Shown piece after piece: positions 1 through 64,000 of a stretch of DNA of 64,000 nucleotides. Origin of the DNA: Candidatus Eiseniibacteriota bacterium (lineage in GTDB: Bacteria; Eisenbacteria; RBG-16-71-46; SZUA-252); the NCBI GenBank assembly GCA_038060295.1, contig JBBTHR010000006.1:8735-72734 (forward strand), given 5' to 3'. Positions within the stretch are counted from its first letter, which is position 1, and every line of letters begins with the position of its first letter. A program made the position numbers and the translations under genes. A model generated the notes under the pieces. That model saw only the letters and a program-made list of their open reading frames with translations. It made no database searches and was not told the DNA's origin.

Positions 1-351
1 TTTCGAATCCGCTCGGGCGTGAATCCGCCCCGGACGCGAAGCGTCGCGAACCTCGACTCCGTGCGATCGACGCTCTTCGCGGCGCGCCGCCTTCCCGTCG
101 CGCGCCTCTCCACGCTCGACTCGACGGCCGCCCACTACGTCTCGGTGAAGGTCGTCATCCGTCCGCTCTCAGCCGACGATCTCGGCGAGATCGAGGACTG
201 GCTCTCGGGAAGCGATCCGGGACAGGGAGAGGATCGGGGCCTGCCCGCCTATCTCCTCGAGTGGGCCGTGAACCTCTCGGGGCTCGGCGACCGCTCGGCG
301 CAGGCGAAGGGCCAGCGGTTCGTGCCGGGGCTCCTGGCGCCGAGTCCCTAG
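1..351 (+). CDS. C-terminal fragment of a hypothetical protein (5' end lies outside the window)
   Basis: Frame +1 is open from base 1 to the TAG at 349-351 (ORF track 19..351). No recognisable motif. Confidence 0.3.
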   Translation, partial: FRIRSGVNPPRTRSVANLDSVRSTLFAARRLPVARLSTLDSTAAHYVSVKVVIRPLSADDLGEIEDWLSGSDPGQGEDRGLPAYLLEWAVNLSGLGDRSAQAKGQRFVPGLLAPSP

Positions 352-354
352 CCG

Positions 355-1722
355 CTACGGCGCGTCCGAAGATCCGTCCGGCGGCGGAGTCGTCGTCGGG
401 CCGGCCGGGCCCGGCGCCGGCGCGGGAGGAGGCGGCGGGGTCGTGGAACCCCACTGGCTTCCCATGCTCGCCGAGTAGCCGCCGTAGACGCGCCCCGTCC
501 CCTTCCCGAATCGTCCGATGATGAGCGCACCCAGCCCCGCCGAGGCCACGATGAAGCCGAGGAGTCCGGCCGCGAATCCGAACGCCATGCCGACCGGGTG
601 GAAGGCGAAGAAGCTGAGCGCTCCGATCACCTCGGCGGCGGCCTTGAGCACGGCGATCAGCAGCACGCCCGCCGCGATCGCCAGAAGCGGCTTCGTCGCG
701 ACGCGGGCACCAAAGATCCGCCGGCCGAGGAACATGGTCCCCGTGAGGTAGGCGAGGAACGCCGCGTACATGGCGCCCGTCACGATTCCGATCACACCCA
801 GGACCAGCGCCACGACCAAGAGGACGGCGACCGGGATGCCGATGATCGTGATGCAGAGGATCACGATCGCGATCACGCCGGTCAGGATGAGCGCGATGAT
901 TCCGGCCGGGACCGCCAGCACGAGAAGCACCCAGCCGAGGAGCCCCATCGCGATCGACTTTCCGAAGCGCTCGTGGACCACGCCCGCGGCGTGTTCCAGC
1001 CGCTGGCGGAAGATCAGAAGCGAGATCCACGCCAGCAAGAGCGTGATCATCAGCCCGACGAGGAGCTTGATGAGCCACGCGCCCGTGCCGATGAGCCCCG
1101 CGGCGCCGATCATCGGCCACTTGCATCCCATCCGCCCGAAGTCGAACTTGCCGACGGATACGTCGCTCCCGCCGATGCTCGCGCTGTCGCTCGTCTGGAC
1201 GCCGCCGCCGCCCAGGCTGACGACATCGCCTTCGACAACGCCCTTCCCCTTCACGTGGACCGTTCCGCCCACGGAGACGGCGTCACCAGTCACGCGGCCC
1301 AGGACCGTGATCGACCCGCCCATCGCGACCACGGAGCCCTCGATGACGCGTCCCTCGGAGATGGTGATGTCCTCGCCGAACCGGACGAGGTCGTTCCCCT
1401 CGGAGCGGTCGAAATCGGGCGGTTCCGGAACTGCGGGCGGCGCGGGCGGCTCCGGGATGCTGTTGGTCGCCCCCGTCGCGGTGGAAGCGGACTTCTCGGT
1501 CTGACGTTTCGCCCGCTCGACGATGCGATTCACCTTCTCGCGGGCCCGGGCCGAGGCGCTGGTCGCCTCCTCGCGGACACGAACATTGAATCCGCTCTCG
1601 TCCGACGAGGCGGAGTCGGCGCTGCTCTTCACGGTCGTCTTCGTCTGCGCCAGGACCGCGGAAAGCGGGGCAAGAAGCGCGAACGCTAGGACGAGAATGG
1701 CGACAAGGAAACGGGGCGACAT
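355..1722 (-). CDS. Polytopic membrane protein with a signal peptide and bactofilin-like (polymer-forming) repeat region
   Basis: ORF 355..1770. The likely start is the ATG at 1722 (MSPRFLVAILVLAFALLAPLSAVLAQ signal peptide). It has a repetitive G-x-V-x-G-D-V stretch (VIEGSVVAMGGSITVLGRVTGDAVSVGGTVHVKGKGVVEGDVVSLGG), several hydrophobic helices and a Pro/Gly-rich C-terminus. It lies 28 nt downstream of the anti-sigma gene. Confidence 0.7.
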   Translation of the reverse strand: MSPRFLVAILVLAFALLAPLSAVLAQTKTTVKSSADSASSDESGFNVRVREEATSASARAREKVNRIVERAKRQTEKSASTATGATNSIPEPPAPPAVPEPPDFDRSEGNDLVRFGEDITISEGRVIEGSVVAMGGSITVLGRVTGDAVSVGGTVHVKGKGVVEGDVVSLGGGGVQTSDSASIGGSDVSVGKFDFGRMGCKWPMIGAAGLIGTGAWLIKLLVGLMITLLLAWISLLIFRQRLEHAAGVVHERFGKSIAMGLLGWVLLVLAVPAGIIALILTGVIAIVILCITIIGIPVAVLLVVALVLGVIGIVTGAMYAAFLAYLTGTMFLGRRIFGARVATKPLLAIAAGVLLIAVLKAAAEVIGALSFFAFHPVGMAFGFAAGLLGFIVASAGLGALIIGRFGKGTGRVYGGYSASMGSQWGSTTPPPPPAPAPGPAGPTTTPPPDGSSDAP

Positions 1723-1750
1723 CGAGGTACGCGCGATACACGTCCAGGAA

Positions 1751-2389
1751 TTAAAGCGCCAAGCACGCATGGCCGATCCCTCCTTCCTGGCGGCGGGACG
1801 GTCGCAGAAGCAAGTAGAGCGCGACCCCCAGGGTCAACAGCACGAGTCCGGTTGCCTGCGCTTCCGGCGAGCGGAGCGAGACGATCACGGCGCGGGGAAT
1901 GGCGGCGAGCGCTTCCATCGAGAGCCAGATCTGGCGCGCGATGGGCTCGTAGAACGTGACGTCGATCGCGATCCACTTCGGGATCGCGATCATCCCCTCC
2001 ACGCCGGAATCGAGGGCGCGGGCGAGGGCCGAGGCCGGATCGGGAAGTCCCCACTGCTTCGCGATGCGCGGCCAGAAGACGAGACCGCCGATGGTGCCGG
2101 CGAAGGAAAGCGCCAGCGCCCCCGCGCCGAAGCGCGCCCAGCGGGCCCGCGCGCGGTCGGGAGCGGTCACGGCGCGAAGAACGCGCTCCTCGAGCCCCGC
2201 GGGAACTCCGATCCCCGGCAGGGTCGCGACGCGGCGCGCGATGGCTCGGTGAAACTCCAGCGTCGCCCGGCAGCGCGCGCACTCTTCCACGTGCTGATCC
2301 AGCACACGGGCCACCGCGGCGTGGAGCATGCCGTCGGCGTACGCCGTCAGCTCGCGTTCGCAGGCTTCGCAGGTCAGGTTGGCTTTCAC
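1751..2389 (-). CDS. Anti-sigma factor, zf-HC2 type
   Basis: The N-terminus VKANLTCEACERELTAYADGMLH...HVEECARCRATLE is a putative zinc-finger anti-sigma motif, followed by a TM segment. The GTG start at 2389 overlaps the sigma factor stop as GTGA. Confidence 0.8.
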   Translation of the reverse strand: MKANLTCEACERELTAYADGMLHAAVARVLDQHVEECARCRATLEFHRAIARRVATLPGIGVPAGLEERVLRAVTAPDRARARWARFGAGALALSFAGTIGGLVFWPRIAKQWGLPDPASALARALDSGVEGMIAIPKWIAIDVTFYEPIARQIWLSMEALAAIPRAVIVSLRSPEAQATGLVLLTLGVALYLLLRPSRRQEGGIGHACLAL

Positions 2390-2955
2390 GTCGTCGGTCC
2401 TCGGGCGTTGAGTCTTCGTCGCAGGATCTCGTGGGCCCGGTGAAGTCGCACCTTCACCGTGCCGAGCGGGATCCCCATCGTTTCCGCGATCTCGTCGTAG
2501 GGCATCTCCTCCCGGTATCGCAGGTGGAGAATCGCCCGGTAGTGCTCCGGCAGTTCGATCACCAGGGCCTCGAACCGCTCCGCGGCCCATTCGAGCCGCA
2601 TTCCTTCGGCGGGACCCGGCCCTGGATCGGCCGGCTCGATCGTCGGACCGTCCTCGCCGGAGAGGTCCTCGAACGAGACGGGCCGGCGCTTCCGGCGCCG
2701 GATCGCGTCGAGCGAGAGGTTCGACGCGATCTTGAAGATCCAGGATCGAAACGGCCGTTCCGGGTCGTAGGAAGCGAGGGAGCGCAGAACGCGGATGAAG
2801 GTTTCTTGCGCGACCTCCGCCGCGTCGTCCGCGCTTCCCGTGATCCGCCAGGCCAGATTCACCACCGGAGCCTGATACGCTCGGACCAGCTCACGGTAGG
2901 CACGCTCGTCCTTGGCGAGGCACCGCCGGATCAAGTCCCGTTCGTCGGTCGCCAC
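2386..2955 (-). CDS. ECF-type RNA polymerase sigma factor (sigma-70 family)
   Basis: 189 aa. Region 2 (YRELVRAYQAPVVNLAWRITGSADDAAEVAQETFIRV) and region 4 (MPYDEIAETMGIPLGTVKVRLHRA) are recognisable. Confidence 0.9.
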   Translation of the reverse strand: MATDERDLIRRCLAKDERAYRELVRAYQAPVVNLAWRITGSADDAAEVAQETFIRVLRSLASYDPERPFRSWIFKIASNLSLDAIRRRKRRPVSFEDLSGEDGPTIEPADPGPGPAEGMRLEWAAERFEALVIELPEHYRAILHLRYREEMPYDEIAETMGIPLGTVKVRLHRAHEILRRRLNARGPTT

Positions 2956-3105
2956 TTAGTCGCGATCCATGTCGGAACTGTCACGTTCTGTACGTCGATG
3001 GGGGTGGCGAGGTTTCGCCATCCTGGAGGCCTCCGGGGCGGCCGGGGAGTCGTTCCGGCTCCGTCCGGCCTCACGGGGCCGCACCGTAGGGCGCCCTCCG
3101 GGGTC

Positions 3106-3127
3106 CGTCAAGGCTTTTCCCTTGACG
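3106..3127. promoter_or_regulatory. Perfect 8-bp inverted repeat CGTCAAGG-N6-CCTTGACG upstream of eno
   Basis: Read directly. It lies 35 nt upstream of the eno ATG, and its right arm contains a TTGACG -35-like hexamer. Confidence 0.4.
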
Positions 3128-3140
3128 CCACGCGACTTGA

Positions 3141-4454
<1,314 letters not shown>

Positions 4455-4482
4455 GCATGCTCGACGCGAGAGGGTCCGGGGC

Positions 4483-4854
4483 ATGATGCGTTCCCCCTAC
4501 CAGAGTCCGAAGGATGAGCCGCCGTCGCGTTTCCTCCGGCGGCGACCCGACGAACGGAGAAAGCTCCGCTACGTCTACCTGGGACTCGGCCTCGTCGGCA
4601 CCTACCTCGTCTATTGGTTCCTCCTGAGCGACACGGGACTTCTCCGCATCGCCTCGCTCCGCCGAGAGAACGAATCCTTACAGGAGAGGCAGGTGGTTCT
4701 CTCCGAGCGGGTGACCGATCTCGAACGGCGACGCAAGGAGCAGGCGAAGGACCCGCTCCTCGAGGAACGCGTGGCCCGCGAGCGCTTCCACCTGGTGAAG
4801 AAGGACGAGATCGTCTACCGCTACCGGGAATCCGCTTCCGACACGCTTCGCTGA
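4483..4854 (+). CDS. ftsB: Septum formation initiator, FtsB/DivIC family
   Basis: 123 aa. It has one TM helix followed by a coiled coil (LRRENESLQERQVVLSERVTDLERR). The eno-ftsB gene order is conserved in many bacteria. Confidence 0.8.
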   Translation: MMRSPYQSPKDEPPSRFLRRRPDERRKLRYVYLGLGLVGTYLVYWFLLSDTGLLRIASLRRENESLQERQVVLSERVTDLERRRKEQAKDPLLEERVARERFHLVKKDEIVYRYRESASDTLR

Positions 4855-4929
4855 CCGACCCCTTGGATGCTCCGAACCCCCTCCGGGAAAGGGCCTTTAC
4901 AGAGGAGCCCGGATGCGAGAATATACGCC

Positions 4930-5006
<77 letters not shown>

Positions 5007-5017
5007 TAGGACCGACA

Positions 5018-5045
5018 GGGCCGGGAGCCATCCCGGCCCTTTTTT
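5018..5045. terminator. Rho-independent terminator, potentially bidirectional
   Basis: GGGCCGGGA-gcca-TCCCGGCCC followed by TTTTTT. It sits between the tRNA (+) and the 3' end of pepN (-). Confidence 0.65.
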
Positions 5046-5088
5046 CATCCCCGCGGCGCCCCCTGCTGGCGACTCCATCGGCCCGAAA

Positions 5089-7752
5089 CTACGGGGGCGT
5101 AAGTCCCTCGCGCAAGAAGGACCGGAGCGCCGCCCCTTCGCGCTCGCGAAGACTGGCGCATTCGGTCACCGAGGCGGCCATTTTCAATAGCTCGGCCTCG
5201 GTGCCCGCGGGAAGGTGCGCAGGATCGGCGAAGAAAACGCGCGCGGCCTCGAGCCGAGTCAGGTCGCAGCCCGACGCGAACCAGGGGAGGTAGATGGCGT
5301 AGAGTGCGGGGATCCGCTTCACGATCTCGTCGTAGTGCGTCGCGACCCAGTTCCAGACCTCGTCCTGATGCTCTGGCCGGCCGGCCAATGATCCGAGGAG
5401 GCCGCTGTGCTCCTGCGGCTTCAGCGGCCCGCTCAGGTTGTAGGCGAAGGCGCGCGCGCGCAGCTCGGGGGACTGGAAGGAGCCGATGGCGTCGAGAAGG
5501 CGTCCCCGCTCGCTCGGGACGGGGTCGCGCTCGAAGTGCTTGCAGTAGACATCGAAGAGTTCGGCGTCGCCGCCAAGAGCGGCGATGCGAAGTACGGGGC
5601 CCTGCATGGAGGGATCGACGGCCTCGCCCGCCAGGTAGCGTGCGGCCTGCGCTCGCGCAACCACGTGCAGCTCGGTGTCCTGGCCTTCGTCGGCCAGCAT
5701 GCCGAAGAGTTCGGGGCGGAGCGACGAGACCGACGGCGATTCGCCGGGCTTCGCCTCGAGGCCGATCCGCTTCATGGCGCCTCCGAGCACGCGGCGGACG
5801 TACTCGGCGAAGGGGTCGCGGAGATCCTCGGTGATGAAATACGTCCGGATTGCGCGAACACCATCGGCCACGGCGCTGACGACGGAGGGATCGGGATCGT
5901 CGCCGAAGCCGAGAAGGAGCTTCGCGTACTCGTCGCTGGGAGCGGCCCCGCTCAGGAGGAGTGCATAGGCGTTCAGAAGGAAGCCGAACCGCTCGCGCGG
6001 GGATAGCACGTGGACCGCGTCGCCGGCGAGCCGCGTCATGGCCTGCCCCTCGACGCGCCACCGGTAGTAGCCCGCGTGATCGGCGTTCATCTGGATCCAC
6101 GCCGGCGGCGCGTCGAGACCCGGCAAGTTCACGGTGGTCTCCGCGCCAGTGAGGAGAACCTGGTGCCGCGCCACGCCCTTCGGCGTCGGGTACTTCATCG
6201 AAACCGGAATCTGCCAGAGGCGCGCCACCGAATCTCGAAGTCCATGGTTGAGGAATCGCTGCTGGCGGAGGTGGATTCGGCCGTCGCTCAGGAGTTCCCC
6301 CCGGACGATCGGAATGCCGGGCTGATTGAAGTAGGTCGAACCCATCGCGCCGACGTCGCGGCCGGAGGACTTCGACAGAGCGCGCCAGAGATCCGCCTCC
6401 GTCGCGTTCCCCCACTCGTGTTCCTTGAGATACGCCAAAACGCCCCGGCGGAAGTTATCGGGACCGAGCCACGACTCCATCATATCGAGGACGCTCTGCC
6501 CTTTCTGGTAGGTGAGCGCGTCGGCGGTGGAAAGAAGATTCCCGACGGTCGTCACCGGCTGGCGGATGGTTCGCGCCGTGAGGCGGGAGTCGTCGGTGTA
6601 AGCCTGTTCCGTCTCCGCCAGACCCGTGACGTCCGTATCGAGCTCCGGAAATACTTCCATGACGATCTTGTCGCCCATCCACTCGGCGAACGACTCGTTG
6701 AGCCAGAGATCGTCCCACCATGCCATCGTCACCAGATCTCCGAACCACATGTGGGCCAGTTCGTGCGAGGTGAATCGGGCCAGTTGTCGCTTCTGCGACA
6801 CGCTCATGCTCTTCGGGTCGAAGAGGAGGAATTGGTCGGAGTAGGTGATGGCGCCGGGATTCTCCATGGCGCCGTAGGTGTATTCGGGCACCGCGAGGAG
6901 ATCGAGCTTCTCGTAGGGATAGGGGCGCCCGAAATACTTCTCCAGCGCCGCCAGTATCGGAGGCACCATGGCCACGACGGGCCCCGTGAGGTGGCTCTTC
7001 CCCTTCACGGTCGCGATGCGGGTCGGAATCGACGTCCCGGTCACGGGCGTGAATTCGAGGCGCCCGACGGCGATGGCGAGTAAGTACGACGGCATGGGCT
7101 TCGACGTACGGAACGCGATGGTGCGCCGCCCGCCCTCGGATCGATCGCTCACGACCGGCGAATTGGTGACCGCTTCCTGCCCCGCCGGAATCGAGAGCGT
7201 GAACTGATACGGGATCTTCACCGACGGCTCGTCGAGGCAGGGGAACGCGGAGCGCGCATCGCACGCCTCGAACTGCGTGAACGCGTACCAGTCGTCGCCG
7301 ACCCGGAGGCGGTAGAGCGACGAGGCTCGCTGGTCGAAGTCGTTCGTGAAGGCGATCTCGAGTGTGTATCGGCCGGGAGCGATCGGCGCTCCGTCGGTCC
7401 GGCTGGCGCGGATGAATCCCTCGTCGTCCTCGGCTCCCGCGCGAAGTGCCGTGGCGCCGCGTGCGCCTCGGAGCGCGATCGAACCGAGCGTGAGTTTTTG
7501 CGCATGAAAGCAGAGGTCGGGGCGAGCCTTCGAGACCGTGAGCTCGATCCGCACGGTGCCGGAGTAGTCGGCCCGCGACGGGTCGAGATCGAGCGCGATC
7601 GTCTGCGAGGTCGCTCGCACGTCGAGCGGGAGCCGTTCGAGTGCGGCGCGTGACGTCGCGGCGGGAAACAGGCCGGCCAGGATGGCGGCCAACGCGACCG
7701 CGCGGGCGGAGCCAAGAATCGCGTGTGTCACGACGTCATGGCGCCAGGTCAT
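5089..7752 (-). CDS. pepN: Aminopeptidase N-like M1 family zinc metallopeptidase, secreted
   Basis: GAMEN motif (YGAMENPGAITY) and HELAHMWFGD...WLNESFAEW zinc site. The likely start is the ATG at 7752, just before a signal peptide. The ORF track extends to 7803. Confidence 0.9.
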   Translation of the reverse strand: MTWRHDVVTHAILGSARAVALAAILAGLFPAATSRAALERLPLDVRATSQTIALDLDPSRADYSGTVRIELTVSKARPDLCFHAQKLTLGSIALRGARGATALRAGAEDDEGFIRASRTDGAPIAPGRYTLEIAFTNDFDQRASSLYRLRVGDDWYAFTQFEACDARSAFPCLDEPSVKIPYQFTLSIPAGQEAVTNSPVVSDRSEGGRRTIAFRTSKPMPSYLLAIAVGRLEFTPVTGTSIPTRIATVKGKSHLTGPVVAMVPPILAALEKYFGRPYPYEKLDLLAVPEYTYGAMENPGAITYSDQFLLFDPKSMSVSQKRQLARFTSHELAHMWFGDLVTMAWWDDLWLNESFAEWMGDKIVMEVFPELDTDVTGLAETEQAYTDDSRLTARTIRQPVTTVGNLLSTADALTYQKGQSVLDMMESWLGPDNFRRGVLAYLKEHEWGNATEADLWRALSKSSGRDVGAMGSTYFNQPGIPIVRGELLSDGRIHLRQQRFLNHGLRDSVARLWQIPVSMKYPTPKGVARHQVLLTGAETTVNLPGLDAPPAWIQMNADHAGYYRWRVEGQAMTRLAGDAVHVLSPRERFGFLLNAYALLLSGAAPSDEYAKLLLGFGDDPDPSVVSAVADGVRAIRTYFITEDLRDPFAEYVRRVLGGAMKRIGLEAKPGESPSVSSLRPELFGMLADEGQDTELHVVARAQAARYLAGEAVDPSMQGPVLRIAALGGDAELFDVYCKHFERDPVPSERGRLLDAIGSFQSPELRARAFAYNLSGPLKPQEHSGLLGSLAGRPEHQDEVWNWVATHYDEIVKRIPALYAIYLPWFASGCDLTRLEAARVFFADPAHLPAGTEAELLKMAASVTECASLREREGAALRSFLREGLTPP

Positions 7753-7907
7753 CGGGGCTCCCCCAGGGGTGTCGGGACGGTCGAGGCGGGCATCCTCGCA
7801 CATTCGGAGAGGCCGGGCACCGGGAAGGATAGAGTGCTATAATCGCCGGGTTGCAGAAAGCGGTCAGGGCGGCCCTGGAGACATCTTGCGTAAGGAGCGA
7901 TAAGGCT

Positions 7908-8684
7908 ATGTCCCTAAACAACTTGAAGATATATTTGCGTCGACTTTTCGGCGGCGCGGCCGCAGTTGGTGTGCTGGCGTTGAGCGTGGTGGGCTGTGGC
8001 GACAAGGCAACTGGTCCGGTCAGTTCCGTTCCCCTCACGCTGGTGGCGCAAGGAGTGGGCGGAAACACGGCCCGCTACCTCGCGCCGGCCGGCTCTCCGC
8101 TCACGGCCTCGAGCGCAGCCACCGACACGATTCCGGTCACGTTCACGAAGGCCTTGCTGGTCGTGCGCGACGTCCGGCTCGTCTTCCCCGGCGACGACGA
8201 TGCGCAGGGGCAGATTCGCTTCCGCGGACCGTTCGTCATCGATCTGCTGAGCGGCCATGCCGCCCGCCTCGATACGATGATGGTGCAGCCGGGCGACTAC
8301 GCGCGAGTGCAGGGGCATTTCCAGATGCTGCGGTCGGGCGACGCCGACGCTGCCGAATTCCCTGGCCTCGTGGGCTCGACCGTGTGGCTCGAAGGAACGA
8401 TCGACGGCGAGGGCGGCGGTCCGTTCTCGTTCCTGGCCAGGATCGACAACGAGTTCCAGATTCGCGGCCTCTTCCGCGTGGCGGCGGAGACCCCGGCCAC
8501 CGCGTTCGTCGCCTTCGATCTCTCAAAGTGGCTCTCGGACGCGAACGGTCGCTTCCTCGATCCGCGCGACTTCGAGAACGAACAGGCGATCAAGAGCGCG
8601 ATCCGCCATTCGATCAAGGTCGGCATGGACGACGATCGCGACGGATCGATGGACGACGACATGCACGAGGAGGACGGCGACTAG
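7908..8684 (+). CDS. Hypothetical lipoprotein (possibly DUF4382-like) with an acidic C-terminus
   Basis: An ATG at 7908 is preceded by AAGGAG. Lipobox-like ALSVVGC. Family unknown. Confidence 0.6.
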   Translation: MSLNNLKIYLRRLFGGAAAVGVLALSVVGCGDKATGPVSSVPLTLVAQGVGGNTARYLAPAGSPLTASSAATDTIPVTFTKALLVVRDVRLVFPGDDDAQGQIRFRGPFVIDLLSGHAARLDTMMVQPGDYARVQGHFQMLRSGDADAAEFPGLVGSTVWLEGTIDGEGGGPFSFLARIDNEFQIRGLFRVAAETPATAFVAFDLSKWLSDANGRFLDPRDFENEQAIKSAIRHSIKVGMDDDRDGSMDDDMHEEDGD

Positions 8685-8706
8685 TCGGACTCCCGTCATC
8701 ACAGGG

Positions 8707-8736
8707 CCGGGCGGCGGAACATCCCCCCGCCGCCCG
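8707..8736 (+). terminator. GC-rich hairpin after the lipoprotein gene (no U-tract)
   Basis: CCGGGCGGCGG-N8-CCGCCGCCCGG, a perfect 11-bp stem 23 nt after the stop at 8684. Confidence 0.4.
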
Positions 8737-8768
8737 GTCGATACGCCGGAAACGGAGGACGTGACGCC

Positions 8769-10703
8769 ATGATTTCGCGCACGACCGCATGCACCCTCGT
8801 TCTCACCGCGGCGATCGCGGTATCCGCACTCGGACTTTCGGGGCTCGCCCCACCCGCGTTCGCGACCGTGGAGAGCGCTTCTGTCGTTCCGACCACGCCG
8901 ACCGTTTGCGATTCGGTTCGGCTGGTGGTCGCGGGGACGCTCTCCAGCCCCTGCTACACGATCCACGGGTTTAGAGTCGGAGCGCCGGAACTGCTCCCCA
9001 CGATGGGACCGATTCCGACCTACCGAATCCCCGTCCGAATTCGCGCCGAGGAGCCGAATCCCGCGATTGGAGCGCCCTGCCCGGCGGTGATCGAGCCGTA
9101 TCGACTCGCGGAGGAACTCGGCAAGCTCCGCTTCGGCAACTACTGGGTCGACGCTACCGAATACGTCCATCCCTTCCCCGCCGATTCGACCGCGCCGATC
9201 GACTCGAGCCGGATCCGCTACACCTTCTTCGTCGGTTCGGACAGCTGTCGAACCGGCGAGGGGTGCGTCCTGCTCGGATTCGGCGCAACCGGGTTCGACT
9301 ATCCGCGACTCGACGGCTGCACCGCGCGGGCGAATCCGGGCGAGCGCGCCTGCTTCGACGTCACGCTGATGAATCCCGTTCCGGTGGGCGCTCTACAAAC
9401 CGAAATCGTGATTCCACTCCGGAGGCTCGATCCGCTGCTCGATCCCTCGACTTTCCTCGTTCCGGTTTCCGTGATCGCCACCCCTCGCGCCGCCGGATTC
9501 GAGGCGGCGTGGACGGCGGACGGCTCGACCGCGAAGATTGTCCTCTACTCCACCACCGGCGCCGCGATCGCGCCCGGCCGCGGGGCAGTGCTCCATGTCT
9601 GCTACGCCGTCAAGGCCGAGGCGCCGGAATTGGCCTACCCGCTCCGCTTCGGGCCATCGCTCGTCTCCTCGCCGGGCGGTGAGGCCGTGCCCTTCTGCCC
9701 GACCTTCGCCGAGATCGAGGGACGCATCTGCGTCGGCGTTTCTCGCTGCGACTTGAACGGCGACGGCGTGGGCGACGTGCGCGACATCGTCCGCATGGTT
9801 CGCTGCATTCTCGCCATTCCATCCGAACTCTGCCCCGACTCGCTCCGAGCCGAATACGACTGCAACGGCGACGGGGCACTAGACGTCCGCGACGTTGTCT
9901 GCTGCGTGCGGGACATCCTTACGCGCGACGGAGGATGGGGGCCCGATCCCGGTCCGAGCGGCGCGCCGTCACTCGACGTGGCGCGCGTCGGCTTCGAGGG
10001 AGCGGCAACGTGGACGAACCCGCTCGAAGGGCGGGCCGTCATCGCGATCGATGGCGGCCGGGCGTTCGGCGGCGTTCAGTTCCTGCTCCATTCCCGCGGC
10101 CTCTCGCGGGTGCGCGACATCGCCATCGAGGACCCACGAGGAATGTTGGCCCTCCAGTGGGACGTGGGGATCGGTGGTGACGCGCGCGTGATGGTTTACA
10201 ATCGCGGATTCATCGAATCGGGCGCGGGCGCGGCGTCGCGCGCGGCCGGTCTGGCCGGTGAGGTTGTCCCCATTCGACTGTTCCTGACGCTCGAACCCGT
10301 GGCCGAAGGGGCCGCCGACGGCGGCCTGGCGATTCGCTCCCTGCGAGGCGCCACCTACGAAGGTGCGGCGCTGAGCGTCGAGGGCGGCACGATCGACCTC
10401 CACGTCCCGGCGAGTTCCGTGGCGGGAGTCGCGTCGATTCTGCCGGCGCGGCCGAATCCGTTCCTTGGCGACACCGAGATATCTTTCGCCCTGCCGAGCG
10501 ACGCGCGCGCCTCAGTGAGGCTCTTCGACGTGGGCGGGCGGCTGGTACGGACGCTTCATGACGGCTCCGCCACCGCCGGAGTCCATCGCATACGCTGGGA
10601 CGGCCGGGACGACCGCGGCCGAACCGTCGGCGTCGGCATCTACTTCGTTCACTTCACGAGCGGGAGTGTCGTCCGGACGGAGCGGATTCTCCGGCTCCGG
10701 TAG
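8769..10703 (+). CDS. Secreted protein with a dockerin-like repeat pair and a FlgD-Ig/T9SS-like C-terminal domain
   Basis: Signal peptide. Repeat pair DLNGDGVGDVRDIVRMVRCIL and DCNGDGALDVRDVVCCVRDIL. C-terminus PNPFLGDTEISFALP...VRLFDVGGRLVRTL...IRWDGRDDRGRTVGVGIYFV. Confidence 0.75.
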   Translation: MISRTTACTLVLTAAIAVSALGLSGLAPPAFATVESASVVPTTPTVCDSVRLVVAGTLSSPCYTIHGFRVGAPELLPTMGPIPTYRIPVRIRAEEPNPAIGAPCPAVIEPYRLAEELGKLRFGNYWVDATEYVHPFPADSTAPIDSSRIRYTFFVGSDSCRTGEGCVLLGFGATGFDYPRLDGCTARANPGERACFDVTLMNPVPVGALQTEIVIPLRRLDPLLDPSTFLVPVSVIATPRAAGFEAAWTADGSTAKIVLYSTTGAAIAPGRGAVLHVCYAVKAEAPELAYPLRFGPSLVSSPGGEAVPFCPTFAEIEGRICVGVSRCDLNGDGVGDVRDIVRMVRCILAIPSELCPDSLRAEYDCNGDGALDVRDVVCCVRDILTRDGGWGPDPGPSGAPSLDVARVGFEGAATWTNPLEGRAVIAIDGGRAFGGVQFLLHSRGLSRVRDIAIEDPRGMLALQWDVGIGGDARVMVYNRGFIESGAGAASRAAGLAGEVVPIRLFLTLEPVAEGAADGGLAIRSLRGATYEGAALSVEGGTIDLHVPASSVAGVASILPARPNPFLGDTEISFALPSDARASVRLFDVGGRLVRTLHDGSATAGVHRIRWDGRDDRGRTVGVGIYFVHFTSGSVVRTERILRLR

Positions 10704-10858
10704 CGCTCGAGTTGCGATAGGATGACGGTGTGTTTCCCGACCCGCGGGACCCGATCGTTCAGTTCCTGATCTGGACCATGCTCTTTCTCGCGCCGCTCTG
10801 GATGCTCGGCTGCTAGCCGGTAACCAGGGCGGCGCTTTCTTCGGGGCTCCGTAAGACC

Positions 10859-12274
10859 GTGACGTTCGTGTCGAATCCCACCATCGCCATCGTCGGCGCC
10901 GGCGCCAGCGGCGTCATCGCCGCGGCGGCCCTCCTTCGCTCGCTCCGCCGACCGGCGCGCGTGGTTCTCTTCGACGGCCGCGGCTCCCGCGGCGCGGGGC
11001 TCGCGTACGGCACGTCCGACCGCGATCACGTCCTGAACGTTCCCGCCGCGAGGATGAGCGCGATCGCGGAGGAGCCAGATCACTTCCTCCTCTGGCTCCG
11101 CGGCGAGGGGAGCGATCAGGCTTCGGCGTGGCGCACCCCCGCCGTTCAGGAAGCCTTCGTGCCGCGCGGCCTCTACGCGAAGTACCTGGAGGACATCCTC
11201 CGGGCGTCGCTCGAGCGCTCCGACCCGGGCGTGGTGCTCGAGGTGCTGAGCGAGGAGATCGACGACCTGGTGCGGCGCGGCGCGGGGTGGCGCCTGCTCG
11301 GCCACAGCGGCGCCGCCTGGATCGCGAGCGTCGTCGTCCTGGCCCTCGGCTACCGGCCGCCGGGACTTCCGAGCGGGATCGGGGCGGCGCTGGCTGGGCA
11401 TCCTCGTGCGATTCTCGATCCGTGGAGGCCCGGCGCCTTCGACGGCGTCCTCCCCGACGACTCGGTGCTCGTCCTCGGCGCGCACCTCACGATGATCGAC
11501 GTCGTGCTGACGCTCGATCGCCAGGGGCACCGCGGCGGCATCGTCGCGGTTTCCCCACGCGGCTTGATGCCGCTCTCGCACGGCCCCAGCGACGCGGGGT
11601 ACGTCGCGATCGATCTCGATGTTGCTCCCGTGACGGCGCGCGGACTTCTCCACCGCGTTCGCGCGGAGATGGCCACGGAGGAATCGCAGGGCGGCTCGTG
11701 GCGCTCGGTCGCCGACGCGGTGCGGCCGCTCGTGCCACGGCTCTGGGCCGCGATGACGGCGCCGGAGCGGACGCGTTTCATTCGCCACGTCCATCCCTAC
11801 TGGGAGATCCACCGGCATCGGATGGCCCCCGCCATCGCGAGCCACGTGGACGCCATCAAGGCGGAGGGGCGACTGCGCGTGGTGGCCGGACGTGTCGCCT
11901 CCGCGACGGCTCATGCCGACGGCTTCGCGGTGGACGTGCGGCCTCGGGGCGGAAGCGCGGTCACGACGCTTCGCACCGGATGGATCGTGAACGCCACCGG
12001 CCCGACCGTCCGCTACGCCGAGGACCCGACGGTATTCCTGAGTAGGCTCTTCGAAGGCGGGATCGTACGACCGGGGCCGCTGGGCTTCGGTCTCGACGCG
12101 AAGCCGGGCGGCGCACTTCTCGATGCGAAGGGAGATCCGCACGCGAATCTCTTCACGCTGGGGCCGCCGCTCCTCGGATCGCTCTGGGAGACGACCGCCG
12201 TGCCGGAGATTCGCCTGCAGGCCGCCGACCTCGCGCGCACGCTGGCGGGAACGATGGGGTTGGACCTCCGCTAG
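10859..12274 (+). CDS. FAD/NAD(P)-binding protein (NAD_binding_9-like)
   Basis: GTG start. N-terminal Rossmann motif IAIVGAGASGVIAAAAL. 471 aa. Confidence 0.7.
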   Translation: MTFVSNPTIAIVGAGASGVIAAAALLRSLRRPARVVLFDGRGSRGAGLAYGTSDRDHVLNVPAARMSAIAEEPDHFLLWLRGEGSDQASAWRTPAVQEAFVPRGLYAKYLEDILRASLERSDPGVVLEVLSEEIDDLVRRGAGWRLLGHSGAAWIASVVVLALGYRPPGLPSGIGAALAGHPRAILDPWRPGAFDGVLPDDSVLVLGAHLTMIDVVLTLDRQGHRGGIVAVSPRGLMPLSHGPSDAGYVAIDLDVAPVTARGLLHRVRAEMATEESQGGSWRSVADAVRPLVPRLWAAMTAPERTRFIRHVHPYWEIHRHRMAPAIASHVDAIKAEGRLRVVAGRVASATAHADGFAVDVRPRGGSAVTTLRTGWIVNATGPTVRYAEDPTVFLSRLFEGGIVRPGPLGFGLDAKPGGALLDAKGDPHANLFTLGPPLLGSLWETTAVPEIRLQAADLARTLAGTMGLDLR

Positions 12275-13143
12275 CTCGCCTGGCTGAGGCGGTGCCACAC
12301 GTCGCGCAGCAGCGCGATCGAGCCGGGCGCATGGCCGGCGTAATGATTGTTGAAGTAGCCGAAGACTTCGATGTTCCGCTCGAGCAGCGCGGCGAGCGCG
12401 GGAACCCACCGCTCCATCTCCCCCTCGCGATCGACGATGATCTTCTCCCACGAGTCGGTCCTCGCCTCGATCCCGTGGCGGTCCCCCAGCCAGCGGACGT
12501 AGGCGAAATCGGCCGTCACCGGATCGGGGCCCTGGAGCAGGTCATCGATGGCCGGCATCCACGGATGGTCAATGAGCGCGAAGGCGACGCCGTGCGCTCG
12601 CAGCAGGGACAGAAGCGGCTCCGCGACCCATGCCTTGTTCCGGATCTCCACCGCGAAGCGGCGGTCGCGCGGGAGGGAGGCGAGCACCGGCTCCAGCCTC
12701 TCGAGGAACGGCTTGGCCGAGGCGAAGACATCGCGCCGGAAGTAGGGAAACTGGAAGAGCAGCGGTCCGAGTTTCTCCCCCGCCTCCTCCATGGCGCCGA
12801 GGAAGAGTCCGATCTCCTGCTGGGCGCCGACGAGGAGTTTCTCGTGCGTGATGACCTGGGGCACCTTGGCCGCGATGCGAAAACCCTCTGGCACCTTCGA
12901 GGCCCAAGTTCGCACTTGCGCCGCCGAGGGAATCCGGTAGAAGGTCGCGTCGATCTCCACCGTTTCGTACCGGCGCCCGTAATCCCCCAGGAAATCGCCG
13001 GGCTTCGTTCCGACAGGATAGAAGGAGCCGACCCAGGACGGATGGCTGAAGGACGAGGTGCCGAGATGCAGGCGCGGAGGGACCGGCGCGGCGTGCGACG
13101 GAGGCTCGGGCGATGGCATGCGGTCCGGTGTCGAGTAAGTCAT
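12271..13143 (-). CDS. DUF72 family protein
   Basis: LHLGTSSFSHPSWVGSFYP near the N-terminus and YFNNHYAGHAPGS near the C-terminus are typical of DUF72. The start could instead be the ATG at 13119. Confidence 0.8.
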   Translation of the reverse strand: MTYSTPDRMPSPEPPSHAAPVPPRLHLGTSSFSHPSWVGSFYPVGTKPGDFLGDYGRRYETVEIDATFYRIPSAAQVRTWASKVPEGFRIAAKVPQVITHEKLLVGAQQEIGLFLGAMEEAGEKLGPLLFQFPYFRRDVFASAKPFLERLEPVLASLPRDRRFAVEIRNKAWVAEPLLSLLRAHGVAFALIDHPWMPAIDDLLQGPDPVTADFAYVRWLGDRHGIEARTDSWEKIIVDREGEMERWVPALAALLERNIEVFGYFNNHYAGHAPGSIALLRDVWHRLSQAS

Positions 13144-14473
13144 GGACGGTAACGTTACCGCCAGCGAGGGCGGGGCTCAAGGGCGAGTCGAGGGCGCGGC
13201 GCCGCCGGCGCGATTTCTCTGGGGCGCGGGGACCTCGGCCCATCAGGTCGAGGGGGGCAACGATCGAAACGACTGGTGGGAGTGGGAGCAGCGCCCCGGC
13301 GTCATCAAGGGCGGGGCGCGCTCGGGAAGCGCCTGCCTCCACTGGGAGCGCTTCGAGGAGGACCTCGACCTCCTCCGCGCGCTCGGCCTCGACACCTATC
13401 GCTTCTCCGTCGAGTGGAGCCGGCTCGAACCCGACCCGGGCCGCTACGACGACGCGGCGCTCGCCCACTACCGGGCGGTAGCCGCCGCCTGCCGCGCGCG
13501 CGGCATCACCCCGATCGTCACGCTCCACCACTTCACGAATCCGCGGTGGTTCGCCGGACTGGGGGGCTGGGAAACGCACGCGAATCTCCCCCACTTCGCC
13601 CGCCTGGCGCGCTGGGTCGGCGCTGGCCTCGGCGACCTCGTCGATCACTGGATCACGGTCAACGAGCCGGAGGTGCTCGGCTTCTACGGCTACGCCTCGG
13701 GCATCTGGCCGCCGGGCGTCGCAGACCGGTCGCGCGCGCTGATCGTGATCGCGAATCTCCTCGAGGCGCACGCGCTCGCCTCGCACGCGCTCCGGGAGTC
13801 GGACAAGGTGGACGCCGACGGCGACGGGCGCGCGACCTGGATCGGCGTCGCGAAGCATTGGGTGCTGCTGGAGCCGCGACGGCGCTGGAATCCACTCGAT
13901 CATCTGGCGTCGGCCGCGCAGCACCGCGTCTTCAACGAGGCCGTGGTCCGCGCGCTGGCGGGCGGCCCGGTCGATCTTTCCATCCCCGGCGCGAAGCCGG
14001 TCCGCCGGCGCGTCGATTCCATGGCCGGATCGTCCGACTTCCTGGGCCTCAATTACTACACGCGCTGGATGGTGACGCTCTTCGGGAAGGACTCGCGGAG
14101 TGCGAAGCGAGGAGCGCCGGTGAACGACCTGGGCTGGGAGATTTACCCCGAGGGGATCGAGCGGGCCATCGCGGAGTGCGGCGCCTTCGGGCTTCCGCTC
14201 GTGATCACCGAGAACGGCATCGCCGACGCCGCCGATCGGTGGCGCGGCGCGTTCATCCGCGCCACGCTGGCGGCGGTCGATCGCGCGCGCGCGGCGGGCG
14301 CCGACGTGCGCGGCTACATCCACTGGTCGCTGATGGACAACTTCGAATGGGCGGACGGTTACGAGGGACGGTTCGGGCTCTGCTCCGTGGACTTCGACCA
14401 CCCCGAGGGGCCTCGCCGCCCCCGTTCGAGCGCACGCGTGCTGGCCGAGGAGATCGCGAAGCGCCGCGGCTGA
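13142..14473 (+). CDS. Beta-glucosidase, glycoside hydrolase family 1
   Basis: FLWGAGTSAHQVEGG, the TVNEP acid/base motif and the ITENG nucleophile motif. 443 aa. Confidence 0.92.
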   Translation: MDGNVTASEGGAQGRVEGAAPPARFLWGAGTSAHQVEGGNDRNDWWEWEQRPGVIKGGARSGSACLHWERFEEDLDLLRALGLDTYRFSVEWSRLEPDPGRYDDAALAHYRAVAAACRARGITPIVTLHHFTNPRWFAGLGGWETHANLPHFARLARWVGAGLGDLVDHWITVNEPEVLGFYGYASGIWPPGVADRSRALIVIANLLEAHALASHALRESDKVDADGDGRATWIGVAKHWVLLEPRRRWNPLDHLASAAQHRVFNEAVVRALAGGPVDLSIPGAKPVRRRVDSMAGSSDFLGLNYYTRWMVTLFGKDSRSAKRGAPVNDLGWEIYPEGIERAIAECGAFGLPLVITENGIADAADRWRGAFIRATLAAVDRARAAGADVRGYIHWSLMDNFEWADGYEGRFGLCSVDFDHPEGPRRPRSSARVLAEEIAKRRG

Positions 14474-14666
14474 GCGCTATTCCCGGGCGCGACCGGCCCC
14501 GGCCAGCGCCGCCGCTCTCGGCGCCGTCGCCCCCCCGACGTGGCGCAGCATGCACGAAATCCCACACTGTTGCCGCGCCGCGCACGGCTCGACTTCGGCC
14601 GGTTCCGAGCCACACCGATAACCCACGCACGGACAACCGCTTAGCGACGAGTGAAAAGCGCCCCCG

Positions 14667-14681
14667 TGGCACGCGGATTGC
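14667..14681 (+). promoter_or_regulatory. Sigma-54 (-24/-12) promoter TGGCACGCGGATTGC
   Basis: Exact match to TGGCAC-N5-TTGC, 58 nt upstream of the ATG at 14740. Confidence 0.7.
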
Positions 14682-14739
14682 AACCCTACACGCCGAGGCC
14701 CTGGCTAGGGCTCCTAATTCCATCGTTCAGGAGGACACC

Positions 14740-15189
14740 ATGAAACGCAGCCTCTACGCCTTTGCCGCGGCCGCGGTGCTCGCGGCGACCGTTACGGCGA
14801 CGGCGCACGCCGGCACGAGCGTCGATTTCCGGATCTCGGTGGGCGACCGCTACGACGGCGCGACGCTCGCGTTCCGGAGCGAGCCCGAGGTGATTCTCGT
14901 TCCGGACACGAAGGTCTATTACGTCCAGAATCGCGATTGCGATCTCTATCGGTACGGCCGTTACTGGTATTTCGTCGAGGACGGATTCTGGTATCGCTCC
15001 GCCAACTGGCGCGGTCCGTTCGTTCACCTCCGCACGGCGTCGGTTCCACGCTCGGTGGTCGGGGTTCCGGTGAAGTACCGCCGCCACTGGAAGAACGGCC
15101 CACCGCCGCACGCGGTGGCTCAGGGCTACGACAAGGACCGGGGCGACAATCGCGGCCGCGGAAAAGGCCACAAGAAGCACAAGCACTAG
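14740..15189 (+). CDS. Small secreted aromatic-rich protein with a Lys/His/Arg-rich tail
   Basis: The ATG is preceded by CAGGAGGA. Signal peptide MKRSLYAFAAAAVLAATVTATAHA. The mature part contains YRYGRYWYFVEDGFWYRSANWRGPF. The tail is DRGDNRGRGKGHKKHKH. It is the in-frame 3' part of track ORF 13276..15189. Confidence 0.65.
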   Translation: MKRSLYAFAAAAVLAATVTATAHAGTSVDFRISVGDRYDGATLAFRSEPEVILVPDTKVYYVQNRDCDLYRYGRYWYFVEDGFWYRSANWRGPFVHLRTASVPRSVVGVPVKYRRHWKNGPPPHAVAQGYDKDRGDNRGRGKGHKKHKH

Positions 15190-15252
15190 GCTACGATCCG
15201 TCGTCTCGTCGAGAAGATGAAATGAAGGGGGCCGCCAGCGCGGTCCCCTTCC

Positions 15253-16278
15253 TCATTTCCCGTACGTGGCGGTCTCCGTCGCCGCCTCCCTGCTGCGAAC
15301 GGCCCCTCCCGGCGCCACGGCGTAGCTCTTCGCCCTCGCCGCCCACCAGCGCTCCAGCAGCGGCGCGATCCGGTCGGCCACGATCGCGAGCGCGATCCCC
15401 GCCAGGATATCGACAACCCAGTGATGGCGGAGATAGACCGTCCCCACGATCAACCCCGCCCCGAAGAAGAGCATCACCGGGAAGAACCAGCGGAGGTGCC
15501 GCCACGAGAGGAGAATCGCGAGGAACATGACGCCGCAATGGAGCGAGGGGAAGGCGCCCTTGGCGGTGAGCGGCACCGCCGCCGTCGCGGCGCGCGTAGC
15601 ATCGAGGATCGGTAGCATCCCCTGGAGCGGCGCTCCGAACAGCTCGGGGATCATGTACCGGGGCGGCCCCGCGGGAAGGACGACGTAGCCGATGTATCCG
15701 ATGTAGAGACAGATCACGATGCTCACCAGCGTCTCGCGGAACGACTGCCACTCGCCCCGGAGATAGAGCAGGAGCCCGAGGAACGGCGGCAAGACGTAGA
15801 AGAGCCAGTAGCAGACCGTGAAGAAGTCGGTCAGGAGCGGATGCGCGAACTGCTGGGCCCAGACCGTCGGCTCCACGCCGAAGAGCTTCACATCCCAGTC
15901 GTGGAGCGGCTTGGTGATGTCGGGCGCGTTGAAGAAGGCAATCATGTCGTGGAGATTCGCGTATACGTTTGTCGCGAAGAGAAACGGAAGGACGTCCCGC
16001 GCGAAGGTCCACTGTGGTTTCGTTCGCACGACCCAGAGGAAAACGACCACGCTTCCGGCCAGGCAGACGAGGCGGGTGAAGGCGTCGGGGTAATTGGCCG
16101 CGGCGCCCTGGAGCGGCATGCCGCCGCCGAAGGCCGCGATGGAGGCGAGGGCGTAGGCCATCGGGACGAAGAGGAGCAGCGTGGCGACCTCTTCCGGCCG
16201 GAACGAGAAGAGGAGCCGGGCGAATCCGCCGCGGGCCGCGGTACGCTCCTGAACCACGCCGGAGCTCGGGGTCGTCAC
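15253..16278 (-). CDS. PAP2 superfamily membrane phosphatase/phosphotransferase
   Basis: Only the C-terminal 341 codons of track ORF 15253..18213 look real. It is polytopic, with PSLHCG and YLRHHWVVD motifs. The GTG start at 16278 overlaps the upstream stop as GTGA. Confidence 0.8.
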   Translation of the reverse strand: MTTPSSGVVQERTAARGGFARLLFSFRPEEVATLLLFVPMAYALASIAAFGGGMPLQGAAANYPDAFTRLVCLAGSVVVFLWVVRTKPQWTFARDVLPFLFATNVYANLHDMIAFFNAPDITKPLHDWDVKLFGVEPTVWAQQFAHPLLTDFFTVCYWLFYVLPPFLGLLLYLRGEWQSFRETLVSIVICLYIGYIGYVVLPAGPPRYMIPELFGAPLQGMLPILDATRAATAAVPLTAKGAFPSLHCGVMFLAILLSWRHLRWFFPVMLFFGAGLIVGTVYLRHHWVVDILAGIALAIVADRIAPLLERWWAARAKSYAVAPGGAVRSREAATETATYGK

Positions 16279-18485
16279 CGAGTCGGTACGCTCGCGCCGG
16301 CGGTCGCCGCGGCGGCCTTCCCCTCGGATGAACCCCGCGCCGCCGGCGCCCCCAGTCGCACGCGCGCGTCGAGCGCGATGGAGGGCGAATCCCCGGGAAG
16401 CGCGAGTACGGGGTTGAGATCGAGTTCGAGCAGTTCCGCGTGGTCGCTCGCGAGGAGCGAGACGCGATGGAGCAGATCGAGGAGCGACGCCTCGTTCGCC
16501 TTCGGCGCTCCGCGGAATCCGTCCAGAAGCGGATAGCCACGAATTTTCCGAACCATCTCCTCGGCGTCGGTGTCGGTGAGCGGCGCCAGGCGGACCTGGA
16601 CGTCCCGCAGCAGCTCCACGGCGACGCCGCCGAGTCCGAAGAGAACGATCGGGCCGAACGCCGGATCGCGCGTCATGCCGACGATCGTCTCGACGCCGCC
16701 CGAGAGCATCCGTTCCACCGAGACGCCCTCGAAGACCGCGCCGGGCTTCGCCCTCTCGAGCACCGCCTGGAGCTCGTCGAAGGCCTGCGCCGCTTCCTCC
16801 TCGCTCCGGACGTCGAGCCGCACGCCGCCGACGTCGCTCTTGTGCACGACCTGCGGCGAACGGAGCTTCATCACGACGGGGAAGCCGATCGACTTCGCCA
16901 GCGCGGCCGACTCGCCGCGCTTCGCCGCGACGCGCGTCACGTTGAGACGGATTCCGTAGGCGCCCAGCAGCTCGCTCATGGGTCCCGCGGGCATCCAGCC
17001 GCCGTCCTTCCCGCCGCCGGGCATCGTCGCGCGGGCCTCCGCGATCGCTTTCTCGGCGCGCCCCCGATCGATTCCCGATAGCGCGGGCGTCTTCCCTACC
17101 GGCCCGTTCTTCCAGACGCCGTACTGCACGACGCGGGCCAGCGCCTGCGCCGCCGATTCGGGGAACGAGTAGGAGGGGATGTGCCCGGACTGGAGCGACT
17201 TCAGACTCTCCGGCACCCCATGGCTTCCCATGAAACAGGAGAGGATCGGCTTCGTGTGTCCTTCCGCTCCCGCCAGGATCGCCTTGGCGACCTCCTGCGC
17301 GCCCGTCACCAGCGGCGGCACGAAGATCACGATCACCGAGTCCACGTTCTTGTCGGCGTGGAGGAGGCGCACGGCCTTCTCGAACGACTCGGCGTTCGCC
17401 GAGGCGATCATGTCCACGGGGTTCCGCGTGCTCGCCTCGGCCGGCAGGAACGCGCGGAGCGCCTTCACGGTCTTCGGCTCGAGTGCCGGGAGCTCGAGCC
17501 CCATCCCCTCGCAGGCGTCGGCCGCCATGATGCCGGGACCGCCCGCGTTCGTGAGGATCGCGACGCGGGGACCGGTCGGGATCGGCTGCGACGCGAGGAG
17601 GAGCGCGGTATCGAAGAGCTCCTCGATCGTGTCGGTCCGGATGACGCCGCTCTGGCGGAAGAGGGCGTCCACGGCGATGTCGGAGCCGGCGAGGGCGCCG
17701 GTGTGCGACGATGCCGCGCGCGAGCCGCTCACGGTGCGCCCGCTCTTCACCGCGAGAATCGGCTTCCTCCGCGCCACACGGCGCGCGATCTGCGTGAACT
17801 TGGCCGGATTGCCGAACGATTCGAGGTAGAGGAGGATGACGTCGGTGCCGGCGTCCTGCTCCCAGTACTCGATGAGATCGTTGCCCGAGACGTCGGCCTT
17901 GTTGCCGACGCTCACGAACTGCGAGATCCCGACGTTCAGCATGCGGGCGTAGTCGAGGATGGCAAGTCCGAGGGCGCCGCTCTGCGAGGAGAAGGCCACG
18001 CGGCCCGGCATTACCTGTAAAGGAGCGAAAGTGGCGTTCATCATCACGGCGGGGTCGGTGTTCAGGATGCCGAGGCAGTTCGGGCCGACCAGGCGCATCT
18101 TGTAGCGGCGGACGATGTCGCGGAGCGCGGTCTCGCGCTTGGCCCCTTCCTCGCCGATCTCCTTGAATCCCGCCGAGATGACGACGAGCGCCTTCACCCC
18201 CTTCTTGCCGCACGCCTCGACCGCTTCCAGCACGCCCGCCGAGGGAACGACGATGATGGCGAGATCGACCTCGCCGGGCACCGCCTCGATGCTCGGATAC
18301 GCGGGGAGCGCCTGGACGTGCGTGGCGTGGGGATTGATCGGATAGACCGGGCCCTGGAAGGGCTGCTGGGTCAAATTGTGGAGAATCGCCCCGCCGATGG
18401 CGTCGCGACGGCGCGAGGCGCCGATCACCGCGATGCTGCGGGGACGAAACAACGGTTCGAGCGATGCAGGCATTCTGGATGTCAC
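16275..18485 (-). CDS. Acetyl-CoA synthetase (ADP-forming) / acyl-CoA synthetase, NDP-forming family
   Basis: 736 aa. N-terminal CoA-binding domain (PRSIAVIGASRRRDAIGG...VYPINP), a succinyl-CoA-synthetase-like middle and a C-terminal ATP-grasp. Confidence 0.9.
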   Translation of the reverse strand: MTSRMPASLEPLFRPRSIAVIGASRRRDAIGGAILHNLTQQPFQGPVYPINPHATHVQALPAYPSIEAVPGEVDLAIIVVPSAGVLEAVEACGKKGVKALVVISAGFKEIGEEGAKRETALRDIVRRYKMRLVGPNCLGILNTDPAVMMNATFAPLQVMPGRVAFSSQSGALGLAILDYARMLNVGISQFVSVGNKADVSGNDLIEYWEQDAGTDVILLYLESFGNPAKFTQIARRVARRKPILAVKSGRTVSGSRAASSHTGALAGSDIAVDALFRQSGVIRTDTIEELFDTALLLASQPIPTGPRVAILTNAGGPGIMAADACEGMGLELPALEPKTVKALRAFLPAEASTRNPVDMIASANAESFEKAVRLLHADKNVDSVIVIFVPPLVTGAQEVAKAILAGAEGHTKPILSCFMGSHGVPESLKSLQSGHIPSYSFPESAAQALARVVQYGVWKNGPVGKTPALSGIDRGRAEKAIAEARATMPGGGKDGGWMPAGPMSELLGAYGIRLNVTRVAAKRGESAALAKSIGFPVVMKLRSPQVVHKSDVGGVRLDVRSEEEAAQAFDELQAVLERAKPGAVFEGVSVERMLSGGVETIVGMTRDPAFGPIVLFGLGGVAVELLRDVQVRLAPLTDTDAEEMVRKIRGYPLLDGFRGAPKANEASLLDLLHRVSLLASDHAELLELDLNPVLALPGDSPSIALDARVRLGAPAARGSSEGKAAAATAGASVPTR

Positions 18486-18567
18486 CTCCCGGGGCGCCCC
18501 CGTGGCGCGACCGGCGGGAAGTGTATCACTTCGGGGCGTATTCGCGGGGTGGGCCGGAGACGGGCGA

Positions 18568-18864
18568 CTACGCCAGACCAGCCTTCCGTCTCGCCTCTTC
18601 CACCTGGCGAGCGAGCGCGACGTCCTTCTCGGTGATGCCGCCGGCGTCGTGGGTCACGAGGGAGAGGGTGATGTCGCTATAGCGGATGTCGACGTCGGGG
18701 TGGTGGTTCGCCACCTCGGCCAGCTGCGCCACGGCGTTCACGAAGACGACCGCTTCGGGAAACGATGGGTGCGCGAACTTCTTCCGGAGCATTCCGCCGC
18801 CGACGCTCCAGCCAGGCAGCGAGGCGAGCTCCTTCGCGAGATCGGTTTCGCTCAGTCGCGGCAT
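18568..18864 (-). CDS. phhB: Pterin-4-alpha-carbinolamine dehydratase
   Basis: 98 aa starting at an internal ATG (MPRLSETDL...). Motif AEVANHHPDVDIRYSDITLSLVTHDAGGIT. Confidence 0.85.
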   Translation of the reverse strand: MPRLSETDLAKELASLPGWSVGGGMLRKKFAHPSFPEAVVFVNAVAQLAEVANHHPDVDIRYSDITLSLVTHDAGGITEKDVALARQVEEARRKAGLA

Positions 18865-18869
18865 GGCGC

Positions 18870-19157
18870 CTACCAGCGGCCCAGGAGATCGGGATCGGGC
18901 ATCAACTCGGGCGACCAGGGATCGGGAAGGATTTCGACTTCGGCGTCCTTTCCCGTCACTCGCTTCATCACGTCCTTCACCTGCTGGACGATCTGCGGAG
19001 CGTAGGGGCAAAACGGCGTGGTGAGGAGCATCCGGACCACGGGCGGCTCCGCGACGAGGTCGACTTCGCGGACCATGCCGAGTTCGATGATGGTGAGATG
19101 AATTTCGGGATCCACCACCTCTTCGAGGGCGGTGCGAACTTCTGCTTCGGTGGCCAT
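18870..19157 (-). CDS. DUF59 / SufT-like Fe-S assembly protein
   Basis: 95 aa. VRTALEEVVDPEIHLTIIELGMV and TTPFCPYAP are typical of DUF59. Confidence 0.85.
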   Translation of the reverse strand: MATEAEVRTALEEVVDPEIHLTIIELGMVREVDLVAEPPVVRMLLTTPFCPYAPQIVQQVKDVMKRVTGKDAEVEILPDPWSPELMPDPDLLGRW

Positions 19158-19172
19158 GCGTTCTCCTTCTCT

Positions 19173-19499
19173 CTAGTCGGGGAGCCCGATCAGGAGATCG
19201 TCCCCCTCCACGCGCACCGGGTACGACTCCACGGGGGCGATGGCCGGCATGCAGGTCGCCGCCCCGGTCTTGATGTCGAACCGCGCGCCGTGGCGCGGGC
19301 AGATCACTTCCTGGCCGTCCAGCTCGCCTTCCGCGAGCGGACCGCCGTCGTGCGTGCAGATGTCCTCGATGGCGTGGTAGGCGCCCTCGAGACGATAGAC
19401 CGCGATGTGGCGGTCCTCGATCTCAAAAACCTCGGGACGTCCGTCCGGAACGTCTCCGGCGCGCCCCACCTTCACGAACCGCGCGGTGCCGGCGCTCAT
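19173..19499 (-). CDS. Rieske [2Fe-2S] ferredoxin-like protein
   Basis: CTHDGGPL...CPRHGARF (C-x-H ... C-x2-H). The ATG at 19499 overlaps the sufU stop as ATGA. Confidence 0.85.
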   Translation of the reverse strand: MSAGTARFVKVGRAGDVPDGRPEVFEIEDRHIAVYRLEGAYHAIEDICTHDGGPLAEGELDGQEVICPRHGARFDIKTGAATCMPAIAPVESYPVRVEGDDLLIGLPD

Positions 19500-19894
19500 G
19501 ACTCGTCCTCCACTTTCAAACCCTGGATGCCGTAGACCCCGACCTTCAGCGTCTTGAGCGCGAGGAGCGCGCACTTGAGCCGAACGGGGCCGAGCTCGAT
19601 GCCGAGCAGCTCGAGAACGTCGTCGCGATTCAGCGCCTTCACTTCCTCGAGCGTCTTGCCGATGATCTCGTCGCTCAGCATCGACGCGGCCGCTCGGCTG
19701 ATGGAGCAGCCCGTGCCGCTGAACTTCACGTCCTCGATGCGTCCGTCCTTGATCTTGAGATCCATCCGGATCCGGTCTCCGCAGAGCGGATTCGAATCCT
19801 CGGCGCTGACATCGGGATGATCGATGGTTCCCCAGTTGCGGGGGTTCTGATAGTGATCGAGGATATTCTGCCGATAGAAGTCGTCGAAGCTCAT
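19496..19894 (-). CDS. sufU: SufU/IscU-type Fe-S scaffold / sulfur acceptor
   Basis: 132 aa. NPLCGD, GTGCSIS and RLKCALLA motifs. Its start overlaps the sufS stop as ATGA. Confidence 0.9.
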   Translation of the reverse strand: MSFDDFYRQNILDHYQNPRNWGTIDHPDVSAEDSNPLCGDRIRMDLKIKDGRIEDVKFSGTGCSISRAAASMLSDEIIGKTLEEVKALNRDDVLELLGIELGPVRLKCALLALKTLKVGVYGIQGLKVEDES

Positions 19895-21144
19895 CGGTGA
19901 AATACCGCTTTCACCTTGAGAATCCCCGCCGCGAGCCGCTCGATCTCCGGGGCGTCGTTGTAGACCGCAAAGGAGGCGCGCGCCGTGGCCGGAACTCCGA
20001 GGCGCGCGTGAAGCGGCATGGCGCAGTGATGTCCCGCGCGCACCGCGATCCCCTCCAGGTCGAGAACGCCCGCCACGTCGTGGGCATGGATGTCGTCCAC
20101 GGTGAAGCTCACCACCCCACCGCGGTCTTCCGTGAGGGGCGGGCCGTAGACGGTGACCCCCGGAATGGCCTGGAGCAGGCGCATGGTCTGGTGGGCCAGA
20201 TCCCGACCGTGCGCGTGGATCGCGTCCATGCCGATCGGGGCGAGGTAGTCGATTGCCGCGGCGAGGCCGACCGCGTCGGCGAAGTTCGTGGTGCCCGCCT
20301 CGAACTTGGCGGGAGGATCGGCCCACGTGGAGCGCTGGAGCGTAACCTCCCGGATCATCTCGCCGCCGCCCATGTAGGGCGGCATCGCTTCCAGATGCTC
20401 CCGCTTCGCCACCAGCGCGCCGATCCCGGTCGGACCGAGCATCTTGTGGCCCGAGAAGGCGAGGAAATCGGCGCCGGTCGCCTGGAAGTCGACCGGCATG
20501 TGCGGCACCGCCTGCGCGGCGTCGATGAAGACGAGCGCGCCGGCGGCGTGCGCGCGGCGGGTCAATTCGGCCACGGGATTCAGCGTGCCGAGCGCGTTCG
20601 AGACCCACGTGAAGGATACGATCTTCACCGGCCCGTCGAGCAATGAGTCGAGGTTCGTCAGGTCGAGCCGGCCCTGGCCGTCCACCGGGATGTGCCGGAG
20701 GATGGCGCCCTTCTCCTCGGCCAGAAGTTGCCAGGGAACCAGGTTCGAGTGGTGCTCCATCTCGGTCGAGAGAATGACGTCGCCGCGGCCGACGAACTTC
20801 CGGCCCCAGGCGCTCGCCACGAGGTTCACCGACTCCGTCGTCCCGCGCGTGAAGACCAGGTCGCGCGCCGACCGGGCGTTCACGAAGCGCGCCACCGTCT
20901 CGCGCGCCCCTTCGTAGGCGGCGGTCGCCTCCTCGCCCAGCAGGTAGACGCCCCGATGGACGTTCGCGTTGTGGAGCCGGTAAAAATCGTCGAGAGCCTT
21001 CAGCACCGAGGCCGGCTTCTGCGTCGTCGCCGTATTGTCGAGATAGGCGAGCGGCTTCCCGTGGATCATCCGCTCGAGAATCGGGAAGTCCCGGCGAATC
21101 GCCGCCACGTCGAGGCGCCGCGCGGGCGCGGCCGTCGGGGCCAT
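19891..21144 (-). CDS. sufS: Cysteine desulfurase SufS
   Basis: 417 aa class V aminotransferase. FSGHKMLGPTGIG carries the PLP lysine and RAGHHCAMPL the active-site Cys. Confidence 0.95.
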   Translation of the reverse strand: MAPTAAPARRLDVAAIRRDFPILERMIHGKPLAYLDNTATTQKPASVLKALDDFYRLHNANVHRGVYLLGEEATAAYEGARETVARFVNARSARDLVFTRGTTESVNLVASAWGRKFVGRGDVILSTEMEHHSNLVPWQLLAEEKGAILRHIPVDGQGRLDLTNLDSLLDGPVKIVSFTWVSNALGTLNPVAELTRRAHAAGALVFIDAAQAVPHMPVDFQATGADFLAFSGHKMLGPTGIGALVAKREHLEAMPPYMGGGEMIREVTLQRSTWADPPAKFEAGTTNFADAVGLAAAIDYLAPIGMDAIHAHGRDLAHQTMRLLQAIPGVTVYGPPLTEDRGGVVSFTVDDIHAHDVAGVLDLEGIAVRAGHHCAMPLHARLGVPATARASFAVYNDAPEIERLAAGILKVKAVFHR

Positions 21145-22527
21145 TTAGCCATCCGCCTTTCGTTCCACCGCCGCCGTGACGAGCGCGCGCAGGGAATCCG
21201 CGGGGATGCGGTCCAGCACCGGCGCGAAGAAGCCGCCGATCACGAGGAGTTCGGCCTCGTGCCGCGTGAGACCGCGCGACATGAGATAGAAGAGCTGCTC
21301 GTCGTCCACCTGGCCGACCGTCGCGCCGTGCGTGCAGCGGACGTCGTTCGCCTCGATCTCGAGACTCGGGATCGAATCGGCGCGCGCCTTGTCGGAGAGG
21401 ATGAGATTTCGGTTCGCCTGGTAGGCGTCGGACCGCTGCGCGTCGGGGTGGATCTTGATCAGGCCCTGATAGATCATGCGGGCCCGGCCGCGCAGCGCTC
21501 CCTTGAAGAGGAGATCGCTGACGGAGTGCCCGACTTTGTGGTTCTGGTAGGTGTGAAAGTCGAAGTGCTGCGTCTCGCTGCCGAAATAGCAGCCCGAGAG
21601 CTTCGCCTCGGCCCCCTCGCCCTCCAGGAACATCTCGAAGTCGGCCTTGCGGAGTTTTCCGCCCAGCTCGGTCACGGTCCAGTGAAAGCGGCCGTCCCGC
21701 GCCACGCGGGCGCGCTCGGTGCCGAAGTGATAGACGTTTCCGCCCCAGCGCTGGAAGGTGGCGAAGTGGAGCGTCGCCCCCTCGCCCACCGTGAGTTCGG
21801 TCACGCCGGCGCAGACGCCGTTTCCCGGCTCGCCGGCCGAGACATACTCCTCGATGACGGTCGCCTCGGCCCCCGCCTCGAGCGCCACCACGATGTGGGG
21901 GAACTGGGCGAGGTGCGGTGTTTGCCGCGAGACGACAATTCGGACGGGGCGCTCGATCTTCACGCCCTTGGGAACGTGCAGGAAGGCGCCGCCGGTGCGA
22001 AGTGCCGCGTTCAGGCCCGTGAAGCGGTTCTCGTCCGGCCGCACGGTCGCACCGAGATAGCGTTCGACCAGCGTCGGCTGGAGCCGGGCCGCCTCGGCGA
22101 TCGGCGCAAAGGTGATCCCCTTCGCGGCGAACTCGGCCGAGCGTTCGGCGTAGACGGTCTCGGAGTCGATCTGAACGAGCAGCGCGGAGCGCTCCTCGGC
22201 GGGGCCGATCGCCTCGTGCAGCGATTCGGGAAGCGCCGCCGCCGTGGCCACCGTCGGATGCGCGTCGCGGAACGGCACCAGCTCGTCCCATTTGAAGCTG
22301 GAAATATCGGTGCGCCGCCAAAGTTCTTCCAGACGGGTCGGGAACGGCGTGTCCTGGCAGTAGGCCCAGGCCGCGGCCCGCCGCTTCGCCAGGAAGTCGG
22401 AATCGCCGCTTCGCGTCGCGAGCGCGGAGATATCCCCCTGCGACATCGACCCGATCCGCGGCGCGACTTCCGTTTCCGGAGCGCCGGCGCGGGCCGGGGG
22501 TGTGGTCGTCGTTTCGGTTGGATTCAC
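21145..22527 (-). CDS. sufD: Fe-S cluster assembly protein SufD
   Basis: SufD-like beta-helix lying between sufB and sufS. The start is either the GTG at 22527 (GAGGAG 7 nt upstream) or the ATG at 22446. Confidence 0.88.
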   Translation of the reverse strand: MNPTETTTTPPARAGAPETEVAPRIGSMSQGDISALATRSGDSDFLAKRRAAAWAYCQDTPFPTRLEELWRRTDISSFKWDELVPFRDAHPTVATAAALPESLHEAIGPAEERSALLVQIDSETVYAERSAEFAAKGITFAPIAEAARLQPTLVERYLGATVRPDENRFTGLNAALRTGGAFLHVPKGVKIERPVRIVVSRQTPHLAQFPHIVVALEAGAEATVIEEYVSAGEPGNGVCAGVTELTVGEGATLHFATFQRWGGNVYHFGTERARVARDGRFHWTVTELGGKLRKADFEMFLEGEGAEAKLSGCYFGSETQHFDFHTYQNHKVGHSVSDLLFKGALRGRARMIYQGLIKIHPDAQRSDAYQANRNLILSDKARADSIPSLEIEANDVRCTHGATVGQVDDEQLFYLMSRGLTRHEAELLVIGGFFAPVLDRIPADSLRALVTAAVERKADG

Positions 22528-22565
22528 TCGTGTCTCCTCGTTCACGCTGCCGGAAGCAGGGCGGG

Positions 22566-23987
22566 TCAACCGACCGAGCCTTCCATTTGCAGCTGGATCA
22601 GGCGATTCATCTCGACGGCGTACTCCATCGGAAGTTCCTTCGTTATCGGCTCGATGAATCCGTTCACGATCATGGCCGCCGCTTCGTCCTGCGGGATTCC
22701 GCGGCTCATCAGATAGAAGAGCTGCTCGTCCCCGATCTTCGACACCGTCGCCTCGTGCCCGATCGAGACCATGTCCTCCTCGATCTCCATGTACGGATAC
22801 GTGTCCGAGCGCGAGTCCTCGTCCAGGATCAGCGCGTCGCACTTCACCGTCGACTTGCATCCCTTCGAGCCCTTCGTGACCTTCACCAGCCCGCGGTAGC
22901 CCGCGCGCCCGCCGTCCTTGCTGATCGACTTCGAGATGACGTTGGACGTCGTGTTCGGCGCGGCGTGAACGACCTTGCCGCCGGCGTCCTGGTGTTGTCC
23001 CTTGCCGGCGAACGCGATCGAGAGGATTTCGGCGTGGGCGCCGCGGCCGACCATGTAGACGGACGGATACTTCATGGTCAGCTTCGATCCGAGGTTTGCG
23101 TCCACCCATTCCATGGTGGCGTCCTCGTGGGCCATGGCCCGCTTGGTGACCAGGTTGTAGACGTTGTTCGACCAGTTCTGGATCGTCGTGTAGCGGCAGC
23201 GACCGCCCTTCTTCACGATGATCTCGACCACGGCCGAGTGAAGCGAGTCGGTGGCGTAAATCGGCGCGGTGCAGCCCTCGACGTAGTGCACGTAGGCGCC
23301 CTCGTCGACGATGATGAGCGTCCGCTCGAACTGCCCCATGTTCTGCGCGTTGATACGGAAGTAGGCCTGGAGCGGAAGGTCGACCTTCACGCCCTTCGGC
23401 ACGTAGATGAACGATCCTCCAGACCAAACCGCGCTGTTCAGCGCCGCGAACTTATTGTCCGACGGCGGAATCACGGTGCCGAAGTACTCCCGGAATAGAT
23501 CCGGGTGCTGCTCCAACGCCGAGCCGGTGTCGAGGAAGATGACCCCCTGCGCGGAGAGCGACTCCTTGATCTTGTGGTAGACGGTCTCGGAATCGTACTG
23601 GGCGCCGACGCCGGAGAGGAACTTCTGCTCGGCCTCGGGAATCCCCAGCTTGTCGAACGTCCGCTTGATGTCGGCGGGAACGTCCTCCCACGACTTGCCC
23701 TGCTCGTCCACCGGTTTCAGGTAGTAGTAGATGTCCTGGAAATCGATGTCGCTGAGGCGTCCGCCCCAGGTCGGCATCGGCTTCCGCTCGAAGTGCTCGA
23801 ACGACTTGAGACGGAACTCGCGCATCCACGCGGGCTCCTTCTTCATCTCGGAGATCATCGTCACGACGTCCCGATCGAGGCCCTTCCGCGACTTGAAGAC
23901 CGGGGCGATGTCGTCGTGGAATCCGAACTTTTCCCGGTAGCCCTCGCGGATATCGAGGACCGGCTGCTGCTGCGGCTGGTCGCTCAT
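22566..23987 (-). CDS. sufB: Fe-S cluster assembly protein SufB
   Basis: 473 aa and unmistakably SufB-like throughout. Confidence 0.97.
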
Positions 23988-24012
23988 CGTGTTGCTCCTT
24001 GCCCGAGGGCGG

Positions 24013-24777
<765 letters not shown>

Positions 24778-24836
24778 TCTGTGTTCTCCTTCATCGGGCG
24801 CGGCATCCGCGCTTGGTCAATGGCCGGAGCCGGCCG

Positions 24837-25214
24837 CTATACGTTGAAGCTTTCCCCGCAACCGCACGCTTTCTTGGCGCGGGGGTTGAGAAACTGGACG
24901 CCGGAACCCAGGAGCCCGCGCTGGTAGTCGACCGTGGTTCCCTCGAGAATCGCGAGCGAACGCGGATCGACGACGACGGTCAGCCCGTCGTATTCCAGCA
25001 CCAGATCCCCCGGACGCGCGGACGTGGTGAAGACCATCACGTAGTGGTACCCCGAACAGCCTCCCGCCTTCACGCCGAGACGGAGAATCTGGCCTTCCTT
25101 CCCTTCGCGCACGCGGGCCTGCTTGACGTACGCGACCGCTCCGGGCGTGAGCACGACGGTTCCGGCCGCGGCGTCGGGCCGCGTCTCGGGATTCGGAGTC
25201 GTCGCTTCGCTCAT
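24837..25214 (-). CDS. sufA: A-type Fe-S carrier (SufA/IscA/ErpA family)
   Basis: 125 aa. GGCSGY and C-terminal CGCGESF motifs. The ATG at 25214 overlaps the MerR-like stop as ATGA. Confidence 0.9.
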   Translation of the reverse strand: MSEATTPNPETRPDAAAGTVVLTPGAVAYVKQARVREGKEGQILRLGVKAGGCSGYHYVMVFTTSARPGDLVLEYDGLTVVVDPRSLAILEGTTVDYQRGLLGSGVQFLNPRAKKACGCGESFNV

Positions 25215-25762
25215 CGAGTCTTCGTTCCGAGGGGGATCGTGATCCCGCCCCCGTTGGCGCTGCCCTGCGGGCGCGTCGCGATGTGGAAGCCCGCGACGAG
25301 CGCCGGCTCTTCCTTCACGCCGTGATCCTCCGGACATTGCGGACAATCGTCCTCGGTGGTGCGGACCGGCTGGCACTGATCGCAGGCGTGGAGATAGTGG
25401 AGCGTCTCGACCAGCTCCTGCTCCAGCGCGCGGAAGCGCTCGAGTTGCTCTCGCGTCTCGGTGAGGCGCGCCAGGAACGCCTCGCGCAGCACCCCCATGG
25501 CCTTCGGCCCGTAGTGGGTCGTCTGCCATTCGCGAAGGAGCCCCTGGATCTGGTGGAGGGTGAATCCGCTCTCCTGCAGCAGTTCGATCCAGCGGATCTG
25601 GCGGAGCGCCGTTTCGTCGTAGAGGCGAAACCCGCCCTGCGAGCGGGCGGCGGGCGTGAGGAGACCAAGCTCTTCATATAGATGTAGAGCTCGGACCGAC
25701 TTCCCGGCCTGTTTGGCGAGGTCGCCTACCTTGTGGAGCTTGCTCTGATCGATCGTTTCCAT
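25211..25762 (-). CDS. MerR family transcriptional regulator with a C-terminal CxxC-x9-CxxC motif
   Basis: N-terminal MerR HTH (KVGDLAKQAGKSVRALHLYEELGLLTPAARSQGGFRLY), a coiled-coil linker, then CDQCQPVRTTEDDCPQC. Confidence 0.85.
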   Translation of the reverse strand: METIDQSKLHKVGDLAKQAGKSVRALHLYEELGLLTPAARSQGGFRLYDETALRQIRWIELLQESGFTLHQIQGLLREWQTTHYGPKAMGVLREAFLARLTETREQLERFRALEQELVETLHYLHACDQCQPVRTTEDDCPQCPEDHGVKEEPALVAGFHIATRPQGSANGGGITIPLGTKTR

Positions 25763-25786
25763 GGCCTCACGTGCAGTTAGATGCGT

Positions 25787-25816
25787 ATCGTACCCTTACG
25801 TGTACGTTAGAGTCTA
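25787..25816 (-). promoter_or_regulatory. Candidate sigma-70 promoter with an internal dyad (possible MerR-type operator)
   Basis: The minus strand reads TAGACT-N18-TACGAT. The spacer contains the imperfect dyad CTTACGTG/TACGTTAG (25795-25810, 6 of 8 positions symmetric). It lies about 25 nt upstream of the ATG at 25762. Confidence 0.35.
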
Positions 25817-26033
25817 TTTGAAATTTCGGCAGGTTTCGAGGGGAGGTGAGCGGAAATCGTCAGCGTCCGGTCGTTGTCGTGTAAGTAGTTATAAAATAAT
25901 AAATTATGGACATATCCCCGGCCCACAAGGGGGCCATGAGACGCATGATCCTGGAAGCCACGCCTCCGGGGGGCTACTTTGGTGGTATCTTGGGACGCCG
26001 GTTTTCGGATGGATCCAGTGACAGCCCAGGAGG

Positions 26034-26435
26034 TTGATCGTGTCTCGACACCCCGCTTATCGACTGACCGTGATCGCCCTGCTGGCCGTCGGCGTGGCGC
26101 TTGCCACGCACGGCTGCGGCGGCGATGACAAGAAGAACCCGACCTCGCCTGGCGGCGGTGGCGGCGCCGCAGACGTCACGATCAATATCGTCGGAATCGC
26201 CGGGGCGAATTCATTTTCCCCCAGCCCCGACACCGTCACCGTCGGTCAGACGGTTTCCTGGAAGAATAACGACGGCGTAACGCACACCTCGACCGCCGAC
26301 GGCAGCGCCTGGAACACGACCAACATCGCGGCCGGAGGGACCAGCACCCCGATCGCGATGAACACGAACGGAGCCTTCCCCTACCATTGCACGCCCCATC
26401 CGACCATGACCGGCATCCTGGTGGTCAAGCCATGA
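26034..26435 (+). CDS. Type 1 blue copper protein (amicyanin/plastocyanin-like cupredoxin), lipoprotein
   Basis: Lipobox-like ATHGC. Copper ligands VTH ... YHCTPHPTM (C-x2-H-x2-M, as in amicyanin). An alternative GTG start at 40 follows the RBS CAGGAGG. Confidence 0.85.
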   Translation: MIVSRHPAYRLTVIALLAVGVALATHGCGGDDKKNPTSPGGGGGAADVTINIVGIAGANSFSPSPDTVTVGQTVSWKNNDGVTHTSTADGSAWNTTNIAAGGTSTPIAMNTNGAFPYHCTPHPTMTGILVVKP

Positions 26436-26917
26436 CCGAGGTGATGCGCATACTCCACGTCTTCGGAGCGGTCGTGCTGATCGGAGATCTGCTGTTCGCC
26501 GGCTTCTGGCTATCGCGCGCCGTCCAGCGCGGCGACACGGGGCTTCGCGCCTACGTGCTCGCGACGATGGCCTGGACCAGCAAGTCGTACGCGCTTCCCG
26601 CGATCCTGGTCAACTTGATCGCCGGGCTCGCGCTGATTCACTTCAAGGAGACGCCCATGGCCACCGCGCTCTGGCTCTGGATCGCGCTGGTCCTCTACGT
26701 CGTGGTGACCGGGTTGTGGCACGGCGTGCTGATTCCGAGGCGGAAGAAGATGGCGGCGCTGTTCGGGGAACCGGAGAAGGGTGCGAAGGCGGTCGTGGCG
26801 GCGGGGGCGGCGGGAGACTTCGACTCCATGGCGCGCGCGTGGCTTGGCGTCAACGGCGTGACCGTTTTAATCCTTTTCGTGATCCTCGCGCTGATGGTTT
26901 GGAGGCCGACGCTTTAG
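26432..26917 (+). CDS. Integral membrane protein (DUF2269-like)
   Basis: 161 aa with four hydrophobic helices. Its ATG overlaps the cupredoxin stop as ATGA. Confidence 0.65.
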   Translation: MTEVMRILHVFGAVVLIGDLLFAGFWLSRAVQRGDTGLRAYVLATMAWTSKSYALPAILVNLIAGLALIHFKETPMATALWLWIALVLYVVVTGLWHGVLIPRRKKMAALFGEPEKGAKAVVAAGAAGDFDSMARAWLGVNGVTVLILFVILALMVWRPTL

Positions 26918-28463
26918 ATTTCGCTTTCGGTCGGGGCCTCGGTTTTCGTTGCGCGGCCGCGCTCGGCTTTCGCTTCGCCTTTTTCCCCATCATTTTCTTC
27001 GATTTCGACTTGGGCTTCGGCGCCGCGGCACTCCGCCTCGGCGCCGTTCCCTTTTCCACCGTGGTCCAGCGCACGAAGGGTAGAAGCCGCGGCACCCCGC
27101 CATGCGTGCCGAGCGGCGTCGGGCGTTGAAGCGCCCCGACCGCCGTGATCCGCGGAACACCGAGCGCCGAGAGACGCGTCTCCAGCCGCTCGCGTCGGGC
27201 GCCGCGCTCCTCCACGGCGATCGCCTCGAGGTACCGCTCCGATCCGGCGATGGCTCGTACGAATTCCTCCACGTCCTTCACCGCGTGTACGCGGACCACG
27301 CGGTGGCGCGGCCCCGGCTCGAAGCGGGCGCTTCCTTCCGCGATCACTGTCCACTCCGTCCCCCGCTCCGATTCGAGCACGCGCGTCACGCGGCCGGTCG
27401 CGGCCTCGAGCGCCGCCTGGGCACGAGAGAGCTGGACCGACGCGGCCTCGGCGGGGGCGGGTTCCCGCCGCGGGAGACGACGCGCCGCCGCGTCCAACGC
27501 CGCGCCGAGCGCTTCCGCGAACGCCACCGGCGTCACCATCCCGCCGCGCTCGACGTAGTAGGCGTGCGGCGACAGACATCCCTGCTGATCGTAGAGCGCC
27601 ACGTCGTGCGCCGCGCGCGCGGCCAGCGCCTGGAGCGCTCCGCGCCGCATCGCTCCCGCGCCGATGTAACCGACGCTAACCTTGGGACCTTGCAGCACGA
27701 CCGCCGCGCCGGGTCGAGCCGCGTGCCCGATACTCGTGATCGCCGTCTCCCCTCCGAAGGCCAGGACGGCGGGGGCGCGCTCCAGCGCCACGCGATCGAG
27801 TTCCGTCTGCCCTCCCTTCCACCAGACGACCGCCATGCAGGCGCCGAGATCGGGATCGACCTCCGCGATCGCGCCGGCCAGGAGCGACGCGAAGAGCGGC
27901 TCCTGCGCCGCCGTCTTCGCCACCAGCGCCGACTTGAGGAGGAGCGCCGAAAAGAGCGGGAGGACCGGTACCGTCGGAACATTCCCGGCGTAGATCTGAA
28001 GCATCCACTCGGGACCGTGCGCCCGACGGCGCGTACCGCCCGGCCCGGGCATCGGGCGGTCGAGGGTGCGAGCCGAGCCGAGTTCGCCCGCGAGCCAACG
28101 CGACAGCCCGCCGCGCGCGAGGGGCTGGAAGGCGTCGTCGAGCGCCTGCGAGACCATGGGGGCCGAAAACGTCCCTGTCCGGCCGAGCGCGTCGATCGCT
28201 TCGCGCCGTTGCCTGGAGCGCGGGTCGAGGTAACGCTCCACGACACGATCGAGCGAGCGAATCGTCGCGGCGATCGGACGCGCGGCGAGATGCTTCGCCC
28301 GCGCCGTGCGGAGGTGCTCGATCCACTGCGCGAGTACCTCGGGCGTGAGGAGCGGGAGGCGGATTTCGAGCGGATCGGGCGGCGGCCCGAAGCGCTGGAG
28401 CGTCGTCTCCACCGTTCCGGCGAGTGCCGGCGGAAGGTAGAACGCGTCGAGCGGCCGGTTCAT
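26850..28463 (-). CDS. LuxC-like acyl-CoA reductase with a Lys/Pro-rich C-terminal tail
   Basis: The start MNRPLDAFYLPP at 28463 overlaps the LuxE-like stop as ATGA. ALDH-like core with YDQQGCLSPH. The last roughly 65 aa are KPKSKSKKMMGKKAKRKPS... Confidence 0.8.
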   Translation of the reverse strand: MNRPLDAFYLPPALAGTVETTLQRFGPPPDPLEIRLPLLTPEVLAQWIEHLRTARAKHLAARPIAATIRSLDRVVERYLDPRSRQRREAIDALGRTGTFSAPMVSQALDDAFQPLARGGLSRWLAGELGSARTLDRPMPGPGGTRRRAHGPEWMLQIYAGNVPTVPVLPLFSALLLKSALVAKTAAQEPLFASLLAGAIAEVDPDLGACMAVVWWKGGQTELDRVALERAPAVLAFGGETAITSIGHAARPGAAVVLQGPKVSVGYIGAGAMRRGALQALAARAAHDVALYDQQGCLSPHAYYVERGGMVTPVAFAEALGAALDAAARRLPRREPAPAEAASVQLSRAQAALEAATGRVTRVLESERGTEWTVIAEGSARFEPGPRHRVVRVHAVKDVEEFVRAIAGSERYLEAIAVEERGARRERLETRLSALGVPRITAVGALQRPTPLGTHGGVPRLLPFVRWTTVEKGTAPRRSAAAPKPKSKSKKMMGKKAKRKPSAAAQRKPRPRPKAKSKASASKPSARGSRKGLKRSRR

Positions 28464-29572
28464 GCGCCACCCTCCGCGAGGAATTTCTCGAACTGGAGCG
28501 AACAGCCGCGCACCTCGGCGCCGAGGAGGCGACCTTCCAGGTGGAGCCGGTCGCCGATCCGATATCCGATGTCCTCGGTCTGGATCGCTAGCGGGATGTC
28601 GACGTTGGCGAGGTCGTAGTGAACGAGGATGCCGCGTTCGCCGTCGGGTTGTTCCTCCAGCGTCTCGGGATGGAGCACGCGAGTGCGGACCCACGGCGGG
28701 ATCTGCTTTCCGGCGAGGCGCGGGCGGCCCTCGTGGTGTGCCAGGAGATTGTCGTCGTAGAACTGGCTCCCGAGTTCCGCCATGCCGTACTCGTTCACGA
28801 GGTGCGAGGGGGGAATGCCGAGGCGGTGGGCAAATGCCGATTCGATTTCTTCGCGCTCATACTCCGCGCGCTGCCCTTTCGCACCGCCGGTGTCCATGGC
28901 GCGGGATCCGGCCGGGAGCGAGAAGATGCGGTCCACGCGCTCCAGGTGCTCGAAATAGGCCATGAAGAAGAGGGACGTGCCGAGGAGGAGCGTCGGTTCG
29001 CGTCGCGACTCCACGCGTTGGAGCACCGAGTCTGCTTCGCTCCAGCGTGGGTCCCCACCGCGCACGAGGTAGACCGCGGCCGCCGCGAACTTCCCGACAA
29101 CCTTGTCGACCATGAACCAGAGCGAGGAGCGCGGCGCTTCCACCCAGCGCGGACCGAAGACGATTGCGGGGAGCCGCGCGGCGTCGGGGAGGAGGTGGCG
29201 TTCGAAGCTCCGGAGCAACGAGGCCTCATAGGCGGCGGTGGAACCGAGGCGAACACGGCCCGGCTTCGAAACCGAAGTGCCGCTCGTCTCGAAGATGGCG
29301 GCTTCGCTCCCGAGCGGCGCGGAGCTCATGTCGTGGCTCTTGAAGGCGGACGCGGGGACCGGCGGGATATCGCGCCAGTCGGTGACGGTCTCGGGAGTGC
29401 GGCCCAGATAGCTGCAGTAGGCAGCGTAGGGAGGGATGTTTCTCGCGTTCTGAACGAAGCGGCGAAGAAACCCACCATCGATGCGTTCCACTCGCTGCTC
29501 CGCCAGCCGGCTCCAATCCAGCCGTTGAATCAGGTCGATGACGTCATGCCTCAAACCGGCGTTCCCCCGCAC
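28460..29572 (-). CDS. LuxE-like acyl-protein synthetase
   Basis: 370 aa. YAAYCSYLG ... IPPVPASAFK ... IFETSGTS pattern of the LuxE family (adenylate-forming). Confidence 0.78.
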   Translation of the reverse strand: MRGNAGLRHDVIDLIQRLDWSRLAEQRVERIDGGFLRRFVQNARNIPPYAAYCSYLGRTPETVTDWRDIPPVPASAFKSHDMSSAPLGSEAAIFETSGTSVSKPGRVRLGSTAAYEASLLRSFERHLLPDAARLPAIVFGPRWVEAPRSSLWFMVDKVVGKFAAAAVYLVRGGDPRWSEADSVLQRVESRREPTLLLGTSLFFMAYFEHLERVDRIFSLPAGSRAMDTGGAKGQRAEYEREEIESAFAHRLGIPPSHLVNEYGMAELGSQFYDDNLLAHHEGRPRLAGKQIPPWVRTRVLHPETLEEQPDGERGILVHYDLANVDIPLAIQTEDIGYRIGDRLHLEGRLLGAEVRGCSLQFEKFLAEGGA

Positions 29573-30093
29573 GCCAGCCGTGCGGCGTCTTCCGGGTCGC
29601 GCGCGATGGAGATCAGACTAAGCACCGCTTCGTTCACCTCGAACCGCCGCGTCAGGAAATCCATCAACTCCTTCCACGGATCCCCCAGCAACACCAATCC
29701 CTGCGGGCCGTCGTCGCGGTCGAACATCAATAGCGTCCAGACCCAGAGCAGTTCGTTCAGCGTCCCCACACCCCCCGGCAGCACGATCGCCGCACGGGTC
29801 CCACCCAGCAAGCAGCGGAGCCGCGCGTGGAGGTCGGGCGACTCATGCACCTCGTCCAGGTAGGAATTCGGCACCCGTGCCTCCGAGAACCACTTCAGCG
29901 TGCAGCCGACGACGCGCCCACCCTCGGACTTCGCGCCCGACGCCACTCCCTCCATGATCCCTCCGTACCCCCCGCAACGGATGATCGCCCCGCGCTTCGC
30001 GAGCGCGCGTCCCAGCGATTCGGCCAGGCGGTAGTGGGGCGAGGCATGCGAGGCCTGGCTGCTGCCGAACACGGCGACCGACACGGCGGACAT
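29551..30093 (-). CDS. LOG family protein (TIGR00730; nucleotide 5'-monophosphate nucleosidase)
   Basis: 180 aa from the ATG at 30093. GGYGGIMEG and PGGVGTLNEL motifs. Confidence 0.88.
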   Translation of the reverse strand: MSAVSVAVFGSSQASHASPHYRLAESLGRALAKRGAIIRCGGYGGIMEGVASGAKSEGGRVVGCTLKWFSEARVPNSYLDEVHESPDLHARLRCLLGGTRAAIVLPGGVGTLNELLWVWTLLMFDRDDGPQGLVLLGDPWKELMDFLTRRFEVNEAVLSLISIARDPEDAARLACGGTPV

Positions 30094-30124
30094 GGTGGCC
30101 TCCCCTTGTGCTAGGATCGTTCGG

Positions 30125-31903
30125 ATGAATCCCACCCAGGCGGCGCAAGAGCGCGCCCGAGTCCCGAGAGTGGTCCGTCTGGCCCTCGCCCAGGTGAATC
30201 CTGTCGTCGGCGACCTCCCCGGAAACGCCAAGAAGGTCATCGAGTTCATCGAGCGCGCCCGCTCCCAGGGTGCCGAATTGGTGGCGTTCCCGGAACTGGT
30301 CCTGACGGGGTACCCCCCGGAAGACCTCCTCCTCCGTCCGGAGTTCATCGAGCAGAACCAGGCAGCCCTGGACGAGGTGGTCCGGGCGACCCGCGGGATC
30401 ACCGCCATCGTCGGCTTCGCGCAGCGGGCGGGCGACGTCTACAACGCGGCGGCCATCGCGCACGACGGTCGACTCGCCGCAGTTTATCAGAAGAGCCACC
30501 TGCCGAATTACGGCGTCTTCGACGAGGTCCGCTACTTCCGCCCCGGGCGCGACCCGTTCGTCTGCGTACGCGGACCGCTCCGCTTCGCCGTGAACATCTG
30601 CGAGGACATCTGGACGCCCTCCGGGCCGACGGCGCTGGCGCTCTACGGCGAGGCGGAATTGGTCATCAACCTCTCGGCGTCTCCGTTCCACGCCGGGAAG
30701 TCGATCTCCCGCGACCGCATGCTCGCCACGCGCGCCGCCGACGGCGTGGCGTTCGTGGCGTTCGTGAACAACGTCGGCGGGCAGGACGAACTCGTCTTCG
30801 ACGGGAACAGCCGCCTCTTCGGACCCCGCGGCGAGGACCTGGCGCGCGCCGAGGCCTTCGAGGAGGACCTGGTTCTCGTCGACCTCGACCTCGACGCCGT
30901 CTTCCGCGCGCGACTCAAAGATCCGCGGAGCCGCGAGGCCGCGCAGACCGACAACGGCGAGGCGGCCCTCCGCGCGGTCACGCTCTCCGACGTCGCCGCG
31001 CCTGCTCCCAAGCCCCTGCTCCCTCCGCGCAAGACACGCACGCCGGAAGGGGCGGAGGAGATCTACCGCGCCCTCGTGGTCGGAACGCACGACTACATCG
31101 TGAAGAACGGCTTCCAGCGCGTGGTGCTCGGGCTCTCGGGCGGCGTCGATTCCGCGCTCACCGCCGCGATCGCAGCCGACGCCCTGGGGGCTGAAAACGT
31201 CACCGTCGTCTTCCTGCCGTCTCCCTACACCTCGACGGAGAGCGCCGAGGACGCCGAGGCGCTGGCGCGAAATCTGGAACTAGACTACCGCACGCTTCCG
31301 ATCGGCGACGAGATGGAGTCGTACCGGAAGACGCTGGCCGCCGTCTTCGCCGGGCGCCCCGAGGACACGACCGAGGAGAATCTCCAGTCGCGCATCCGCG
31401 GCAATCTCCTCATGGCGCTCTCGAACAAGTTCGGCTGGATGGTCCTCACCACCGGAAACAAGAGTGAGTACTCCTGCGGCTACGCGACGCTCTACGGCGA
31501 CATGGCGGGAGGCTTCGCGGTGCTGAAGGACGTCTTCAAGACGCTCGTCTACGAGCTGGCGCACTATCGGAACGCACGCGCCGGGAAACCGTGGATTCCC
31601 GAGCGGACGATCACCCGGCCGCCGACCGCGGAGCTGAAGCCGGGACAGCTCGACACCGACTCGCTTCCGCCCTACGACATCCTCGATCCGGTCCTTCGCG
31701 CCTACGTGGAGGAGGATTGGGAGGTGGAGCGAATCATGGCGCTCGGCCATGATCGCGCGCTGGTGCGGCGCGTGATCCGGATGGTCGACAAGGCCGAGTA
31801 CAAGCGCCGCCAGGCGCCGCCGGGAATCCGCATCACGCCACGCGCGCTGGGAAAGGACCGGCGCCTCCCGATCACGAACCGCCACCAGCCCTGGCGCGAC
31901 TGA
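30125..31903 (+). CDS. nadE: Glutamine-dependent NAD+ synthetase
   Basis: N-terminal CN-hydrolase domain (LALAQVNPVVGD...FPEL) and a C-terminal synthetase with SGGVDS. The track ORF begins at 30092, but the ATG at 30125 is more likely. Confidence 0.95.
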   Translation: MNPTQAAQERARVPRVVRLALAQVNPVVGDLPGNAKKVIEFIERARSQGAELVAFPELVLTGYPPEDLLLRPEFIEQNQAALDEVVRATRGITAIVGFAQRAGDVYNAAAIAHDGRLAAVYQKSHLPNYGVFDEVRYFRPGRDPFVCVRGPLRFAVNICEDIWTPSGPTALALYGEAELVINLSASPFHAGKSISRDRMLATRAADGVAFVAFVNNVGGQDELVFDGNSRLFGPRGEDLARAEAFEEDLVLVDLDLDAVFRARLKDPRSREAAQTDNGEAALRAVTLSDVAAPAPKPLLPPRKTRTPEGAEEIYRALVVGTHDYIVKNGFQRVVLGLSGGVDSALTAAIAADALGAENVTVVFLPSPYTSTESAEDAEALARNLELDYRTLPIGDEMESYRKTLAAVFAGRPEDTTEENLQSRIRGNLLMALSNKFGWMVLTTGNKSEYSCGYATLYGDMAGGFAVLKDVFKTLVYELAHYRNARAGKPWIPERTITRPPTAELKPGQLDTDSLPPYDILDPVLRAYVEEDWEVERIMALGHDRALVRRVIRMVDKAEYKRRQAPPGIRITPRALGKDRRLPITNRHQPWRD

Positions 31904-31908
31904 GGCTC

Positions 31909-31932
31909 GCCACCCGCGGCCGCGCGGGCGGC
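31909..31932. terminator. GC-rich hairpin between convergent genes
   Basis: GCCaCCCGCG-gccg-CGCGGGcGGC between the nadE stop (31903) and the stop of the minus-strand gene (31947). No U-tract. Confidence 0.35.
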
Positions 31933-31946
31933 TTCGCCGGGCGACG

Positions 31947-34451
31947 TCACTTGAGCACGACGAACGGAATCACCTCGCCAACGTAGCGCCCCTCCGCGCG
32001 CAGGCGCGCCCAGTAGCGGCCCGAGGGAACGCGGCGGCCCGATCGGTCGCGTCCATCCCACTCGAGGCGGAGTTCGGCGACGCCGGCAGTGGCGCCGACG
32101 CCGGCGGAGGGAGCCTGGAGCGTCCGCACCATCCGTCCCTGCACATCGAGGATGTCGATCCGCTCGTTCGCGCGAAGGAGGGGCGCGCTTTCCGCCCCCC
32201 CGCGCGTCGCGGCGCGCGCCCGGACGATCGCCGCTCCGCTGATCGGATTCGGGAAGACGTCGAGCCGCACGCGGCCGAGGGCCGCCGGCGCCGCACGCGG
32301 CTCCCGCTCCACGGCCGTCACCGTCATCGCACCCGGGCGAAGCACCAGCATCCGAGAGCTGTCCGAGACGAAGAGGTCCGGAAGCGGGCCGGCGGTCGGC
32401 TCGAACACCAGCGCCGTCGCACCGCCGGCGGGATTTTGAAAGTGCGCCTTCTCGAGCGCCGTGCCCCCGGGCCAGGCCGCGCCGCGCGCGAGGAGAACCG
32501 GCGCGGTGTAAGGCCCCGCAGCGGCCGCGGTCACGAGATCGAACGCCGGGCGCCCGGGAGACTGGAAGAGCGCAACCCCACCGCCCGCCTGCGCGACGCC
32601 GAGAATTCCGGTCCAGGCGCTCGCCACACCGCACGGCGCCGCCGAGGTCTGTTGCGCCGCCACCAACTCCGGCGCCCCCGCCGCGGGAACGCGCGCGATC
32701 TGAAGCCCGCCGGCCGCCGCCGCGATCGCCACGTAGGCGCTGTCGCGCGAATGCGGAATCCAGGCGAGATCACGCGCGTAGGGCGCGCCCCACGCCGTCG
32801 AGAGCGCGGTCTCGGGCCTGGGCGTGAACGCAACCGTCGCGGGCGTTCCCCCATCGAGCGAGACGTCGGCAACGGCGAGTCCCGCGGAACCGTCGGCGAC
32901 GGCAAGGACCACCACGGCGCCGCCGCCGCGCACTTCCACGTCGAGCGCGTTACCGGGCGTGCTCCACGTACCCGCCATGACCGGAAGACCGGAGAGTGAG
33001 TCGACCGCGGCGGTGACGTCGATCGCCACCACGCCCGCGCCCGTGCCCGCCACCGTGGCCAGCGGGTCGAACGTCGCGGTGACGGGCGTCGAGCCGGTAT
33101 CCGCATCGGCGACGAACGCCACCACACGCCCCGAGGCGGCCCGCGTCCACGCGACGTCGGTCGCGAAGCCGGCAAGTGGGATCGTGCGGAGGATGCGGTC
33201 GTCCACGCCGTTCTGGTCGGAGTCGAAGAAATCCTCCCAGGAGCCGAAGACCGGATCCTCGATCACGCGGAGATCGAGGAGCATGAGGCCGGCGCGGCCG
33301 GCGGCCAGAAGGCCGAGGTCGAGCGTCTCGCCGCTGGCCGCGACGAATCCCGGAACCACCGCGAGCGCGGCCGCGAAGGAAGGAATTCGAATCGTGCCGA
33401 GAAGGCGGTCGTCGCCTCCGTCGCCGTCCGCGTCGGTCAGGCCGATCGAGTCGGTCGACGTCGTGCGGCAAACCTCGATGCCGCCCAATCCTTCCGGCAC
33501 GAGCCAGGCGCCGCGCGCGGGAAGTAGCGCGGCTCCGTCGCGTCCGGTGGCGCCCTGGTCGAGCGGCACGAGGCCGACGGGACGGAGCGCGGTCGGGAGC
33601 GAATCGGAAATCGCCGTCTCGACGATGGCGAAGGCGGTCGCGGTGGAGATTCCCAGCGTGCTCGTCAGGCTCACCTGGAACGAATTAGAACTTCCCGCCC
33701 ACGCGTTTCCGGCGAGCGTGCCGTTCACGTCGAGCGGGACCGTGCCGCCGCCCGGAACGAGGAGTGTCGCCGGCGCGGAGCCTCCCGGGAAGAGCGTTCC
33801 GACATTGTTCGGATCGGGATTCGTCTTCCCCGCCGTCACGACGACGGTCTCGGAGCTGCCGGAGCCGCTTCGAACCGTGAAGGCGGCGACTCCCGAGGAT
33901 CCCGCCGTTCCGGACCAGGTGGGGCTGGCGGGCCAGATCTCGGGCCTCCCATCGGTGGCCGCGATGATCGAGGCGGTCGATTTGGCAGCGAGGCTTCCGC
34001 CATTGGCGTAGACGACGGAAACCGAGACGCTGCCGAGGCCGAGCGACGCCGCGGGCACGCCGACCGAGAGCGGGATGCGCGCGATGACGCCGGCCTGGAG
34101 GACGAGCGTCCCCGAGGCCGGCGTCACGGTCGCGAGGAACCCGCCAGAACTGACGGCACTCCACTCCACGGAGGCGGCGGCCCCCTCCGCGCGGAGAACA
34201 AATTCCAGCGTCGCCGCGCTTCCCGGGGCGATCGTCGCGCTGGGCAGCCATGCCGAGACCGGTCTCGGCGGGATCCAGTCGGCGGCAAGCGCGACCGGCG
34301 GCGCGAGGGACCCGAGCGAGAGTGCCAACGCGGCCCACACCGCGGCCCACGCCGTGGCCGCCGGGAGCGCCAAGAGCGCGCGGACCGCCCAAAGCCCTGA
34401 AAAGCAGCGGGGGCCGGCGGTACGCGCCGGCCCCCCGAAACGATGAAGCAT
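31947..34451 (-). CDS. Large secreted protein with LVIVD-like beta-propeller repeats and a FlgD-Ig/T9SS-like C-terminal domain
   Basis: The likely start is the ATG at 34451 (MLHRFGG... followed by a hydrophobic signal). Recurrent motifs such as VVAFVADADTG, GVVAIDVT and LAVADVSL. C-terminus DVFPNPISG...IDILDVQGRMVRTL...WDGRDRSGRRVPSGRYWARL. Confidence 0.72.
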   Translation of the reverse strand: MLHRFGGPARTAGPRCFSGLWAVRALLALPAATAWAAVWAALALSLGSLAPPVALAADWIPPRPVSAWLPSATIAPGSAATLEFVLRAEGAAASVEWSAVSSGGFLATVTPASGTLVLQAGVIARIPLSVGVPAASLGLGSVSVSVVYANGGSLAAKSTASIIAATDGRPEIWPASPTWSGTAGSSGVAAFTVRSGSGSSETVVVTAGKTNPDPNNVGTLFPGGSAPATLLVPGGGTVPLDVNGTLAGNAWAGSSNSFQVSLTSTLGISTATAFAIVETAISDSLPTALRPVGLVPLDQGATGRDGAALLPARGAWLVPEGLGGIEVCRTTSTDSIGLTDADGDGGDDRLLGTIRIPSFAAALAVVPGFVAASGETLDLGLLAAGRAGLMLLDLRVIEDPVFGSWEDFFDSDQNGVDDRILRTIPLAGFATDVAWTRAASGRVVAFVADADTGSTPVTATFDPLATVAGTGAGVVAIDVTAAVDSLSGLPVMAGTWSTPGNALDVEVRGGGAVVVLAVADGSAGLAVADVSLDGGTPATVAFTPRPETALSTAWGAPYARDLAWIPHSRDSAYVAIAAAAGGLQIARVPAAGAPELVAAQQTSAAPCGVASAWTGILGVAQAGGGVALFQSPGRPAFDLVTAAAAGPYTAPVLLARGAAWPGGTALEKAHFQNPAGGATALVFEPTAGPLPDLFVSDSSRMLVLRPGAMTVTAVEREPRAAPAALGRVRLDVFPNPISGAAIVRARAATRGGAESAPLLRANERIDILDVQGRMVRTLQAPSAGVGATAGVAELRLEWDGRDRSGRRVPSGRYWARLRAEGRYVGEVIPFVVLK

Positions 34452-34458
34452 CACGAGG

Positions 34459-37179
34459 TCATTTGAGGATCGTGACGTTCGCCGTGGACTCCCACGATCC
34501 CGCCTTGATCCTCGCGTAGTAACGGCCCGAGGAGACTCCGACTCCACGATCGCTCTTGCCGTCCCAGATCGCCGTGTGCGGACCGGCGGCCTGGAAGCCG
34601 TTCACGAGCGTGCGAATCATGCGGCCGCTCACGTCGTAGATGCGCATCGAGACCTGCGCGCCCGATCCGGCGCTCCGCGGAATCGCGTACATGAACTTCG
34701 CCGTCGGATTCGCCGGGTTCGGCCCCGAGTTCGCGAAGTAGAACCGATTCGGATCGAGGTCACGGCCCAACCGGCCGGCCAGAGCCACCGTCGGCGTCAC
34801 GGTCGCGGTCCAGACGTAGGTCTGCCCCGTACGCAGTTGCGGAGGAGCCGTCGGTGCGAACGCCGAGGAAGTGATGTCGGAGATGAGAATCTTGTACGTC
34901 CGCGGCGCCTTGCTGTTCGAGTTCGCCGACGGCGGCGGCACCACATACGTGACACGCGGGTTCAGGCCCGAGAAGTCGTCGTTCGCGGCCACCAGATCGC
35001 CGTTGTTGTCGAACAGGAACATGACCAGGTCCATGTTGTTGTTGCCGTCCTGCCCTGTCGCCGCGGCGCTGGCGTCGATCATGTCGCCCGGCTTCGCCTG
35101 GACCGAGAAGTAGTCCTGGTCGCCGGCCGGAGAGTAGGTCCCCGGACGCGACGCGACGGGCGTGGCCATCGGCTTGGCCTCGTTGAGGCGGCCGTTCGGC
35201 TCGTCGGCGTCTTCGTTGAATCCGACGATCGTCACGTTGGACGTGAGACTCCGGTTTCCGTTCTTGTCGATCGCCTGCGTGGCCCAGATCGTCGGAACGG
35301 TGCTCGACGGAAGCGGCTCATAGTGGAAGGTCGCCGCCCCGGCCCCAGCGGTGTCCTTCACCGCGTAGGAGAAGTTGGAGACGATGCCGCGCGAGACCAG
35401 CTCCGTGCGATCGAGCGAATTCGCCGTCAAGGCGAACCCGTCGGCGCGAGTGTTGGTCGGCGCGACCCGGTAGGAGAACTCCATCTGCGTGGCGCGCCTG
35501 TTTCCGCCGAAGGAGGCGGGATTCACGATCGGCACTTCGCTCTCCGGCACCTGGCAGGTCATGTCGATCGCGTAGTTGCGATCGATGGCGAGCGTCACGG
35601 CACCGGCGAGGCTGATGCTGTAGCTATTGCCGAAGAGCCCCTTCTCGAGCTGGGTGAAGTCCATGCGGATGAACGGGAAATTGTTCGGGAATCCCGGCGT
35701 CGACTGCGTGGGGAACTGGAGCACCCAGAAGAAGGTCTTCCCCGCGTCGCTCACCGCCAGATTCAGCGGAACCGTGTTGATCCCGTTCGGATTGCCGTTG
35801 AACGGCGTCTGGACGAAGAGCGGGCTCGCGATGTCGGGACCGCCGGTCGCCGGATTCATCGGGCAGAGCCGCGCGCTCAGGAAGGGCGCCGGAATGCCGT
35901 TGAACGTGAACGAGGGGAACTGGATGTTCGAGATCGTGTAGGGCGGATCGAACGGCGGATCGAAACGAACCGCCAGGTAGCCCGTGTTCCGGAAGGTCAC
36001 GAAGTTCTCGAACGAGCCGTGCTGCGCCATGAGGACGCGGCCCGGATAGGTGTTCGTCTGGAACGCGATGCCGCCGCTGTTGGCGCCGGCCGAGACCGCG
36101 ACCGCCGTGAAGGCGCCCGGAGGATCGGTGAAACCGTTCGACCCCTCCGCCGCGCCGTTCCAGTACTCCGGCTCGTAGCCGATGTCGAGGCCGTTGTAGA
36201 CGCCGCCGACGTTCGCGTCGGCCGCCGTCGTGTTGACGCCGTCGAGCGGAACAATGCGGACGGCGTAGTTCCCGGGCGGGAGGCCGCGGAGCGAGTAGTC
36301 GCCCTGTCCGTTCCGGAGCGTGTACTCGCCCGAAATGTTGCTGATGGAGTTCGCCGCGGTCGGGGCCGCGAGGTTGATTGCCTCGACGTGCGCGCCGAAG
36401 ATGGCCGAGCCGTTGAAGCCGTTCAGCACCGTGCCGCTGATCACGCCGGTCGTGGCGCGGAAATCGACACCGCCGACCGAGAGACCGCGCGCGACGGACT
36501 CGGCGTAGACGTCCGAGAGTCCGGCCCGGTCATCGAGTTCGAGCGACCGCTGTGACGTGTTGCTGACGATGAACGGAATCATCGTCGTACCCGCTACCGA
36601 CGTGTGATCGAGACCGAAGTAGTGCCCGTACTCGTGCGTGACGACGGCCTGGAGGTCGACGCTCGACTGCCCCGCCGGCGCCGGCGTCAGCGCCGGGGAC
36701 GACGTGGAGCAGAAGAAGTCGCGGTCGTTGAACACCATGTCGGCGTCCAGCGTCTGCCCGTCGACCAGATTGACGATGGAACGAACGAACGCGATGACGC
36801 CGCCGCCCGGGGCGAAGCTGACGCCCGGACCGTCGAAGTACATGCTGTTCTGTCCGTCGAACTCGAGATCGGGGTTCGTCTCGGGCGCCCCCCACTGATG
36901 GACGTCCGCGGTGAAATAACAGGTATTGATGTCGACCCACGACTGGGCGGAGGCCTGAACGACCGCCAGCGCCGTCGCCGAGGGGATGTCGAGGTTGGTG
37001 GGATTGACCGCGCTCTTGAGCGGAAGATCGGTGTCGAGCCAGTGGGCCTGGACGACCGGGCTTGCCGCGTCGACCTGGCGTCCCAGTCGGATGAAGGCCG
37101 CGGCCGGATCGGCGCTCGCCACGGCGAACGCGCCGACGAGGAGCGCGGCGACGATGAAGCGGAATCGATTCGTCTTCAT
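34459..37179 (-). CDS. Secreted metzincin-type zinc metalloprotease with carboxypeptidase-regulatory-like, PPC and FlgD-Ig/T9SS-like domains
   Basis: Signal peptide. HEYGHYFGLDH (HExxHxxGxxH). GEYTLRNGQGDYSLRGLPPGNYAVRIVP. PPC-like GDQDYFSVQAKPGDMID...FLFDNNGDLVAANDD. C-terminus PNPANPTAKFMY...MRIYDVSGRMIRTL...WDGKSDRGVGVSSGRYYARI. Confidence 0.85.
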   Translation of the reverse strand: MKTNRFRFIVAALLVGAFAVASADPAAAFIRLGRQVDAASPVVQAHWLDTDLPLKSAVNPTNLDIPSATALAVVQASAQSWVDINTCYFTADVHQWGAPETNPDLEFDGQNSMYFDGPGVSFAPGGGVIAFVRSIVNLVDGQTLDADMVFNDRDFFCSTSSPALTPAPAGQSSVDLQAVVTHEYGHYFGLDHTSVAGTTMIPFIVSNTSQRSLELDDRAGLSDVYAESVARGLSVGGVDFRATTGVISGTVLNGFNGSAIFGAHVEAINLAAPTAANSISNISGEYTLRNGQGDYSLRGLPPGNYAVRIVPLDGVNTTAADANVGGVYNGLDIGYEPEYWNGAAEGSNGFTDPPGAFTAVAVSAGANSGGIAFQTNTYPGRVLMAQHGSFENFVTFRNTGYLAVRFDPPFDPPYTISNIQFPSFTFNGIPAPFLSARLCPMNPATGGPDIASPLFVQTPFNGNPNGINTVPLNLAVSDAGKTFFWVLQFPTQSTPGFPNNFPFIRMDFTQLEKGLFGNSYSISLAGAVTLAIDRNYAIDMTCQVPESEVPIVNPASFGGNRRATQMEFSYRVAPTNTRADGFALTANSLDRTELVSRGIVSNFSYAVKDTAGAGAATFHYEPLPSSTVPTIWATQAIDKNGNRSLTSNVTIVGFNEDADEPNGRLNEAKPMATPVASRPGTYSPAGDQDYFSVQAKPGDMIDASAAATGQDGNNNMDLVMFLFDNNGDLVAANDDFSGLNPRVTYVVPPPSANSNSKAPRTYKILISDITSSAFAPTAPPQLRTGQTYVWTATVTPTVALAGRLGRDLDPNRFYFANSGPNPANPTAKFMYAIPRSAGSGAQVSMRIYDVSGRMIRTLVNGFQAAGPHTAIWDGKSDRGVGVSSGRYYARIKAGSWESTANVTILK

Positions 37180-37194
37180 GGTGCTCGCCCTCCC

Positions 37195-37785
37195 TTACTT
37201 GTCGGTGGGTTCGACCTGCACCTTGCCGGCTTCGTCGAGCTCGGTGCGCAGGCCGTCGAGGAACGCTTGAAGCGGCTGCGCCTTGCCGGCGTCCGCTTCG
37301 CTCGTCTTGCCGCCCGGAGCGACGAGAACCAGCCCGTCGATCTCGCTGCGGACGTGCTTCTGACCGTGCTCATCCGCCGTCACGGAGTACTTGCCCTGCT
37401 GGAGCCCCATGACCCACGGATAGCCGGCTCCGTCTTTCCGCGTCAGGAAAAGGACGACTTCCTCGCCCTTCCGGAAGGTCGGAGTGCCGGGGACGATCGA
37501 CGCGATCTTGTCGATGGTGCCGCCCAGCTGCCGGATGGTGATCACGTCGTCCTTCTTCGGGCCCTTCACGGGCTCGAGGACGCGCAACGTGATGTAGGTG
37601 AAGATTTCCTTGTTGGATTCGTAGCGGGCGGATTCGTCTTCGACGCGGGCGAGCACGATGGCGTCGGACTTCTTGGCGAGATCTCTGAGGGACATCTTTT
37701 CGACCGTGGTGGCTGCCGCGTAGCTCGCGGTGATCATCGCGAGCGCGGCAATTGCCAGCACGACCGTTCGACGGACGCGATTCAT
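37195..37785 (-). CDS. Hypothetical secreted protein
   Basis: 196 aa with signal peptide MNRVRRTVVLAIAALAMITASYAA. It lies 15 nt upstream of the metalloprotease gene. No recognised motif. Confidence 0.65.
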   Translation of the reverse strand: MNRVRRTVVLAIAALAMITASYAAATTVEKMSLRDLAKKSDAIVLARVEDESARYESNKEIFTYITLRVLEPVKGPKKDDVITIRQLGGTIDKIASIVPGTPTFRKGEEVVLFLTRKDGAGYPWVMGLQQGKYSVTADEHGQKHVRSEIDGLVLVAPGGKTSEADAGKAQPLQAFLDGLRTELDEAGKVQVEPTDK

Positions 37786-38013
37786 CGCCAGTTCTCCTGA
37801 GGTGCGTCGTCAGTTCGGCGGACCGAGTTCCTTACGGGGCCGCCCGATGGCTTGCGTGGCGTGAACGGAAAGTGGAAGTCGTCGTGGGCTCGGTTCTCAC
37901 CCCCCTTGGTGGCCGATTGGCCGAGACTTGAGATGAACCGTATCGGAGCAGGTTGCATCTGGGGAACTGCGTGATCCGACCCAGGATCAACGCTGGATTC
38001 GCACAGAAGCGGA

Positions 38014-38042
38014 AGTATATCAAATTATGGCAGTTATGTCAT
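38014..38042 (-). promoter_or_regulatory. Sigma-70-like promoter ATGACA-N17-TATACT
   Basis: Read on the minus strand within a locally AT-rich patch. It would give a leader of about 220 nt before the ATG at 37785. Confidence 0.5.
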
Positions 38043-38136
38043 CCCTAGAGTGCATTTCGGTGGTGCTCCCGGACCGCGTGCGGCGGCGATCGCAAGTCCC
38101 AGGCGAGTCCGATCCAGTCGATGGTGCGGCGGGCGG

Positions 38137-39030
38137 CTAGAGTGGCCATGATGCGACCTCGAGGTGCGTTGTCACCGTGCCTTGGATAGCGAGAACCTCC
38201 ACGGGATTCTGGAGAGCTTCCGTCGTCAGGTAGCCCATGCCCAAGCCGCGCCCCGTTCCCGGCTCGAGTACCGTGCTGGTGATGATCCCGGCGTGGAGGT
38301 TCCCTCCCGCCCTGAGTTCGGTTCCCCGCGGCAGAATTCCCGCCTGGCCGGGGTAGCGGAACCCGATCCGATGACGCCGGACCGCTCCGCGATGCGTGGT
38401 GCGGGCCACGACCTCCTGGCCCACGAAACATCCTTTATCGAGCGAGATCGCCTGCGGGAGCGAAAGCTCCGTGGCGATCCGGTCCTGATCGAAATCTACG
38501 CCGGCGCGCGGGATTCCCGCCGCGATTCTCCACGCCTCTGCCTCCTCGGGCGAGACGGCCGACGTCAGCAGACCCGCCGCGCTCCCCGGCTTCTCCGCTC
38601 CGGGAGGCAGCAGGAGAAACGTGGCCGGATCGGCTTCGATTGCCTCGCCGCCCGGGAGCGCCGCCGCCCGCTCGCGCGCCACCCTGCTCCGGTCCCGGCC
38701 GGCAACGCCGTAGAGGCGCGGCATTCCCTTCGGCCCCGCGAAGACGACGTCCTCCATGACCCGAAGGCGGTCGAGGTGGGGCAGGAGCGCCTCCCGTCCC
38801 CCCGGCTCCACGAAGAGAGTGGCGCCCTCCCCCTCGCGGTCCAGGACCGCCCACGCCAGGGCCAGAGGCCGCCCCTTTTCCGACAGAAAGAGGGTCGGCT
38901 TGGCGGCATCGGGTCGGAGGGTTGCTACATCTTGTGTTCCAACGCCTTGCAGGAATTCACGGGCATCAGGCCCGGTGATCCTCATGACCGCCCAGTCCTG
39001 GAAATCGAGGAGAAACGCGGGTCGTTCCAT
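38137..39030 (-). CDS. ygfZ: YgfZ/GcvT-like folate-binding protein
   Basis: [10 protein letters not shown] and [17 protein letters not shown] signature. The likely start is the ATG at 39030 ([10 protein letters not shown]). The track ORF extends to 39099. Confidence 0.85.
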
Positions 39031-39061
39031 GCGGTCGGAGAATAACACTCCGGGATGCTCC

Positions 39062-39096
39062 TTGAAGCCGAGAGACTTGTATCGTATATTTACGAT
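39062..39096 (+). promoter_or_regulatory. Sigma-70-like promoter TTGAAG-N17-TATATT overlapped by the palindrome ATCGTA-N4-TACGAT (candidate ArsR operator)
   Basis: Read directly. The perfect 6-4-6 inverted repeat at 39081-39096 covers the -10 hexamer, 20 nt upstream of the arsR ATG. Confidence 0.5.
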
Positions 39097-39115
39097 CAAC
39101 GAAAAAGGAGGCCCG

Positions 39116-39466
39116 ATGGACCCGAATCAGCCGATTTCAATACCCCTCGACCGGCGCGCGAAGGATTCCGAAGCGCAGAACGAGGAACTGGCGAAGCTGG
39201 CGAAGGCGCTGGCGCACCCGGCGCGCGCCGCCATCGTTCGCCTTCTCCTGAGCGGCGGCGAGTGCGTCTGCGGCGGCATCGTCGATCGCATCCCACTGGC
39301 GCAGGCGACCGTGTCGCAGCACCTGAAGGTGTTGAAGGAAGCAGGCTGGATCAAAGGCGAGGTGGACGGTCCGCGCGTCTGCTACTGCGCCCGTCCCGAA
39401 ACATTGACGCGCTTCGTAGAACTGGCGCGCGGGTTGGAACCAACCATGGAAAGGAGTCCGTCATGA
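39116..39466 (+). CDS. arsR: ArsR family metalloregulator
   Basis: The ATG is preceded by [20 protein letters not shown]...ECVCGG...[14 protein letters not shown] shows the winged HTH and the CVC metalloid site. Confidence 0.9.
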
Positions 39467-40254
39467 CCACGAACGACATCCGGGAGACGGTGCGGGAGCG
39501 TTACGGCAAGGTGGCCGAGACGGTGGGAAGCGAACCGCAGGGCTGCTGCGGGACCGACTGCGGTTGCGGCACCACGGTCTCCCTGGAGGAACTCGGCTAC
39601 AGCGCCGAGCAGCGCGCCGTCGTTCCCTCGGGGTCCGATCTCGGGCTCGGCTGCGGCAATCCGCTCGGGCACGCGGCGGTGAAGCCGGGCGAGACGGTGC
39701 TCGACCTCGGATCGGGCGCGGGAATCGACGCCTTCCTCGCCTCGCGCGAGGTCGGTCCGACGGGGCGCGTTCTGGGAGTCGACATGACCGCGTCGATGCT
39801 CTCCCGCGCGCGCGCCAACGCCGTGAAGGGTGCCTTCACGAACGTGGAGTTCCGTCTCGGCGAGATCGAGAACCTCCCTGTCGCCGACGGCACGGTGGAC
39901 GTCATCATCTCGAATTGCGTCGTCAATCTCTCGCCGGACAAGTCGCGCGTCTTCCGCGAGGCGCTCCGGACGCTTCGGCCCGGCGGCCGTGCGGTCCTGA
40001 GCGATCTGGTCCTGGTGGCTCCCCTACCGGAGGCGGTTCGCACGTCGGTGGAGGCGTACGTCGGCTGCGTGGCGGGCGCTTCCATGAGGGACGACTACCT
40101 GGCGCTGATGCGCGAGGCGGGGTTCGAGCGCGTGGAGGTGCTGGAGGAGAAGGAGTACGGCGCGGCGGCGTTCGGCCCCGACGAAGCCGCGGCGGCTGCG
40201 ACGCTCCGCGCGGTGCGCTCGGTGAAGGTGCGGGCGTTCAAGCCGGCCGCCTGA
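39463..40254 (+). CDS. arsM: Arsenite S-adenosylmethionine methyltransferase
   Basis: ATGA overlap with arsR. N-terminal Cys cluster [15 protein letters not shown], the SAM motif [11 protein letters not shown] and the conserved SNCVVNL. Confidence 0.9.
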
Positions 40255-40266
40255 GCCGGCGCGACG

Positions 40267-40842
40267 CTACTCGGAGACGCGGGCGCGGCCCTCGCCATTG
40301 AAGGCGATGACCGAGTGTACCGGCGCGGAGGCTTCGAGTTTGGCGCGCCCGCCGAGGTAGAGAAGTTCGACGAGGAAGGCGAAGGCGATCGGCGTGCAAC
40401 CGAGCGCCTTCGCCAGTTGATAGGCGGCCTGCGCGGTTCCACCGGTCGCGATGACGTCGTCGGCGATGAGGACGCGCGTCCCTGGACGGAGCAGGTCGCC
40501 GTGCGTCTCCAGCGAGGCGCGCCCGTACTCCAGCTCGTACTCCTCCTTGAGGGTCTTCCCCGGCAGCTTCCCCGGTTTTCGCGCCAGAAGCACGCCCCGT
40601 TTCCAGTGCGCCGCGAGCGCGGCGGCCACGAGAAAGCCGCGCGCCTCGATGCCGAGCACCAGATCGGGTGGCGCGGCATCGAACGGCTTCGCCAGCGCGC
40701 GTACGGTTCGCCCCCACGCCTCCGCGTCCGCCCAGAGCGGCGTGAGATCGCGGAAGAGAACGCCCTGCCGCGGCCAGTCGTGGATGGGGCGGACCCATTC
40801 CGAGAGAGGCGCGTGAGGACGATCGGGCGGCGACCACGTCAT
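40267..40842 (-). CDS. apt: Adenine phosphoribosyltransferase
   Basis: FRDLTPL and the PRPP-binding motif VLIADDVIATGGTA. Confidence 0.92.
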   Translation of the reverse strand: MTWSPPDRPHAPLSEWVRPIHDWPRQGVLFRDLTPLWADAEAWGRTVRALAKPFDAAPPDLVLGIEARGFLVAAALAAHWKRGVLLARKPGKLPGKTLKEEYELEYGRASLETHGDLLRPGTRVLIADDVIATGGTAQAAYQLAKALGCTPIAFAFLVELLYLGGRAKLEASAPVHSVIAFNGEGRARVSE

Positions 40843-40919
40843 GACCCGGAGGCTACCTGCCCGCGGACGCCGGGCGCAATTCCTCTCTGGTACCAGAAGG
40901 CATCGGGTAGACTCGGTCG

Positions 40920-41855
40920 ATGCGGATCGTGATCGGCGGCGCGAGCGGACTGATCGGCGGCGCGCTCGTACCGCGCCTGGCGGAGCGGGGGCACGAGGTC
41001 GCGCGACTCGTTCGCGCCGGCGGCGATGGGGGCGGTAGCCGCGGTGGCGGTAGCGCCGACCGCGCGGGAACGATTCCCTGGGATCCCGATCGCGGCCTCC
41101 TCGACCCGGACCGGCTCCGAGGCGTCGACGCGGTCGTTCACCTCGGCGGCGTCAGCATCGCGTCGGGGCGCTGGACCACCGAACGGAAGCAGGCAATCCT
41201 GGAGAGCCGCGTCCGCTCCACGCTCCTTCTCGCCGAGCGGATCGCCTCCGCTCCTTCCACCGATCGTCCCCGCGCGTTCGTGGTCGCCTCGGCCACGGGT
41301 TTCTACGGCCATCGCGGCGACGAGACGCTCCCCGAGACGAGCGGACCGGGTGAAGGCTTCCTGGCCGACGTCTGCCGCGCGTGGGAGGAGGCCGCCTCCC
41401 CGGCGTCGCGCGCGGGGACGCGAGTGGCGCACGCGCGGATCGGAATGGTGTTGAGCCGCGAAGGGGGCGCGCTCGAGGCGATGCTCCCCCCCTTCCGCCT
41501 CGGGCTCGGCGGTCCGATCGGAAACGGCCGCCAGTGGTGGCCCTGGATCTCGCTCGACGACATCGCGGCCATCTTCGTTCGCCTGATCGAGGACGAGTCG
41601 ATCTCCGGCGCGGTGAATGCCGTGGCTCCCGAAGCGGTGACGAGCGCCGGGTTCGCGCGCGCGCTGGGGCGGGCGCTTCATCGGCCCGCCGTGCTTCCCG
41701 TTCCCGCGTTTGCCCTACGACTCCTTCTCGGCGAAATGGCCGACGCGCTTCTCCTGGCCAGCACGAAGGCCGTGCCGGAGCGGCTGGCGCGCGCGGGATT
41801 CTCCTTCGGCCACGAGCGGCTGGACGACGCCCTCCGCGCCGCGCTCGCGCGGTAG
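40920..41855 (+). CDS. TIGR01777/YfcH-type epimerase family protein (SDR with a DUF1731 C-terminus)
   Basis: MRIVIGGASGLIGGAL Rossmann motif. 311 aa. Confidence 0.85.
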   Translation: MRIVIGGASGLIGGALVPRLAERGHEVARLVRAGGDGGGSRGGGSADRAGTIPWDPDRGLLDPDRLRGVDAVVHLGGVSIASGRWTTERKQAILESRVRSTLLLAERIASAPSTDRPRAFVVASATGFYGHRGDETLPETSGPGEGFLADVCRAWEEAASPASRAGTRVAHARIGMVLSREGGALEAMLPPFRLGLGGPIGNGRQWWPWISLDDIAAIFVRLIEDESISGAVNAVAPEAVTSAGFARALGRALHRPAVLPVPAFALRLLLGEMADALLLASTKAVPERLARAGFSFGHERLDDALRAALAR

Positions 41856-41918
41856 AATCGGCGCATGGCCGGAAAGCGACTGGTGATCCTGTGGGCGGCT
41901 GTCGCTGGCGGCCGAACG

Positions 41919-41961
41919 GGGCCACCGAGCGGATGGCCGCCGAGCAGTGGCCGCCGAGCGG
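41919..41961. repeat. Three tandem copies of a 14-15 bp unit (TGGCCGCCGAGCRG)
   Basis: GGGCCACCGAGCGGA / TGGCCGCCGAGCAG / TGGCCGCCGAGCGG. They are intergenic, about 100 nt upstream of the ATG at 42059. Confidence 0.7.
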
Positions 41962-42058
41962 GTTGCGCCCCCATCCGCGGAGGCGTAGGCTTCTTGCGAG
42001 AGGTATTCCATCACGCTGGCCGCGGAGCGGTCGGCGCCCATCCAAAGGAGGAATCACG

Positions 42059-42454
42059 ATGAAGCGTCTGCTCACGGTCTCTCTGGCCCTGGCCCTGGTG
42101 GCTCTCTTCGCCTTCTCTGGCGCGTTCGCGGCCGAGGGGAAGAAGGAAGCGAAGAGCCAGAGCTGGACCGGCGAAGTCGTCGATCTCGGCTGCTACATGG
42201 GTCACGCGGCGATGGGTGAGAAGCACATGGAGTGCGGTCTCAAGTGCGTCGCGGGCGGCATGCCGATGGGCTTGGTGGTCAAGGGCAACAAGGTGTTCGT
42301 CCTGACGATGAACCACGACAACGGCGACGCCTTCAACGCCTGCAAGGGCTGGGTCTCGCAGCAGGTGAAGATCACCGGGACCATGGCGACCAGGGGCGGG
42401 CTGCAGTCGATCGATGTCGCGGCTGCCGAGCTGGCGGCCGCTCCCGCGAAGTAA
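42059..42454 (+). CDS. Exported Cys/His-motif protein, paralogue 1 (uncharacterised family)
   Basis: The ATG is preceded by AAAGGAGG. Signal peptide MKRLLTVSLALALVALFAFSGAFA. Motif GEVVDLGCYMGHAAMGEKHMECGLKCVAGGMPMG. It is the 3' in-frame part of track ORF 41381..42454. Confidence 0.8.
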   Translation: MKRLLTVSLALALVALFAFSGAFAAEGKKEAKSQSWTGEVVDLGCYMGHAAMGEKHMECGLKCVAGGMPMGLVVKGNKVFVLTMNHDNGDAFNACKGWVSQQVKITGTMATRGGLQSIDVAAAELAAAPAK

Positions 42455-42503
42455 CTCATAAGCGCGCGTGAGGTCCCGAACGGCCTCACGCGCGTCTTCC
42501 TTC

Positions 42504-43274
42504 ATGATCCGCCGCGCGCTTCTCCTCCTCTTCGCCGCCTCCCTGGTCGTGGTGCTCCTGGCCGCGGCCGATTCGCTGCGCCCGCGGCTCACGCCGGCCG
42601 AGCGCGGGCGGCGTCTGGCCGAAGCGAACGGATGCTTCTCCTGCCACGGCCCGGAAGGGACGAAGGGAGTACCCAACCCCGGCCGCGCCGACCTCACGGT
42701 GCCGGCATTCCCCGGCACGCTCATGATGTACGCCAAGGACGCGGATCAGGTGCGCGAGTGGATCCGCGACGGCGCGACGAAAACGCGCCGGGCAAGCAAG
42801 ACATGGCGCGCCGAGCGGGAGAAGGGCGCGCTCCGGATGCCTGCCTATGGGAAGCGGCTGACCGGCCGGGAGATGGATGACCTCGTCGCCTTCGTTCTCG
42901 CCGCCGCGGGAGAGCCGGCGCCTGAAGACTCTCTCCCCGCGGCCGGGCTGGAGCGGGCCTCCGCGCTCGGCTGCTTCGGCTGCCACGGCATCGGCGGCCG
43001 CTTCGCGCGGCCGAACCCAGGTTCGTTCAAGGGATTCGTTCCTCCCTGGGACGGGGCTGACTTCCCCGAGCTGGTCGCCGACCGCCGGGAATTCGGGGAG
43101 TGGGTGGAAGAGGGGGTGAGCCGGCGATTCTCCGCGAATCCCGCGGCGCGCTTTTTCCTGGAGCGCGCGCCGCTCCGGATGCCCGTCTATCGCAAGCAGT
43201 TACGGCCCGGAGACGTGGACGCGCTGTGGGCCTACGTCACATGGCTCCGAACGCCCATGCTTCCTACGCCATAG
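42504..43274 (+). CDS. Diheme c-type cytochrome with an N-terminal membrane anchor
   Basis: Two CxxCH motifs (CFSCH, CFGCH), each followed by RMPAY or RMPVY. The likely start is the ATG at 42504 (MIRRALLLLFAASLVVVLLAAA). Confidence 0.85.
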   Translation: MIRRALLLLFAASLVVVLLAAADSLRPRLTPAERGRRLAEANGCFSCHGPEGTKGVPNPGRADLTVPAFPGTLMMYAKDADQVREWIRDGATKTRRASKTWRAEREKGALRMPAYGKRLTGREMDDLVAFVLAAAGEPAPEDSLPAAGLERASALGCFGCHGIGGRFARPNPGSFKGFVPPWDGADFPELVADRREFGEWVEEGVSRRFSANPAARFFLERAPLRMPVYRKQLRPGDVDALWAYVTWLRTPMLPTP

Positions 43275-43317
43275 GGACCATGGAGCATTCGCGCGGGTGC
43301 GGGGTAACATTCATCGT

Positions 43318-43785
43318 ATGAAACGACTTCTCCTTGTTGCGCTGGCGGTCGCGCTGATGGCTCCGGCGGCCGATTTCCCCGCCACGGCGGGGGCGCAGTC
43401 AGGCGGCACCGCCGCCCCGAAGGGGCCCAAGAAACCGATCAAGGTAGTCGGCGAACTCCTCGACATGGGCTGCTTCATCTCGCGCGGCCTGACCGGGGAA
43501 CTGCACCGGGAGTGCGCCACCAAGTGCATCAACAACGGCGTGCCGATGGGCATCATGACCGCGGACAGCACGGTTTACGTGCTGACGCAGAATCACGATC
43601 GCGCCATGGAACCGAAGGGCTTCGTCGGCTCGCCCGACCCCTACGTTCTGCTCAAGACCCTGGCGGCCAAGCAGGTCGAGGTTCTGGGGCTGAACTGGGA
43701 ACGCCACGGCGTGAAGTTTCTCGAGGTGAAGTACGCCAAGCCGGCGCCCGCCGCGGCGTCGACGCCCCCCAAACCGGGACCGTAG
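43318..43785 (+). CDS. Exported Cys/His-motif protein, paralogue 2
   Basis: Signal peptide MKRLLLVALAVALMAPAA... Motif GELLDMGCFISRGLTGELHRECATKCINNGVPMG ... VYVLTQNH. Confidence 0.8.
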   Translation: MKRLLLVALAVALMAPAADFPATAGAQSGGTAAPKGPKKPIKVVGELLDMGCFISRGLTGELHRECATKCINNGVPMGIMTADSTVYVLTQNHDRAMEPKGFVGSPDPYVLLKTLAAKQVEVLGLNWERHGVKFLEVKYAKPAPAAASTPPKPGP

Positions 43786-43804
43786 TCTACCGAGGAAGAA
43801 CAGC

Positions 43805-44347
43805 ATGCATCGCACCGACGAGCCCGTCCGCACGTCCCCCGCTCCCCGCTGGATCCGCTTCGCGTCGATGACCGCCGTCGTGGTCGTCGCGTTGGCCGCG
43901 GGGGCCGCCATAGGAAGGAGCACGTCGCCTCCGCCTCCGCCCAAGGGAACCGCGACGGCGAAAGCGGCGCCCGAGAAGTTGAACGCGGCCGGCCTCAAGG
44001 TCTCCAATCGCCGCCTGGTCACCGTCAGGGGCGAGGTGGTCGACTACTACTGCTTCATCGAGAAGGGACTCCGCGGGCCGGGACATCTCGAATGCGCGGT
44101 GAAATGCGTGGCGGGAGACGTCTGCATGGGGATGTACACGCAGGAGGGCGAGCTCTACATGATCTCGGTGAACCACCTGCGCGCGATGGACCCGCTGGCG
44201 TTCAAGGGAATCCCCGATCCGTTCAACCGCTGCCGCGGGCTGCTCAGCCAGACCGTCGACCTCACCGGCTACGCGATGGAGCGGTTCGGCCAGAAGATCC
44301 TCGAGATCATGGACGTCAAGCCCGTGGGGCCGACGACGCAAGGATAA
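43805..44347 (+). CDS. Membrane-anchored Cys/His-motif protein, paralogue 3
   Basis: N-terminal hydrophobic anchor MTAVVVVALAAGAAIG. Motif GEVVDYYCFIEKGLRGPGHLECAVKCVAGDVCMG ... LYMISVNH. Confidence 0.78.
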   Translation: MHRTDEPVRTSPAPRWIRFASMTAVVVVALAAGAAIGRSTSPPPPPKGTATAKAAPEKLNAAGLKVSNRRLVTVRGEVVDYYCFIEKGLRGPGHLECAVKCVAGDVCMGMYTQEGELYMISVNHLRAMDPLAFKGIPDPFNRCRGLLSQTVDLTGYAMERFGQKILEIMDVKPVGPTTQG

Positions 44348-45095
44348 GGATCTCGTCCAGGTAGAAACTCAGACGGCCCTCGTGCTCTTCCGGCGCGAGG
44401 GCCGTTTTCGCGCCCGGCGGCGCGTCGTGAAACATCGCGCGAAGCCGCTCCCTCGTCGGCGCGTCCACCCCCTGCATGCCCGCCCAGAAATCGAATTCGC
44501 GCCGCTTCCGGAAGTGCTCGACGCGTTCCACGAGAAGACCCGCCTCGCGGAAAATGGCCACCCACTCCGATTCGTTGTAGGCGCGCTGGTGGCTGGGGTC
44601 GCGGGTCTTCTCGATGGCGTTGAAGTGCGCGGCGGCCTCGGGATCGTGGGGCGCCATGTTGTCGATCGCGATCACCTTCCCGCCCGGCTTCACCACCCTC
44701 GCGCACTCCCTGACGAAGCGGCCCACGTCGGCAAAGTGGTGCGGCGCCACGCGGCAGGTGACGAGATCGAACGCGGCGTCGGCGAAGGGAAGCGCGCAGG
44801 CGTCGGCCTCGCGGAAGGAGACGTTCGTGGCCCCTTTCTCGCGAATGAAGCGCTCGGCGGCGCCGAGCATCTCCCGGGTGAGATCGGAGGCCACCACCTC
44901 GCGCACGTGAGGCGCGAGGGCGAGCGCGGTGTGCCCGCCGCCGGTCGCGATGTCGAGCACGCTCCACTCGGGCCGGGGCGCGGCGAGCGCCACGAGCCGG
45001 TCGAGGCTTTCGCTCGATTGGTGATCGCGGCTGGTGACGTAGCGCTCGGCGTGGGCGCTGAATTGCCGGCGCGACAGCTCGCGCGCGTCCTCCAC
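44316..45095 (-). CDS. Class I SAM-dependent methyltransferase
   Basis: VLDIATGGGHTA motif I and FDLVTCRVAPHHF...VKPGGKV. 259 aa. Confidence 0.85.
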   Translation of the reverse strand: MEDARELSRRQFSAHAERYVTSRDHQSSESLDRLVALAAPRPEWSVLDIATGGGHTALALAPHVREVVASDLTREMLGAAERFIREKGATNVSFREADACALPFADAAFDLVTCRVAPHHFADVGRFVRECARVVKPGGKVIAIDNMAPHDPEAAAHFNAIEKTRDPSHQRAYNESEWVAIFREAGLLVERVEHFRKRREFDFWAGMQGVDAPTRERLRAMFHDAPPGAKTALAPEEHEGRLSFYLDEILILASSAPRA

Positions 45096-45099
45096 CGGG

Positions 45100-45702
45100 C
45101 TAGGCCGCCTTGGCGCGGCTCATCCGCTTGGCGACGACCCGGCGCGTCCGCTTCTTCGCGGCGCGTGGGGCCCGCTTCTTGGCGGTCGCGCGAGGGGCGC
45201 GCTTCTTGGCGGTCGCGCGAGGCACCCGCTTCTTCGTGACCGCGCGGCGCGCCCGCTTCTTTCCCGCGGCGCGGCGCGGCGCCACGACGCCTGCCATGGC
45301 CCTCAGCGCGCGGGCGCCCTTCTTCCGGAGGTCCTGCCACGCGAGCACCGTCTTACGACGCGGCCGGGTCCGGCCGACTTCCCAGAGGTAGATCGAGAGA
45401 CTCGCCACGCCGAGGAGCCGCGCGTATGCCTTCCGGCTCATCCCGAGCGCCTCGCGATGCTTCCGCATGAGCGCGGGGGAGAAGCGGGCGCGGCGGTTAT
45501 CGGCCACCTTCCCCGCGGCCGCCGCGCGCGTGCGCGATCCCGGCGCCGCGCCGGTGAGGAGGCGACGCTCGAGCATCGTGATGGATTTCCGAATCGCCTG
45601 GATCTCCGCGCGAAGCGTCTCCACGGCCTGCTTCGATTCATCGCGCGCCGCGGCGCGCATCTCGGCGCGAAGCGCCTTCGTCAGACTAGTCATGGGATTC
45701 AT
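45100..45702 (-). CDS. HTH (XRE-like) protein with a repetitive basic C-terminal tail
   Basis: LGMSRKAYARLLGVASLSIYLWEVGRTRP helix-turn-helix, followed by KKRARRAVTKKRVPRATAKKRAPRATAKKRAPRAAKKRTRR. Confidence 0.7.
   Translation of the reverse strand: MNPMTSLTKALRAEMRAAARDESKQAVETLRAEIQAIRKSITMLERRLLTGAAPGSRTRAAAAGKVADNRRARFSPALMRKHREALGMSRKAYARLLGVASLSIYLWEVGRTRPRRKTVLAWQDLRKKGARALRAMAGVVAPRRAAGKKRARRAVTKKRVPRATAKKRAPRATAKKRAPRAAKKRTRRVVAKRMSRAKAA
45141..45275. repeat. Tandem repeat with a 27-bp period (about 4-5 copies) inside the CDS
   Basis: GCTTCTT recurs at 45150, 45174, 45201, 45228 and 45255. It encodes the 9-aa basic repeat (A)KKRAPRAT. Confidence 0.75.
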
Positions 45703-45711
45703 CCTCTTCCG

Positions 45712-48036
45712 TTAGCTGGAGCCGGTTCCATGTTCGGGAGGCGGGTCCGGATGGAACCGTCCCCCCGCGAGAGCCATCCATTGAAGCCGAGCGCACGGTC
45801 CGCCAGGAGTTCCCTGATGGTGCCGCCGCTGCAGCCGTTCCACGATCGCCGACACGCCGACGGCATCGGCATGCCGGAGGAGCCCGCCGCGAAACGGCGG
45901 GAACCCGGTGCCCATCACCATCGCCAGGTCGACGTCATCGGCGGAGAAGGCGACCCGTTCCTCGAGCGCCATCGTCGCCTCGTTGATCATCGCGTCCACC
46001 AGCCGCTCCACGATCTCCTCGGGAGGCGGCCCCGCGGTCGCCTCGGCGTCCTTCTTCGACGGAGACCGAGCGAACACGGGATTCACGATGGAGCGCTTTC
46101 CCCTCACGTAGGTGTAGAAGCCGCGGCCCGACTTCTTCCCCAGCGTTCCTTCCGAGACCAGCTTGTCGAGGAGGTTGGTGCGCGGCATCCGTTCGCCGAA
46201 CGCTTCCTCCAGGACGTGCGCCACCTTTCTCGCCACGTCGAGCCCGATCTCGTCGAGTAGCTCGCAGGGACCGAGCGGCATGCCGAAGCCGCGGAGCGCG
46301 CGGTCGATCGCTTCGATCGGCGTCCCCCGCTCCACCAGCGCGACCGCCTCGCCGAGATACGGCATCAGGATCCGGTTCACCAGGAAGCCCGGCTCGTCGC
46401 CCACCACGACCGGGGTCTTCCCCATGCGGCGCGCCAGCGCCACCACCGTTTCCACCGCCACCACGTCCGAGCCCTCGTGGCAGATCACCTCGACCAGCGG
46501 CATGCGCGTGACCGGATTGAAGAAGTGCATTCCCACCACCCGCTCGGGGTGGACGCAATTCTTGCCGATGGCGCGCACCGAGAGGGAGGAGGTGTTCGTC
46601 GCCAGGACGCAGGTCGTGGGGACGAGTGTCTCCAGTTCGCGGAAGATTCCCTGCTTGATGCCGAGGTCCTCCACGACCGCCTCGATGACGACGTCCGCGC
46701 GCCCCAGCCCGTCGAGGGCGAGCGTCGGCTCGATGCGCGCCATCGCCTGCTCCAGCTCCGCCTTCGTCAGCCGCCCGCGCGACGCTTCCTTATCGAAGAG
46801 TTTCTTCGCGTGCGACAGGGAATGGAGAAGCGGCTCCGGCTTGATGTCGCGGAGCCGGACGTGGATGTCGCGCGAGGAGAGGAGGTAGGCGATCTCGCCA
46901 CCCATCGTGCCGGCGCCCAGCACCGCCGCGCGCGCGACCGGCCGCGCGTGGAGCGCCGGCGGTTCCCGCTTGGCCGCCTCGCGGAGCAGGAAGATGCGGC
47001 GAAGGTGGATCGACGCGGCCGTGAAAAGCAGCCTCGCCACCGCCTTCCGCTCGACCTTCAGCCCCTGGGAAAGCGGCTTCCCCCAGCTGCTCTCCAGCAC
47101 GCGAAGAATCTCGAGCGGCGCCGGATAGTGCCCGCCGCTCTGCGCCAGGACGCGCTTCCGCGCCTGGCTCAGGACGTAGGAACGGAACGGCGGCAGCGAC
47201 TGGAGAACTCTCTGCGCGAGCGGAAGCCGCTTGATCCGCGGCTTTCGCCCGGCCAGGAGCGCCTCCACCCACGCGGCCGCCCTCCCGTTGAAGCGCTCGC
47301 GCGGAAGGATATCGTCGATGAGTCCCACGCGGCGCGCGCGGCGCGCGTCGAGGGAGCGGCCGGTGAGCAAGAGGTCGAGCGAGGCCAGGAGCCCGATCCG
47401 CCGCGGGAGCCGCTGCGTGCCGCCGAAGCCCGGGAGAATTCCGAGCATCACCTCGGGGAACGCCACGCTGACACCGCGCGCGTCGGAAGCCAGCCGGTAG
47501 TCGAACGCGAGGGTGAGTTCCGTCCCCCCGCCCATGCAGGGCCCGTTGATCGCGGCAACCAGCGGGAACGGAAGGTCGCGGATCTCCTGGAAGAGGGCCT
47601 GCGCGTCCTTCACCTTCGTCTCCGCTTCCTGCTGCGATTCGATCCGCTGGAATTCGGTCACGTCCGCGCCGGCGATGAACTGCCCTTCCTTGCCGCTCAC
47701 GAGGAGCAGCGCGCGGGGCGCCACGCCGCCCTTCGCCTTCAGGGCCGCCACGGCGGAGCGGAGCGAGTCGAGCGAGCGGGAATCGAGGAGATTCACGCGC
47801 CGGTCGGAATCGTCGAAGGAGAGGACGTAGACGCCGGAAGGGCGCGCGTCGAGGCGGAACGGTCCGTAGACTCCGGCGCCGATGGCCGCCGGCTCCCCGT
47901 CCGTGAAGGTGGCGGCTCGCGACGGGCGAGGCGCCGGCTTCGATGAGGCGGGAACCGCGGATGTAGCATCCGCGCCGGGTGCCGCACCCGCTGCGGGAGC
48001 GCGCTCCGGGAAGAGTTCGTGCTGGTCGGCGCTCAT
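45712..48036 (-). CDS. fadB: Multifunctional fatty-acid oxidation protein (enoyl-CoA hydratase / 3-hydroxyacyl-CoA dehydrogenase)
   Basis: 774 aa. Crotonase fold (AAINGPCMGGGTELTLA), then the NAD-binding site AVLGAGTMGGEIA and the 3HCDH C-terminal domains. Confidence 0.93.
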   Translation of the reverse strand: MSADQHELFPERAPAAGAAPGADATSAVPASSKPAPRPSRAATFTDGEPAAIGAGVYGPFRLDARPSGVYVLSFDDSDRRVNLLDSRSLDSLRSAVAALKAKGGVAPRALLLVSGKEGQFIAGADVTEFQRIESQQEAETKVKDAQALFQEIRDLPFPLVAAINGPCMGGGTELTLAFDYRLASDARGVSVAFPEVMLGILPGFGGTQRLPRRIGLLASLDLLLTGRSLDARRARRVGLIDDILPRERFNGRAAAWVEALLAGRKPRIKRLPLAQRVLQSLPPFRSYVLSQARKRVLAQSGGHYPAPLEILRVLESSWGKPLSQGLKVERKAVARLLFTAASIHLRRIFLLREAAKREPPALHARPVARAAVLGAGTMGGEIAYLLSSRDIHVRLRDIKPEPLLHSLSHAKKLFDKEASRGRLTKAELEQAMARIEPTLALDGLGRADVVIEAVVEDLGIKQGIFRELETLVPTTCVLATNTSSLSVRAIGKNCVHPERVVGMHFFNPVTRMPLVEVICHEGSDVVAVETVVALARRMGKTPVVVGDEPGFLVNRILMPYLGEAVALVERGTPIEAIDRALRGFGMPLGPCELLDEIGLDVARKVAHVLEEAFGERMPRTNLLDKLVSEGTLGKKSGRGFYTYVRGKRSIVNPVFARSPSKKDAEATAGPPPEEIVERLVDAMINEATMALEERVAFSADDVDLAMVMGTGFPPFRGGLLRHADAVGVSAIVERLQRRHHQGTPGGPCARLQWMALAGGRFHPDPPPEHGTGSS

Positions 48037-49322
48037 GCCGCACGCTCCAGGACGAAGGCCGCGCCCTGGCCGCCGCCGACGCAGAGGGTCGCGAGCCCGA
48101 GCGATACGTCGCGGTGGCGCATCTCGCGCAGCAAGGTGAGAACCAGGCGCGTTCCCGAGACGCCGACCGGATGCCCCAGCGCGATCGCGCCGCCGTTCAC
48201 GTTCAGAATCGAGCGGTCGATCTCTCCCACGGGCGCGTCGAGGCCGAGCTTCTCGCGCGCGTAGGCGGCCGAGCCCATGGCGATCTCGTTCGCGATCACC
48301 TGCGCCGCGAACGCTTCGTTCAACTCGATGAGCCCGATGTCGGAGAATCTCACCCGCGCGCGGCGGAGCGCGACCGGCGTGGCGTGCGCGGGGCCGAGCC
48401 CCATGTGCGCGGGATCGAGCCCCACGAAGGCGTAGCCGCGTATCCTTCCCGCGGGCGCGAGGCCGAGCGCCCTCGCCTTCTCCGCCGAGGCCACCAGAAT
48501 CGCGGCGGCGCCGTCGGTGATGGGACAGGCGTTGCCGGGCGTCACGGTGCCGGTGCGCGGATCGAAGTAGGGGCGAAGTTTCGCCAGCGCCTCGAGCGAT
48601 TGCGTCTTTCGCGGCCCGACGTCCTGCGACACAACCTCGCGATAGGGCGCGGGAAAGACCGGCGCGATCTCCTCCGCGAAGCGCCCCGACTCCTGCGCCG
48701 CGGCCGCGCGGCGATGACTCTGGAGCGCGAAGTCGTCCTGCGCCTCACGGGAGATGCCGAACTCGCGCGCCAGGAGTTCCGCCGTCTCGCCCATGTTGAG
48801 CCCCGAAATCGGATCCATCAGGCCCTCCATCAGCGCGATCTTCGGCGTGAGGTCCTTCGGACGGAAGGAGGCGAGCGCTCCCACGCGCTGAACCGGACTT
48901 CTCGCCTTCATCAGCCGCTCGAAGACGCGCGTCATCCCGTCGCTCACGTGGAGAGGAATGCGGCTCATCGACTCCGTGCCGCCCGCGACGACGAGATCCG
49001 CCTGACCCGACGCCACGCGCTCGTACGCCTGCGCGATCGACTCCATGCCGGAGGCACAGTTGCGATGCACGGTGACGGCCGGGACGTGGTTCGGAATTCC
49101 CGCGAGAAGCGCGACGACGCGGGCGATGTTGGCGGAATCGGCGGGGCCGGCCACGTTGCCGATGATGACGTCGTCGACGTCGGCGGGCGATACTCCGGAA
49201 CGGGCGAGAAGTTCGGATACGGCGATGCGCCCCAGTTCCCGGGCCGGCACGCGCGCGAGGGCGGTGCCCGCCTTAGCGAACGGAGTGCGGAAGCCGTCGA
49301 GGAGTACGACGTCGCGCATCAT
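48033..49322 (-). CDS. fadA: Acetyl-CoA C-acyltransferase (thiolase)
   Basis: 429 aa. Active-site VHRNCASGM, NVNGGAIALGHPVG and LCVGGGQG. It overlaps fadB by 4 nt. Confidence 0.95.
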   Translation of the reverse strand: MMRDVVLLDGFRTPFAKAGTALARVPARELGRIAVSELLARSGVSPADVDDVIIGNVAGPADSANIARVVALLAGIPNHVPAVTVHRNCASGMESIAQAYERVASGQADLVVAGGTESMSRIPLHVSDGMTRVFERLMKARSPVQRVGALASFRPKDLTPKIALMEGLMDPISGLNMGETAELLAREFGISREAQDDFALQSHRRAAAAQESGRFAEEIAPVFPAPYREVVSQDVGPRKTQSLEALAKLRPYFDPRTGTVTPGNACPITDGAAAILVASAEKARALGLAPAGRIRGYAFVGLDPAHMGLGPAHATPVALRRARVRFSDIGLIELNEAFAAQVIANEIAMGSAAYAREKLGLDAPVGEIDRSILNVNGGAIALGHPVGVSGTRLVLTLLREMRHRDVSLGLATLCVGGGQGAAFVLERAA

Positions 49323-49406
49323 GTTCCTATCGCCTGAAGTCGTATAAGGGATTGAGTTTGGCCTTTACGCGCGGAGTGTGTCACAGTGTTTCGAGGAGGT
49401 CAATAT

Positions 49407-51080
49407 ATGGACGTTCGAACCGCACCCGACCTACTAAAATATGCAGTCGAGGTGCGCCGGAAGCCCAACGCCTTCCTGGTGAAACGGGAGGGCCGCTGGG
49501 AGCCCGTGCCCATCGATTCGGTGGCGCAGCATGTATCCGCCATGGCCCGGCAACTCCGCGCACGCGGGCTGGGAAAAGGCGATCGCGTCGCCATTTTTGC
49601 CGAGAGCCGCCTGGAGTGGGGTATGGCCGACATGGCGATCCTCGCAGCCGGCGGAGTGACCGTCCCCATCTACTCCACGCTCCCGGCGAACCAGGTCGCG
49701 CCCCTCCTGGCCGACTCCGGCGCCGTGGCCGCATTCACCTCGAGCGCCGAGCAGCGCGCCACGCTGGAGGAGGCCCGCGCGGCGGGGGCCCCCGCCCTCC
49801 GCTGGATCCACGCGTTCGACGAGGATCCCTGGCCCGCCACGCTCCCCGGCGCCGTCGATCCCGCGGTCCCACTCCAGCCCGACGACCTCGCTACGATCAT
49901 CTACACGTCGGGAACGACGGGATCGCCGAAGGGCGTGATGCTGACGCACGGGAACATCGTCTCCGAGGTCTTGCTGGCCCTGCAGGCCATGCAGCTCCGC
50001 ACCGACGACACGTATCTCTCGTTCCTCCCGCTCAGCCACATCTACGAGCGGACGAACGGGTTCTTCACGATGCTCTACGCCGGCGTGACGATCGCCTACG
50101 CGGAGTCGTTTCAGGCCCTGAGCCGAAATCTGCATGAGGTGCGTCCGACCATCATTCTCTCGGTGCCCCGAATGTACGAGAAGGTTCTGGGGGGCGCCGA
50201 CGAGCGCGTGGCCGGAGCCGGATTCCCCACCGGTCCGCTCTGGCGCTGGGCGCGGCGCGTGGCGATCGAGTGGGCCACCTGCCGCACGGAGAAGCGGGAT
50301 GCCCCGCCTCTCCTGGCGCTTCAGCATTCGCTCGCGGCGAAGATCGTCTATCGGAAGTTGATCGACGGCTTCGGCGGTCACACGCGCCTCCGCGTCTCCG
50401 GTGGCGCGGCGCTCCACCGCGAGGTGGCGCTCTTCTTCTACGGCTGCGGACTCCCCATCTTCGAGGGCTACGGACTCACCGAGACGAGCAGCGGGATCTC
50501 GGTGAACACCTTCGGGAAGCACAAGGTGGGCACCGTGGGCCCCCTGTTCCGAAACATCGAGGTGAAGATCGCGCCCGACGGCGAGATCCTGATCCGCGGG
50601 CCGGTCGTCATGAAGGGCTACTGGCAAAAGCCCGAGGCTACCGCGGAGGTGATCCGGGACGGCTGGTTCCACAGCGGCGACATCGGTGAAATGGATGCGG
50701 ACGGTTTTCTCCGGATCACCGACCGGAAGAAGGACATCCTCGTGACCTCGGGCGGAAAGAAGGTGGCGCCGCAGACGATCGAGGGGGCGCTGAAGTCGTC
50801 GCCGCGGATCGCGGAGGCGCTCGTGGTGGGCGAAGGCCAGAAGTTCGTCGCGGCGCTGATCGTCCCCGCGGAGGGCGCCACGCGCGAACAGATCGCCGAG
50901 GAGGTGGCGCGCGTGAACGAGGCGCTCGCCGATTTCGAGAAGATCAAGAAGTTCGCGCTCATCCCCAACGATCTCACCGTCGAGAGCGGCCTCATGACAC
51001 CGTCGCACAAGTTGAAACGGAAGGCTGTGATCGAGCGTCATCGGGACGTGGTGGCGCGGCTCTTCGGTGAGGGAGCGTAG
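49407..51080 (+). CDS. fadD: Long-chain fatty acid-CoA ligase (AMP-binding)
   Basis: The ATG is preceded by GAGGAGG. AMP motif IIYTSGTTGSPKGVML, YGLTETS and GWFHSGDIG...DRKKD. Confidence 0.93.
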   Translation: MDVRTAPDLLKYAVEVRRKPNAFLVKREGRWEPVPIDSVAQHVSAMARQLRARGLGKGDRVAIFAESRLEWGMADMAILAAGGVTVPIYSTLPANQVAPLLADSGAVAAFTSSAEQRATLEEARAAGAPALRWIHAFDEDPWPATLPGAVDPAVPLQPDDLATIIYTSGTTGSPKGVMLTHGNIVSEVLLALQAMQLRTDDTYLSFLPLSHIYERTNGFFTMLYAGVTIAYAESFQALSRNLHEVRPTIILSVPRMYEKVLGGADERVAGAGFPTGPLWRWARRVAIEWATCRTEKRDAPPLLALQHSLAAKIVYRKLIDGFGGHTRLRVSGGAALHREVALFFYGCGLPIFEGYGLTETSSGISVNTFGKHKVGTVGPLFRNIEVKIAPDGEILIRGPVVMKGYWQKPEATAEVIRDGWFHSGDIGEMDADGFLRITDRKKDILVTSGGKKVAPQTIEGALKSSPRIAEALVVGEGQKFVAALIVPAEGATREQIAEEVARVNEALADFEKIKKFALIPNDLTVESGLMTPSHKLKRKAVIERHRDVVARLFGEGA

Positions 51081-51108
51081 GCTGAAGGTTTCGCGATTCC
51101 CGACCCGG

Positions 51109-52287
51109 ATGGCGAGAGGATTGGCCGCCGCGCTCCTCGCGGGGCTGGCACTCTCGGGCGGCTGCGCCGCCACGAGTAGCACTGGGGCCGCGGCGGGTTC
51201 CTCGCGTGCAGCCGCGGCCGGTTCCTCGCGGGCAGCCGTGGCCGGAACTCCCGAGTCCGCGCCCGCGAATCGTGGTCCGGCGCGGGCGCTTCGCGGCGAC
51301 GATCTGGTTCTCGACCTGAACCCTGCCGCCGAGATCCTCTCGCTCTGGATGGAGCCGAACGACGACGTTCGCTCGCGCGCCCGCGCCATCGCCACCGATC
51401 TTCCCTACCTGACGCTCCGGAACTACTACTCCACGATGATGCGCTGCGTCCCCTCCGACGCCGAGGTGGCGAGAGCCATCGCGGTGCCCGATTCGGGAAT
51501 CTGCGGATTCGGGCTGGAGTCCGCCTATCGCGAGCGCGCGTCGGTGGACAGCCTGGTGCGTGCGCTGGTGCTGCGGGGCGGCGCGATCCGGGCGCGCGTC
51601 GCGGCCGATGTGGCCGCCTACGTGCCCAAGCGGCCCTGGAAGCCAATACGCGTCTTCTTCGTGATCGCGACCCGCTACCTCTTCGACGCCGTGACGCTCG
51701 ACCGGAGTCTGGACGGCGGCGGCCCGACGGTGCTCTTCAACCTGAGCGAGGCGCTCAACTACGGCGGCTCCACCGAGGAGCGCATGGCGATCGTGGAGCG
51801 CGTGCTGGCTCACGAGACGTTTCACGCCGCGCTCCGGCAGCTGGAGTTCGGGGAGCCGGGGTGGCGGCACTATCACGATCCCACGAACACCTTCGACTAC
51901 ATCGCGCGCGTGATGCTGGACGAAGGGGTGGCGCACTACATCGACTGGAAGGAGCGCGCCGGCGCCGACACGTTGTTCGCGGCGAGACTGAGTTCGCGGG
52001 AACGGAAGGCGTTCGACCAACTGGCGCTCGCCTGCAGACGGTTGCGCGATCCGCAGACCGACCCTGAAGCGCGCGAGGAAATCCTGGGGCTGGCCGCCAC
52101 CGGGCCGATCTGGAGCAAGTACGGCGCGATTTCGGGTATGTTCGCGGCGTGGAGAATCGAGAGGGCGTGGGGGCGGGACTCGTTGCGAGCCGCGGTCGTG
52201 GGTGGACCGCGGGAGTTGCGGCGCCTCTACGCGACGGCGGCCGCGGCGGACACGTCGCTGAAGCGCTGGCCGAAGGAGTTGGAGTGA
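51109..52287 (+). CDS. Lipoprotein, putative zinc-dependent peptidase (DUF2268/DUF5700-like)
   Basis: Lipobox LALSGGC. HExxH (LAHETFHA) with a downstream DEGVAHY. A duplicated AAAGSSRAA linker is encoded by a 27-nt tandem repeat near 51185-51245. Confidence 0.65.
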   Translation: MARGLAAALLAGLALSGGCAATSSTGAAAGSSRAAAAGSSRAAVAGTPESAPANRGPARALRGDDLVLDLNPAAEILSLWMEPNDDVRSRARAIATDLPYLTLRNYYSTMMRCVPSDAEVARAIAVPDSGICGFGLESAYRERASVDSLVRALVLRGGAIRARVAADVAAYVPKRPWKPIRVFFVIATRYLFDAVTLDRSLDGGGPTVLFNLSEALNYGGSTEERMAIVERVLAHETFHAALRQLEFGEPGWRHYHDPTNTFDYIARVMLDEGVAHYIDWKERAGADTLFAARLSSRERKAFDQLALACRRLRDPQTDPEAREEILGLAATGPIWSKYGAISGMFAAWRIERAWGRDSLRAAVVGGPRELRRLYATAAAADTSLKRWPKELE

Positions 52288-52291
52288 TCCG

Positions 52292-53119
52292 ATGACGCCC
52301 GAACCGAGCCGCTCCGTCATCGAAAGTCCCGCCGCGATTCGTAAGGAAGGCCCCGCATCCGACGATCTGATTCTGGACGAGTTGGTGGACGCGGCGCGGA
52401 AGTTCCCCGATCGCCAGCTTCTCCAGTTCCGGAGCCGAATCGGCGCGAGCCAGTATCGGCGCCTCTATCGGCTGGTCCGTCGGTACACGCGAGAAGGCGC
52501 CGCGGTGCTCGACTGGGGCTCGGGAAACGGGCACTTCACCTATTTCCTCCAGCGTGCGGCGCGCGCGGCGCACGGTTTCTCGCTCCTGCCGGGCGCGTTC
52601 CGCGCGTGGATTCCCGATCCGGATTACCCGTTCATCCAGGGCAACGAGGCGGAGCCGGTCCGGCTTCCCTACGCCGACGCGACGTTCGATGCGGTCGTGT
52701 CGGTTGGAGTGCTGGAGCATGTACGGGAGACGGGCGGGGACGAGTCGCGGAGTCTGGGCGAGATCGTGCGCGTGTTGAAGCCGGGGGGAGTTTTCATCTG
52801 TTACCACTTTCCGAATCAGCACAGTCTCATCGATCGGCTGGCGCGGAGGTTTCCCAGCATGCATCGTCATGAGTTTCGTTACACGTCGGGCGATATAAGG
52901 GCGCTGGTCGCGGGCGCCGGGATGCGGCTGGAGGCCATGGGGCGATATGGGAGTCTGCCCCGGAATTCCGCCGGGGCGCTGCCGGATGCGCTGGCGCGGT
53001 CAGGGGCGGTGGCGGCGGTTTGGGACGCGGCGGACGCCGCGCTTGGGACCGTGTTGGCTCGCTGGTGCCAGAACTACTGTTTCGTGGCTCGGAAGGGTGA
53101 GGCGCTTGGATTGCGCTGA
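52292..53119 (+). CDS. Class I SAM-dependent methyltransferase
   Basis: VLDWGSGNGHFT motif I, FDAVVSVGVLEHV and LKPGGVFI. Confidence 0.8.
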   Translation: MTPEPSRSVIESPAAIRKEGPASDDLILDELVDAARKFPDRQLLQFRSRIGASQYRRLYRLVRRYTREGAAVLDWGSGNGHFTYFLQRAARAAHGFSLLPGAFRAWIPDPDYPFIQGNEAEPVRLPYADATFDAVVSVGVLEHVRETGGDESRSLGEIVRVLKPGGVFICYHFPNQHSLIDRLARRFPSMHRHEFRYTSGDIRALVAGAGMRLEAMGRYGSLPRNSAGALPDALARSGAVAAVWDAADAALGTVLARWCQNYCFVARKGEALGLR

Positions 53120-53177
53120 GCCAGGCGACGAGTGCTGTCGTCTGGAGTGGAAAGCCGACATTGGGACGGTTCTCGTG

Positions 53178-54011
53178 CTATTTCTTGTCTGTGTTGATTG
53201 GAACGAAAAGTATGACCCAGTCAGCCACAGGACCGATTGGGGCCTGAGCGGGCGAGAAGTTCCACAAATCAAGAGCAGCGCGTGCGGCTTTGGCGGCTGC
53301 TGAAAGTGGCGAGCCAGGGGCGCGACCCAATACTCGCGCCTCCAAGAGCCGGCCCTCCCTGGATATCACCGCAAGGAATCGAACGCTGTCTTCGCTCCCC
53401 GAAACGTTGCACGAGCGGCAAACCCCCGGGGGGCCCCCGAGCGCCCGCGCGCGTACCGACAAGTGTTGAGTGGTGACATATTCCGGCCCATCGATCGGGA
53501 TGAGTGCGAACCCGCTGTATCGGAACCGAATTCCCTTTCGAATTGTCTCTTCCCGAACGGGTTCGAATCTGCCGTTCGCCGTCTCTGCACTCGGCGGCCC
53601 CACACTCATCACGTAGTCGCCCTCATCGATGTGGTATCCATCCGACGAGACGTGTCGTACGTTCAGCCGGACCTGGCCTAAGGATGGCGCGCCCGGAACG
53701 AAACGAAGTTCCCATTCACGATCCGCAGGGCCACGCCATGCGGCAGAGGGGTGAATCAGCCTTACCAAGTCTCCCGCCACTAGTTTCGCACCTTCCGGAA
53801 GTTGGATGCTGACCGTGGCCGTCGAGTTCCTCTCGTAGGCTCCGTCGACACTCACGAGCAGGGAAACAGGTTCACCTGTGATCCACGACCTCTGAACATA
53901 GGAAACCCACAGCGGTGAGTCGTGCGGAACAACGGACCCGCTGCTCGCATGCGCAGTGCCGTGAGCGATGAGCATTACCGCCAGAATTCTGATGAAGCAG
54001 ATCCTCAACAT
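53178..54011 (-). CDS. Secreted protein with a TonB-C-terminal-like domain
   Basis: Signal peptide MLRICFIRILAVMLIAHGTAHA. The last roughly 80 aa (VRFLAVISREGRLLEARVLG...AAKAARAALDLWNFSPAQ..PIGPVADWVILFVPI) resemble the TonB_C fold pattern. It lies 11 nt downstream of the 1158-aa gene. Confidence 0.6.
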   Translation of the reverse strand: MLRICFIRILAVMLIAHGTAHASSGSVVPHDSPLWVSYVQRSWITGEPVSLLVSVDGAYERNSTATVSIQLPEGAKLVAGDLVRLIHPSAAWRGPADREWELRFVPGAPSLGQVRLNVRHVSSDGYHIDEGDYVMSVGPPSAETANGRFEPVREETIRKGIRFRYSGFALIPIDGPEYVTTQHLSVRARALGGPPGVCRSCNVSGSEDSVRFLAVISREGRLLEARVLGRAPGSPLSAAAKAARAALDLWNFSPAQAPIGPVADWVILFVPINTDKK

Positions 54012-54022
54012 ATACCCTCCGC

Positions 54023-57000
54023 CTACTGGAGCTTGACCAGCCTCACTGTCCGCTTCATTCCGGGACCTTCCAATCGACAGAAGTAAACTCCTGCCGACGC
54101 CTTTCTGCCATGACGGTCATTGCCATCCCAGCGAACCTCGTGCAATCCGGGACCCACTAGCCCTCGCGAAAGCGTCGTGACGAGCCGTCCCTGGACATCG
54201 TACAGTTTGACTTGGATGGGGGCCACTTTCGCGACCTCGGGGATGGTGATTGCAATGACTGAATTTCGGCGAAACGGATTTGGTTTCGCGTGCAGATTCC
54301 ACGTCGGTGGTGGGGCCTGATCATAATCACTTATTCCTGTAACCCCGCCTTGTATTCCATGCTCCCAGAATAAATCCCAAGTGCGCTTGTATCGGTCAGT
54401 CCACATGTTTGGTGTGTATGTGGCCGCCTGATAAACCGAACGAAAGTCGAATACAGTCCTAATCACCGTTGCCGCCGGGACATGCGACGGATTGCTGTCC
54501 CGAAGAACGCTCCAGAGGGTCTCGATTCCGTCTGCGAGCGAGTCACCGGACGCATCCCCATTCTGATTGTCCGCTTCCGAGTCCATGACATCATAGAGCA
54601 AACTGGCTATTGACACCTCGAATAGGGGACCCGAAGCGTTGAGCGTATCGACTTGGCCATGCGGCGAAAGGGTCACCAGGCCACGCTCGAGGTCCAGGAT
54701 GGCTTCGCCTTGAATGCCCAATCCGTCGACGCCCCTATTTCGTATGGTCTGGCTCGGTGGTCCCCATTGGCGGAACAGGCCGAAGAAATGCCCCCAGCCC
54801 TCGCCCCAGGCAAGCTCGAGCGATGGGCTGGGGCCGTTTATCGTATGATCGCCTCCTGGAGACATGTCGAAGCCCATTCTGGAAGACACGTGATGGCCAT
54901 ACTCATGCAGCACCCACGAGTCGTCGGCCTCGTCCGGAGTGTAGCCCCACGATGGAGTGCTCGAGCCATTGATGTGAATGGTACTTGTGTTGACCGCGTA
55001 GCTCGTGACTCTTGAATACCCAGGCGACCACTGTACGGTGAGGGGCCCGAGCCCGATACTTGTGGGGCATCGGTCACGAACCCAGGCCCACCCACGCTCG
55101 GCGATCGTCTTCATCATGTGCAGAGCCCACCGATCGCCGTAGCCGGTAGGCTTGAGAAGCCCAACGTCAAGTGTGTCTCCAGCGAAGTCTTCCGTCACGC
55201 CCGACTCGAATGCCCACGGCGTGCCGTCGTCCTTCACCATGGTAACAAGCCAGGAGCCAGGATAGGAAAGGTTCCAGCAGTTCTCGTTACTTCTGTAGTT
55301 CACACGCACTTTGAGATCTAGAAACCCATTGTCATCGTCGGTGTCTACGTTGGCAATTGGGCCGATGATGAAACGCCCAGTATCCCAACAGCATACCGCT
55401 GCCGCGCCAAGCGTATCGATTCCATTGGGATCCCCGGTGTCGATGACCATCACATCGTTGCACGGGGTCGTCGTCGTCCCCAAGAGAGAATCGTCATAGA
55501 AGAAGGTCCCCGTGACGTAAATCAATCTTGAGGCCCATACCGTCTGCACCGGCCCGTGCGAGTTGTTACCCTCGGTGCTGCCCTCATCGACCGCGTTCGT
55601 CGCGTCCGCCAGTAGGTACATGTTCCACGTCTCGGCTTTGGTTCCCGTCGCGTAGAAGTGGAGAACGGTCGATGCGCCGGCTCCAAGCGTCCCCACGGTC
55701 ACGGATTGTTCTCCTCGGGTGCCGTATGCTGGGGGGCTTCCACGATTCTTGTACCAGTCGAGGGCGCAACTCCCACCCGTTGCAGCGGTTCCCTGGTTAC
55801 GCACGGTCACGGCGATGTCCACCGTCTGCCCCATCGTAAACGTGTACGCAACGGCACTCCCCGTTTCCAACAACGCGGGCGCCATCGCGGGAGCCGCAGG
55901 CGGCGTTTGCGCGGTCACCGTCACGCTCTGCACGATGAGGTCGGGCGCGGGGGGATTCGACCACGTGAACGCGGCTTGATACGTGTTGTCCCCCTCGTTC
56001 GACTCCGTGATGGAGCCGGTGGGATCGATCACCATCTTGAGCGTGTGCGTCCCGGCTGTGTTGACCACGTAGCCCCAATCGGTGCGCGTGTACGTGGTGT
56101 TCGCCGAAAGCGAGAAAACGTAGTCCGATCCGATCCACCCGTTGTCGAGGTAGTAGTCGACGTAGAATCCGCCGGCGGACCCCGTGTCGGCATTGCGGAT
56201 GGCCCAGTCGATGTTGGTGAACTGACCCGTGAGTAGGTTCGCGCCGGTCGTCGTGGTGCCAAAGCTCATCGAAGGGACGATCGGCCCGCTCCAGCCCGTG
56301 GGAGTGGTCGCGAGGAGATTCGGCGAGTTGGCGGTGACTTGAATGTCGTCCAAGAGAATTCCGCCCGCGGCGGTAATCGAGTTGTCGCTCGCGAACACGA
56401 AACGAAGATAGAGGTTGTCATACGCGTGGCCGGAATTGTCGAAGATCCATTGCCTCTGAACCCAGCCCCCCGACGAGCCGGTCATTTCGATGAGCTGCGT
56501 CAGGGGATTGGGCGCCCCGCCCGCCTGGAACGAAAGGAAGTCGTAGCCCGACTCCATGTTGCAATTGACCCAGAAGCTGACCGTGAAGGACGAGTAGGAG
56601 CCCATGTAGATCGACGAGACGTTCTCCAGATCGGCCGTCTGGTTGTTGTCGTAGGCGGCGCATCCCACATCTCCGTGCCAGGCTGCCGATACGATCCACG
56701 ACCCGCCGTGCGCGGCCCCACATATTACGTCGCCCCAATAGTCGAGACCGTTGTACGAGTTGTAGTCTGCCGCGCTCCAGGAGGAACCCGGCACGAACTC
56801 GGTTTCGAACCCTTCGGAGAAAACGACCGGTCCCGCAACCGCCTCCCCCGCGGCAGGGGCGGCGCTCGCCCTCCTTCCCCCGCTCGATTGGCCGGATCCC
56901 GGTGGCGCCTTCGGGGGCGCGGAACCTGTCGGCTGTCTGATGCTCTCGGGCGGCCGGTACTCCCAGCAGGAAATACCGCGCTCTCCCAATTCATAGAAAT

Positions 57001-57499
57001 GGCGAATGGTGCTTCGGACAACCACGGTGCACGGTGGTGCGCAGGCAATCGTGTCGCCCAGAGCGAGAAGTCTGCCGAGAGATGCGGAGTCCTCAACCGC
57101 GATCGCCATGGTGATCGGCAGGTGTCCCTTCAGGCTGATCTTCCTCTCGCGCAGGGCCTGCGCGTCTTGCTCGAGCTGAGAGGCGCCCTTGGCGGCTAGG
57201 GGCCGCCAGACACGCGACCCAACGTCCTTCATCTCCTCGCCACGGGGCCCCATTCGGACGATGGGACCTTGGCCAGTGTTGAGGCCGTCTCCGAAAATGG
57301 CCGCGCTGTCGGGGCCGACCCCGTCGGAGGGAGCCGAGGTTTCGAAATGCCGCTCGGAGTGGGTTGTATCGGGGGGTGTCGGTGACTCGGCGGGGTTCGC
57401 GCCGGTACCGGCGGGTGCCCCCGCGAGCACGATCAAGACGGTGACGGCGGACAGAATGACCCGGTTCGGATTCGTCGCGGCGTGAGAGACGTGTGGCAT
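54023..57499 (-). CDS. 1158-aa secreted multidomain protein: choice-of-anchor/MAM-like region, two CARDB-like domains, an HExxH domain and a FlgD-Ig/T9SS-like C-terminus
   Basis: Signal-anchor VILSAVTVLIVLAGAPAG. FSEGFETEFVPGSSWSAADYNSYNGLDYWG. CARDB-like GGFYVDYYLDN...ITESNEGDNTY and VTVRNQGTAATGG...VDEGSTEGNNSHG. WVLHEYGHHV. C-terminus KPNPFRRNSVIAITIP...VKLYDVQGRLVTTL...VRWDGNDRHGRKASAGVYFCRL. Confidence 0.8.
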   Translation of the reverse strand: MPHVSHAATNPNRVILSAVTVLIVLAGAPAGTGANPAESPTPPDTTHSERHFETSAPSDGVGPDSAAIFGDGLNTGQGPIVRMGPRGEEMKDVGSRVWRPLAAKGASQLEQDAQALRERKISLKGHLPITMAIAVEDSASLGRLLALGDTIACAPPCTVVVRSTIRHFYELGERGISCWEYRPPESIRQPTGSAPPKAPPGSGQSSGGRRASAAPAAGEAVAGPVVFSEGFETEFVPGSSWSAADYNSYNGLDYWGDVICGAAHGGSWIVSAAWHGDVGCAAYDNNQTADLENVSSIYMGSYSSFTVSFWVNCNMESGYDFLSFQAGGAPNPLTQLIEMTGSSGGWVQRQWIFDNSGHAYDNLYLRFVFASDNSITAAGGILLDDIQVTANSPNLLATTPTGWSGPIVPSMSFGTTTTGANLLTGQFTNIDWAIRNADTGSAGGFYVDYYLDNGWIGSDYVFSLSANTTYTRTDWGYVVNTAGTHTLKMVIDPTGSITESNEGDNTYQAAFTWSNPPAPDLIVQSVTVTAQTPPAAPAMAPALLETGSAVAYTFTMGQTVDIAVTVRNQGTAATGGSCALDWYKNRGSPPAYGTRGEQSVTVGTLGAGASTVLHFYATGTKAETWNMYLLADATNAVDEGSTEGNNSHGPVQTVWASRLIYVTGTFFYDDSLLGTTTTPCNDVMVIDTGDPNGIDTLGAAAVCCWDTGRFIIGPIANVDTDDDNGFLDLKVRVNYRSNENCWNLSYPGSWLVTMVKDDGTPWAFESGVTEDFAGDTLDVGLLKPTGYGDRWALHMMKTIAERGWAWVRDRCPTSIGLGPLTVQWSPGYSRVTSYAVNTSTIHINGSSTPSWGYTPDEADDSWVLHEYGHHVSSRMGFDMSPGGDHTINGPSPSLELAWGEGWGHFFGLFRQWGPPSQTIRNRGVDGLGIQGEAILDLERGLVTLSPHGQVDTLNASGPLFEVSIASLLYDVMDSEADNQNGDASGDSLADGIETLWSVLRDSNPSHVPAATVIRTVFDFRSVYQAATYTPNMWTDRYKRTWDLFWEHGIQGGVTGISDYDQAPPPTWNLHAKPNPFRRNSVIAITIPEVAKVAPIQVKLYDVQGRLVTTLSRGLVGPGLHEVRWDGNDRHGRKASAGVYFCRLEGPGMKRTVRLVKLQ

Positions 57500-57587
57500 G
57501 CACCTCCTCCTTCGTCTGATGCCCTAGGAGCCGAAGTCTTGATCGGCAAGGCGGAACAATAGAGCCGAAGCCTCGCTCCGCCCTAGG

Positions 57588-57602
57588 GCAAGTGCGATGC
57601 CA
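57588..57602 (-). promoter_or_regulatory. Sigma-54 promoter TGGCATCGCACTTGC (minus strand)
   Basis: GG-N10-GC spacing is correct and 9 of 10 core positions of TGGCAC-N5-TTGC match. It lies about 90 nt upstream of the ATG at 57499. Confidence 0.65.
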
Positions 57603-57692
57603 ACCGCAGGTGACGGTCCGGGGGATGGATGTGTTGATCTATCAGAAGATAGGACGGGAGCTTGGGGTGCGAACGTGCGGGGGGAGTGTCAG

Positions 57693-57720
57693 CGCGTGAA
57701 CGCCGTCAGAAGTTGACGCG
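57693..57720. promoter_or_regulatory. Inverted repeat CGCGTGAAC-N10-GTTGACGCG (candidate enhancer/UAS)
   Basis: 9-bp arms with one mismatch, 91-118 bp upstream of the -24 element. The GGCGAATGGG direct repeats at 57728 and 57781 are nearby. Confidence 0.4.
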
Positions 57721-57820
57721 CCTGGCAGGCGAATGGGCTGGATGGACGATAGGCGCAGACGGCTGGACTTCCGACGCGGGGGCGAATGGGAGAGCCGGAC
57801 AGGTTCCTGCGCCTTGATGC

Positions 57821-60106
57821 CTAAGCGTCTTCCGTCGAATACTCCTCCGGCCTGATCCCGAGCCGCTCCATCTTGTACAGTAGCGTGGTCCGGTTCATCC
57901 CCTCCAGGCTCCGGGCGGCGTCCGTCTTGTTGCCGCGGTGGGCGCGGAGGGCTTCGAGAATCCAGGCACGTTCGTCGCGGACCTGGGCGGCCCGCACTCT
58001 GTCGCGGCGAAGGGTCGCCGGCAACTTCACGCGTAGCTCGGGGAGCAGGGCGTCGAGGCCGATCACGGAACCGCTCTCGCTGACCGCCACCAGCCGGGCG
58101 ACCTCATTCCGGAGTTCTCGCACGTTCCCCGGCCACGCGTACGCGCGGAGGAGCGGCTCGACGTCGGCGGCCATGGAGAGACGCTTTCCTGCGGCGGCGC
58201 ACACCTGCGCGAGGAAGTAGCGGAAGAGCGGCAGAATGTCCTCTTCCCTCTCCGCGAGCGCCGGCACAGCCACTCTAACCCCGGCCAGCCGGTAATAGAG
58301 GTCGCGCCGGAACGTCCCTCGCTCCACCATCCCACCAAGGTCCGCATTCGTGGCCGCGACGACGCGAACATCGATCGTGTGCACCTCGTCGGTGCCAACG
58401 CGCCTCAATTCCCCGGTCTCGAGAATACGCAGGAGAGTTGCCTGGGCCGTGGGCGAAAGTTCTCCCACCTCATCAAGGAGGAGGGTCCCTCCATCGGCGG
58501 CCGCGAAGAGCCCGTCGCGCGCGGCAACGGCTCCGGTGAAGGCGCCGCGCTCGTGCCCGAAGAGTTCACTGTCGAGAATCCCGGGCGATAGCGCGGCGCA
58601 ATTCACCGGCACAAGCCGCCGCTTGCGCCGGTCGCTCATCAGGTGGAGCGCCTGCGCGAGAAGTTCCTTCCCCGTCCCGCTGGGACCGGAGATGAGCACG
58701 GGGATCTTCGACGGCGCGACGCTCTGAAGCGTGGCCACCGCCGCGCTGATCGCGGGGCTCGTCGTGACGATTCCAAAGCGGAGGGCTCCGCGATCCAGGC
58801 CTTCGATGCCTTCCAGCACCGCGAGGTCCGGCCGCGTCGACTCCTCGCGATCCGGCGATTCCTCGAATCCCAGGAGGCGGTCGATAGCGACGGCCTCGTG
58901 CTCCAGCCCGATCCGCTCAAAATTGGCGCGAGCCTCCCATAGCTGAAGGCGACCGATCATTTGCTCGTCCCGCTGCTGGCTCTCCAGCCGCGTCGAACCG
59001 GCCCACGCCAGGGTCCGCGCGAGTTCGTAGGGAATCTCGTAGGCGCGGCCGAGGGCGATGCCGTGGTCGGCGAGGCGGTAGGCCTTGGTCGCGTTGCCGG
59101 CCGCTCGATGCGCCATGGCGAGGACGCGCTGCGTTGCGCACTCCTCGTAGCGGTCGCCGGTCTCGAGCGCGACCTTGAGGCCGTGCTCGCAGGCGAGGAT
59201 GGCAGCGTTGGGATCGCCGAGATGGACGAGGCACTCGCCGATGCGGTGGCCGAGTTCGGGGATGATGTCCCCGTTAGGTGCATGGGCCGCCGCAATGCGC
59301 TCCGCCGCCCGGTAGGAGTCGAGGGCGTCAGTCCACAACCCCGAGTTGACGAAGCAATCGCCAAGATACTCGAGGCAGATGGCCTCTTCGCGCTTGTGCA
59401 CGCCGAATCGGATCTCGGTGAGCAAGCGGTGCAGAAGCTCCCTTGCCTCTTGGTGGCGGCCTAGAAGTCGGTGGCACTTCGCCTGAACCATCTCAGCGAG
59501 GATTCTCCAGAGGGGAGTCGGGCATCCTTGGAGCGACGCGACGGCCTTCGAGACCTCGATGGCGGCTTCCTCGATGCCACCGGACTTCAGGAGCACGATC
59601 GCGAGGTTTGTCCGGTTCCGAGCGGCGGCCACGGGCTCACCCAGCTCCAAGGAGGCTTCGATGGCACGGCGGCTCTCGTGAGTAGCCTGTTTCCACATCC
59701 CGAGGCCTTTGAACAGAACCGCTAGGCGGCGCTGGTGCGCTAGCGCGGCGACAGGGTCCCTCAGGATCCACTTTGCGATGTGATGGGCGGCGCGAAGGTG
59801 CGTTTCCGCTCTGGATATCTGCCCCAGGCGCCTAAAGCTCCTCGCGAGGATGGCGTGGATCTCAGATAGAAGTGCCTGGCTTGAAGTTGATCCAATCGTT
59901 TCCACCCCTGGTTGGCCCTCGCGGACAACCTCGGTCCATCTGCCGAGTTGCTCGAGAGCGTTAAGCCGTGCGATCAGGATTCGCGCGGAGTCGGAGTCCT
60001 CGGTGATGGGTGGGAGGGATGCGGTCAGCAGCAAGAGCTCCTCGAGCAGATTGCGCGAGCGGAGGTCTTCGAGTTTCGCAAGGAGGGTTGCGGCGTCACC
60101 CTTCAT
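57821..60106 (-). CDS. Sigma-54-dependent transcriptional activator (bEBP) with a roughly 440-aa N-terminal TPR-like region
   Basis: AAA+ sigma-54 interaction domain (VLISGPSGTGKELLAQALH, ELFGHERGAFTGA, LLLDEVGEL, RVVAATN, RRDLYYRL). C-terminal Fis-type HTH (NKTDAARSLEGMNRTTLLYKMERLGI). The ATG at 60106 overlaps the upstream small ORF stop as ATGA. The track start is the GTG at 60112. Confidence 0.92.
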   Translation of the reverse strand: MKGDAATLLAKLEDLRSRNLLEELLLLTASLPPITEDSDSARILIARLNALEQLGRWTEVVREGQPGVETIGSTSSQALLSEIHAILARSFRRLGQISRAETHLRAAHHIAKWILRDPVAALAHQRRLAVLFKGLGMWKQATHESRRAIEASLELGEPVAAARNRTNLAIVLLKSGGIEEAAIEVSKAVASLQGCPTPLWRILAEMVQAKCHRLLGRHQEARELLHRLLTEIRFGVHKREEAICLEYLGDCFVNSGLWTDALDSYRAAERIAAAHAPNGDIIPELGHRIGECLVHLGDPNAAILACEHGLKVALETGDRYEECATQRVLAMAHRAAGNATKAYRLADHGIALGRAYEIPYELARTLAWAGSTRLESQQRDEQMIGRLQLWEARANFERIGLEHEAVAIDRLLGFEESPDREESTRPDLAVLEGIEGLDRGALRFGIVTTSPAISAAVATLQSVAPSKIPVLISGPSGTGKELLAQALHLMSDRRKRRLVPVNCAALSPGILDSELFGHERGAFTGAVAARDGLFAAADGGTLLLDEVGELSPTAQATLLRILETGELRRVGTDEVHTIDVRVVAATNADLGGMVERGTFRRDLYYRLAGVRVAVPALAEREEDILPLFRYFLAQVCAAAGKRLSMAADVEPLLRAYAWPGNVRELRNEVARLVAVSESGSVIGLDALLPELRVKLPATLRRDRVRAAQVRDERAWILEALRAHRGNKTDAARSLEGMNRTTLLYKMERLGIRPEEYSTEDA

Positions 60107-60429
60107 CGCCACAGCGCCAGGAAAGCTCTCAACGACACGATTCTGAAATACCGGTAGGCGATATCGGTTCGGGTACCAGCGGACTGGTACGACGAGGTTA
60201 GGGCAGCCGATGAGTCGAGTGATGTCGATTTCGCCGTACCGGCCTTCACGGGCCCATGCGCGGGGCCATAGTCGTCATCGGGGTCTCCTGAAAGGGGATC
60301 TGTGCTAACGGGAAATGGCTTCGCCACGGCGTGATCGGGCACGATCGAGGTGGTGGCCACCGCGACCAATAGTAGGAGCAACATCCCACACCACCATACC
60401 GCGCGTCGAATTCGTGCAAATTGGTTCAT
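60103..60429 (-). CDS. Small exported protein (108 aa), translationally coupled to the bEBP
   Basis: The ATG is preceded by TAAGGA (5-nt spacing). Hydrophobic N-terminus AVWWCGMLLLLLVAVATTSIV. Its stop overlaps the bEBP ATG. Confidence 0.55.
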   Translation of the reverse strand: MNQFARIRRAVWWCGMLLLLLVAVATTSIVPDHAVAKPFPVSTDPLSGDPDDDYGPAHGPVKAGTAKSTSLDSSAALTSSYQSAGTRTDIAYRYFRIVSLRAFLALWR

Positions 60430-60441
60430 GGCATCCTTACC

Positions 60442-60723
60442 TCACGAGGGAAACCGGCTGAGCGTGCGACGGGACTCACAGTCGCACGCTGGGAAACTCT
60501 CACCGGCTCCTGAAACGACAAGAGAAAGCGGAAGAGCTGGCCCTGGGACGGCCTGCGCTGTGCCAGTCCACGTGACCACGGCTACGCTCGAGACTCCGGC
60601 CACCACCAGTAAGACGAGCAATGGGAGCAACCGGATCGGAGCGATTCGACTTCTCGTCGAGCCCACCAACCCGCCGATCACGAGCAGCCACAAGTCGCTT
60701 GGGAACGAGACGTGTTTCTTCAT
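60442..60723 (-). CDS. Small membrane protein (93 aa, two hydrophobic segments)
   Basis: The internal ATG at 60723 (MKKHVSFPSDLWLLVIGGLVG...LLPLLVLLVVAGVSSVAVV) has GAGG upstream. It ends 12 nt before the next ORF. Confidence 0.45.
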   Translation of the reverse strand: MKKHVSFPSDLWLLVIGGLVGSTRSRIAPIRLLPLLVLLVVAGVSSVAVVTWTGTAQAVPGPALPLSLVVSGAGESFPACDCESRRTLSRFPS

Positions 60724-60740
60724 GGCGCTACTGCCTCGAT

Positions 60741-60983
60741 TCATGAGCCGACGATCCGATCCGAGGGGGGGTGAAGGTCGGATAGGCGACAATATCTTGA
60801 TGGGGACTGTTTCTCTAGATCGACATCGGAGGACGTAATTCGGCGGAACTGGTGGGGACGGACTGTGAGAAGCCGTAGGATCTCAAGCACGCGCGCCCCC
60901 TGCTGCCGTGTCGGCCTAGCGTTCAGAGGTGGGACCGAAGCGCAGGCTACCACCAAGAGCGAACTCAAGTCAAGCTGTTTCAT
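60741..60983 (-). CDS. Possible small lipoprotein-like ORF (80 aa)
   Basis: MKQLDLSSLLVVACAS has a lipobox-like VVAC. No clear RBS. It ends 17 nt before the next ORF. Confidence 0.3.
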   Translation of the reverse strand: MKQLDLSSLLVVACASVPPLNARPTRQQGARVLEILRLLTVRPHQFRRITSSDVDLEKQSPSRYCRLSDLHPPSDRIVGS

Positions 60984-61024
60984 TTCAATGGTTTATGGAA
61001 ACGAATCTTGACATCGGCCGAGGT

Positions 61025-61065
61025 GCTCGACCTGGGCGAATCTCCGCGTTCGTGGCTCGACCTGG
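61025..61065. repeat. Direct repeat GCTCGACCTGG x2 with 30-bp spacing, plus a partial third copy at 61107-61114
   Basis: Read directly in the 374-bp divergent intergenic region, 220-260 bp upstream of the sigma-54 promoter at 61287. Confidence 0.6.
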
Positions 61066-61286
61066 CCAAGCCAGTTAAGTGTAATTAATAAAGCTATTTA
61101 GGGCAACTCGACCTCATCCGAGTGGGAACGGCCACCCATGCGGTGCCCGAGCCAGCCGTGGCTCTCGCGCAACCATGTCGAGTCCTCGTCCAGCCCGAAA
61201 CGATCCGATCTTCTAACCCGATTTGCTATGGCTTGTTACGGGCTTCGTATGACCGCCTTGATTTCGGCAAGCCGGGAGCCGAGCCA

Positions 61287-61301
61287 TGGCACCGCGGTTG
61301 C
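61287..61301 (+). promoter_or_regulatory. Sigma-54 promoter TGGCACCGCGGTTGC
   Basis: Exact match to TGGCAC-N5-TTGC, 57 nt upstream of the ATG at 61358. Confidence 0.72.
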
Positions 61302-61357
61302 GTTAGCAGTCCCACAGGAACGGGACGCCCAGAACGGGCAGCAACCACGGAGGCGAT

Positions 61358-61558
61358 ATGGAAAAGTCGAGGGGAACCAAGAAGACGCTGAAGACGGTGG
61401 CGACGATGGCGGCACTGGTCGCGGCACTGGCGACGACGGGATGCACCGGCAGCTCGCTGATGGGGCCGGAGTCGGGGACGCAGGCGCAGGGGCAGTCGGT
61501 GACGGCGAACAACGCTGGTAACGAGCTGAATCCCGCGGGCAATGGCCTGAAGCCGTAA
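61358..61558 (+). CDS. 66-aa lipoprotein-like small secreted peptide
   Basis: RBS ACGGAGG. MEKSRGTKKTLKTVATMAALVAALATTGC (signal plus Cys), followed by a low-complexity G/N/Q/S-rich mature part of about 37 aa. Confidence 0.6.
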   Translation: MEKSRGTKKTLKTVATMAALVAALATTGCTGSSLMGPESGTQAQGQSVTANNAGNELNPAGNGLKP

Positions 61559-61571
61559 GGGAGTTGGGAGA

Positions 61572-64000
61572 CTAGCGACTCACATCAAGGACACGAAGGA
61601 GGGCCTGAGCATGAGGCGTCCCAAGATAGAGACGACGGCGGCCCTCGCTGAGTTCGCCAGCGACCTCTCGCAGCACGCGGACCGAAAGTCCGAATCTCTT
61701 CTGTGCGACCTCGCGCTCACCAGAGCGAAGAGCGCCGTGGCCGATTCCGGCGCTGATTCTCCAAGCGTATTCGCGAGCGCCTCCCGACTCCGCAAGCGTC
61801 AACCCCTCCTGGACAAGGTGCAACAAGTCGCCATCGTGGATCCCGCGGTCGGCCAGGATCTCCGACAGGACGAGCGCGCCTCGCAGGGCAACAACCAAAG
61901 CGCCGTCCTCAACGGCCTTAGTCGTCGTAAGACGGACTCTGTCCCAACTCGCATTGGGATCCTTTCGACGCCAGGCGAGGCGGTCCAGTTCGATCTGGAC
62001 CCCCGGTAAATCCTCCCAGTCCTTCGTCTCTAGAAGCACAGCCTCTGCCTTTTCGAGGAGCAACTGTGCCCGTCCGAAGTTACCCGCTCGGACTTCAATT
62101 CGTGCTTCCAGCCAGTCAAGACGCGGCTGCACATCGTCAAAACCACGGCCTCCGAGTTCCGACGACACCCTGCGGACGGCCGACAGAGCCGCGGCGTCAT
62201 CACCGAGCTGGTGTAGTGCAAATGCCTCCATTTCGAGAGCCTTGGCCATGTCATGCGGGTTCGGCAGGGCGGCGGCGGCATTCCACGCATCACGCGCTCG
62301 GTCGATGGCGGACTCGTATTTCGCCAAGAGGCTGAAATTGATAGATGCACCCAGAGAGGCGGCAAGAAACTCGAAAGTGCTTCCCGTACGTCGCGCCCAC
62401 ATTGCCGACAGGCCATGATGCTCGACGGCATCGCTGAACCGCCCCATTCCGTAGTACAACCCGGCACGATTCGACAGAATTCTCGCCTTGAAGCTATCGA
62501 ATCCTCCCAACTCGGCATCCTTCCAAGCCTCCCCGAGTAATGAGAGCGTACGTTCGAAGTCACCGAGGTAGTAGACCGCGGTGGCCAAGGCATTGCGGAC
62601 TCGCATGCGCCAGTACGGGCCGCAGGGCTCGCGCAGCCCATCCTCGAGGAGATCTCGCGCCTCTTCCCTTCGTCCTGTCTCGATGAGCGCTGCCCCGAGC
62701 TGATAGAGGAGTCCTGCCCGGGGATCCGCCAGGTCTTGGCGGCCAGTCGTATCTCCGAGGATTGACCTGAGGCGAAAGATGCATCGATCGCGCAGCTGCC
62801 CATCGCCGTGGCGCCATTCAATCTCCGCGAGGTCCGCGTGGGCATTCAGGACTGTCGCCGTGAAGTCCCTCTCACCCACACCTTTGATCACTGCCTCGAA
62901 GCAGGCCCGGGCCCCCTCAAGCTCGCCTAGAGCGAGTTGGATGCGGCCAAGAGCCTTGGAGTGCCCTTGCATGGCAGATGGCTCAACGCGACTGTCGCTC
63001 CAGACTTCCGAGTCGAGAAGCAAGGCCTTCGCGTCTCGATCTCGGCCAAGTCGATGTAGCGCCTCGGCACGGGCGAGGCTCGCCCCCCTCGCATCCGCGG
63101 TGACACTACTCGCTCGTGCCCAAGACTCCGCGCGAGACGCTCTCCGTTCCGCAAGTCTGAAGTCATGGCGCTCTTGGGCAAGCCTGACCGCCACCATTTG
63201 CTGGGCATGGTCCCTGGATGCTTGCGCACGCACATCGGCCAGGCTCTCCTCGCCGAGCATTTCGCCGATTCGATCCGCGACGAGCTGGGCGGCGAGGCGC
63301 TGCTCATTGGGAGTCGCGAGCGCGAGAACGTCGTCGACAACGGCAACCGACGAGAGCCTCCAGGCGCCCCGTCGTTCCAGGGCCCACCCGCGGATAGCAA
63401 GGGCATCCAACTTCGTGTGAACCGAGGTCTCGCCCTGGTCAAGAAGCTTGGCGATCGCATGTGTCGGGAGACCCGCTACTACCACTGCAAGAAAGAGAAG
63501 CGACGCGTGCTGATCAGCGACCAGAGTCGGCCATTGTGCTGCGAGGTTGTCCCTCGAACTCGCGAAGTCGAGCGATCGAATCTGTTCGCGCTCCAGGAAG
63601 CGCCACTCACCAGCCCGCCGAACCAGGATTCCCCTCTGCACGAGCCTGAGAAGGCTGCCTACCACTTGATTCGGTTGACCTGAGGTTTGCTCCGCAAACA
63701 TCGCCTGGAGTTCGCTCTCGATTTGTGCCGCTCCCAGGAGCCCACGGATCGCCAGCGACACCTCCTTGCCGTCGAAGGGCTCGAGTGCGATTGTCCGTTC
63801 AAATACCTCGATGGGCTGAATCGTCGCGGTGCCCGACTGCACAATCAGGATGGGAAATCTAATCTGCCGTTCGATCGCGACGGCTGCAACGTAGCGTGCA
63901 ATTCTGCGCGCGAGATTCCTTGCATCTGCCTGCTGCTCGTCGGGGGGATCCGACGTCACGAGAATCGGGCCCGACCGTGATGCAGTGAGGAGATGTTCCG
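61572..64000 (-). CDS. STAND-like/TPR regulatory protein, 5'-truncated by the window edge
   Basis: The reading frame stays open upstream of the track start (GTG at 63959) to base 64000 (..EHLLTASRSGPILVTSDPP..). The region FPILIVQSG...IALEPFDGKEV resembles the end of an AAA_16/NB-ARC-type NTPase module. Winged-helix-like segments and about 450 aa of TPR-like repeats follow. Confidence 0.7.
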   Translation of the reverse strand, partial: EHLLTASRSGPILVTSDPPDEQQADARNLARRIARYVAAVAIERQIRFPILIVQSGTATIQPIEVFERTIALEPFDGKEVSLAIRGLLGAAQIESELQAMFAEQTSGQPNQVVGSLLRLVQRGILVRRAGEWRFLEREQIRSLDFASSRDNLAAQWPTLVADQHASLLFLAVVVAGLPTHAIAKLLDQGETSVHTKLDALAIRGWALERRGAWRLSSVAVVDDVLALATPNEQRLAAQLVADRIGEMLGEESLADVRAQASRDHAQQMVAVRLAQERHDFRLAERRASRAESWARASSVTADARGASLARAEALHRLGRDRDAKALLLDSEVWSDSRVEPSAMQGHSKALGRIQLALGELEGARACFEAVIKGVGERDFTATVLNAHADLAEIEWRHGDGQLRDRCIFRLRSILGDTTGRQDLADPRAGLLYQLGAALIETGRREEARDLLEDGLREPCGPYWRMRVRNALATAVYYLGDFERTLSLLGEAWKDAELGGFDSFKARILSNRAGLYYGMGRFSDAVEHHGLSAMWARRTGSTFEFLAASLGASINFSLLAKYESAIDRARDAWNAAAALPNPHDMAKALEMEAFALHQLGDDAAALSAVRRVSSELGGRGFDDVQPRLDWLEARIEVRAGNFGRAQLLLEKAEAVLLETKDWEDLPGVQIELDRLAWRRKDPNASWDRVRLTTTKAVEDGALVVALRGALVLSEILADRGIHDGDLLHLVQEGLTLAESGGAREYAWRISAGIGHGALRSGEREVAQKRFGLSVRVLREVAGELSEGRRRLYLGTPHAQALLRVLDVSR

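Follow-up and report, generated by a model that had tools for sequence, protein, structure and literature searches.

How bacteria handle copper in the periplasm has been well worked out for a few Proteobacteria (CusF, CueO, CopC/D, CopI, CopG); to our knowledge, it is largely uncharted in the uncultured and environmental phyla that carry the proteins described here. CusF is encoded inside cusCFBA and receives Cu(I) from CopA (PMC7558416). Sco1/SenC/PrrC proteins are also periplasmic, use a CxxxC motif and a distal His as copper ligands, and may both bind copper and carry out thiol redox reactions (PMC7558416). CopI folds like plastocyanin, has a His-Cys-His-Met site and matters most at low oxygen, and CopJ carries a CxxC motif (PMC4600104).

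Organisation of the locus

Positions 42059-44347 of the window (the whole stretch of DNA that we analysed, 64,000 nt) encode three paralogous proteins, P1, P2 and P3, and a membrane-anchored dihaem class I cytochrome c (Table 1). The open reading frame list and an independent codon-position gene caller gave the same four gene calls, bearing out the coordinates, sizes and gaps of the first-pass annotation; the P1/cytochrome, cytochrome/P2 and P2/P3 gaps are 49, 43 and 19 nt, respectively. The P1 start is preceded by a strong Shine-Dalgarno sequence (AAGGAGG), 7 nt upstream, and the 3′ end of P3 overlaps a convergent methyltransferase gene by 32 nt.

Table 1 Features of the locus, in window coordinates
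Feature	Position	Strand	Description	Basis
NDH-2 (type II NADH dehydrogenase) gene scar	41865..41948	+	remnant ORF begins MAGKRLVIL	blastn
P1	42059..42454	+	131 aa, Sec-type signal peptide (predicted)	ORF list and gene caller
P1 motif	42170-42247		GEVVDLGC45...H56MEC59GLKC63	
Intercistronic GC-rich hairpin	42462..42493	+	GCGCGCGTGAGG-loop-CCTCACGCGCGC, between P1 stop codon and cytochrome start codon	
Cytochrome c	42504..43274	+	256 aa, N-terminal transmembrane helix	ORF list, gene caller, Pfam
First haem motif	42633-42647		CFSCH (residue 44)	
First Met-ligand motif	42834-42848		RMPAY	
Second haem motif	42972-42986		CFGCH (residue 157)	
Second Met-ligand motif	43176-43190		RMPVY	
P2	43318..43785	+	155 aa, signal peptide (predicted)	ORF list and gene caller
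P3	43805..44347	+	180 aa, N-terminal hydrophobic anchor, Pro-rich linker	ORF list and gene caller

The hairpin between P1 and the cytochrome gene has a dG of -28.5 kcal/mol and a z-score of -6.1. In other genomes, 36 of the 49 intergenic regions between a family gene and a cytochrome gene fold at z < -2.5; compensatory changes are found in 7 of 13 pairs, and the intergenic regions of low GC content carry U-runs. A dispersed REP-like element was rejected as the origin of the hairpin, which is single copy in the window. The element looks like a terminator or attenuator, and it suggests that more P1 than cytochrome is produced. Hence, the earlier proposal of a single operon needs qualifying: the four genes do share a strand and are separated by short gaps, but a conserved terminator-like hairpin follows the first of them. 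A sigma-70 promoter scan gave no match, and the sole terminator-like match was inside the cytochrome gene; for this phylum the outcome is uninformative.

Further upstream, only a scar of a deleted NDH-2 gene is left at this place in the window, whereas close relatives have an NDH-2 gene between the epimerase gene and P1 (blastn against loci L005 and L004; the L005 gene was identified by Pfam Pyr_redox_2 and NDH2_C). An ArsR-ArsM pair lies 2 kb upstream of the cluster, with apt and the epimerase gene in between.

A family of exported Cys/His proteins with a predicted OB-like fold

P1, P2 and P3 are related well above chance (BLASTP: P1/P2, 4e-20; P2/P3, 4e-29; P1/P3, 3e-19), and all three share the motif G-E-x2-D-x2-C-x10-H-x-E-C-x2-K-C and a later N-H, as had been read from the letters alone. 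An additional Cys is found at F-N-x-C-[KR]-G in P1 (Cys95) and in P3, and P3 has a further one in a D-V-C-M-G stretch (A-G-D-[VI]-C-M-G in the P3-type subfamily). In P2, the motif residues are Cys52, His63, Cys66 and Cys70, and the protein carries the P2-type insertion RAMEP..F.G.PDPY. Searches of Pfam, NCBIfam and PDB sequences with P1-P3 gave no family match, in Pfam not even at E ≤ 1, and a PDB sequence-profile search returned only noise (the NosZ signal-peptide region, E 1.2); the earlier remark that the paralogues belong to no named domain was thus sound. By contrast with YHS/TRASH domains, which have the spacing C-x19-22-C-x3-C, P1-P3 have C-x13-C-x3-C, and Pfam scans of P1-P3 and of 63 family members gave no YHS/TRASH match.

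An exhaustive profile search found at least 2,199 clusters of relatives (50% identity) at E ≤ 1e-3, 657 of them at E ≤ 1e-10, and every relative with a source name is annotated as hypothetical. We conclude that, as judged from sequence, P1-P3 are members of a large, hitherto undescribed family of Sec-exported proteins of ~100 residues. The family occurs in Eisenbacteria, Zixibacteria, Ignavibacteriales, Bacteroidota, Acidobacteriota, Planctomycetota and Armatimonadota, and has culturable carriers in Phycisphaera mikurensis (on plasmid pPSMK1), Rhodocytophaga aerolata and Negadavirga shengliensis. Its core motif, C-x10-12-H-x2-C-x3-C, is present in 267 of 278 retrieved proteins. Across the family alignment the three Cys are invariant, and the His and G-E-x2-D are near-invariant; conservation does not extend to the Glu of H-x-E-C, the Lys of C-x2-K-C or the P-M-G Met. 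The first-pass annotation had listed three Cys, one His and a Met as invariant, which across the family is right for the Cys, nearly right for the His and wrong for the Met.

Only 17 of 404 N-termini are twin-arginine-like, from which we infer that export is via Sec and that any cofactor would be picked up in the periplasm. A periplasmic Fe-S protein was rejected on the same grounds, the signal peptides being of Sec type. Among the subtypes, P1 represents the one whose pairing with the cytochrome extends across phyla. Each of the 10 distinct P3-type genes adjoins another family gene, and the P2 and P3 genes overlap by 4 nt in L001, L002, L003 and L087.

AlphaFold2 models of P1 (pLDDT 91) and P2 (pLDDT 86 overall, above 93 for the domain) predict an OB-like beta-barrel with five strands in OB order, the strand and helix order in P1 being b1-aH-aH-b2-b3-aH-b4-b5. 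The motif lies on a two-helix insert between strands 1 and 2, where helix 1 carries one Cys and a single face of helix 2 carries the His (i) and the other two Cys (i+3 and i+7), as deduced from secondary-structure positions rather than coordinates. Foldseek searches of the PDB with both models returned only OB folds (RPA, SSB, LysRS), all at E ≥ 1e-3, among them the silver chaperone SilF (8bbz, apo; rank 18 for the P1 query, E 0.017) and, as a weak match, YgiW (1nnx). The models and matches agree with the OB fold that had been guessed at first pass. However, since the matches are to generic OB folds at E ≥ 1e-3, no function can be transferred from them.

The family resembles CusF and SilF in small size, in Sec export and in having an OB-type barrel of five strands (predicted for the new family), and, much as CusF is encoded inside cusCFBA, it is encoded between CusA and CopA genes in several genomes. 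In sequence, however, they are unrelated: CusF_Ec does not occur among the 25 families that a scan of 63 members at E ≤ 1 listed, and the SilF structural match is no better than those to generic OB folds. The metal of CusF sits inside the barrel, bound by one His, one Trp and two Met, whereas the new family has its three Cys and His on a two-helix insert that CusF lacks; nor does CusF have a dedicated cytochrome partner. Sco proteins share with the family a CxxxC and a His (putative ligands in the family), a periplasmic location and a possible dual copper-binding and thiol-redox role, and P3 is membrane-tethered like SenC. They differ in having a thioredoxin fold rather than the predicted OB-like fold, and a distal His rather than one on the same helix as the CxxxC. 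In addition, the new family has a third invariant Cys and has no recurrent link to oxidase genes. CopI, CopJ and periplasmic copper-resistance proteins of the cupredoxin type resemble the new family in being copper-cluster-encoded, of unclear mechanism and associated with CopA, alongside which they act, and Cupredoxin_1 genes share clusters with the family, but neither CopI nor CopJ is related to it. BOF/YgiW proteins are likewise small and exported with an OB fold, and the Pfam family DUF5818 gave sub-threshold matches over the C-terminal hairpin in 13 of 63 members (best E 2.8e-4). Neither YgiW nor DUF5818 is a significant match, and a Cys/His helical insert is known in neither; both are functionally uncharacterised, so the resemblance says nothing about function. 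Literature searches on DUF5818, DUF2231, and Eisenbacteria with cytochrome found nothing relevant.

Redox partners and copper genes beside the family

The cytochrome of the window is assigned to the class I dihaem cytochromes c, as it had been from the start, by its two CxxCH motifs, the Met-ligand motif downstream of each, and its match to Pfam Cytochrom_C over two stretches (8e-15, 56 bits, cut-off 21); it also matches Pfam Cytochrome_CBB3. It is similar to CcoP and cytochrome c4 in that each of its two class I domains has a CxxCH motif and a Met as sixth ligand, and to CcoP in its N-terminal anchor. However, its score against the CcoP equivalog profile TIGR00782 is far under the cut-off (40 bits against 180), and no oxidase (ccoNOQ) genes adjoin it at the window locus. 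Its best PDB match (1.4e-4) covers 59 residues only. It belongs to a subfamily of its own, defined by linkage to the new OB-fold family.

A P1-type gene lies directly beside a cytochrome homologue in 33 of 72 lineages (164 related loci, dereplicated at 70% identity), where the loci are the best matches to two narrow seed patterns and not a random sample of the family, a bias that arose because broad seed alignments had no stretch conserved enough to be used. Among GTDB loci, about 50 of 78 have a cytochrome homologue directly adjacent. The pairing is seen in either gene order and at GC contents between 0.26 and 0.72, and thus the recurrent cytochrome linkage predicted by the first-pass annotation is there. 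Nevertheless, the cytochrome is absent beside more than half of family members. Other neighbours include DUF2231 and Haem_bd domain proteins, with DUF2231 and a Rieske protein together on plasmid pPSMK1, and many members of the Bacteroidota type are found among unrelated housekeeping genes.

CopA or CusA copper/heavy-metal pumps are encoded within three genes of the family gene in 10 of the 72 lineages, 62 having no metal gene near; 20 CopA/CusA genes were found across 1.46 Mb of flanking DNA. The pumps score above curated cut-offs (TIGR01511, 594 against 397; TIGR00914, 1137 against 701). A tight, same-strand cluster in L016 and L020 has the order OEP-(adaptor)-CusA-family gene-cytochrome-CopA-cupredoxin, while L142 has CopA-cytochrome-family gene, and L148 and L160 have CusA-family gene; the context is a cus-type heavy-metal RND operon in L016, L020, L052, L148, L160, L164 and L166. 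Neighbouring genes encode YHS, HMBD (heavy-metal-binding) and Cupredoxin_1 domains. HMBD is also fused to the family domain itself, C-terminally in P0134 and N-terminally in P0238; P0222 has a Met-rich tail, P0247 has a His-rich tail, and 26 of 135 P1-type proteins have His/Met-rich N-terminal linkers. The single match in a protein search of plasmids, WP_014438599.1 from the P. mikurensis plasmid (HMM E 1.7e-23), is encoded near a copper oxidase, a CsoR-type regulator, a four-helix-bundle copper-binding protein, DUF2946 and RND/TolC genes. The 64,000 nt of the window include no CopA, CusA, cupredoxin or metal regulator, and its P1, P2 and P3 are without His/Met-rich linkers.

The CopA, CusA and cupredoxin neighbours, the HMBD fusions, the Met/His-rich tails and the plasmid copper island point to a soft metal of the copper/silver type. 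The earlier proposal of a metal, metalloid or sulfur ligand is narrowed accordingly by this comparative evidence. Sulfur-oxidation genes (sox, dsr) do not recur as neighbours of the family, and a sulfur carrier of the SoxYZ/SoxAX type was rejected for that reason. An arsenic role was also rejected: ArsR-ArsM co-occurs only within one Eisenbacteria synteny block, which reflects lineage synteny. The CusA/CzcA family exports Zn, Co and Cd too, and the Cys3His site could bind Zn or Fe instead.

Proposed role and alternatives

We see about an even chance that these proteins are new periplasmic thiolate metal binders, probably for Cu(I), with a dedicated redox partner. That the proteins bind a metal, that this metal is copper and that electrons are exchanged with the cytochrome we infer by comparing sequences and gene neighbourhoods. 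A soft metal ion, most probably Cu(I), would be held at a thiolate-rich site in the periplasm, and the bound metal or the site would exchange electrons with a membrane-anchored partner: the dihaem cytochrome c in the window and, in other genomes, either a monohaem protein or a DUF2231 membrane protein, the latter alone or together with a Rieske protein. The module would be part of copper homeostasis, with P1 in a position equivalent to that of CusF in cus operons. P1 and the cytochrome form the conserved core pair. P2 and P3 form another conserved pair, probably a heterodimer with P3 as its membrane tether, that was added downstream in one Eisenbacteria subclade. Since thiolate sites stabilise Cu(I), we weakly prefer a direction in which the cytochrome gives electrons to Cu(II) and the resulting Cu(I) is captured for efflux to one in which Cu(I) is oxidised.

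Less probable is a more specific version, in which the family protein and the cytochrome are a periplasmic copper oxidoreductase coupled to the respiratory chain. The cytochrome would reduce (or oxidise) copper bound at Cys3His, such that detoxification and efflux draw on the quinone/cytochrome pool instead of multicopper oxidases, which need oxygen, and would work under anoxia. P1 and the P2-P3 pair would then form a hand-over chain from a soluble to a membrane-tethered carrier.

The same thiols might serve in cuproenzyme assembly, as a Sco- or PCuAC-like copper chaperone or thiol oxidoreductase that feeds a haem-copper oxidase, N2O reductase or other cuproenzyme, the cytochrome being that enzyme's electron donor rather than a partner in detoxification. 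H-x2-C-x3-C does resemble the Sco ligand set of CxxxC and distal His (PMC7558416), and the P3 anchor resembles that of SenC. The only relatives of the cytochrome, weak ones, are CcoP subunits of cbb3 oxidase, and in L085 and L086 a hemerythrin-cytochrome c-NosZ-NosD cluster is found 3 kb away from a P2-like gene. We nevertheless regard an assembly role as unlikely: haem-copper oxidase or nos genes are not recurrent neighbours in the 164 loci, the metal genes that recur are for efflux and resistance (CopA, CusA, TolC-type, cupredoxin, copper oxidase), HMBD fusions and His/Met-rich tails are typical of resistance proteins, and the predicted fold is not thioredoxin-like. We also doubt that the family is a generic periplasmic electron carrier (the redox relay of the first-pass annotation) with no role in metal homeostasis, its Cys3His metal centre (Fe or Cu) or redox thiol shuttling between the cytochrome and a substrate or extracellular electron-transfer chain. 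The steady pairing with redox proteins (dihaem cytochrome, DUF2231 with Rieske, Haem_bd), and the multihaem cytochromes and MtrB/PioB near family genes in L001, L056 and L046, would fit, and three consecutive paralogues would suit a relay. However, a preassembled Fe-S or Fe centre is unlikely given Sec export, substrate-specific enzymes do not recur beside the family, sulfur- or arsenic-oxidation genes are not linked to it, and the HMBD fusions, Met/His-rich tails and efflux-pump operons would be left unexplained.

Cys are often disulfide-bonded in the oxidising periplasm, and thus the three of this family could have a structural role. Together with the His, they would then staple the helical insert by a disulfide and/or structural zinc, and the barrel would bind another ligand (peptide, sugar or apocytochrome), for example as a dedicated cytochrome chaperone. 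The barrel face is the usual ligand-binding surface of OB folds, and periplasmic OB proteins of the YgiW type exist. Moreover, copper damages c-type cytochrome assembly (PMC4600104), so a chaperone that protects the cytochrome could also land in copper clusters. This explanation strikes us as improbable: the most conserved residues are the Cys, the His and their flanks rather than the barrel face, an odd number of invariant Cys with a His on the same helix face suits a metal site better than a disulfide, and the cytochrome is not adjacent in more than half of members. Very improbable, in our judgement, is modification by a radical SAM enzyme before export, in which the conserved Cys (with the Glu and Asp of G-E-x2-D) would be cross-linked or otherwise modified and the cytochrome would belong to a quinoprotein-like enzyme; the gamma subunit of quinohaemoprotein amine dehydrogenase is modified in this way (QhpC/QhpD). 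A variant radical SAM gene (NF045502, 176 bits, cut-off 125) and a gene for a 137-140-aa unknown protein do adjoin P2-like genes in L001, L002, L085 and L086, but these loci look like one or two related lineages, the pair is convergent rather than co-oriented in L001 and L002, and neither the window nor the other ~160 loci have a radical SAM homologue.

The first-pass annotation had said that a confident match to a characterised family, non-conserved Cys and His, or a lack of cytochrome linkage would count against a redox role for a metal-, metalloid- or sulfur-binding protein; we found no such match, conserved residues and a recurrent linkage. If the thiolate copper-binding reading is correct, an OB barrel with a Cys3His helical insert would be a new fold-and-ligand solution for soft-metal binding. 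A metal-binding protein that is paired obligately with a c-type cytochrome would be unusual, and would offer a testable route to oxygen-free copper redox control. P. mikurensis, R. aerolata and N. shengliensis, being culturable, make the reading testable, and at least 2,199 clusters of 'hypothetical proteins' would gain a name and a hypothesis.

A large unnamed protein family with a predicted OB fold

Features of the gene cluster, of the rest of the window and of comparison loci, with coordinates in the source named
Feature	Source	Coordinates	Strand	Description
P1	window	42059-42454	+	131 aa
Hairpin	window	42462-42493		GC-rich, 14-bp stem, between P1 stop and cytochrome start codons; dG -28.5 kcal/mol, z -6.1
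Cytochrome	window	42504-43274	+	256 aa
P2	window	43318-43785	+	155 aa
P3	window	43805-44347	+	180 aa
Large ORFs	window	53178-54011 and 61572-63959		no Pfam match
Sigma-54 activator	window	57821-60112		with TPR repeats
Variant radical SAM and 137-140-aa genes	L001	7015-8672		CX10CxxC-type motif; 137-140-aa gene without family
Same gene pair	L002	7293-8950
Same gene pair	L085/L086	7525-9167
Copper-resistance island (L168)	plasmid pPSMK1, NC_017081.1	24120-38284		family gene, then DUF2231, Rieske

The ORF listing and an independent codon-position gene caller agree on all four genes of the cluster. The paralogy of the exported proteins P1, P2 and P3 is unambiguous (BLASTP 4e-20, 4e-29 and 3e-19), and all three carry G-E-x2-D-x2-C-x10-H-x-E-C-x2-K-C with a later N-H. 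The protein encoded between P1 and P2 carries a hydrophobic helix at its N-terminus and two CxxCH motifs, with RMP[AV]Y downstream of each; it matches Pfam Cytochrom_C, in agreement with its description as a dihaem cytochrome c in the first-pass annotation. P3 is followed by a convergent class I methyltransferase gene, the two overlapping by 32 nt. A contig of an ENA metagenome assembly (Hain_H41; L084) is 99.97% identical to the window over 13.6 kb, and closely related contigs carry the label Candidatus Eisenbacteria.

That the paralogues belong to no named domain, as had been proposed, was borne out: P1-P3 gave no match in Pfam or NCBIfam at a cut-off as loose as E<=1, and no meaningful one among PDB sequences. 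A word-indexed search returned 47 relatives when given a single sequence and at least 346 when given a profile, and an exhaustive profile search of 1.84 billion representatives returned 2,199 proteins at E<=1e-3 (657 at E<=1e-10). No relative carries a precomputed Pfam domain, and all source names seen were 'hypothetical protein'. We conclude from these sequence comparisons that the family is real, large and unnamed. Membership of CusF/SilF was rejected on profile and ligand tests, of Sco on the fold, and of YHS/TRASH on motif spacing and profile.

The usual member comprises 120-140 aa, with a signal peptide and a single domain, and two-domain tandem fusions also exist (e.g. P0126 and P0254). 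Given that only 17 of 404 N-termini are twin-arginine-like, export is predicted to be by Sec, in which case any cofactor would be gained in the periplasm. In a broad alignment of 63 diverse members, the three Cys never vary, and conservation is at least 90% for G-E-x2-D, the His and G-x-P-x-G; the Cys and His of the motif first read from the cluster hold across the family, whereas its E, K and Met are limited to the window's lineage. The core motif is present in 267 of 278 retrieved proteins. P3-type proteins have an extra conserved Cys directly after helix 2 (A-G-D-[VI]-C-M-G), and the Cys of F-N-x-C-[KR]-G is common to P1 and P3. Sub-threshold matches of Pfam DUF5818 to the C-terminal beta-hairpin, found in 13 of the 63 aligned members (best E 2.8e-4), may point to remote kinship with another small-protein family that is likewise uncharacterised.

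AlphaFold2 models of P1 (pLDDT 91) and P2 (pLDDT 86; domain >93) agree with one another, each running from strand 1 through two short helices, strands 2 and 3 and a further helix to strands 4 and 5. Foldseek comparison with the PDB gave OB folds only, namely RPA, SSB and the anticodon-binding domains of LysRS and AspRS, with the periplasmic OB protein YgiW among the matches and apo-SilF, a CusF homologue, at rank 18 for P1. Since all matches had E>=1e-3, the fold is predicted to be OB-like but without a close solved relative. When the motif is mapped on the secondary structure, the first Cys lies at the start of helix 1, and the His and the other two Cys, spaced i, i+3 and i+7, share one face of helix 2. 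Placed by secondary-structure position rather than by coordinates, these helix-insert residues would suit a Cys3His metal site.

Elsewhere in the window, large predicted exported proteins ending in a FlgD_ig-like C-terminal domain are encoded at 34459-37179, 8769-10703 and 54023-57499; they comprise an M10 peptidase with a CarboxypepD_reg domain, a 1,158-aa CARDB-domain protein and a 644-aa protein, and the shared domain may serve as a phylum-typical tag for sorting or secretion. GC content falls from ~0.69 to 0.59-0.64 over 52000-64000.

Cytochrome pairing and a hairpin downstream of P1

Scanning the GTDB species representatives yielded 214 relatives, and 80 of their loci were retained, mostly from Eisenbacteria and otherwise from Zixibacteria, Ignavibacteriales, Cytophagales/Chitinophagaceae, Fervidibacter, Acidobacteriota/Holophagae and Armatimonadota. 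Bacteroidota-like members served as seeds for a metagenome scan, which added 80 loci. Genes were called, all neighbours were clustered by BLASTP, and clusters were labelled by Pfam and NCBIfam. The commonest neighbour of the family gene is a homologue of the window's dihaem cytochrome, which directly adjoins it in ~50 of 78 GTDB loci, nearly always downstream on the same strand; the order is reversed in L078 and L142. The homologue is also found in low-GC metagenome loci (GC 0.26-0.37) and, after dereplication at 70% identity, in 33 of 72 lineages. Thus, the linkage to a cytochrome seen in the window is recurrent, as the cross-genome check named in the first-pass annotation required. At loci lacking the cytochrome, the next gene sometimes encodes a DUF2231 membrane protein (L139, L149, L153, L154, L164 and L166), and some others have a Haem_bd monohaem protein gene upstream and divergent. 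Judged by its sequence, the cytochrome is a class I dihaem protein and not CcoP.

The order P1-cytochrome-P2-P3 is limited to one subclade (the window, L003-L008, L010, L084 and L087). P3-type genes adjoin another family gene in 10 of 10 cases, and a 4-nt overlap joins P2 and P3 in L001, L002, L003 and L087; together with the tandem domain fusions, this suggests that P2 and P3 work as a pair. Two loci, L009 (DATJGS010000027.1) and L010 (JBLMXB010000012.1), bear the labels Candidatus Saccharimonadaceae and Hyphomicrobiales; in GC content (0.70-0.71), gene order and protein identity they agree with Eisenbacteria loci, and they are probably contigs mis-binned in those MAGs.

The hairpin between P1 and the cytochrome gene is single-copy in the window, ruling out a dispersed repeat. 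Folding with z < -2.5 occurs in 36 of the 49 intergenic regions between family and cytochrome genes with a gap of 25-200 nt, and compensatory changes affect 7 of 13 hairpin pairs in an alignment of 14 Eisenbacteria sequences. The equivalent region in low-GC genomes resembles a classical terminator, with a stem and a U-run. A terminator-like hairpin is kept across phyla and GC contents in the intergenic regions of L003-L061 and L127-L157. Only ~10 nt separate the hairpin from the cytochrome start codon in the window (about 10-20 nt across loci), leaving no room for a separate promoter. We read the hairpin as a partial terminator or mRNA-stabilising element that would make P1 more abundant than the cytochrome. 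An excess of P1, which also has the best Shine-Dalgarno sequence of the cluster, would fit a stoichiometric binder with a catalytic membrane partner. The first-pass suggestion of one operon is consistent with four co-directional genes separated by 49, 43 and 19 nt, but is qualified by the conserved terminator-like hairpin after P1.

Copper genes associated with the family

Several copper gene clusters are operon-like. The gene order in L020 is OEP, adaptor, CusA-family RND pump, family gene, cytochrome, P-type ATPase and cupredoxin, all on a single strand with overlaps or gaps of <=52 nt; L016 is arranged likewise. The ATPase passes the TIGR01511 copper-subtype cut-off (594 versus 397) and has YHS and HMBD domains, and the pump scores above the cut-off of TIGR00914, the CusA/CzcA family model. 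CopA, the cytochrome and the family gene follow one another in L142, CusA precedes the family gene in L148 and L160, and a convergent CusA lies beside the family gene-DUF2231 pair in L164 and L166. Several further loci have CopA, Cupredoxin_1, a TolC-type gene or a Met/His-rich 405-472-aa protein nearby. CopA or CusA lies <=3 genes away in 10 of 72 lineages, and the 1.46 Mb of flanking DNA holds 20 CopA/CusA genes, where roughly one per Mb would be expected in typical genomes (our own estimate rather than a computed control).

The proteins themselves point the same way. The family domain precedes HMBD in P0134 (Pfam E 1.1e-12) and follows it in P0238, and low-complexity motifs of the copper type occur: the tails of P0222 and P0247 are Met-rich or His-rich, and a His/Met-rich linker comes after the signal peptide in 26 of the 135 P1-type proteins, among them most of those from pump clusters. 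On plasmid pPSMK1 of the cultured Phycisphaera mikurensis, a family member with His-rich ends (WP_014438599.1; HMM E 1.7e-23) is flanked by DUF2946 and HMBD-like genes on one side and by DUF2231 and Rieske genes on the other, in an island that also includes genes for a copper oxidase, a four-helix-bundle copper-binding protein, a metal-sensitive regulator, TolC and an RND adaptor. Positions 6293-6796 and 10310-10945 of this locus encode small proteins, so far unannotated, whose Cys motifs are HMBD-like and YHS/TRASH-like. Homologues are also carried by the culturable Rhodocytophaga aerolata (L077) and Negadavirga shengliensis (L082).

Several observations count against a copper role. The window contains no copper genes, and its P1, P2 and P3 lack the His/Met linkers. 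Most lineages lack a metal gene nearby, and many Bacteroidota-type members have unrelated housekeeping genes as neighbours. In close relatives (L003-L008, L010 and L087), a type II NADH dehydrogenase (NDH-2) gene (Pyr_redox_2 and NDH2_C) separates the epimerase gene from P1; it shares their strand and lies 9-70 nt from its neighbours (4587-5930 in L005, for comparison). The window keeps a remnant at 41865-41948, comprising ~35 nt of the 5' end, whose ORF begins MAGKRLVIL, and ~40 nt of the 3' end, with ~1,270 nt deleted. E. coli NDH-2 is reportedly a cupric reductase.

A candidate role in periplasmic copper handling

We propose that the Cys3His site of exported P1 would take up a soft metal ion, with Cu(I) the likeliest, that electrons would pass between the membrane-anchored cytochrome and either the bound copper or the site itself, and that P2 with P3 would serve as a second binder, tethered to the membrane. 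Because thiolate ligation stabilises Cu(I), we slightly prefer reduction of Cu(II) by the cytochrome, with capture of the resulting Cu(I), over Cu(I) oxidation. This proposal reaches beyond fold, motif, linkage and fusions, and we give it about an even chance of being right. The closest working analogy is with CusF-type periplasmic metallochaperones; CusF is an OB-fold Cu(I) chaperone that takes copper from CopA and feeds CusB (PMC7558416). In pump-containing genomes the family protein occupies the place taken by CusF in cus operons, but the family differs from CusF in its ligand chemistry, its helical insert and its dedicated redox partner. Copper attacks c-type cytochrome maturation in the periplasm (PMC4600104), which would be a further reason for the co-location of family proteins and cytochrome.

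Other functions could be assigned to the same domain. A Sco/PCuAC-like factor for cuproenzyme assembly is unlikely in our view, and so, to the same degree, is a generic electron carrier or redox relay of unknown substrate, as the first-pass annotation had it. We consider it rather improbable that the Cys and His form a structural disulfide or zinc site and that the barrel binds another ligand, perhaps as a cytochrome-specific chaperone. Modification of the protein by a radical SAM enzyme seems very improbable. This reading was suggested by a variant radical SAM gene (NF045502) and a gene for a 137-140-aa protein that adjoin P2-like genes in L001, L002, L085 and L086; both are absent from the window, and they may be maturation factors or mere synteny. 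These four loci represent a non-Eisenbacteria lineage, with TauE and hemerythrin also in the neighbourhoods and a NosZ/NosD cluster in L085.

Arsenic and sulfur readings were rejected, as neither showed linkage beyond lineage synteny. The window does encode, at 39116-40254, an ArsR-family regulator with Cys pairs (ECVCGG ... CYC) and a SAM methyltransferase with an N-terminal Cys-rich stretch, overlapping by 4 nt and translationally coupled, which resemble an ArsR-ArsM arsenite methylation pair. The pair is syntenic in relatives and is separated from the cluster by apt and the epimerase gene.

The copper-binding proposal for P1 and its relatives thus offers, on a comparative basis, a coherent and testable hypothesis for a widespread uncharacterised family, of interest to specialists in metal homeostasis, and the pPSMK1 island of Phycisphaera mikurensis provides a culturable system for testing it.

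What the first reader, a model, noticed from the sequence alone, without database searches (positions are those of the whole stretch)
53120..64000. Lower-GC island carrying a self-contained sigma-54 circuit
Seen in sequence:
- After the methyltransferase stop at 53119 the base composition changes.
- My hand counts of single 60-nt lines in this region give about 30/60 GC (line 54301), 29/60 (line 55261) and 26/60 (line 60961). A typical core line (13201) gives about 45/60.
- The region is mosaic, because parts of the bEBP gene are GC-rich again.

Contents, from right to left:
- A window-truncated STAND-like/TPR gene (-).
- A sigma-54 promoter driving a 66-aa lipoprotein-like peptide (+).
- Up to three small exported or membrane ORFs coupled to a TPR-fused bEBP (-).
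- A second sigma-54 promoter driving a 1158-aa CARDB/HExxH surface protein and a TonB-C-like protein (-).

Inference: this is a horizontally acquired or fast-evolving accessory module. One dedicated enhancer-binding protein would control a giant surface protease/adhesin and a small secreted peptide. I know of no described system with this combination.
Basis: partly seen in the sequence, partly recalled or inferred. Interest (0 to 1): 0.75.

Follow-up and report, generated by a model that had tools for sequence, protein, structure and literature searches.

The report
Peptide-signal-like sigma-54 locus with protease cargo
The low-GC stretch is mostly an ancient, fast-evolving four-gene regulatory locus of uncultured Eisenbacteria that looks like a peptide-based cell-to-cell signalling system, and a rare secreted-protease cassette has been added to it in this genome.

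Summary
GC falls from 0.68 to 0.62 after 53119, and tetranucleotide distance exceeds every core window. Both sigma-54 -24/-12 elements and the listed genes are present.

The "acquired island" reading is only partly right. The TPR-fused activator belongs to a conserved four-gene module:
- a small secreted protein, translationally coupled to the activator;
- the TPR/sigma-54 activator itself;
- a sigma-54-driven ~66-aa lipoprotein-type propeptide;
- a convergent STAND Ser/Thr kinase.

I found this module in 38 dereplicated loci. It sits at the same chromosomal site, next to the same beta-oxidation genes, in distant Eisenbacteria, and it has low GC3 there too. So it is syntenic, not recently imported.

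The propeptide ends in two or three tandem copies of a locus-specific 6-8-aa unit ending in Pro. Between the last two copies, 63 codon differences are synonymous and 18 change an amino acid. Near-identical loci show sharp mosaic breaks. One break spans the mature small protein plus the first ~200-290 aa of the activator's TPR. The other spans the peptide repeats plus the kinase 3' end.

My best reading is an autoinduced, pherotype-like peptide signalling locus (function inferred). The protease/TonB_C-like pair, with its own sigma-54 promoter, is rare cargo. Elsewhere it lies among mobile-element genes.

The parts
53178..54011 (-). A 277-aa exported protein with a C-terminal TonB_C-like domain. 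It is the conserved downstream partner of the protease.
   Evidence: It follows the protease gene after a gap of 8-15 nt in the window and in L009, L010, L012 and L013; P0004's contig also has an unexamined 282-aa gene in that position. A PDB profile search puts TonB C-terminal domains on top (E = 0.011; 8 of 12 hits). The Pfam TonB_C match scores only 12.5 bits against a cut-off of 24.6. GC3 is 0.65.
54023..57499 (-). A 1158-aa secreted protein. It has an N-terminal signal/anchor, an N-terminal region of unknown fold, two CARDB domains, an HEYGH...EGW zinc-metalloprotease motif and a FlgD_ig/T9SS type-A C-terminal sorting domain.
   Evidence: Pfam CARDB E = 3.6e-20 and FlgD_ig E = 1.4e-7. TIGR04183 scores 27.4 bits against a cut-off of 23. 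H865, E866, H869, E900 and G901 are invariant in 6 homologues. M36 similarity is only weak. Only 5 homologues (35-54% identity) were found among 5.8 billion proteins.
57588..57602 (-). Promoter P1, a sigma-54 -24/-12 element (TGGCATCGCACTTGC). It lies 89 nt upstream of the protease ATG.
   Evidence: The element is conserved upstream of two orthologues. In L011 it is TGGCATCACGTATGC, also 89 nt from the ATG. In L012 it is TGGCGCGCTCTATGC.
57680..57718 (-). A conserved upstream block of P1, CGTCAACTTCTGACGGCGTTCACGCGCTGACACTCCCC. It contains two GTCA-N5-TGAC-type dyads and is a candidate activator-binding site.
   Evidence: The block is almost identical in L011, although the proteases are only 54% identical. 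TGAC/GTCA dyads are also present in L012. It is unlike the dyads upstream of the peptide promoters.
57821..60112 (-). A sigma-54 enhancer-binding protein (ATG at 60106 gives 761 aa). It has an N-terminal ~445-aa TPR superhelix, an AAA+ domain with GAFTGA, and HTH_8.
   Evidence: Pfam Sigma54_activat E = 8e-62, AAA_lid_14, HTH_8 and TPR_12. More than 110 family members share 45-50% identity over the TPR part. The TPR model has pLDDT 88. Residues 1-200 are hypervariable (mean identity 0.34). This compares with 0.60 for residues 201-445 and 0.70 for AAA-HTH.
60103..60429 (-). A 108-aa small secreted protein. It has a signal peptide with an AxA site, a conserved GDPDxxExPxPGPxK motif, a variable Ser/Thr-rich stretch and a Trp/Arg-rich hydrophobic C-terminal tail. 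Its stop codon overlaps the bEBP start (ATGA).
   Evidence: Homologues lie immediately upstream of the bEBP in 43 loci, or 32 of 38 dereplicated loci. The ATGA overlap is shown. The variable part co-swaps with the first ~200-290 aa of the TPR domain.
60442..60983 (-). Two orphan ORFs (60442-60792 and 60741-60983). They are unsupported as genes.
   Evidence: There is no protein or DNA homologue in any fetched locus. The frame-specific GC signal is weak. One gene caller called a 93-aa product in a Logan contig.
61030..61085 (+). A conserved far-upstream element of P2, related to CTGCGCCAAAnCTCC...TGGYT-N6-ARCCA of the other loci. It includes the dyad CTGGCCAAGCCAG at 61062-61074.
   Evidence: It aligns with a block found about 200-240 nt upstream of the -24 element in 14 other peptide promoters.
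61287..61301 (+). Promoter P2, a sigma-54 -24/-12 element (TGGCACCGCGGTTGC). It lies 57 nt upstream of the propeptide ATG.
   Evidence: A perfect or 1-2-mismatch equivalent sits in front of the homologous peptide gene in the 18 loci inspected, where upstream sequence is available. Examples are TGGCACCCACGTTGC and TGGCACCTCAGTTGC.
61309..61326 (+). A leader hairpin, GUCCC-ACAGGAAC-GGGAC. The loop motif CAGGAAUG(A) is conserved across loci while the stems vary.
   Evidence: Per-sequence folds of 14 leaders all give a hairpin around this loop. RNAalifold on a MAFFT alignment found no consensus structure, so this is tentative.
61358..61558 (+). A 66-aa lipoprotein-type propeptide. It has a signal peptide, a lipobox (LATTGC) and a conserved linker. 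The C-terminus carries tandem units AGNELNP|AGNGLKP (61514-61555), and the stop codon follows directly after Pro.
   Evidence: Homologues were found in 23 of the metagenome loci plus L068-L070. The tandem C-terminal units are analysed.
61572..64000 (-). The C-terminal 809 aa of a 1165-aa cytoplasmic STAND Ser/Thr kinase (Pkinase + AAA_16 NTPase + TPR). The gene continues to about 65069 beyond the window and is convergent with the propeptide gene.
   Evidence: The full gene is in L001 at 2431-5928. Convergent homologues lie next to the peptide gene in 23 metagenome loci (21 of them with the peptide gene on the contig; 18 dereplicated), and also in L069 and L070. The kinase domain is 55-85% identical between loci. 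The sensor part is only 21-48% identical unless the peptides are similar.

Best explanation
The stretch has two layers.

**Layer 1 (57.8 kb to about 65 kb): an ancestral signalling locus.** It is chromosomally syntenic in Eisenbacteria and has four genes:
- a small secreted protein;
- a TPR-sensor sigma-54 activator;
- a sigma-54-promoter-driven lipoprotein-type propeptide, whose C-terminus carries 2-3 tandem copies of a locus-specific 6-8-residue unit ending in proline;
- a convergent cytoplasmic STAND Ser/Thr kinase with a TPR sensor.

**Proposed mechanism (inferred).**
- The propeptide is exported and cut, probably after each Pro, into identical short peptides.
- These peptides are sensed by the kinase's STAND/TPR sensor.
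- The variable C-terminal part of the small secreted protein is sensed by the N-terminal TPRs of the activator.
- The activated bEBP opens sigma-54 promoter P2. This makes more propeptide, giving autoinduction.
- Ligand and receptor determinants lie side by side. They are exchanged together by recombination, which produces pherotype-like alleles.

**Layer 2 (53.1-57.8 kb): lineage-specific cargo.** It consists of a second sigma-54 promoter (P1) with its own upstream dyads, a rare CARDB/zinc-metalloprotease with a T9SS-type sorting tail, and a TonB_C-like partner. It sits directly downstream of the activator and is probably under its control or that of a related bEBP.

**Composition.** The low GC reflects relaxed or atypical codon usage of the fast-evolving module, seen in relatives too, plus the foreign cargo and mobile DNA further right.
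For: **Shown: module conservation**
- The small secreted protein is present in 32 of 38 dereplicated loci. The peptide gene and the kinase are each present in 18.
- A sigma-54 promoter lies upstream of the peptide gene in every locus inspected.

**Shown: synteny**
- The same beta-oxidation/DUF5700 genes flank the module at 46-78% amino-acid identity.
- The arrangement is also seen in 691-kb and 3.1-Mb contigs.
- The same GC3 dip is seen in relatives. In L069 the flanks are 0.78-0.92 and the module is 0.62-0.77.

**Shown: the tandem units are selected as peptides**
- Of 138 codon pairs between the last two copies, 63 differ synonymously and 18 change an amino acid. Many of the 18 fall at the first (linker) residue of the unit.
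- The unit differs between loci. Examples are GNDLKP, GNELNP, GQPSNP, SHDPNP, GHPTNP, GTNLNP and GNNVNP.
- Every protein ends in Pro followed by the stop codon.

**Shown: mosaic breaks**
- L041 and L046 are 99-100% identical except over nt ~100-1150 and from the first repeat onward. The first stretch covers the mature small protein plus the first ~290 aa of the TPR and is about 40% identical.
- The same 5' cassette break is seen in L022/L029, L034/L036 and L059/L036.
- In the trio L040/L041/L046, small-protein C-terminus identity and TPR 1-200 identity rise together (0.50/0.80 versus 0.27/0.34).
- Kinase domains are 81-85% identical where sensor parts are 31-47% identical and the peptides differ. 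Sensor parts are 73-87% identical where the peptides are nearly the same.

**Shown: activator and TPR model**
- ATGA start/stop coupling joins the small protein and the bEBP.
- The TPR model is confident. Its overall shape is closest to MalT domain III and to Rap-pheromone complexes.

**Shown: cargo**
- The protease/277-aa pair is a conserved two-gene unit found in only a handful of contigs.
- In L013 it lies between a tyrosine integrase/HerA and a Replic_Relax gene.
- It is absent from the syntenic locus of relatives.
- P1 and its upstream block are conserved in L011.

**Literature comparators**
- Tandemly duplicated pheromones occur in Phr propeptides (PMC11343458).
- In the RRNPP literature retrieved here, peptide signalling is described for Bacillota; the searches found nothing that links RRNPP to sigma-54 (PMC10075063).
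Against: **No functional data**
- Export, cleavage, re-uptake and binding are all inferred.
- Both receptors are predicted to be cytoplasmic. No importer is encoded in the locus.

**Thin support for some links**
- The peptide/kinase co-swap rests on one pair (L041/L046), with only about 60-110 nt of kinase sequence available in L041.
- The global correlation between small-protein and TPR divergence is weak (Spearman 0.19), because most pairs are saturated.
- In the window itself the two units differ at two residues (AGNELNP and AGNGLKP).
- TPR fold matches are generic. The best E-values go to eukaryotic LGN.

**Promoter control unresolved**
- P1 and P2 share no upstream motif, so control of the protease by this bEBP is unproven.
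- rpoN itself was not seen in any sequence held.

**Paralogue**
- The genome has a second small-protein/bEBP pair (P0032). That pair sits next to the genes that flank the module in relatives. It is therefore unclear which pair is the original partner of the peptide and kinase.
Confidence: 0.5

Rival explanations
1. The whole 53.1-64 kb stretch is one horizontally acquired accessory island. Its single dedicated bEBP drives both the giant surface protease and the small secreted peptide.
For: - The compositional shift is real.
- A serine recombinase and a T4CP-like gene lie 3-7 kb beyond the window.
- Both promoters flank the bEBP operon.
- An 86%-identical bEBP orthologue keeps the layout of bEBP, a ~324-nt gap and a downstream gene.
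Against: - The bEBP, small protein, peptide and kinase are syntenic with the same core neighbours in distant relatives. They show the same GC3 dip there.
- The kinase is part of the unit.
- P1 and P2 share no UAS.
- No att-like repeats or tRNA were found at the boundaries.
Confidence: 0.1
2. This is an envelope- or secretion-state sensing module, not cell-to-cell signalling. The small secreted protein and the lipoprotein are envelope reporters or anti-activators. Their export status or degradation is monitored by the cytoplasmic TPR activator and kinase, in the manner of Psp or NlpE/Cpx logic. They are hypervariable because they are surface-exposed targets of phages or predators.
For: - Both small proteins carry export signals, and the receptors are cytoplasmic with no importer in the locus.
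- The output in this genome is a secreted protease with a T9SS-type tail.
- The activator and small protein are translationally coupled. That would suit a stoichiometric partner.
Against: - This model does not explain why the cytoplasmic receptor segments co-vary with, and are swapped together with, the exported variable segments.
- It does not explain why two or three copies of one short unit are kept identical at the protein level while drifting synonymously.
- It does not explain why every precursor ends exactly after the unit's Pro.
Confidence: 0.2
3. This is a kin-discrimination or antagonism locus of the polymorphic toxin or bacteriocin type. The repeated C-terminal units or the Trp/Arg-rich tail would be antimicrobial or adhesive peptides. 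The variable TPR segments would act as cognate immunity or chaperone surfaces. Sigma-54 control would simply be how the locus is expressed.
For: - Allelic diversity is extreme, with sharp recombination boundaries.
- The small protein has a cationic/aromatic C-terminal tail.
- A STAND NTPase-kinase matches kinase models of defence collections at the domain level only.
Against: - No toxin, immunity or export-machinery domains were detected.
- The variable partner of each small protein is the sensor domain of a transcription activator or a kinase. That is a signalling architecture.
- The 6-8-aa units (for example GNDLKP) are polar and not bacteriocin-like.
Confidence: 0.1

Closest known systems
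RRNPP(A) peptide quorum sensing of Bacillota (Rap-Phr, NprR-NprX, PlcR-PapR, Rgg-SHP, AimR-AimP)
   Same: - A small gene for an exported propeptide lies next to a gene for a cytoplasmic receptor with a TPR-type superhelix.
- The propeptide gene appears to be under the receptor's own control (autoinduction).
- The mature unit is duplicated in tandem within one propeptide, as in some Phr (PMC11343458).
- Peptide and receptor diversify together.
- In this genome a co-located secreted metalloprotease parallels the PlcR-regulated protease that processes PapR (that parallel is from my own knowledge).
   Different: - There is no sequence homology to RRNPPA receptors.
- The output is a sigma-54 AAA+ activator with HTH_8, not an XRE-type HTH or a phosphatase.
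- A second receptor candidate is a STAND Ser/Thr kinase.
- There are two different exported small proteins.
- The propeptide has a lipoprotein-type signal.
- The host is a candidate phylum of the FCB group, not Bacillota.
- Function is untested.
Pherotype loci with a hypervariable signal-plus-sensor segment (Staphylococcus agrBDC, Streptococcus comCD)
   Same: Near-identical loci differ by a sharply bounded, highly diverged cassette. The cassette covers the signal's variable part together with the adjacent sensor part of its receptor.
   Different: The components are unrelated: there is no AgrB, no thiolactone and no histidine kinase. There are two cassettes per locus. The comparison to agr and com rests on my own knowledge, not on a test here.
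NtrC-family bacterial enhancer-binding proteins
   Same: The AAA+ sigma-54 interaction domain with GAFTGA, the AAA lid and the C-terminal Fis-type HTH are present. The target promoters have GG-N10-GC elements and far-upstream dyads.
   Different: The regulatory domain is a ~445-aa TPR superhelix instead of REC, GAF, PAS or V4R. My literature search found no described TPR-bEBP paired with a secreted peptide.
STAND signalling NTPases with TPR sensors (MalT, PknK-type kinases)
   Same: The kinase has the order effector domain, AAA_16 NTPase, then TPR sensor. The bEBP's TPR model is closest in TM-score to MalT domain III.
   Different: The effector is a Ser/Thr kinase that is genetically fixed next to a peptide gene and a bEBP. 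The ligand is unknown.
T9SS-sorted surface metalloproteases of the FCB group
   Same: The protein has a type-A C-terminal sorting domain above the TIGR04183 cut-off, CARDB repeats and an HExxH...E zinc site.
   Different: It does not reach any peptidase family cut-off. The N-terminal 420 aa have no match. It is obligatorily paired with a TonB_C-like protein and driven by a sigma-54 promoter.

Membership tests
Sigma-54-dependent enhancer-binding protein (NtrC family) | AAA+ sigma-54 interaction domain with a GAFTGA loop | tested here: met
   PF00158 E = 8.4e-62 over residues 448-614. GAFTGA can be read in the translation ('HERGAFTGAVAARDG').
Sigma-54-dependent enhancer-binding protein (NtrC family) | C-terminal Fis-type HTH for UAS binding | tested here: met
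   PF02954 HTH_8 E = 4.6e-8 over residues 714-750.
Sigma-54-dependent enhancer-binding protein (NtrC family) | Activates transcription from -24/-12 promoters in an RpoN-dependent way | not testable with these tools
   Promoter-like elements are present and conserved. No rpoN gene is present in the sequence held.
Sigma-54 promoter | TGGCAC-N5-TTGC with GG and GC ten bases apart, upstream of a gene, conserved in orthologues | tested here: met
   P2 is a perfect match and P1 has 1 mismatch. Equivalents of P2 precede the peptide gene in the 18 loci inspected, and equivalents of P1 in 2 orthologues.
RRNPP(A) quorum-sensing systems | Receptor homologous to Rap/NprR/PlcR/Rgg/PrgX/AimR | tested here: not met
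   There is no such Pfam or NCBIfam hit, only generic TPR families. The structural resemblance to Rap (TM 0.54-0.73) is no better than to MalT or LGN.
RRNPP(A) quorum-sensing systems | Adjacent small gene encoding an exported propeptide | tested here: met
   Two such genes carry signal-peptide features. They are the 108-aa gene upstream of the bEBP and the 66-aa gene with a lipobox. The call is from sequence features only; no SignalP was run.
RRNPP(A) quorum-sensing systems | Mature peptide is re-imported and binds the TPR domain | not testable with these tools
   The only evidence is indirect: co-variation and co-swapping of the variable segments.
RRNPP(A) quorum-sensing systems | Output through an N-terminal HTH or phosphatase/anti-activator function, in Bacillota or their mobile elements | tested here: not met
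   The output is a sigma-54 AAA+ domain plus HTH_8. The host is Candidatus Eisenbacteria.
Genomic island / integrative element | Atypical composition relative to the flanks | tested here: met
Genomic island / integrative element | Absent from the same site in related genomes | tested here: not met
   The four-gene module is present at the syntenic site in relatives. Only the protease/277-aa pair is absent there.
Genomic island / integrative element | Integrase/recombinase plus boundary repeats or a tRNA target | tested here: inconclusive
   A serine recombinase and a T4CP-like gene lie beyond the window at L005 17144-20201. No tRNA or flanking repeats were found. The right end could not be reached.
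T9SS type-A cargo | C-terminal sorting domain (TIGR04183 / FlgD_ig-like) | tested here: met
   TIGR04183 scores 27.4 bits against a cut-off of 23. PF13860 scores 31.8 bits against 27. Presence of T9SS machinery in the genome was not tested.
Peptidase M36 (fungalysin) / gluzincins | Family-level profile match | tested here: not met
   PF02128 scores 14.7 bits against a cut-off of 23.3. NF038113 scores 21 bits against 885. Only the HEYGH...EGW motif is conserved.
TonB C-terminal domain | Profile match to TonB_C | tested here: inconclusive
   Pfam scores 12.5 bits against a cut-off of 24.6. A PDB profile search gives E = 0.011, and 8 of 12 hits are TonB.
STAND NTPase signalling protein | Effector domain + AAA_16/NACHT-type NTPase + repeat sensor | tested here: met
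   Pkinase E = 6e-35, AAA_16 at 34.0 bits against a cut-off of 32.6, and TPR repeats.

The most novel reading that the evidence does not exclude
Eisenbacteria carry a previously undescribed class of peptide-pheromone system. Its logic resembles RRNPP and agr, but it is built from unrelated parts. There would be two exported signals: a lipoprotein-type propeptide releasing tandem heptapeptides, and a ~100-aa protein with a variable aromatic tail. Each would pair with its own cytoplasmic TPR receptor, a STAND Ser/Thr kinase and a sigma-54 activator respectively. The system would be autoinduced through a sigma-54 promoter and would diversify into pherotypes by cassette exchange. That would make it a cytoplasmic-receptor peptide quorum-sensing system in a phylum other than Bacillota, the only phylum for which such systems are described in the literature I retrieved, and the first I could find with sigma-54 as its output.
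Probability: 0.35. Interest if true: 0.9.

Novelty: new variant of a known kind. Interest (0 to 1): 0.8.

Why it matters
Signalling by short unmodified peptides that are read by cytoplasmic TPR receptors is described for Bacillota and their phages in the RRNPP literature I retrieved. If this locus works as inferred, the same logic arose independently in an uncultured soil and groundwater phylum. It would be wired to sigma-54 and to a STAND kinase, and it would show agr-like pherotype diversification.

The hypothesis is directly testable. The predicted ligands are short, synthesisable peptides such as AGNELNP, AGNGLKP and AGNDLKP. The predicted output is a compact promoter that can be moved into a reporter host.

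The case also shows that a low-GC patch need not be an import. Here the patch marks a fast-evolving resident locus, and only the protease cassette looks acquired.

Tried and rejected
- **Counting sigma-54 motifs window-wide.** The count is not above chance (4 versus 2.7 expected), so I relied on conservation instead.
- **Shared UAS between P1 and P2.** I searched for shared k-mers and dyads and found nothing convincing.
- **Boundary direct or inverted repeats and tRNA targets.** None were found.
- **Extending the right flank.** I used the T4CP-like protein as a handle, but the search did not return the exact protein, so the end of the atypical DNA was not reached.
- **Mapping the window onto the 117-kb Hainich contig.** The look-up returned a different 20.7-kb contig.
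- **AlphaFold model of the 1158-aa protease from 6 sequences.** The model had pLDDT 34 and was unusable, so I ran no fold search.
- **RNAalifold on the peptide leaders.** It gave no consensus structure. Only per-sequence folds suggest a hairpin.
- **Rfam scan of 52-64 kb.** No hit.
- **PADLOC.** Only domain-level hits to generic kinase and AAA+ models, so a defence-system membership was rejected.
- **Homologues of ORFs 60442-60983 by phmmer, tblastx and blastn.** None were found.
- **Deciding which of the genome's two bEBP paralogues is the orthologue of the syntenic one.** Both are 57-60% identical to relatives, so this is undecided.
- **Search for an rpoN box in all held sequence.** None was found.

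Full report
**Source and observation**

The window is from a Candidatus Eisenbacteria population in Hainich groundwater.
- The 1158-aa protein is 100% identical to an NCBI [quoted passage not shown].
- An 82.6-kb ENA contig is 99.98% identical to window 44021-64000.

The compositional claim is correct.
- GC is 0.681 before 53119 and 0.623 after it.
- 60-nt lines average 40.9 versus 37.4 G+C (p = 6e-24).
- Tetranucleotide distance from the core is 0.23-0.35 for all 5-kb windows from 52.5 kb onward. Core windows give 0.137 +/- 0.022 with a maximum of 0.18.
- The drop is mostly in GC3: 0.64-0.73 versus 0.78-0.87. The bEBP is near core values.
- The atypical composition continues at least 7.5 kb beyond the window.

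**Gene content**

- a 277-aa protein;
- a 1158-aa protein with two CARDB domains, HEYGH...EGW and a T9SS-type tail;
- a 763-aa TPR + Sigma54_activat + HTH_8 activator;
- a 108-aa ORF whose stop overlaps the activator's ATG (ATGA);
- a 66-aa lipoprotein-like ORF;
- a truncated gene that is in full a 1165-aa Pkinase + AAA_16 + TPR STAND kinase.

The -24/-12 elements are at 57588-57602 (-) and 61287-61301 (+). The two further small ORFs at 60442-60983 have no homologue anywhere.

**The activator belongs to a conserved four-gene module**

- A search with the TPR part alone found more than 110 proteins of about 760 aa at 45-50% identity.
- In a library clustered at 50% identity the family collapses to about three clusters, so it is lineage-restricted.
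- I fetched 52 loci, which dereplicate to 38.
- The ORF immediately upstream of the activator is a homologue of the 108-aa protein in 32 of the 38.
- That protein has a signal peptide with an AxA site, a conserved GDPDxxExPxPGPxK motif, a variable stretch and a Trp/Arg-rich tail.
- In 18 dereplicated loci there is a homologue of the 66-aa ORF. In every locus inspected it is preceded by a perfect or near-perfect sigma-54 promoter.
- A homologue of the STAND kinase lies convergent to it.
- The gene order varies between three arrangements, but the four genes stay together.

**Synteny argues against recent import**

- In at least 11 dereplicated loci the module is flanked by orthologues (46-78% amino-acid identity) of the genes to the left of 53119 in the window. 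These are ECH/3HCDH, thiolase, AMP-binding enzyme and DUF5700.
- The same holds in chromosomal contigs of 691 kb and 3.1 Mb.
- The GC3 dip recurs in relatives. In L069 the flanks are 0.78-0.92, while the peptide gene is 0.71, the kinase 0.64, the small protein 0.62 and the bEBP 0.77.

**The propeptide**

- All homologues share the signal peptide, lipobox and linker (for example MERTRNLKSGLKAA...LSTGCSNNALMNPQ).
- Each then ends in two or three tandem copies of a 6-8-residue unit, with the stop codon directly after the unit's Pro.
- The unit is locus-specific: GNDLKP, GNELNP, GSNLNP, GQPSNP, SHDPNP, GHPTNP, GTNLNP, GNNVNP. The window has AGNELNP|AGNGLKP.
- Between the last two copies, 63 of 138 codon pairs differ synonymously and only 18 change the residue. 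Many of those 18 fall at the first (linker) position.
- The copies are therefore old enough to have drifted but are held identical as peptides. I take the short unit to be the functional product.

**Mosaic structure**

- L041 and L046 are 99-100% identical over most of about 3.1 kb but fall to about 40% over nt ~100-1150. That stretch covers the mature small protein plus the first ~290 aa of the activator's TPR domain.
- They lose homology again exactly where the first peptide repeat begins, and this continues into the kinase's 3' end.
- The 5' cassette break recurs in three more pairs.
- Mean identity across 23 loci by segment:

| Segment | Mean identity |
|---|---|
| Small protein, variable tail | 0.17 |
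| bEBP TPR 1-200 | 0.34 |
| bEBP TPR 201-445 | 0.60 |
| bEBP AAA-HTH | 0.70 |

- For the kinase, catalytic domains are 81-85% identical where the sensor parts are 31-47% identical and the peptides differ. Sensor parts are 73-87% identical where the peptides are nearly the same.
- Because the peptide and kinase genes converge, the peptide repeats and the kinase's C-terminal sensor are physically adjacent. The same is true of the small protein's tail and the activator's N-terminal TPRs.
- This is the pattern of a signal and its receptor surface being exchanged together. From my own knowledge, the same pattern is seen at agr and com loci.

**Structure**

- The TPR domain model is confident (pLDDT 88).
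- Foldseek gives its best E-values to LGN/Pins TPRs. It gives its best TM-scores to MalT domain III and to Rap-pheromone complexes.
- This is compatible with a ligand-binding superhelix but does not discriminate between candidates.

**The cargo**

- The 1158-aa protein has only five homologues in 5.8 billion proteins. A ~270-aa homologue of the 277-aa protein follows it in L009, L010, L012 and L013.
- In another Eisenbacteria MAG (L013) the pair sits between a tyrosine integrase/HerA ATPase and a Replic_Relax gene.
- The pair is absent from the syntenic module of relatives, and it has the lowest GC3 here.
- P1 is conserved in two orthologues. Its upstream block with GTCA-N5-TGAC dyads is nearly identical in L011, although the proteases are only 54% identical.
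- These dyads differ from the TGGYT-N6-ARCCA and GGCCAA-N3-TTGGCC dyads upstream of the peptide promoters. P1 and P2 share no motif. Control of the protease by this particular activator is therefore plausible by position only.
- The 277-aa protein's C-terminus resembles TonB_C weakly.
- The protease motif is gluzincin-like but reaches no family cut-off.

**To the right of the window**

- Beyond the kinase lie a PMT_2 glycosyltransferase, a 198-aa ORF, a large serine recombinase and a T4SS coupling-protein-like gene. The last has homologues across phyla and is often fused to excisionase HTH domains.
- In relatives the activator is followed instead by DUF1579, a 511-aa gene, an M1 peptidase, an SSF transporter and a TonB-dependent receptor.
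- In this organism a DUF1579 homologue lies next to a second small-protein/activator pair (P0032). That pair is recorded on a contig of the same length (117,211 bases) as one that carries the protease.
- This suggests the ancestral locus was split or duplicated around inserted mobile DNA.
- The two activators are equally distant (57-60%) from relatives, so I cannot say which is original.

**Interpretation**

- The best-supported mechanism is an autoinduced peptide-signalling locus with two signal/receptor pairs and pherotype-like diversification, to which this lineage has added a protease cargo.
- Shown: the anatomy, the conservation, the synteny, selection on the repeats and the mosaic boundaries.
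- Inferred: export, processing after Pro, re-uptake, binding and sigma-54 dependence.
- Literature searches found no RRNPP system linked to sigma-54, and no description of a TPR-bEBP paired with a secreted peptide. In the RRNPP literature retrieved, peptide signalling is described for Bacillota. Tandem duplication of pheromones within propeptides is known for Phr.
- The locus fails homology-based membership of RRNPPA but matches its logic.
- Rivals are envelope-state sensing and a kin-discrimination or antagonism locus. They are not excluded, but they explain the co-swapped cytoplasmic sensor segments and the synonymous-only drift of the repeats less well.

**Verdict**

- What is actually there is more interesting than what was proposed.

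Noticed in passing
window 14667-14681 (+) and 14740-15189 (+): A third, perfect sigma-54 -24/-12 element (TGGCACGCGGATTGC) lies 59 nt upstream of a 149-aa ORF. The ORF has a signal peptide, a good Shine-Dalgarno sequence and a Lys/His-rich tail. It has no Pfam annotation in the gene table of the matching contig.
   Followed up: partly
L015 9678-12298 (117-kb Hainich contig, outside the window): A paralogous small-secreted-protein + TPR-bEBP pair (P0032, 60% identical to the window bEBP) is recorded on a 117,211-base contig, the same length as one that carries the protease. It has no kinase or peptide gene nearby. A sigma-54-like site on the opposite strand at 8346 heads an operon of unannotated proteins. 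A DUF1579 homologue lies 4.5 kb downstream; in relatives, DUF1579 directly follows the module's bEBP.
   Followed up: partly
L005 14155-20201 (= about 1.5-7.5 kb beyond the window end): A PMT_2/TPR glycosyltransferase, a 198-aa ORF, a 572-aa large serine recombinase and a T4SS coupling-protein-like gene lie in DNA that keeps the atypical composition. This is probably an integrated mobile element whose far end I could not reach.
   Followed up: partly
L013 7335-17037 (another Eisenbacteria MAG): The protease/277-aa cassette is here preceded by a 325-aa FlgD_ig protein. It sits between a tyrosine integrase plus HerA-like ATPase and a Replic_Relax gene, with a tRNA-Ser 5 kb further on. This looks like a mobile-element context.
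   Followed up: partly
window 51067-52287 (+); L016, L026, L031, L034, L069, L070: The DUF5700 'putative zinc peptidase' appears to carry a lipoprotein signal of its own. It is the immediate upstream neighbour of the propeptide promoter in the class-B arrangement of relatives and lies close by in the window. It is a candidate processing protease for the propeptide.
   Followed up: no
window 61309-61326 and the equivalent leaders in 13 loci: Every propeptide leader can form a hairpin whose loop carries the conserved CAGGAAUG(A), while the stem sequences differ (for example GGCUCG/CGAGCC versus GUCCC/GGGAC). RNAalifold on a MAFFT alignment did not recover it.
   Followed up: partly
L068 5735-10000 versus L069 4676-8940: Two contigs carry the identical bEBP (P0015). 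In the 691-kb NCBI contig the STAND kinase is reduced to a 430-aa TPR fragment with extra DNA. In the Logan contig it is intact at 1169 aa. This may be natural loss of the kinase or an assembly difference.
   Followed up: no
window 23001-27000: A second stretch of somewhat lower GC (0.62-0.65) lies inside the 'core'. Its max-phase GC3 is 0.69-0.72. I did not examine it.
   Followed up: no
window 44689-44690, 45405, 46852: The only differences between the window and the 82.6-kb Hainich contig over 20 kb are a 2-nt indel (AA) and two substitutions.
   Followed up: no
L044 ~989-994 versus L045/L046; L045 versus L060: Near-identical loci differ by 71-nt and 66-nt indels inside or next to the small secreted protein gene. 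In L044 the indel truncates that protein.
   Followed up: no
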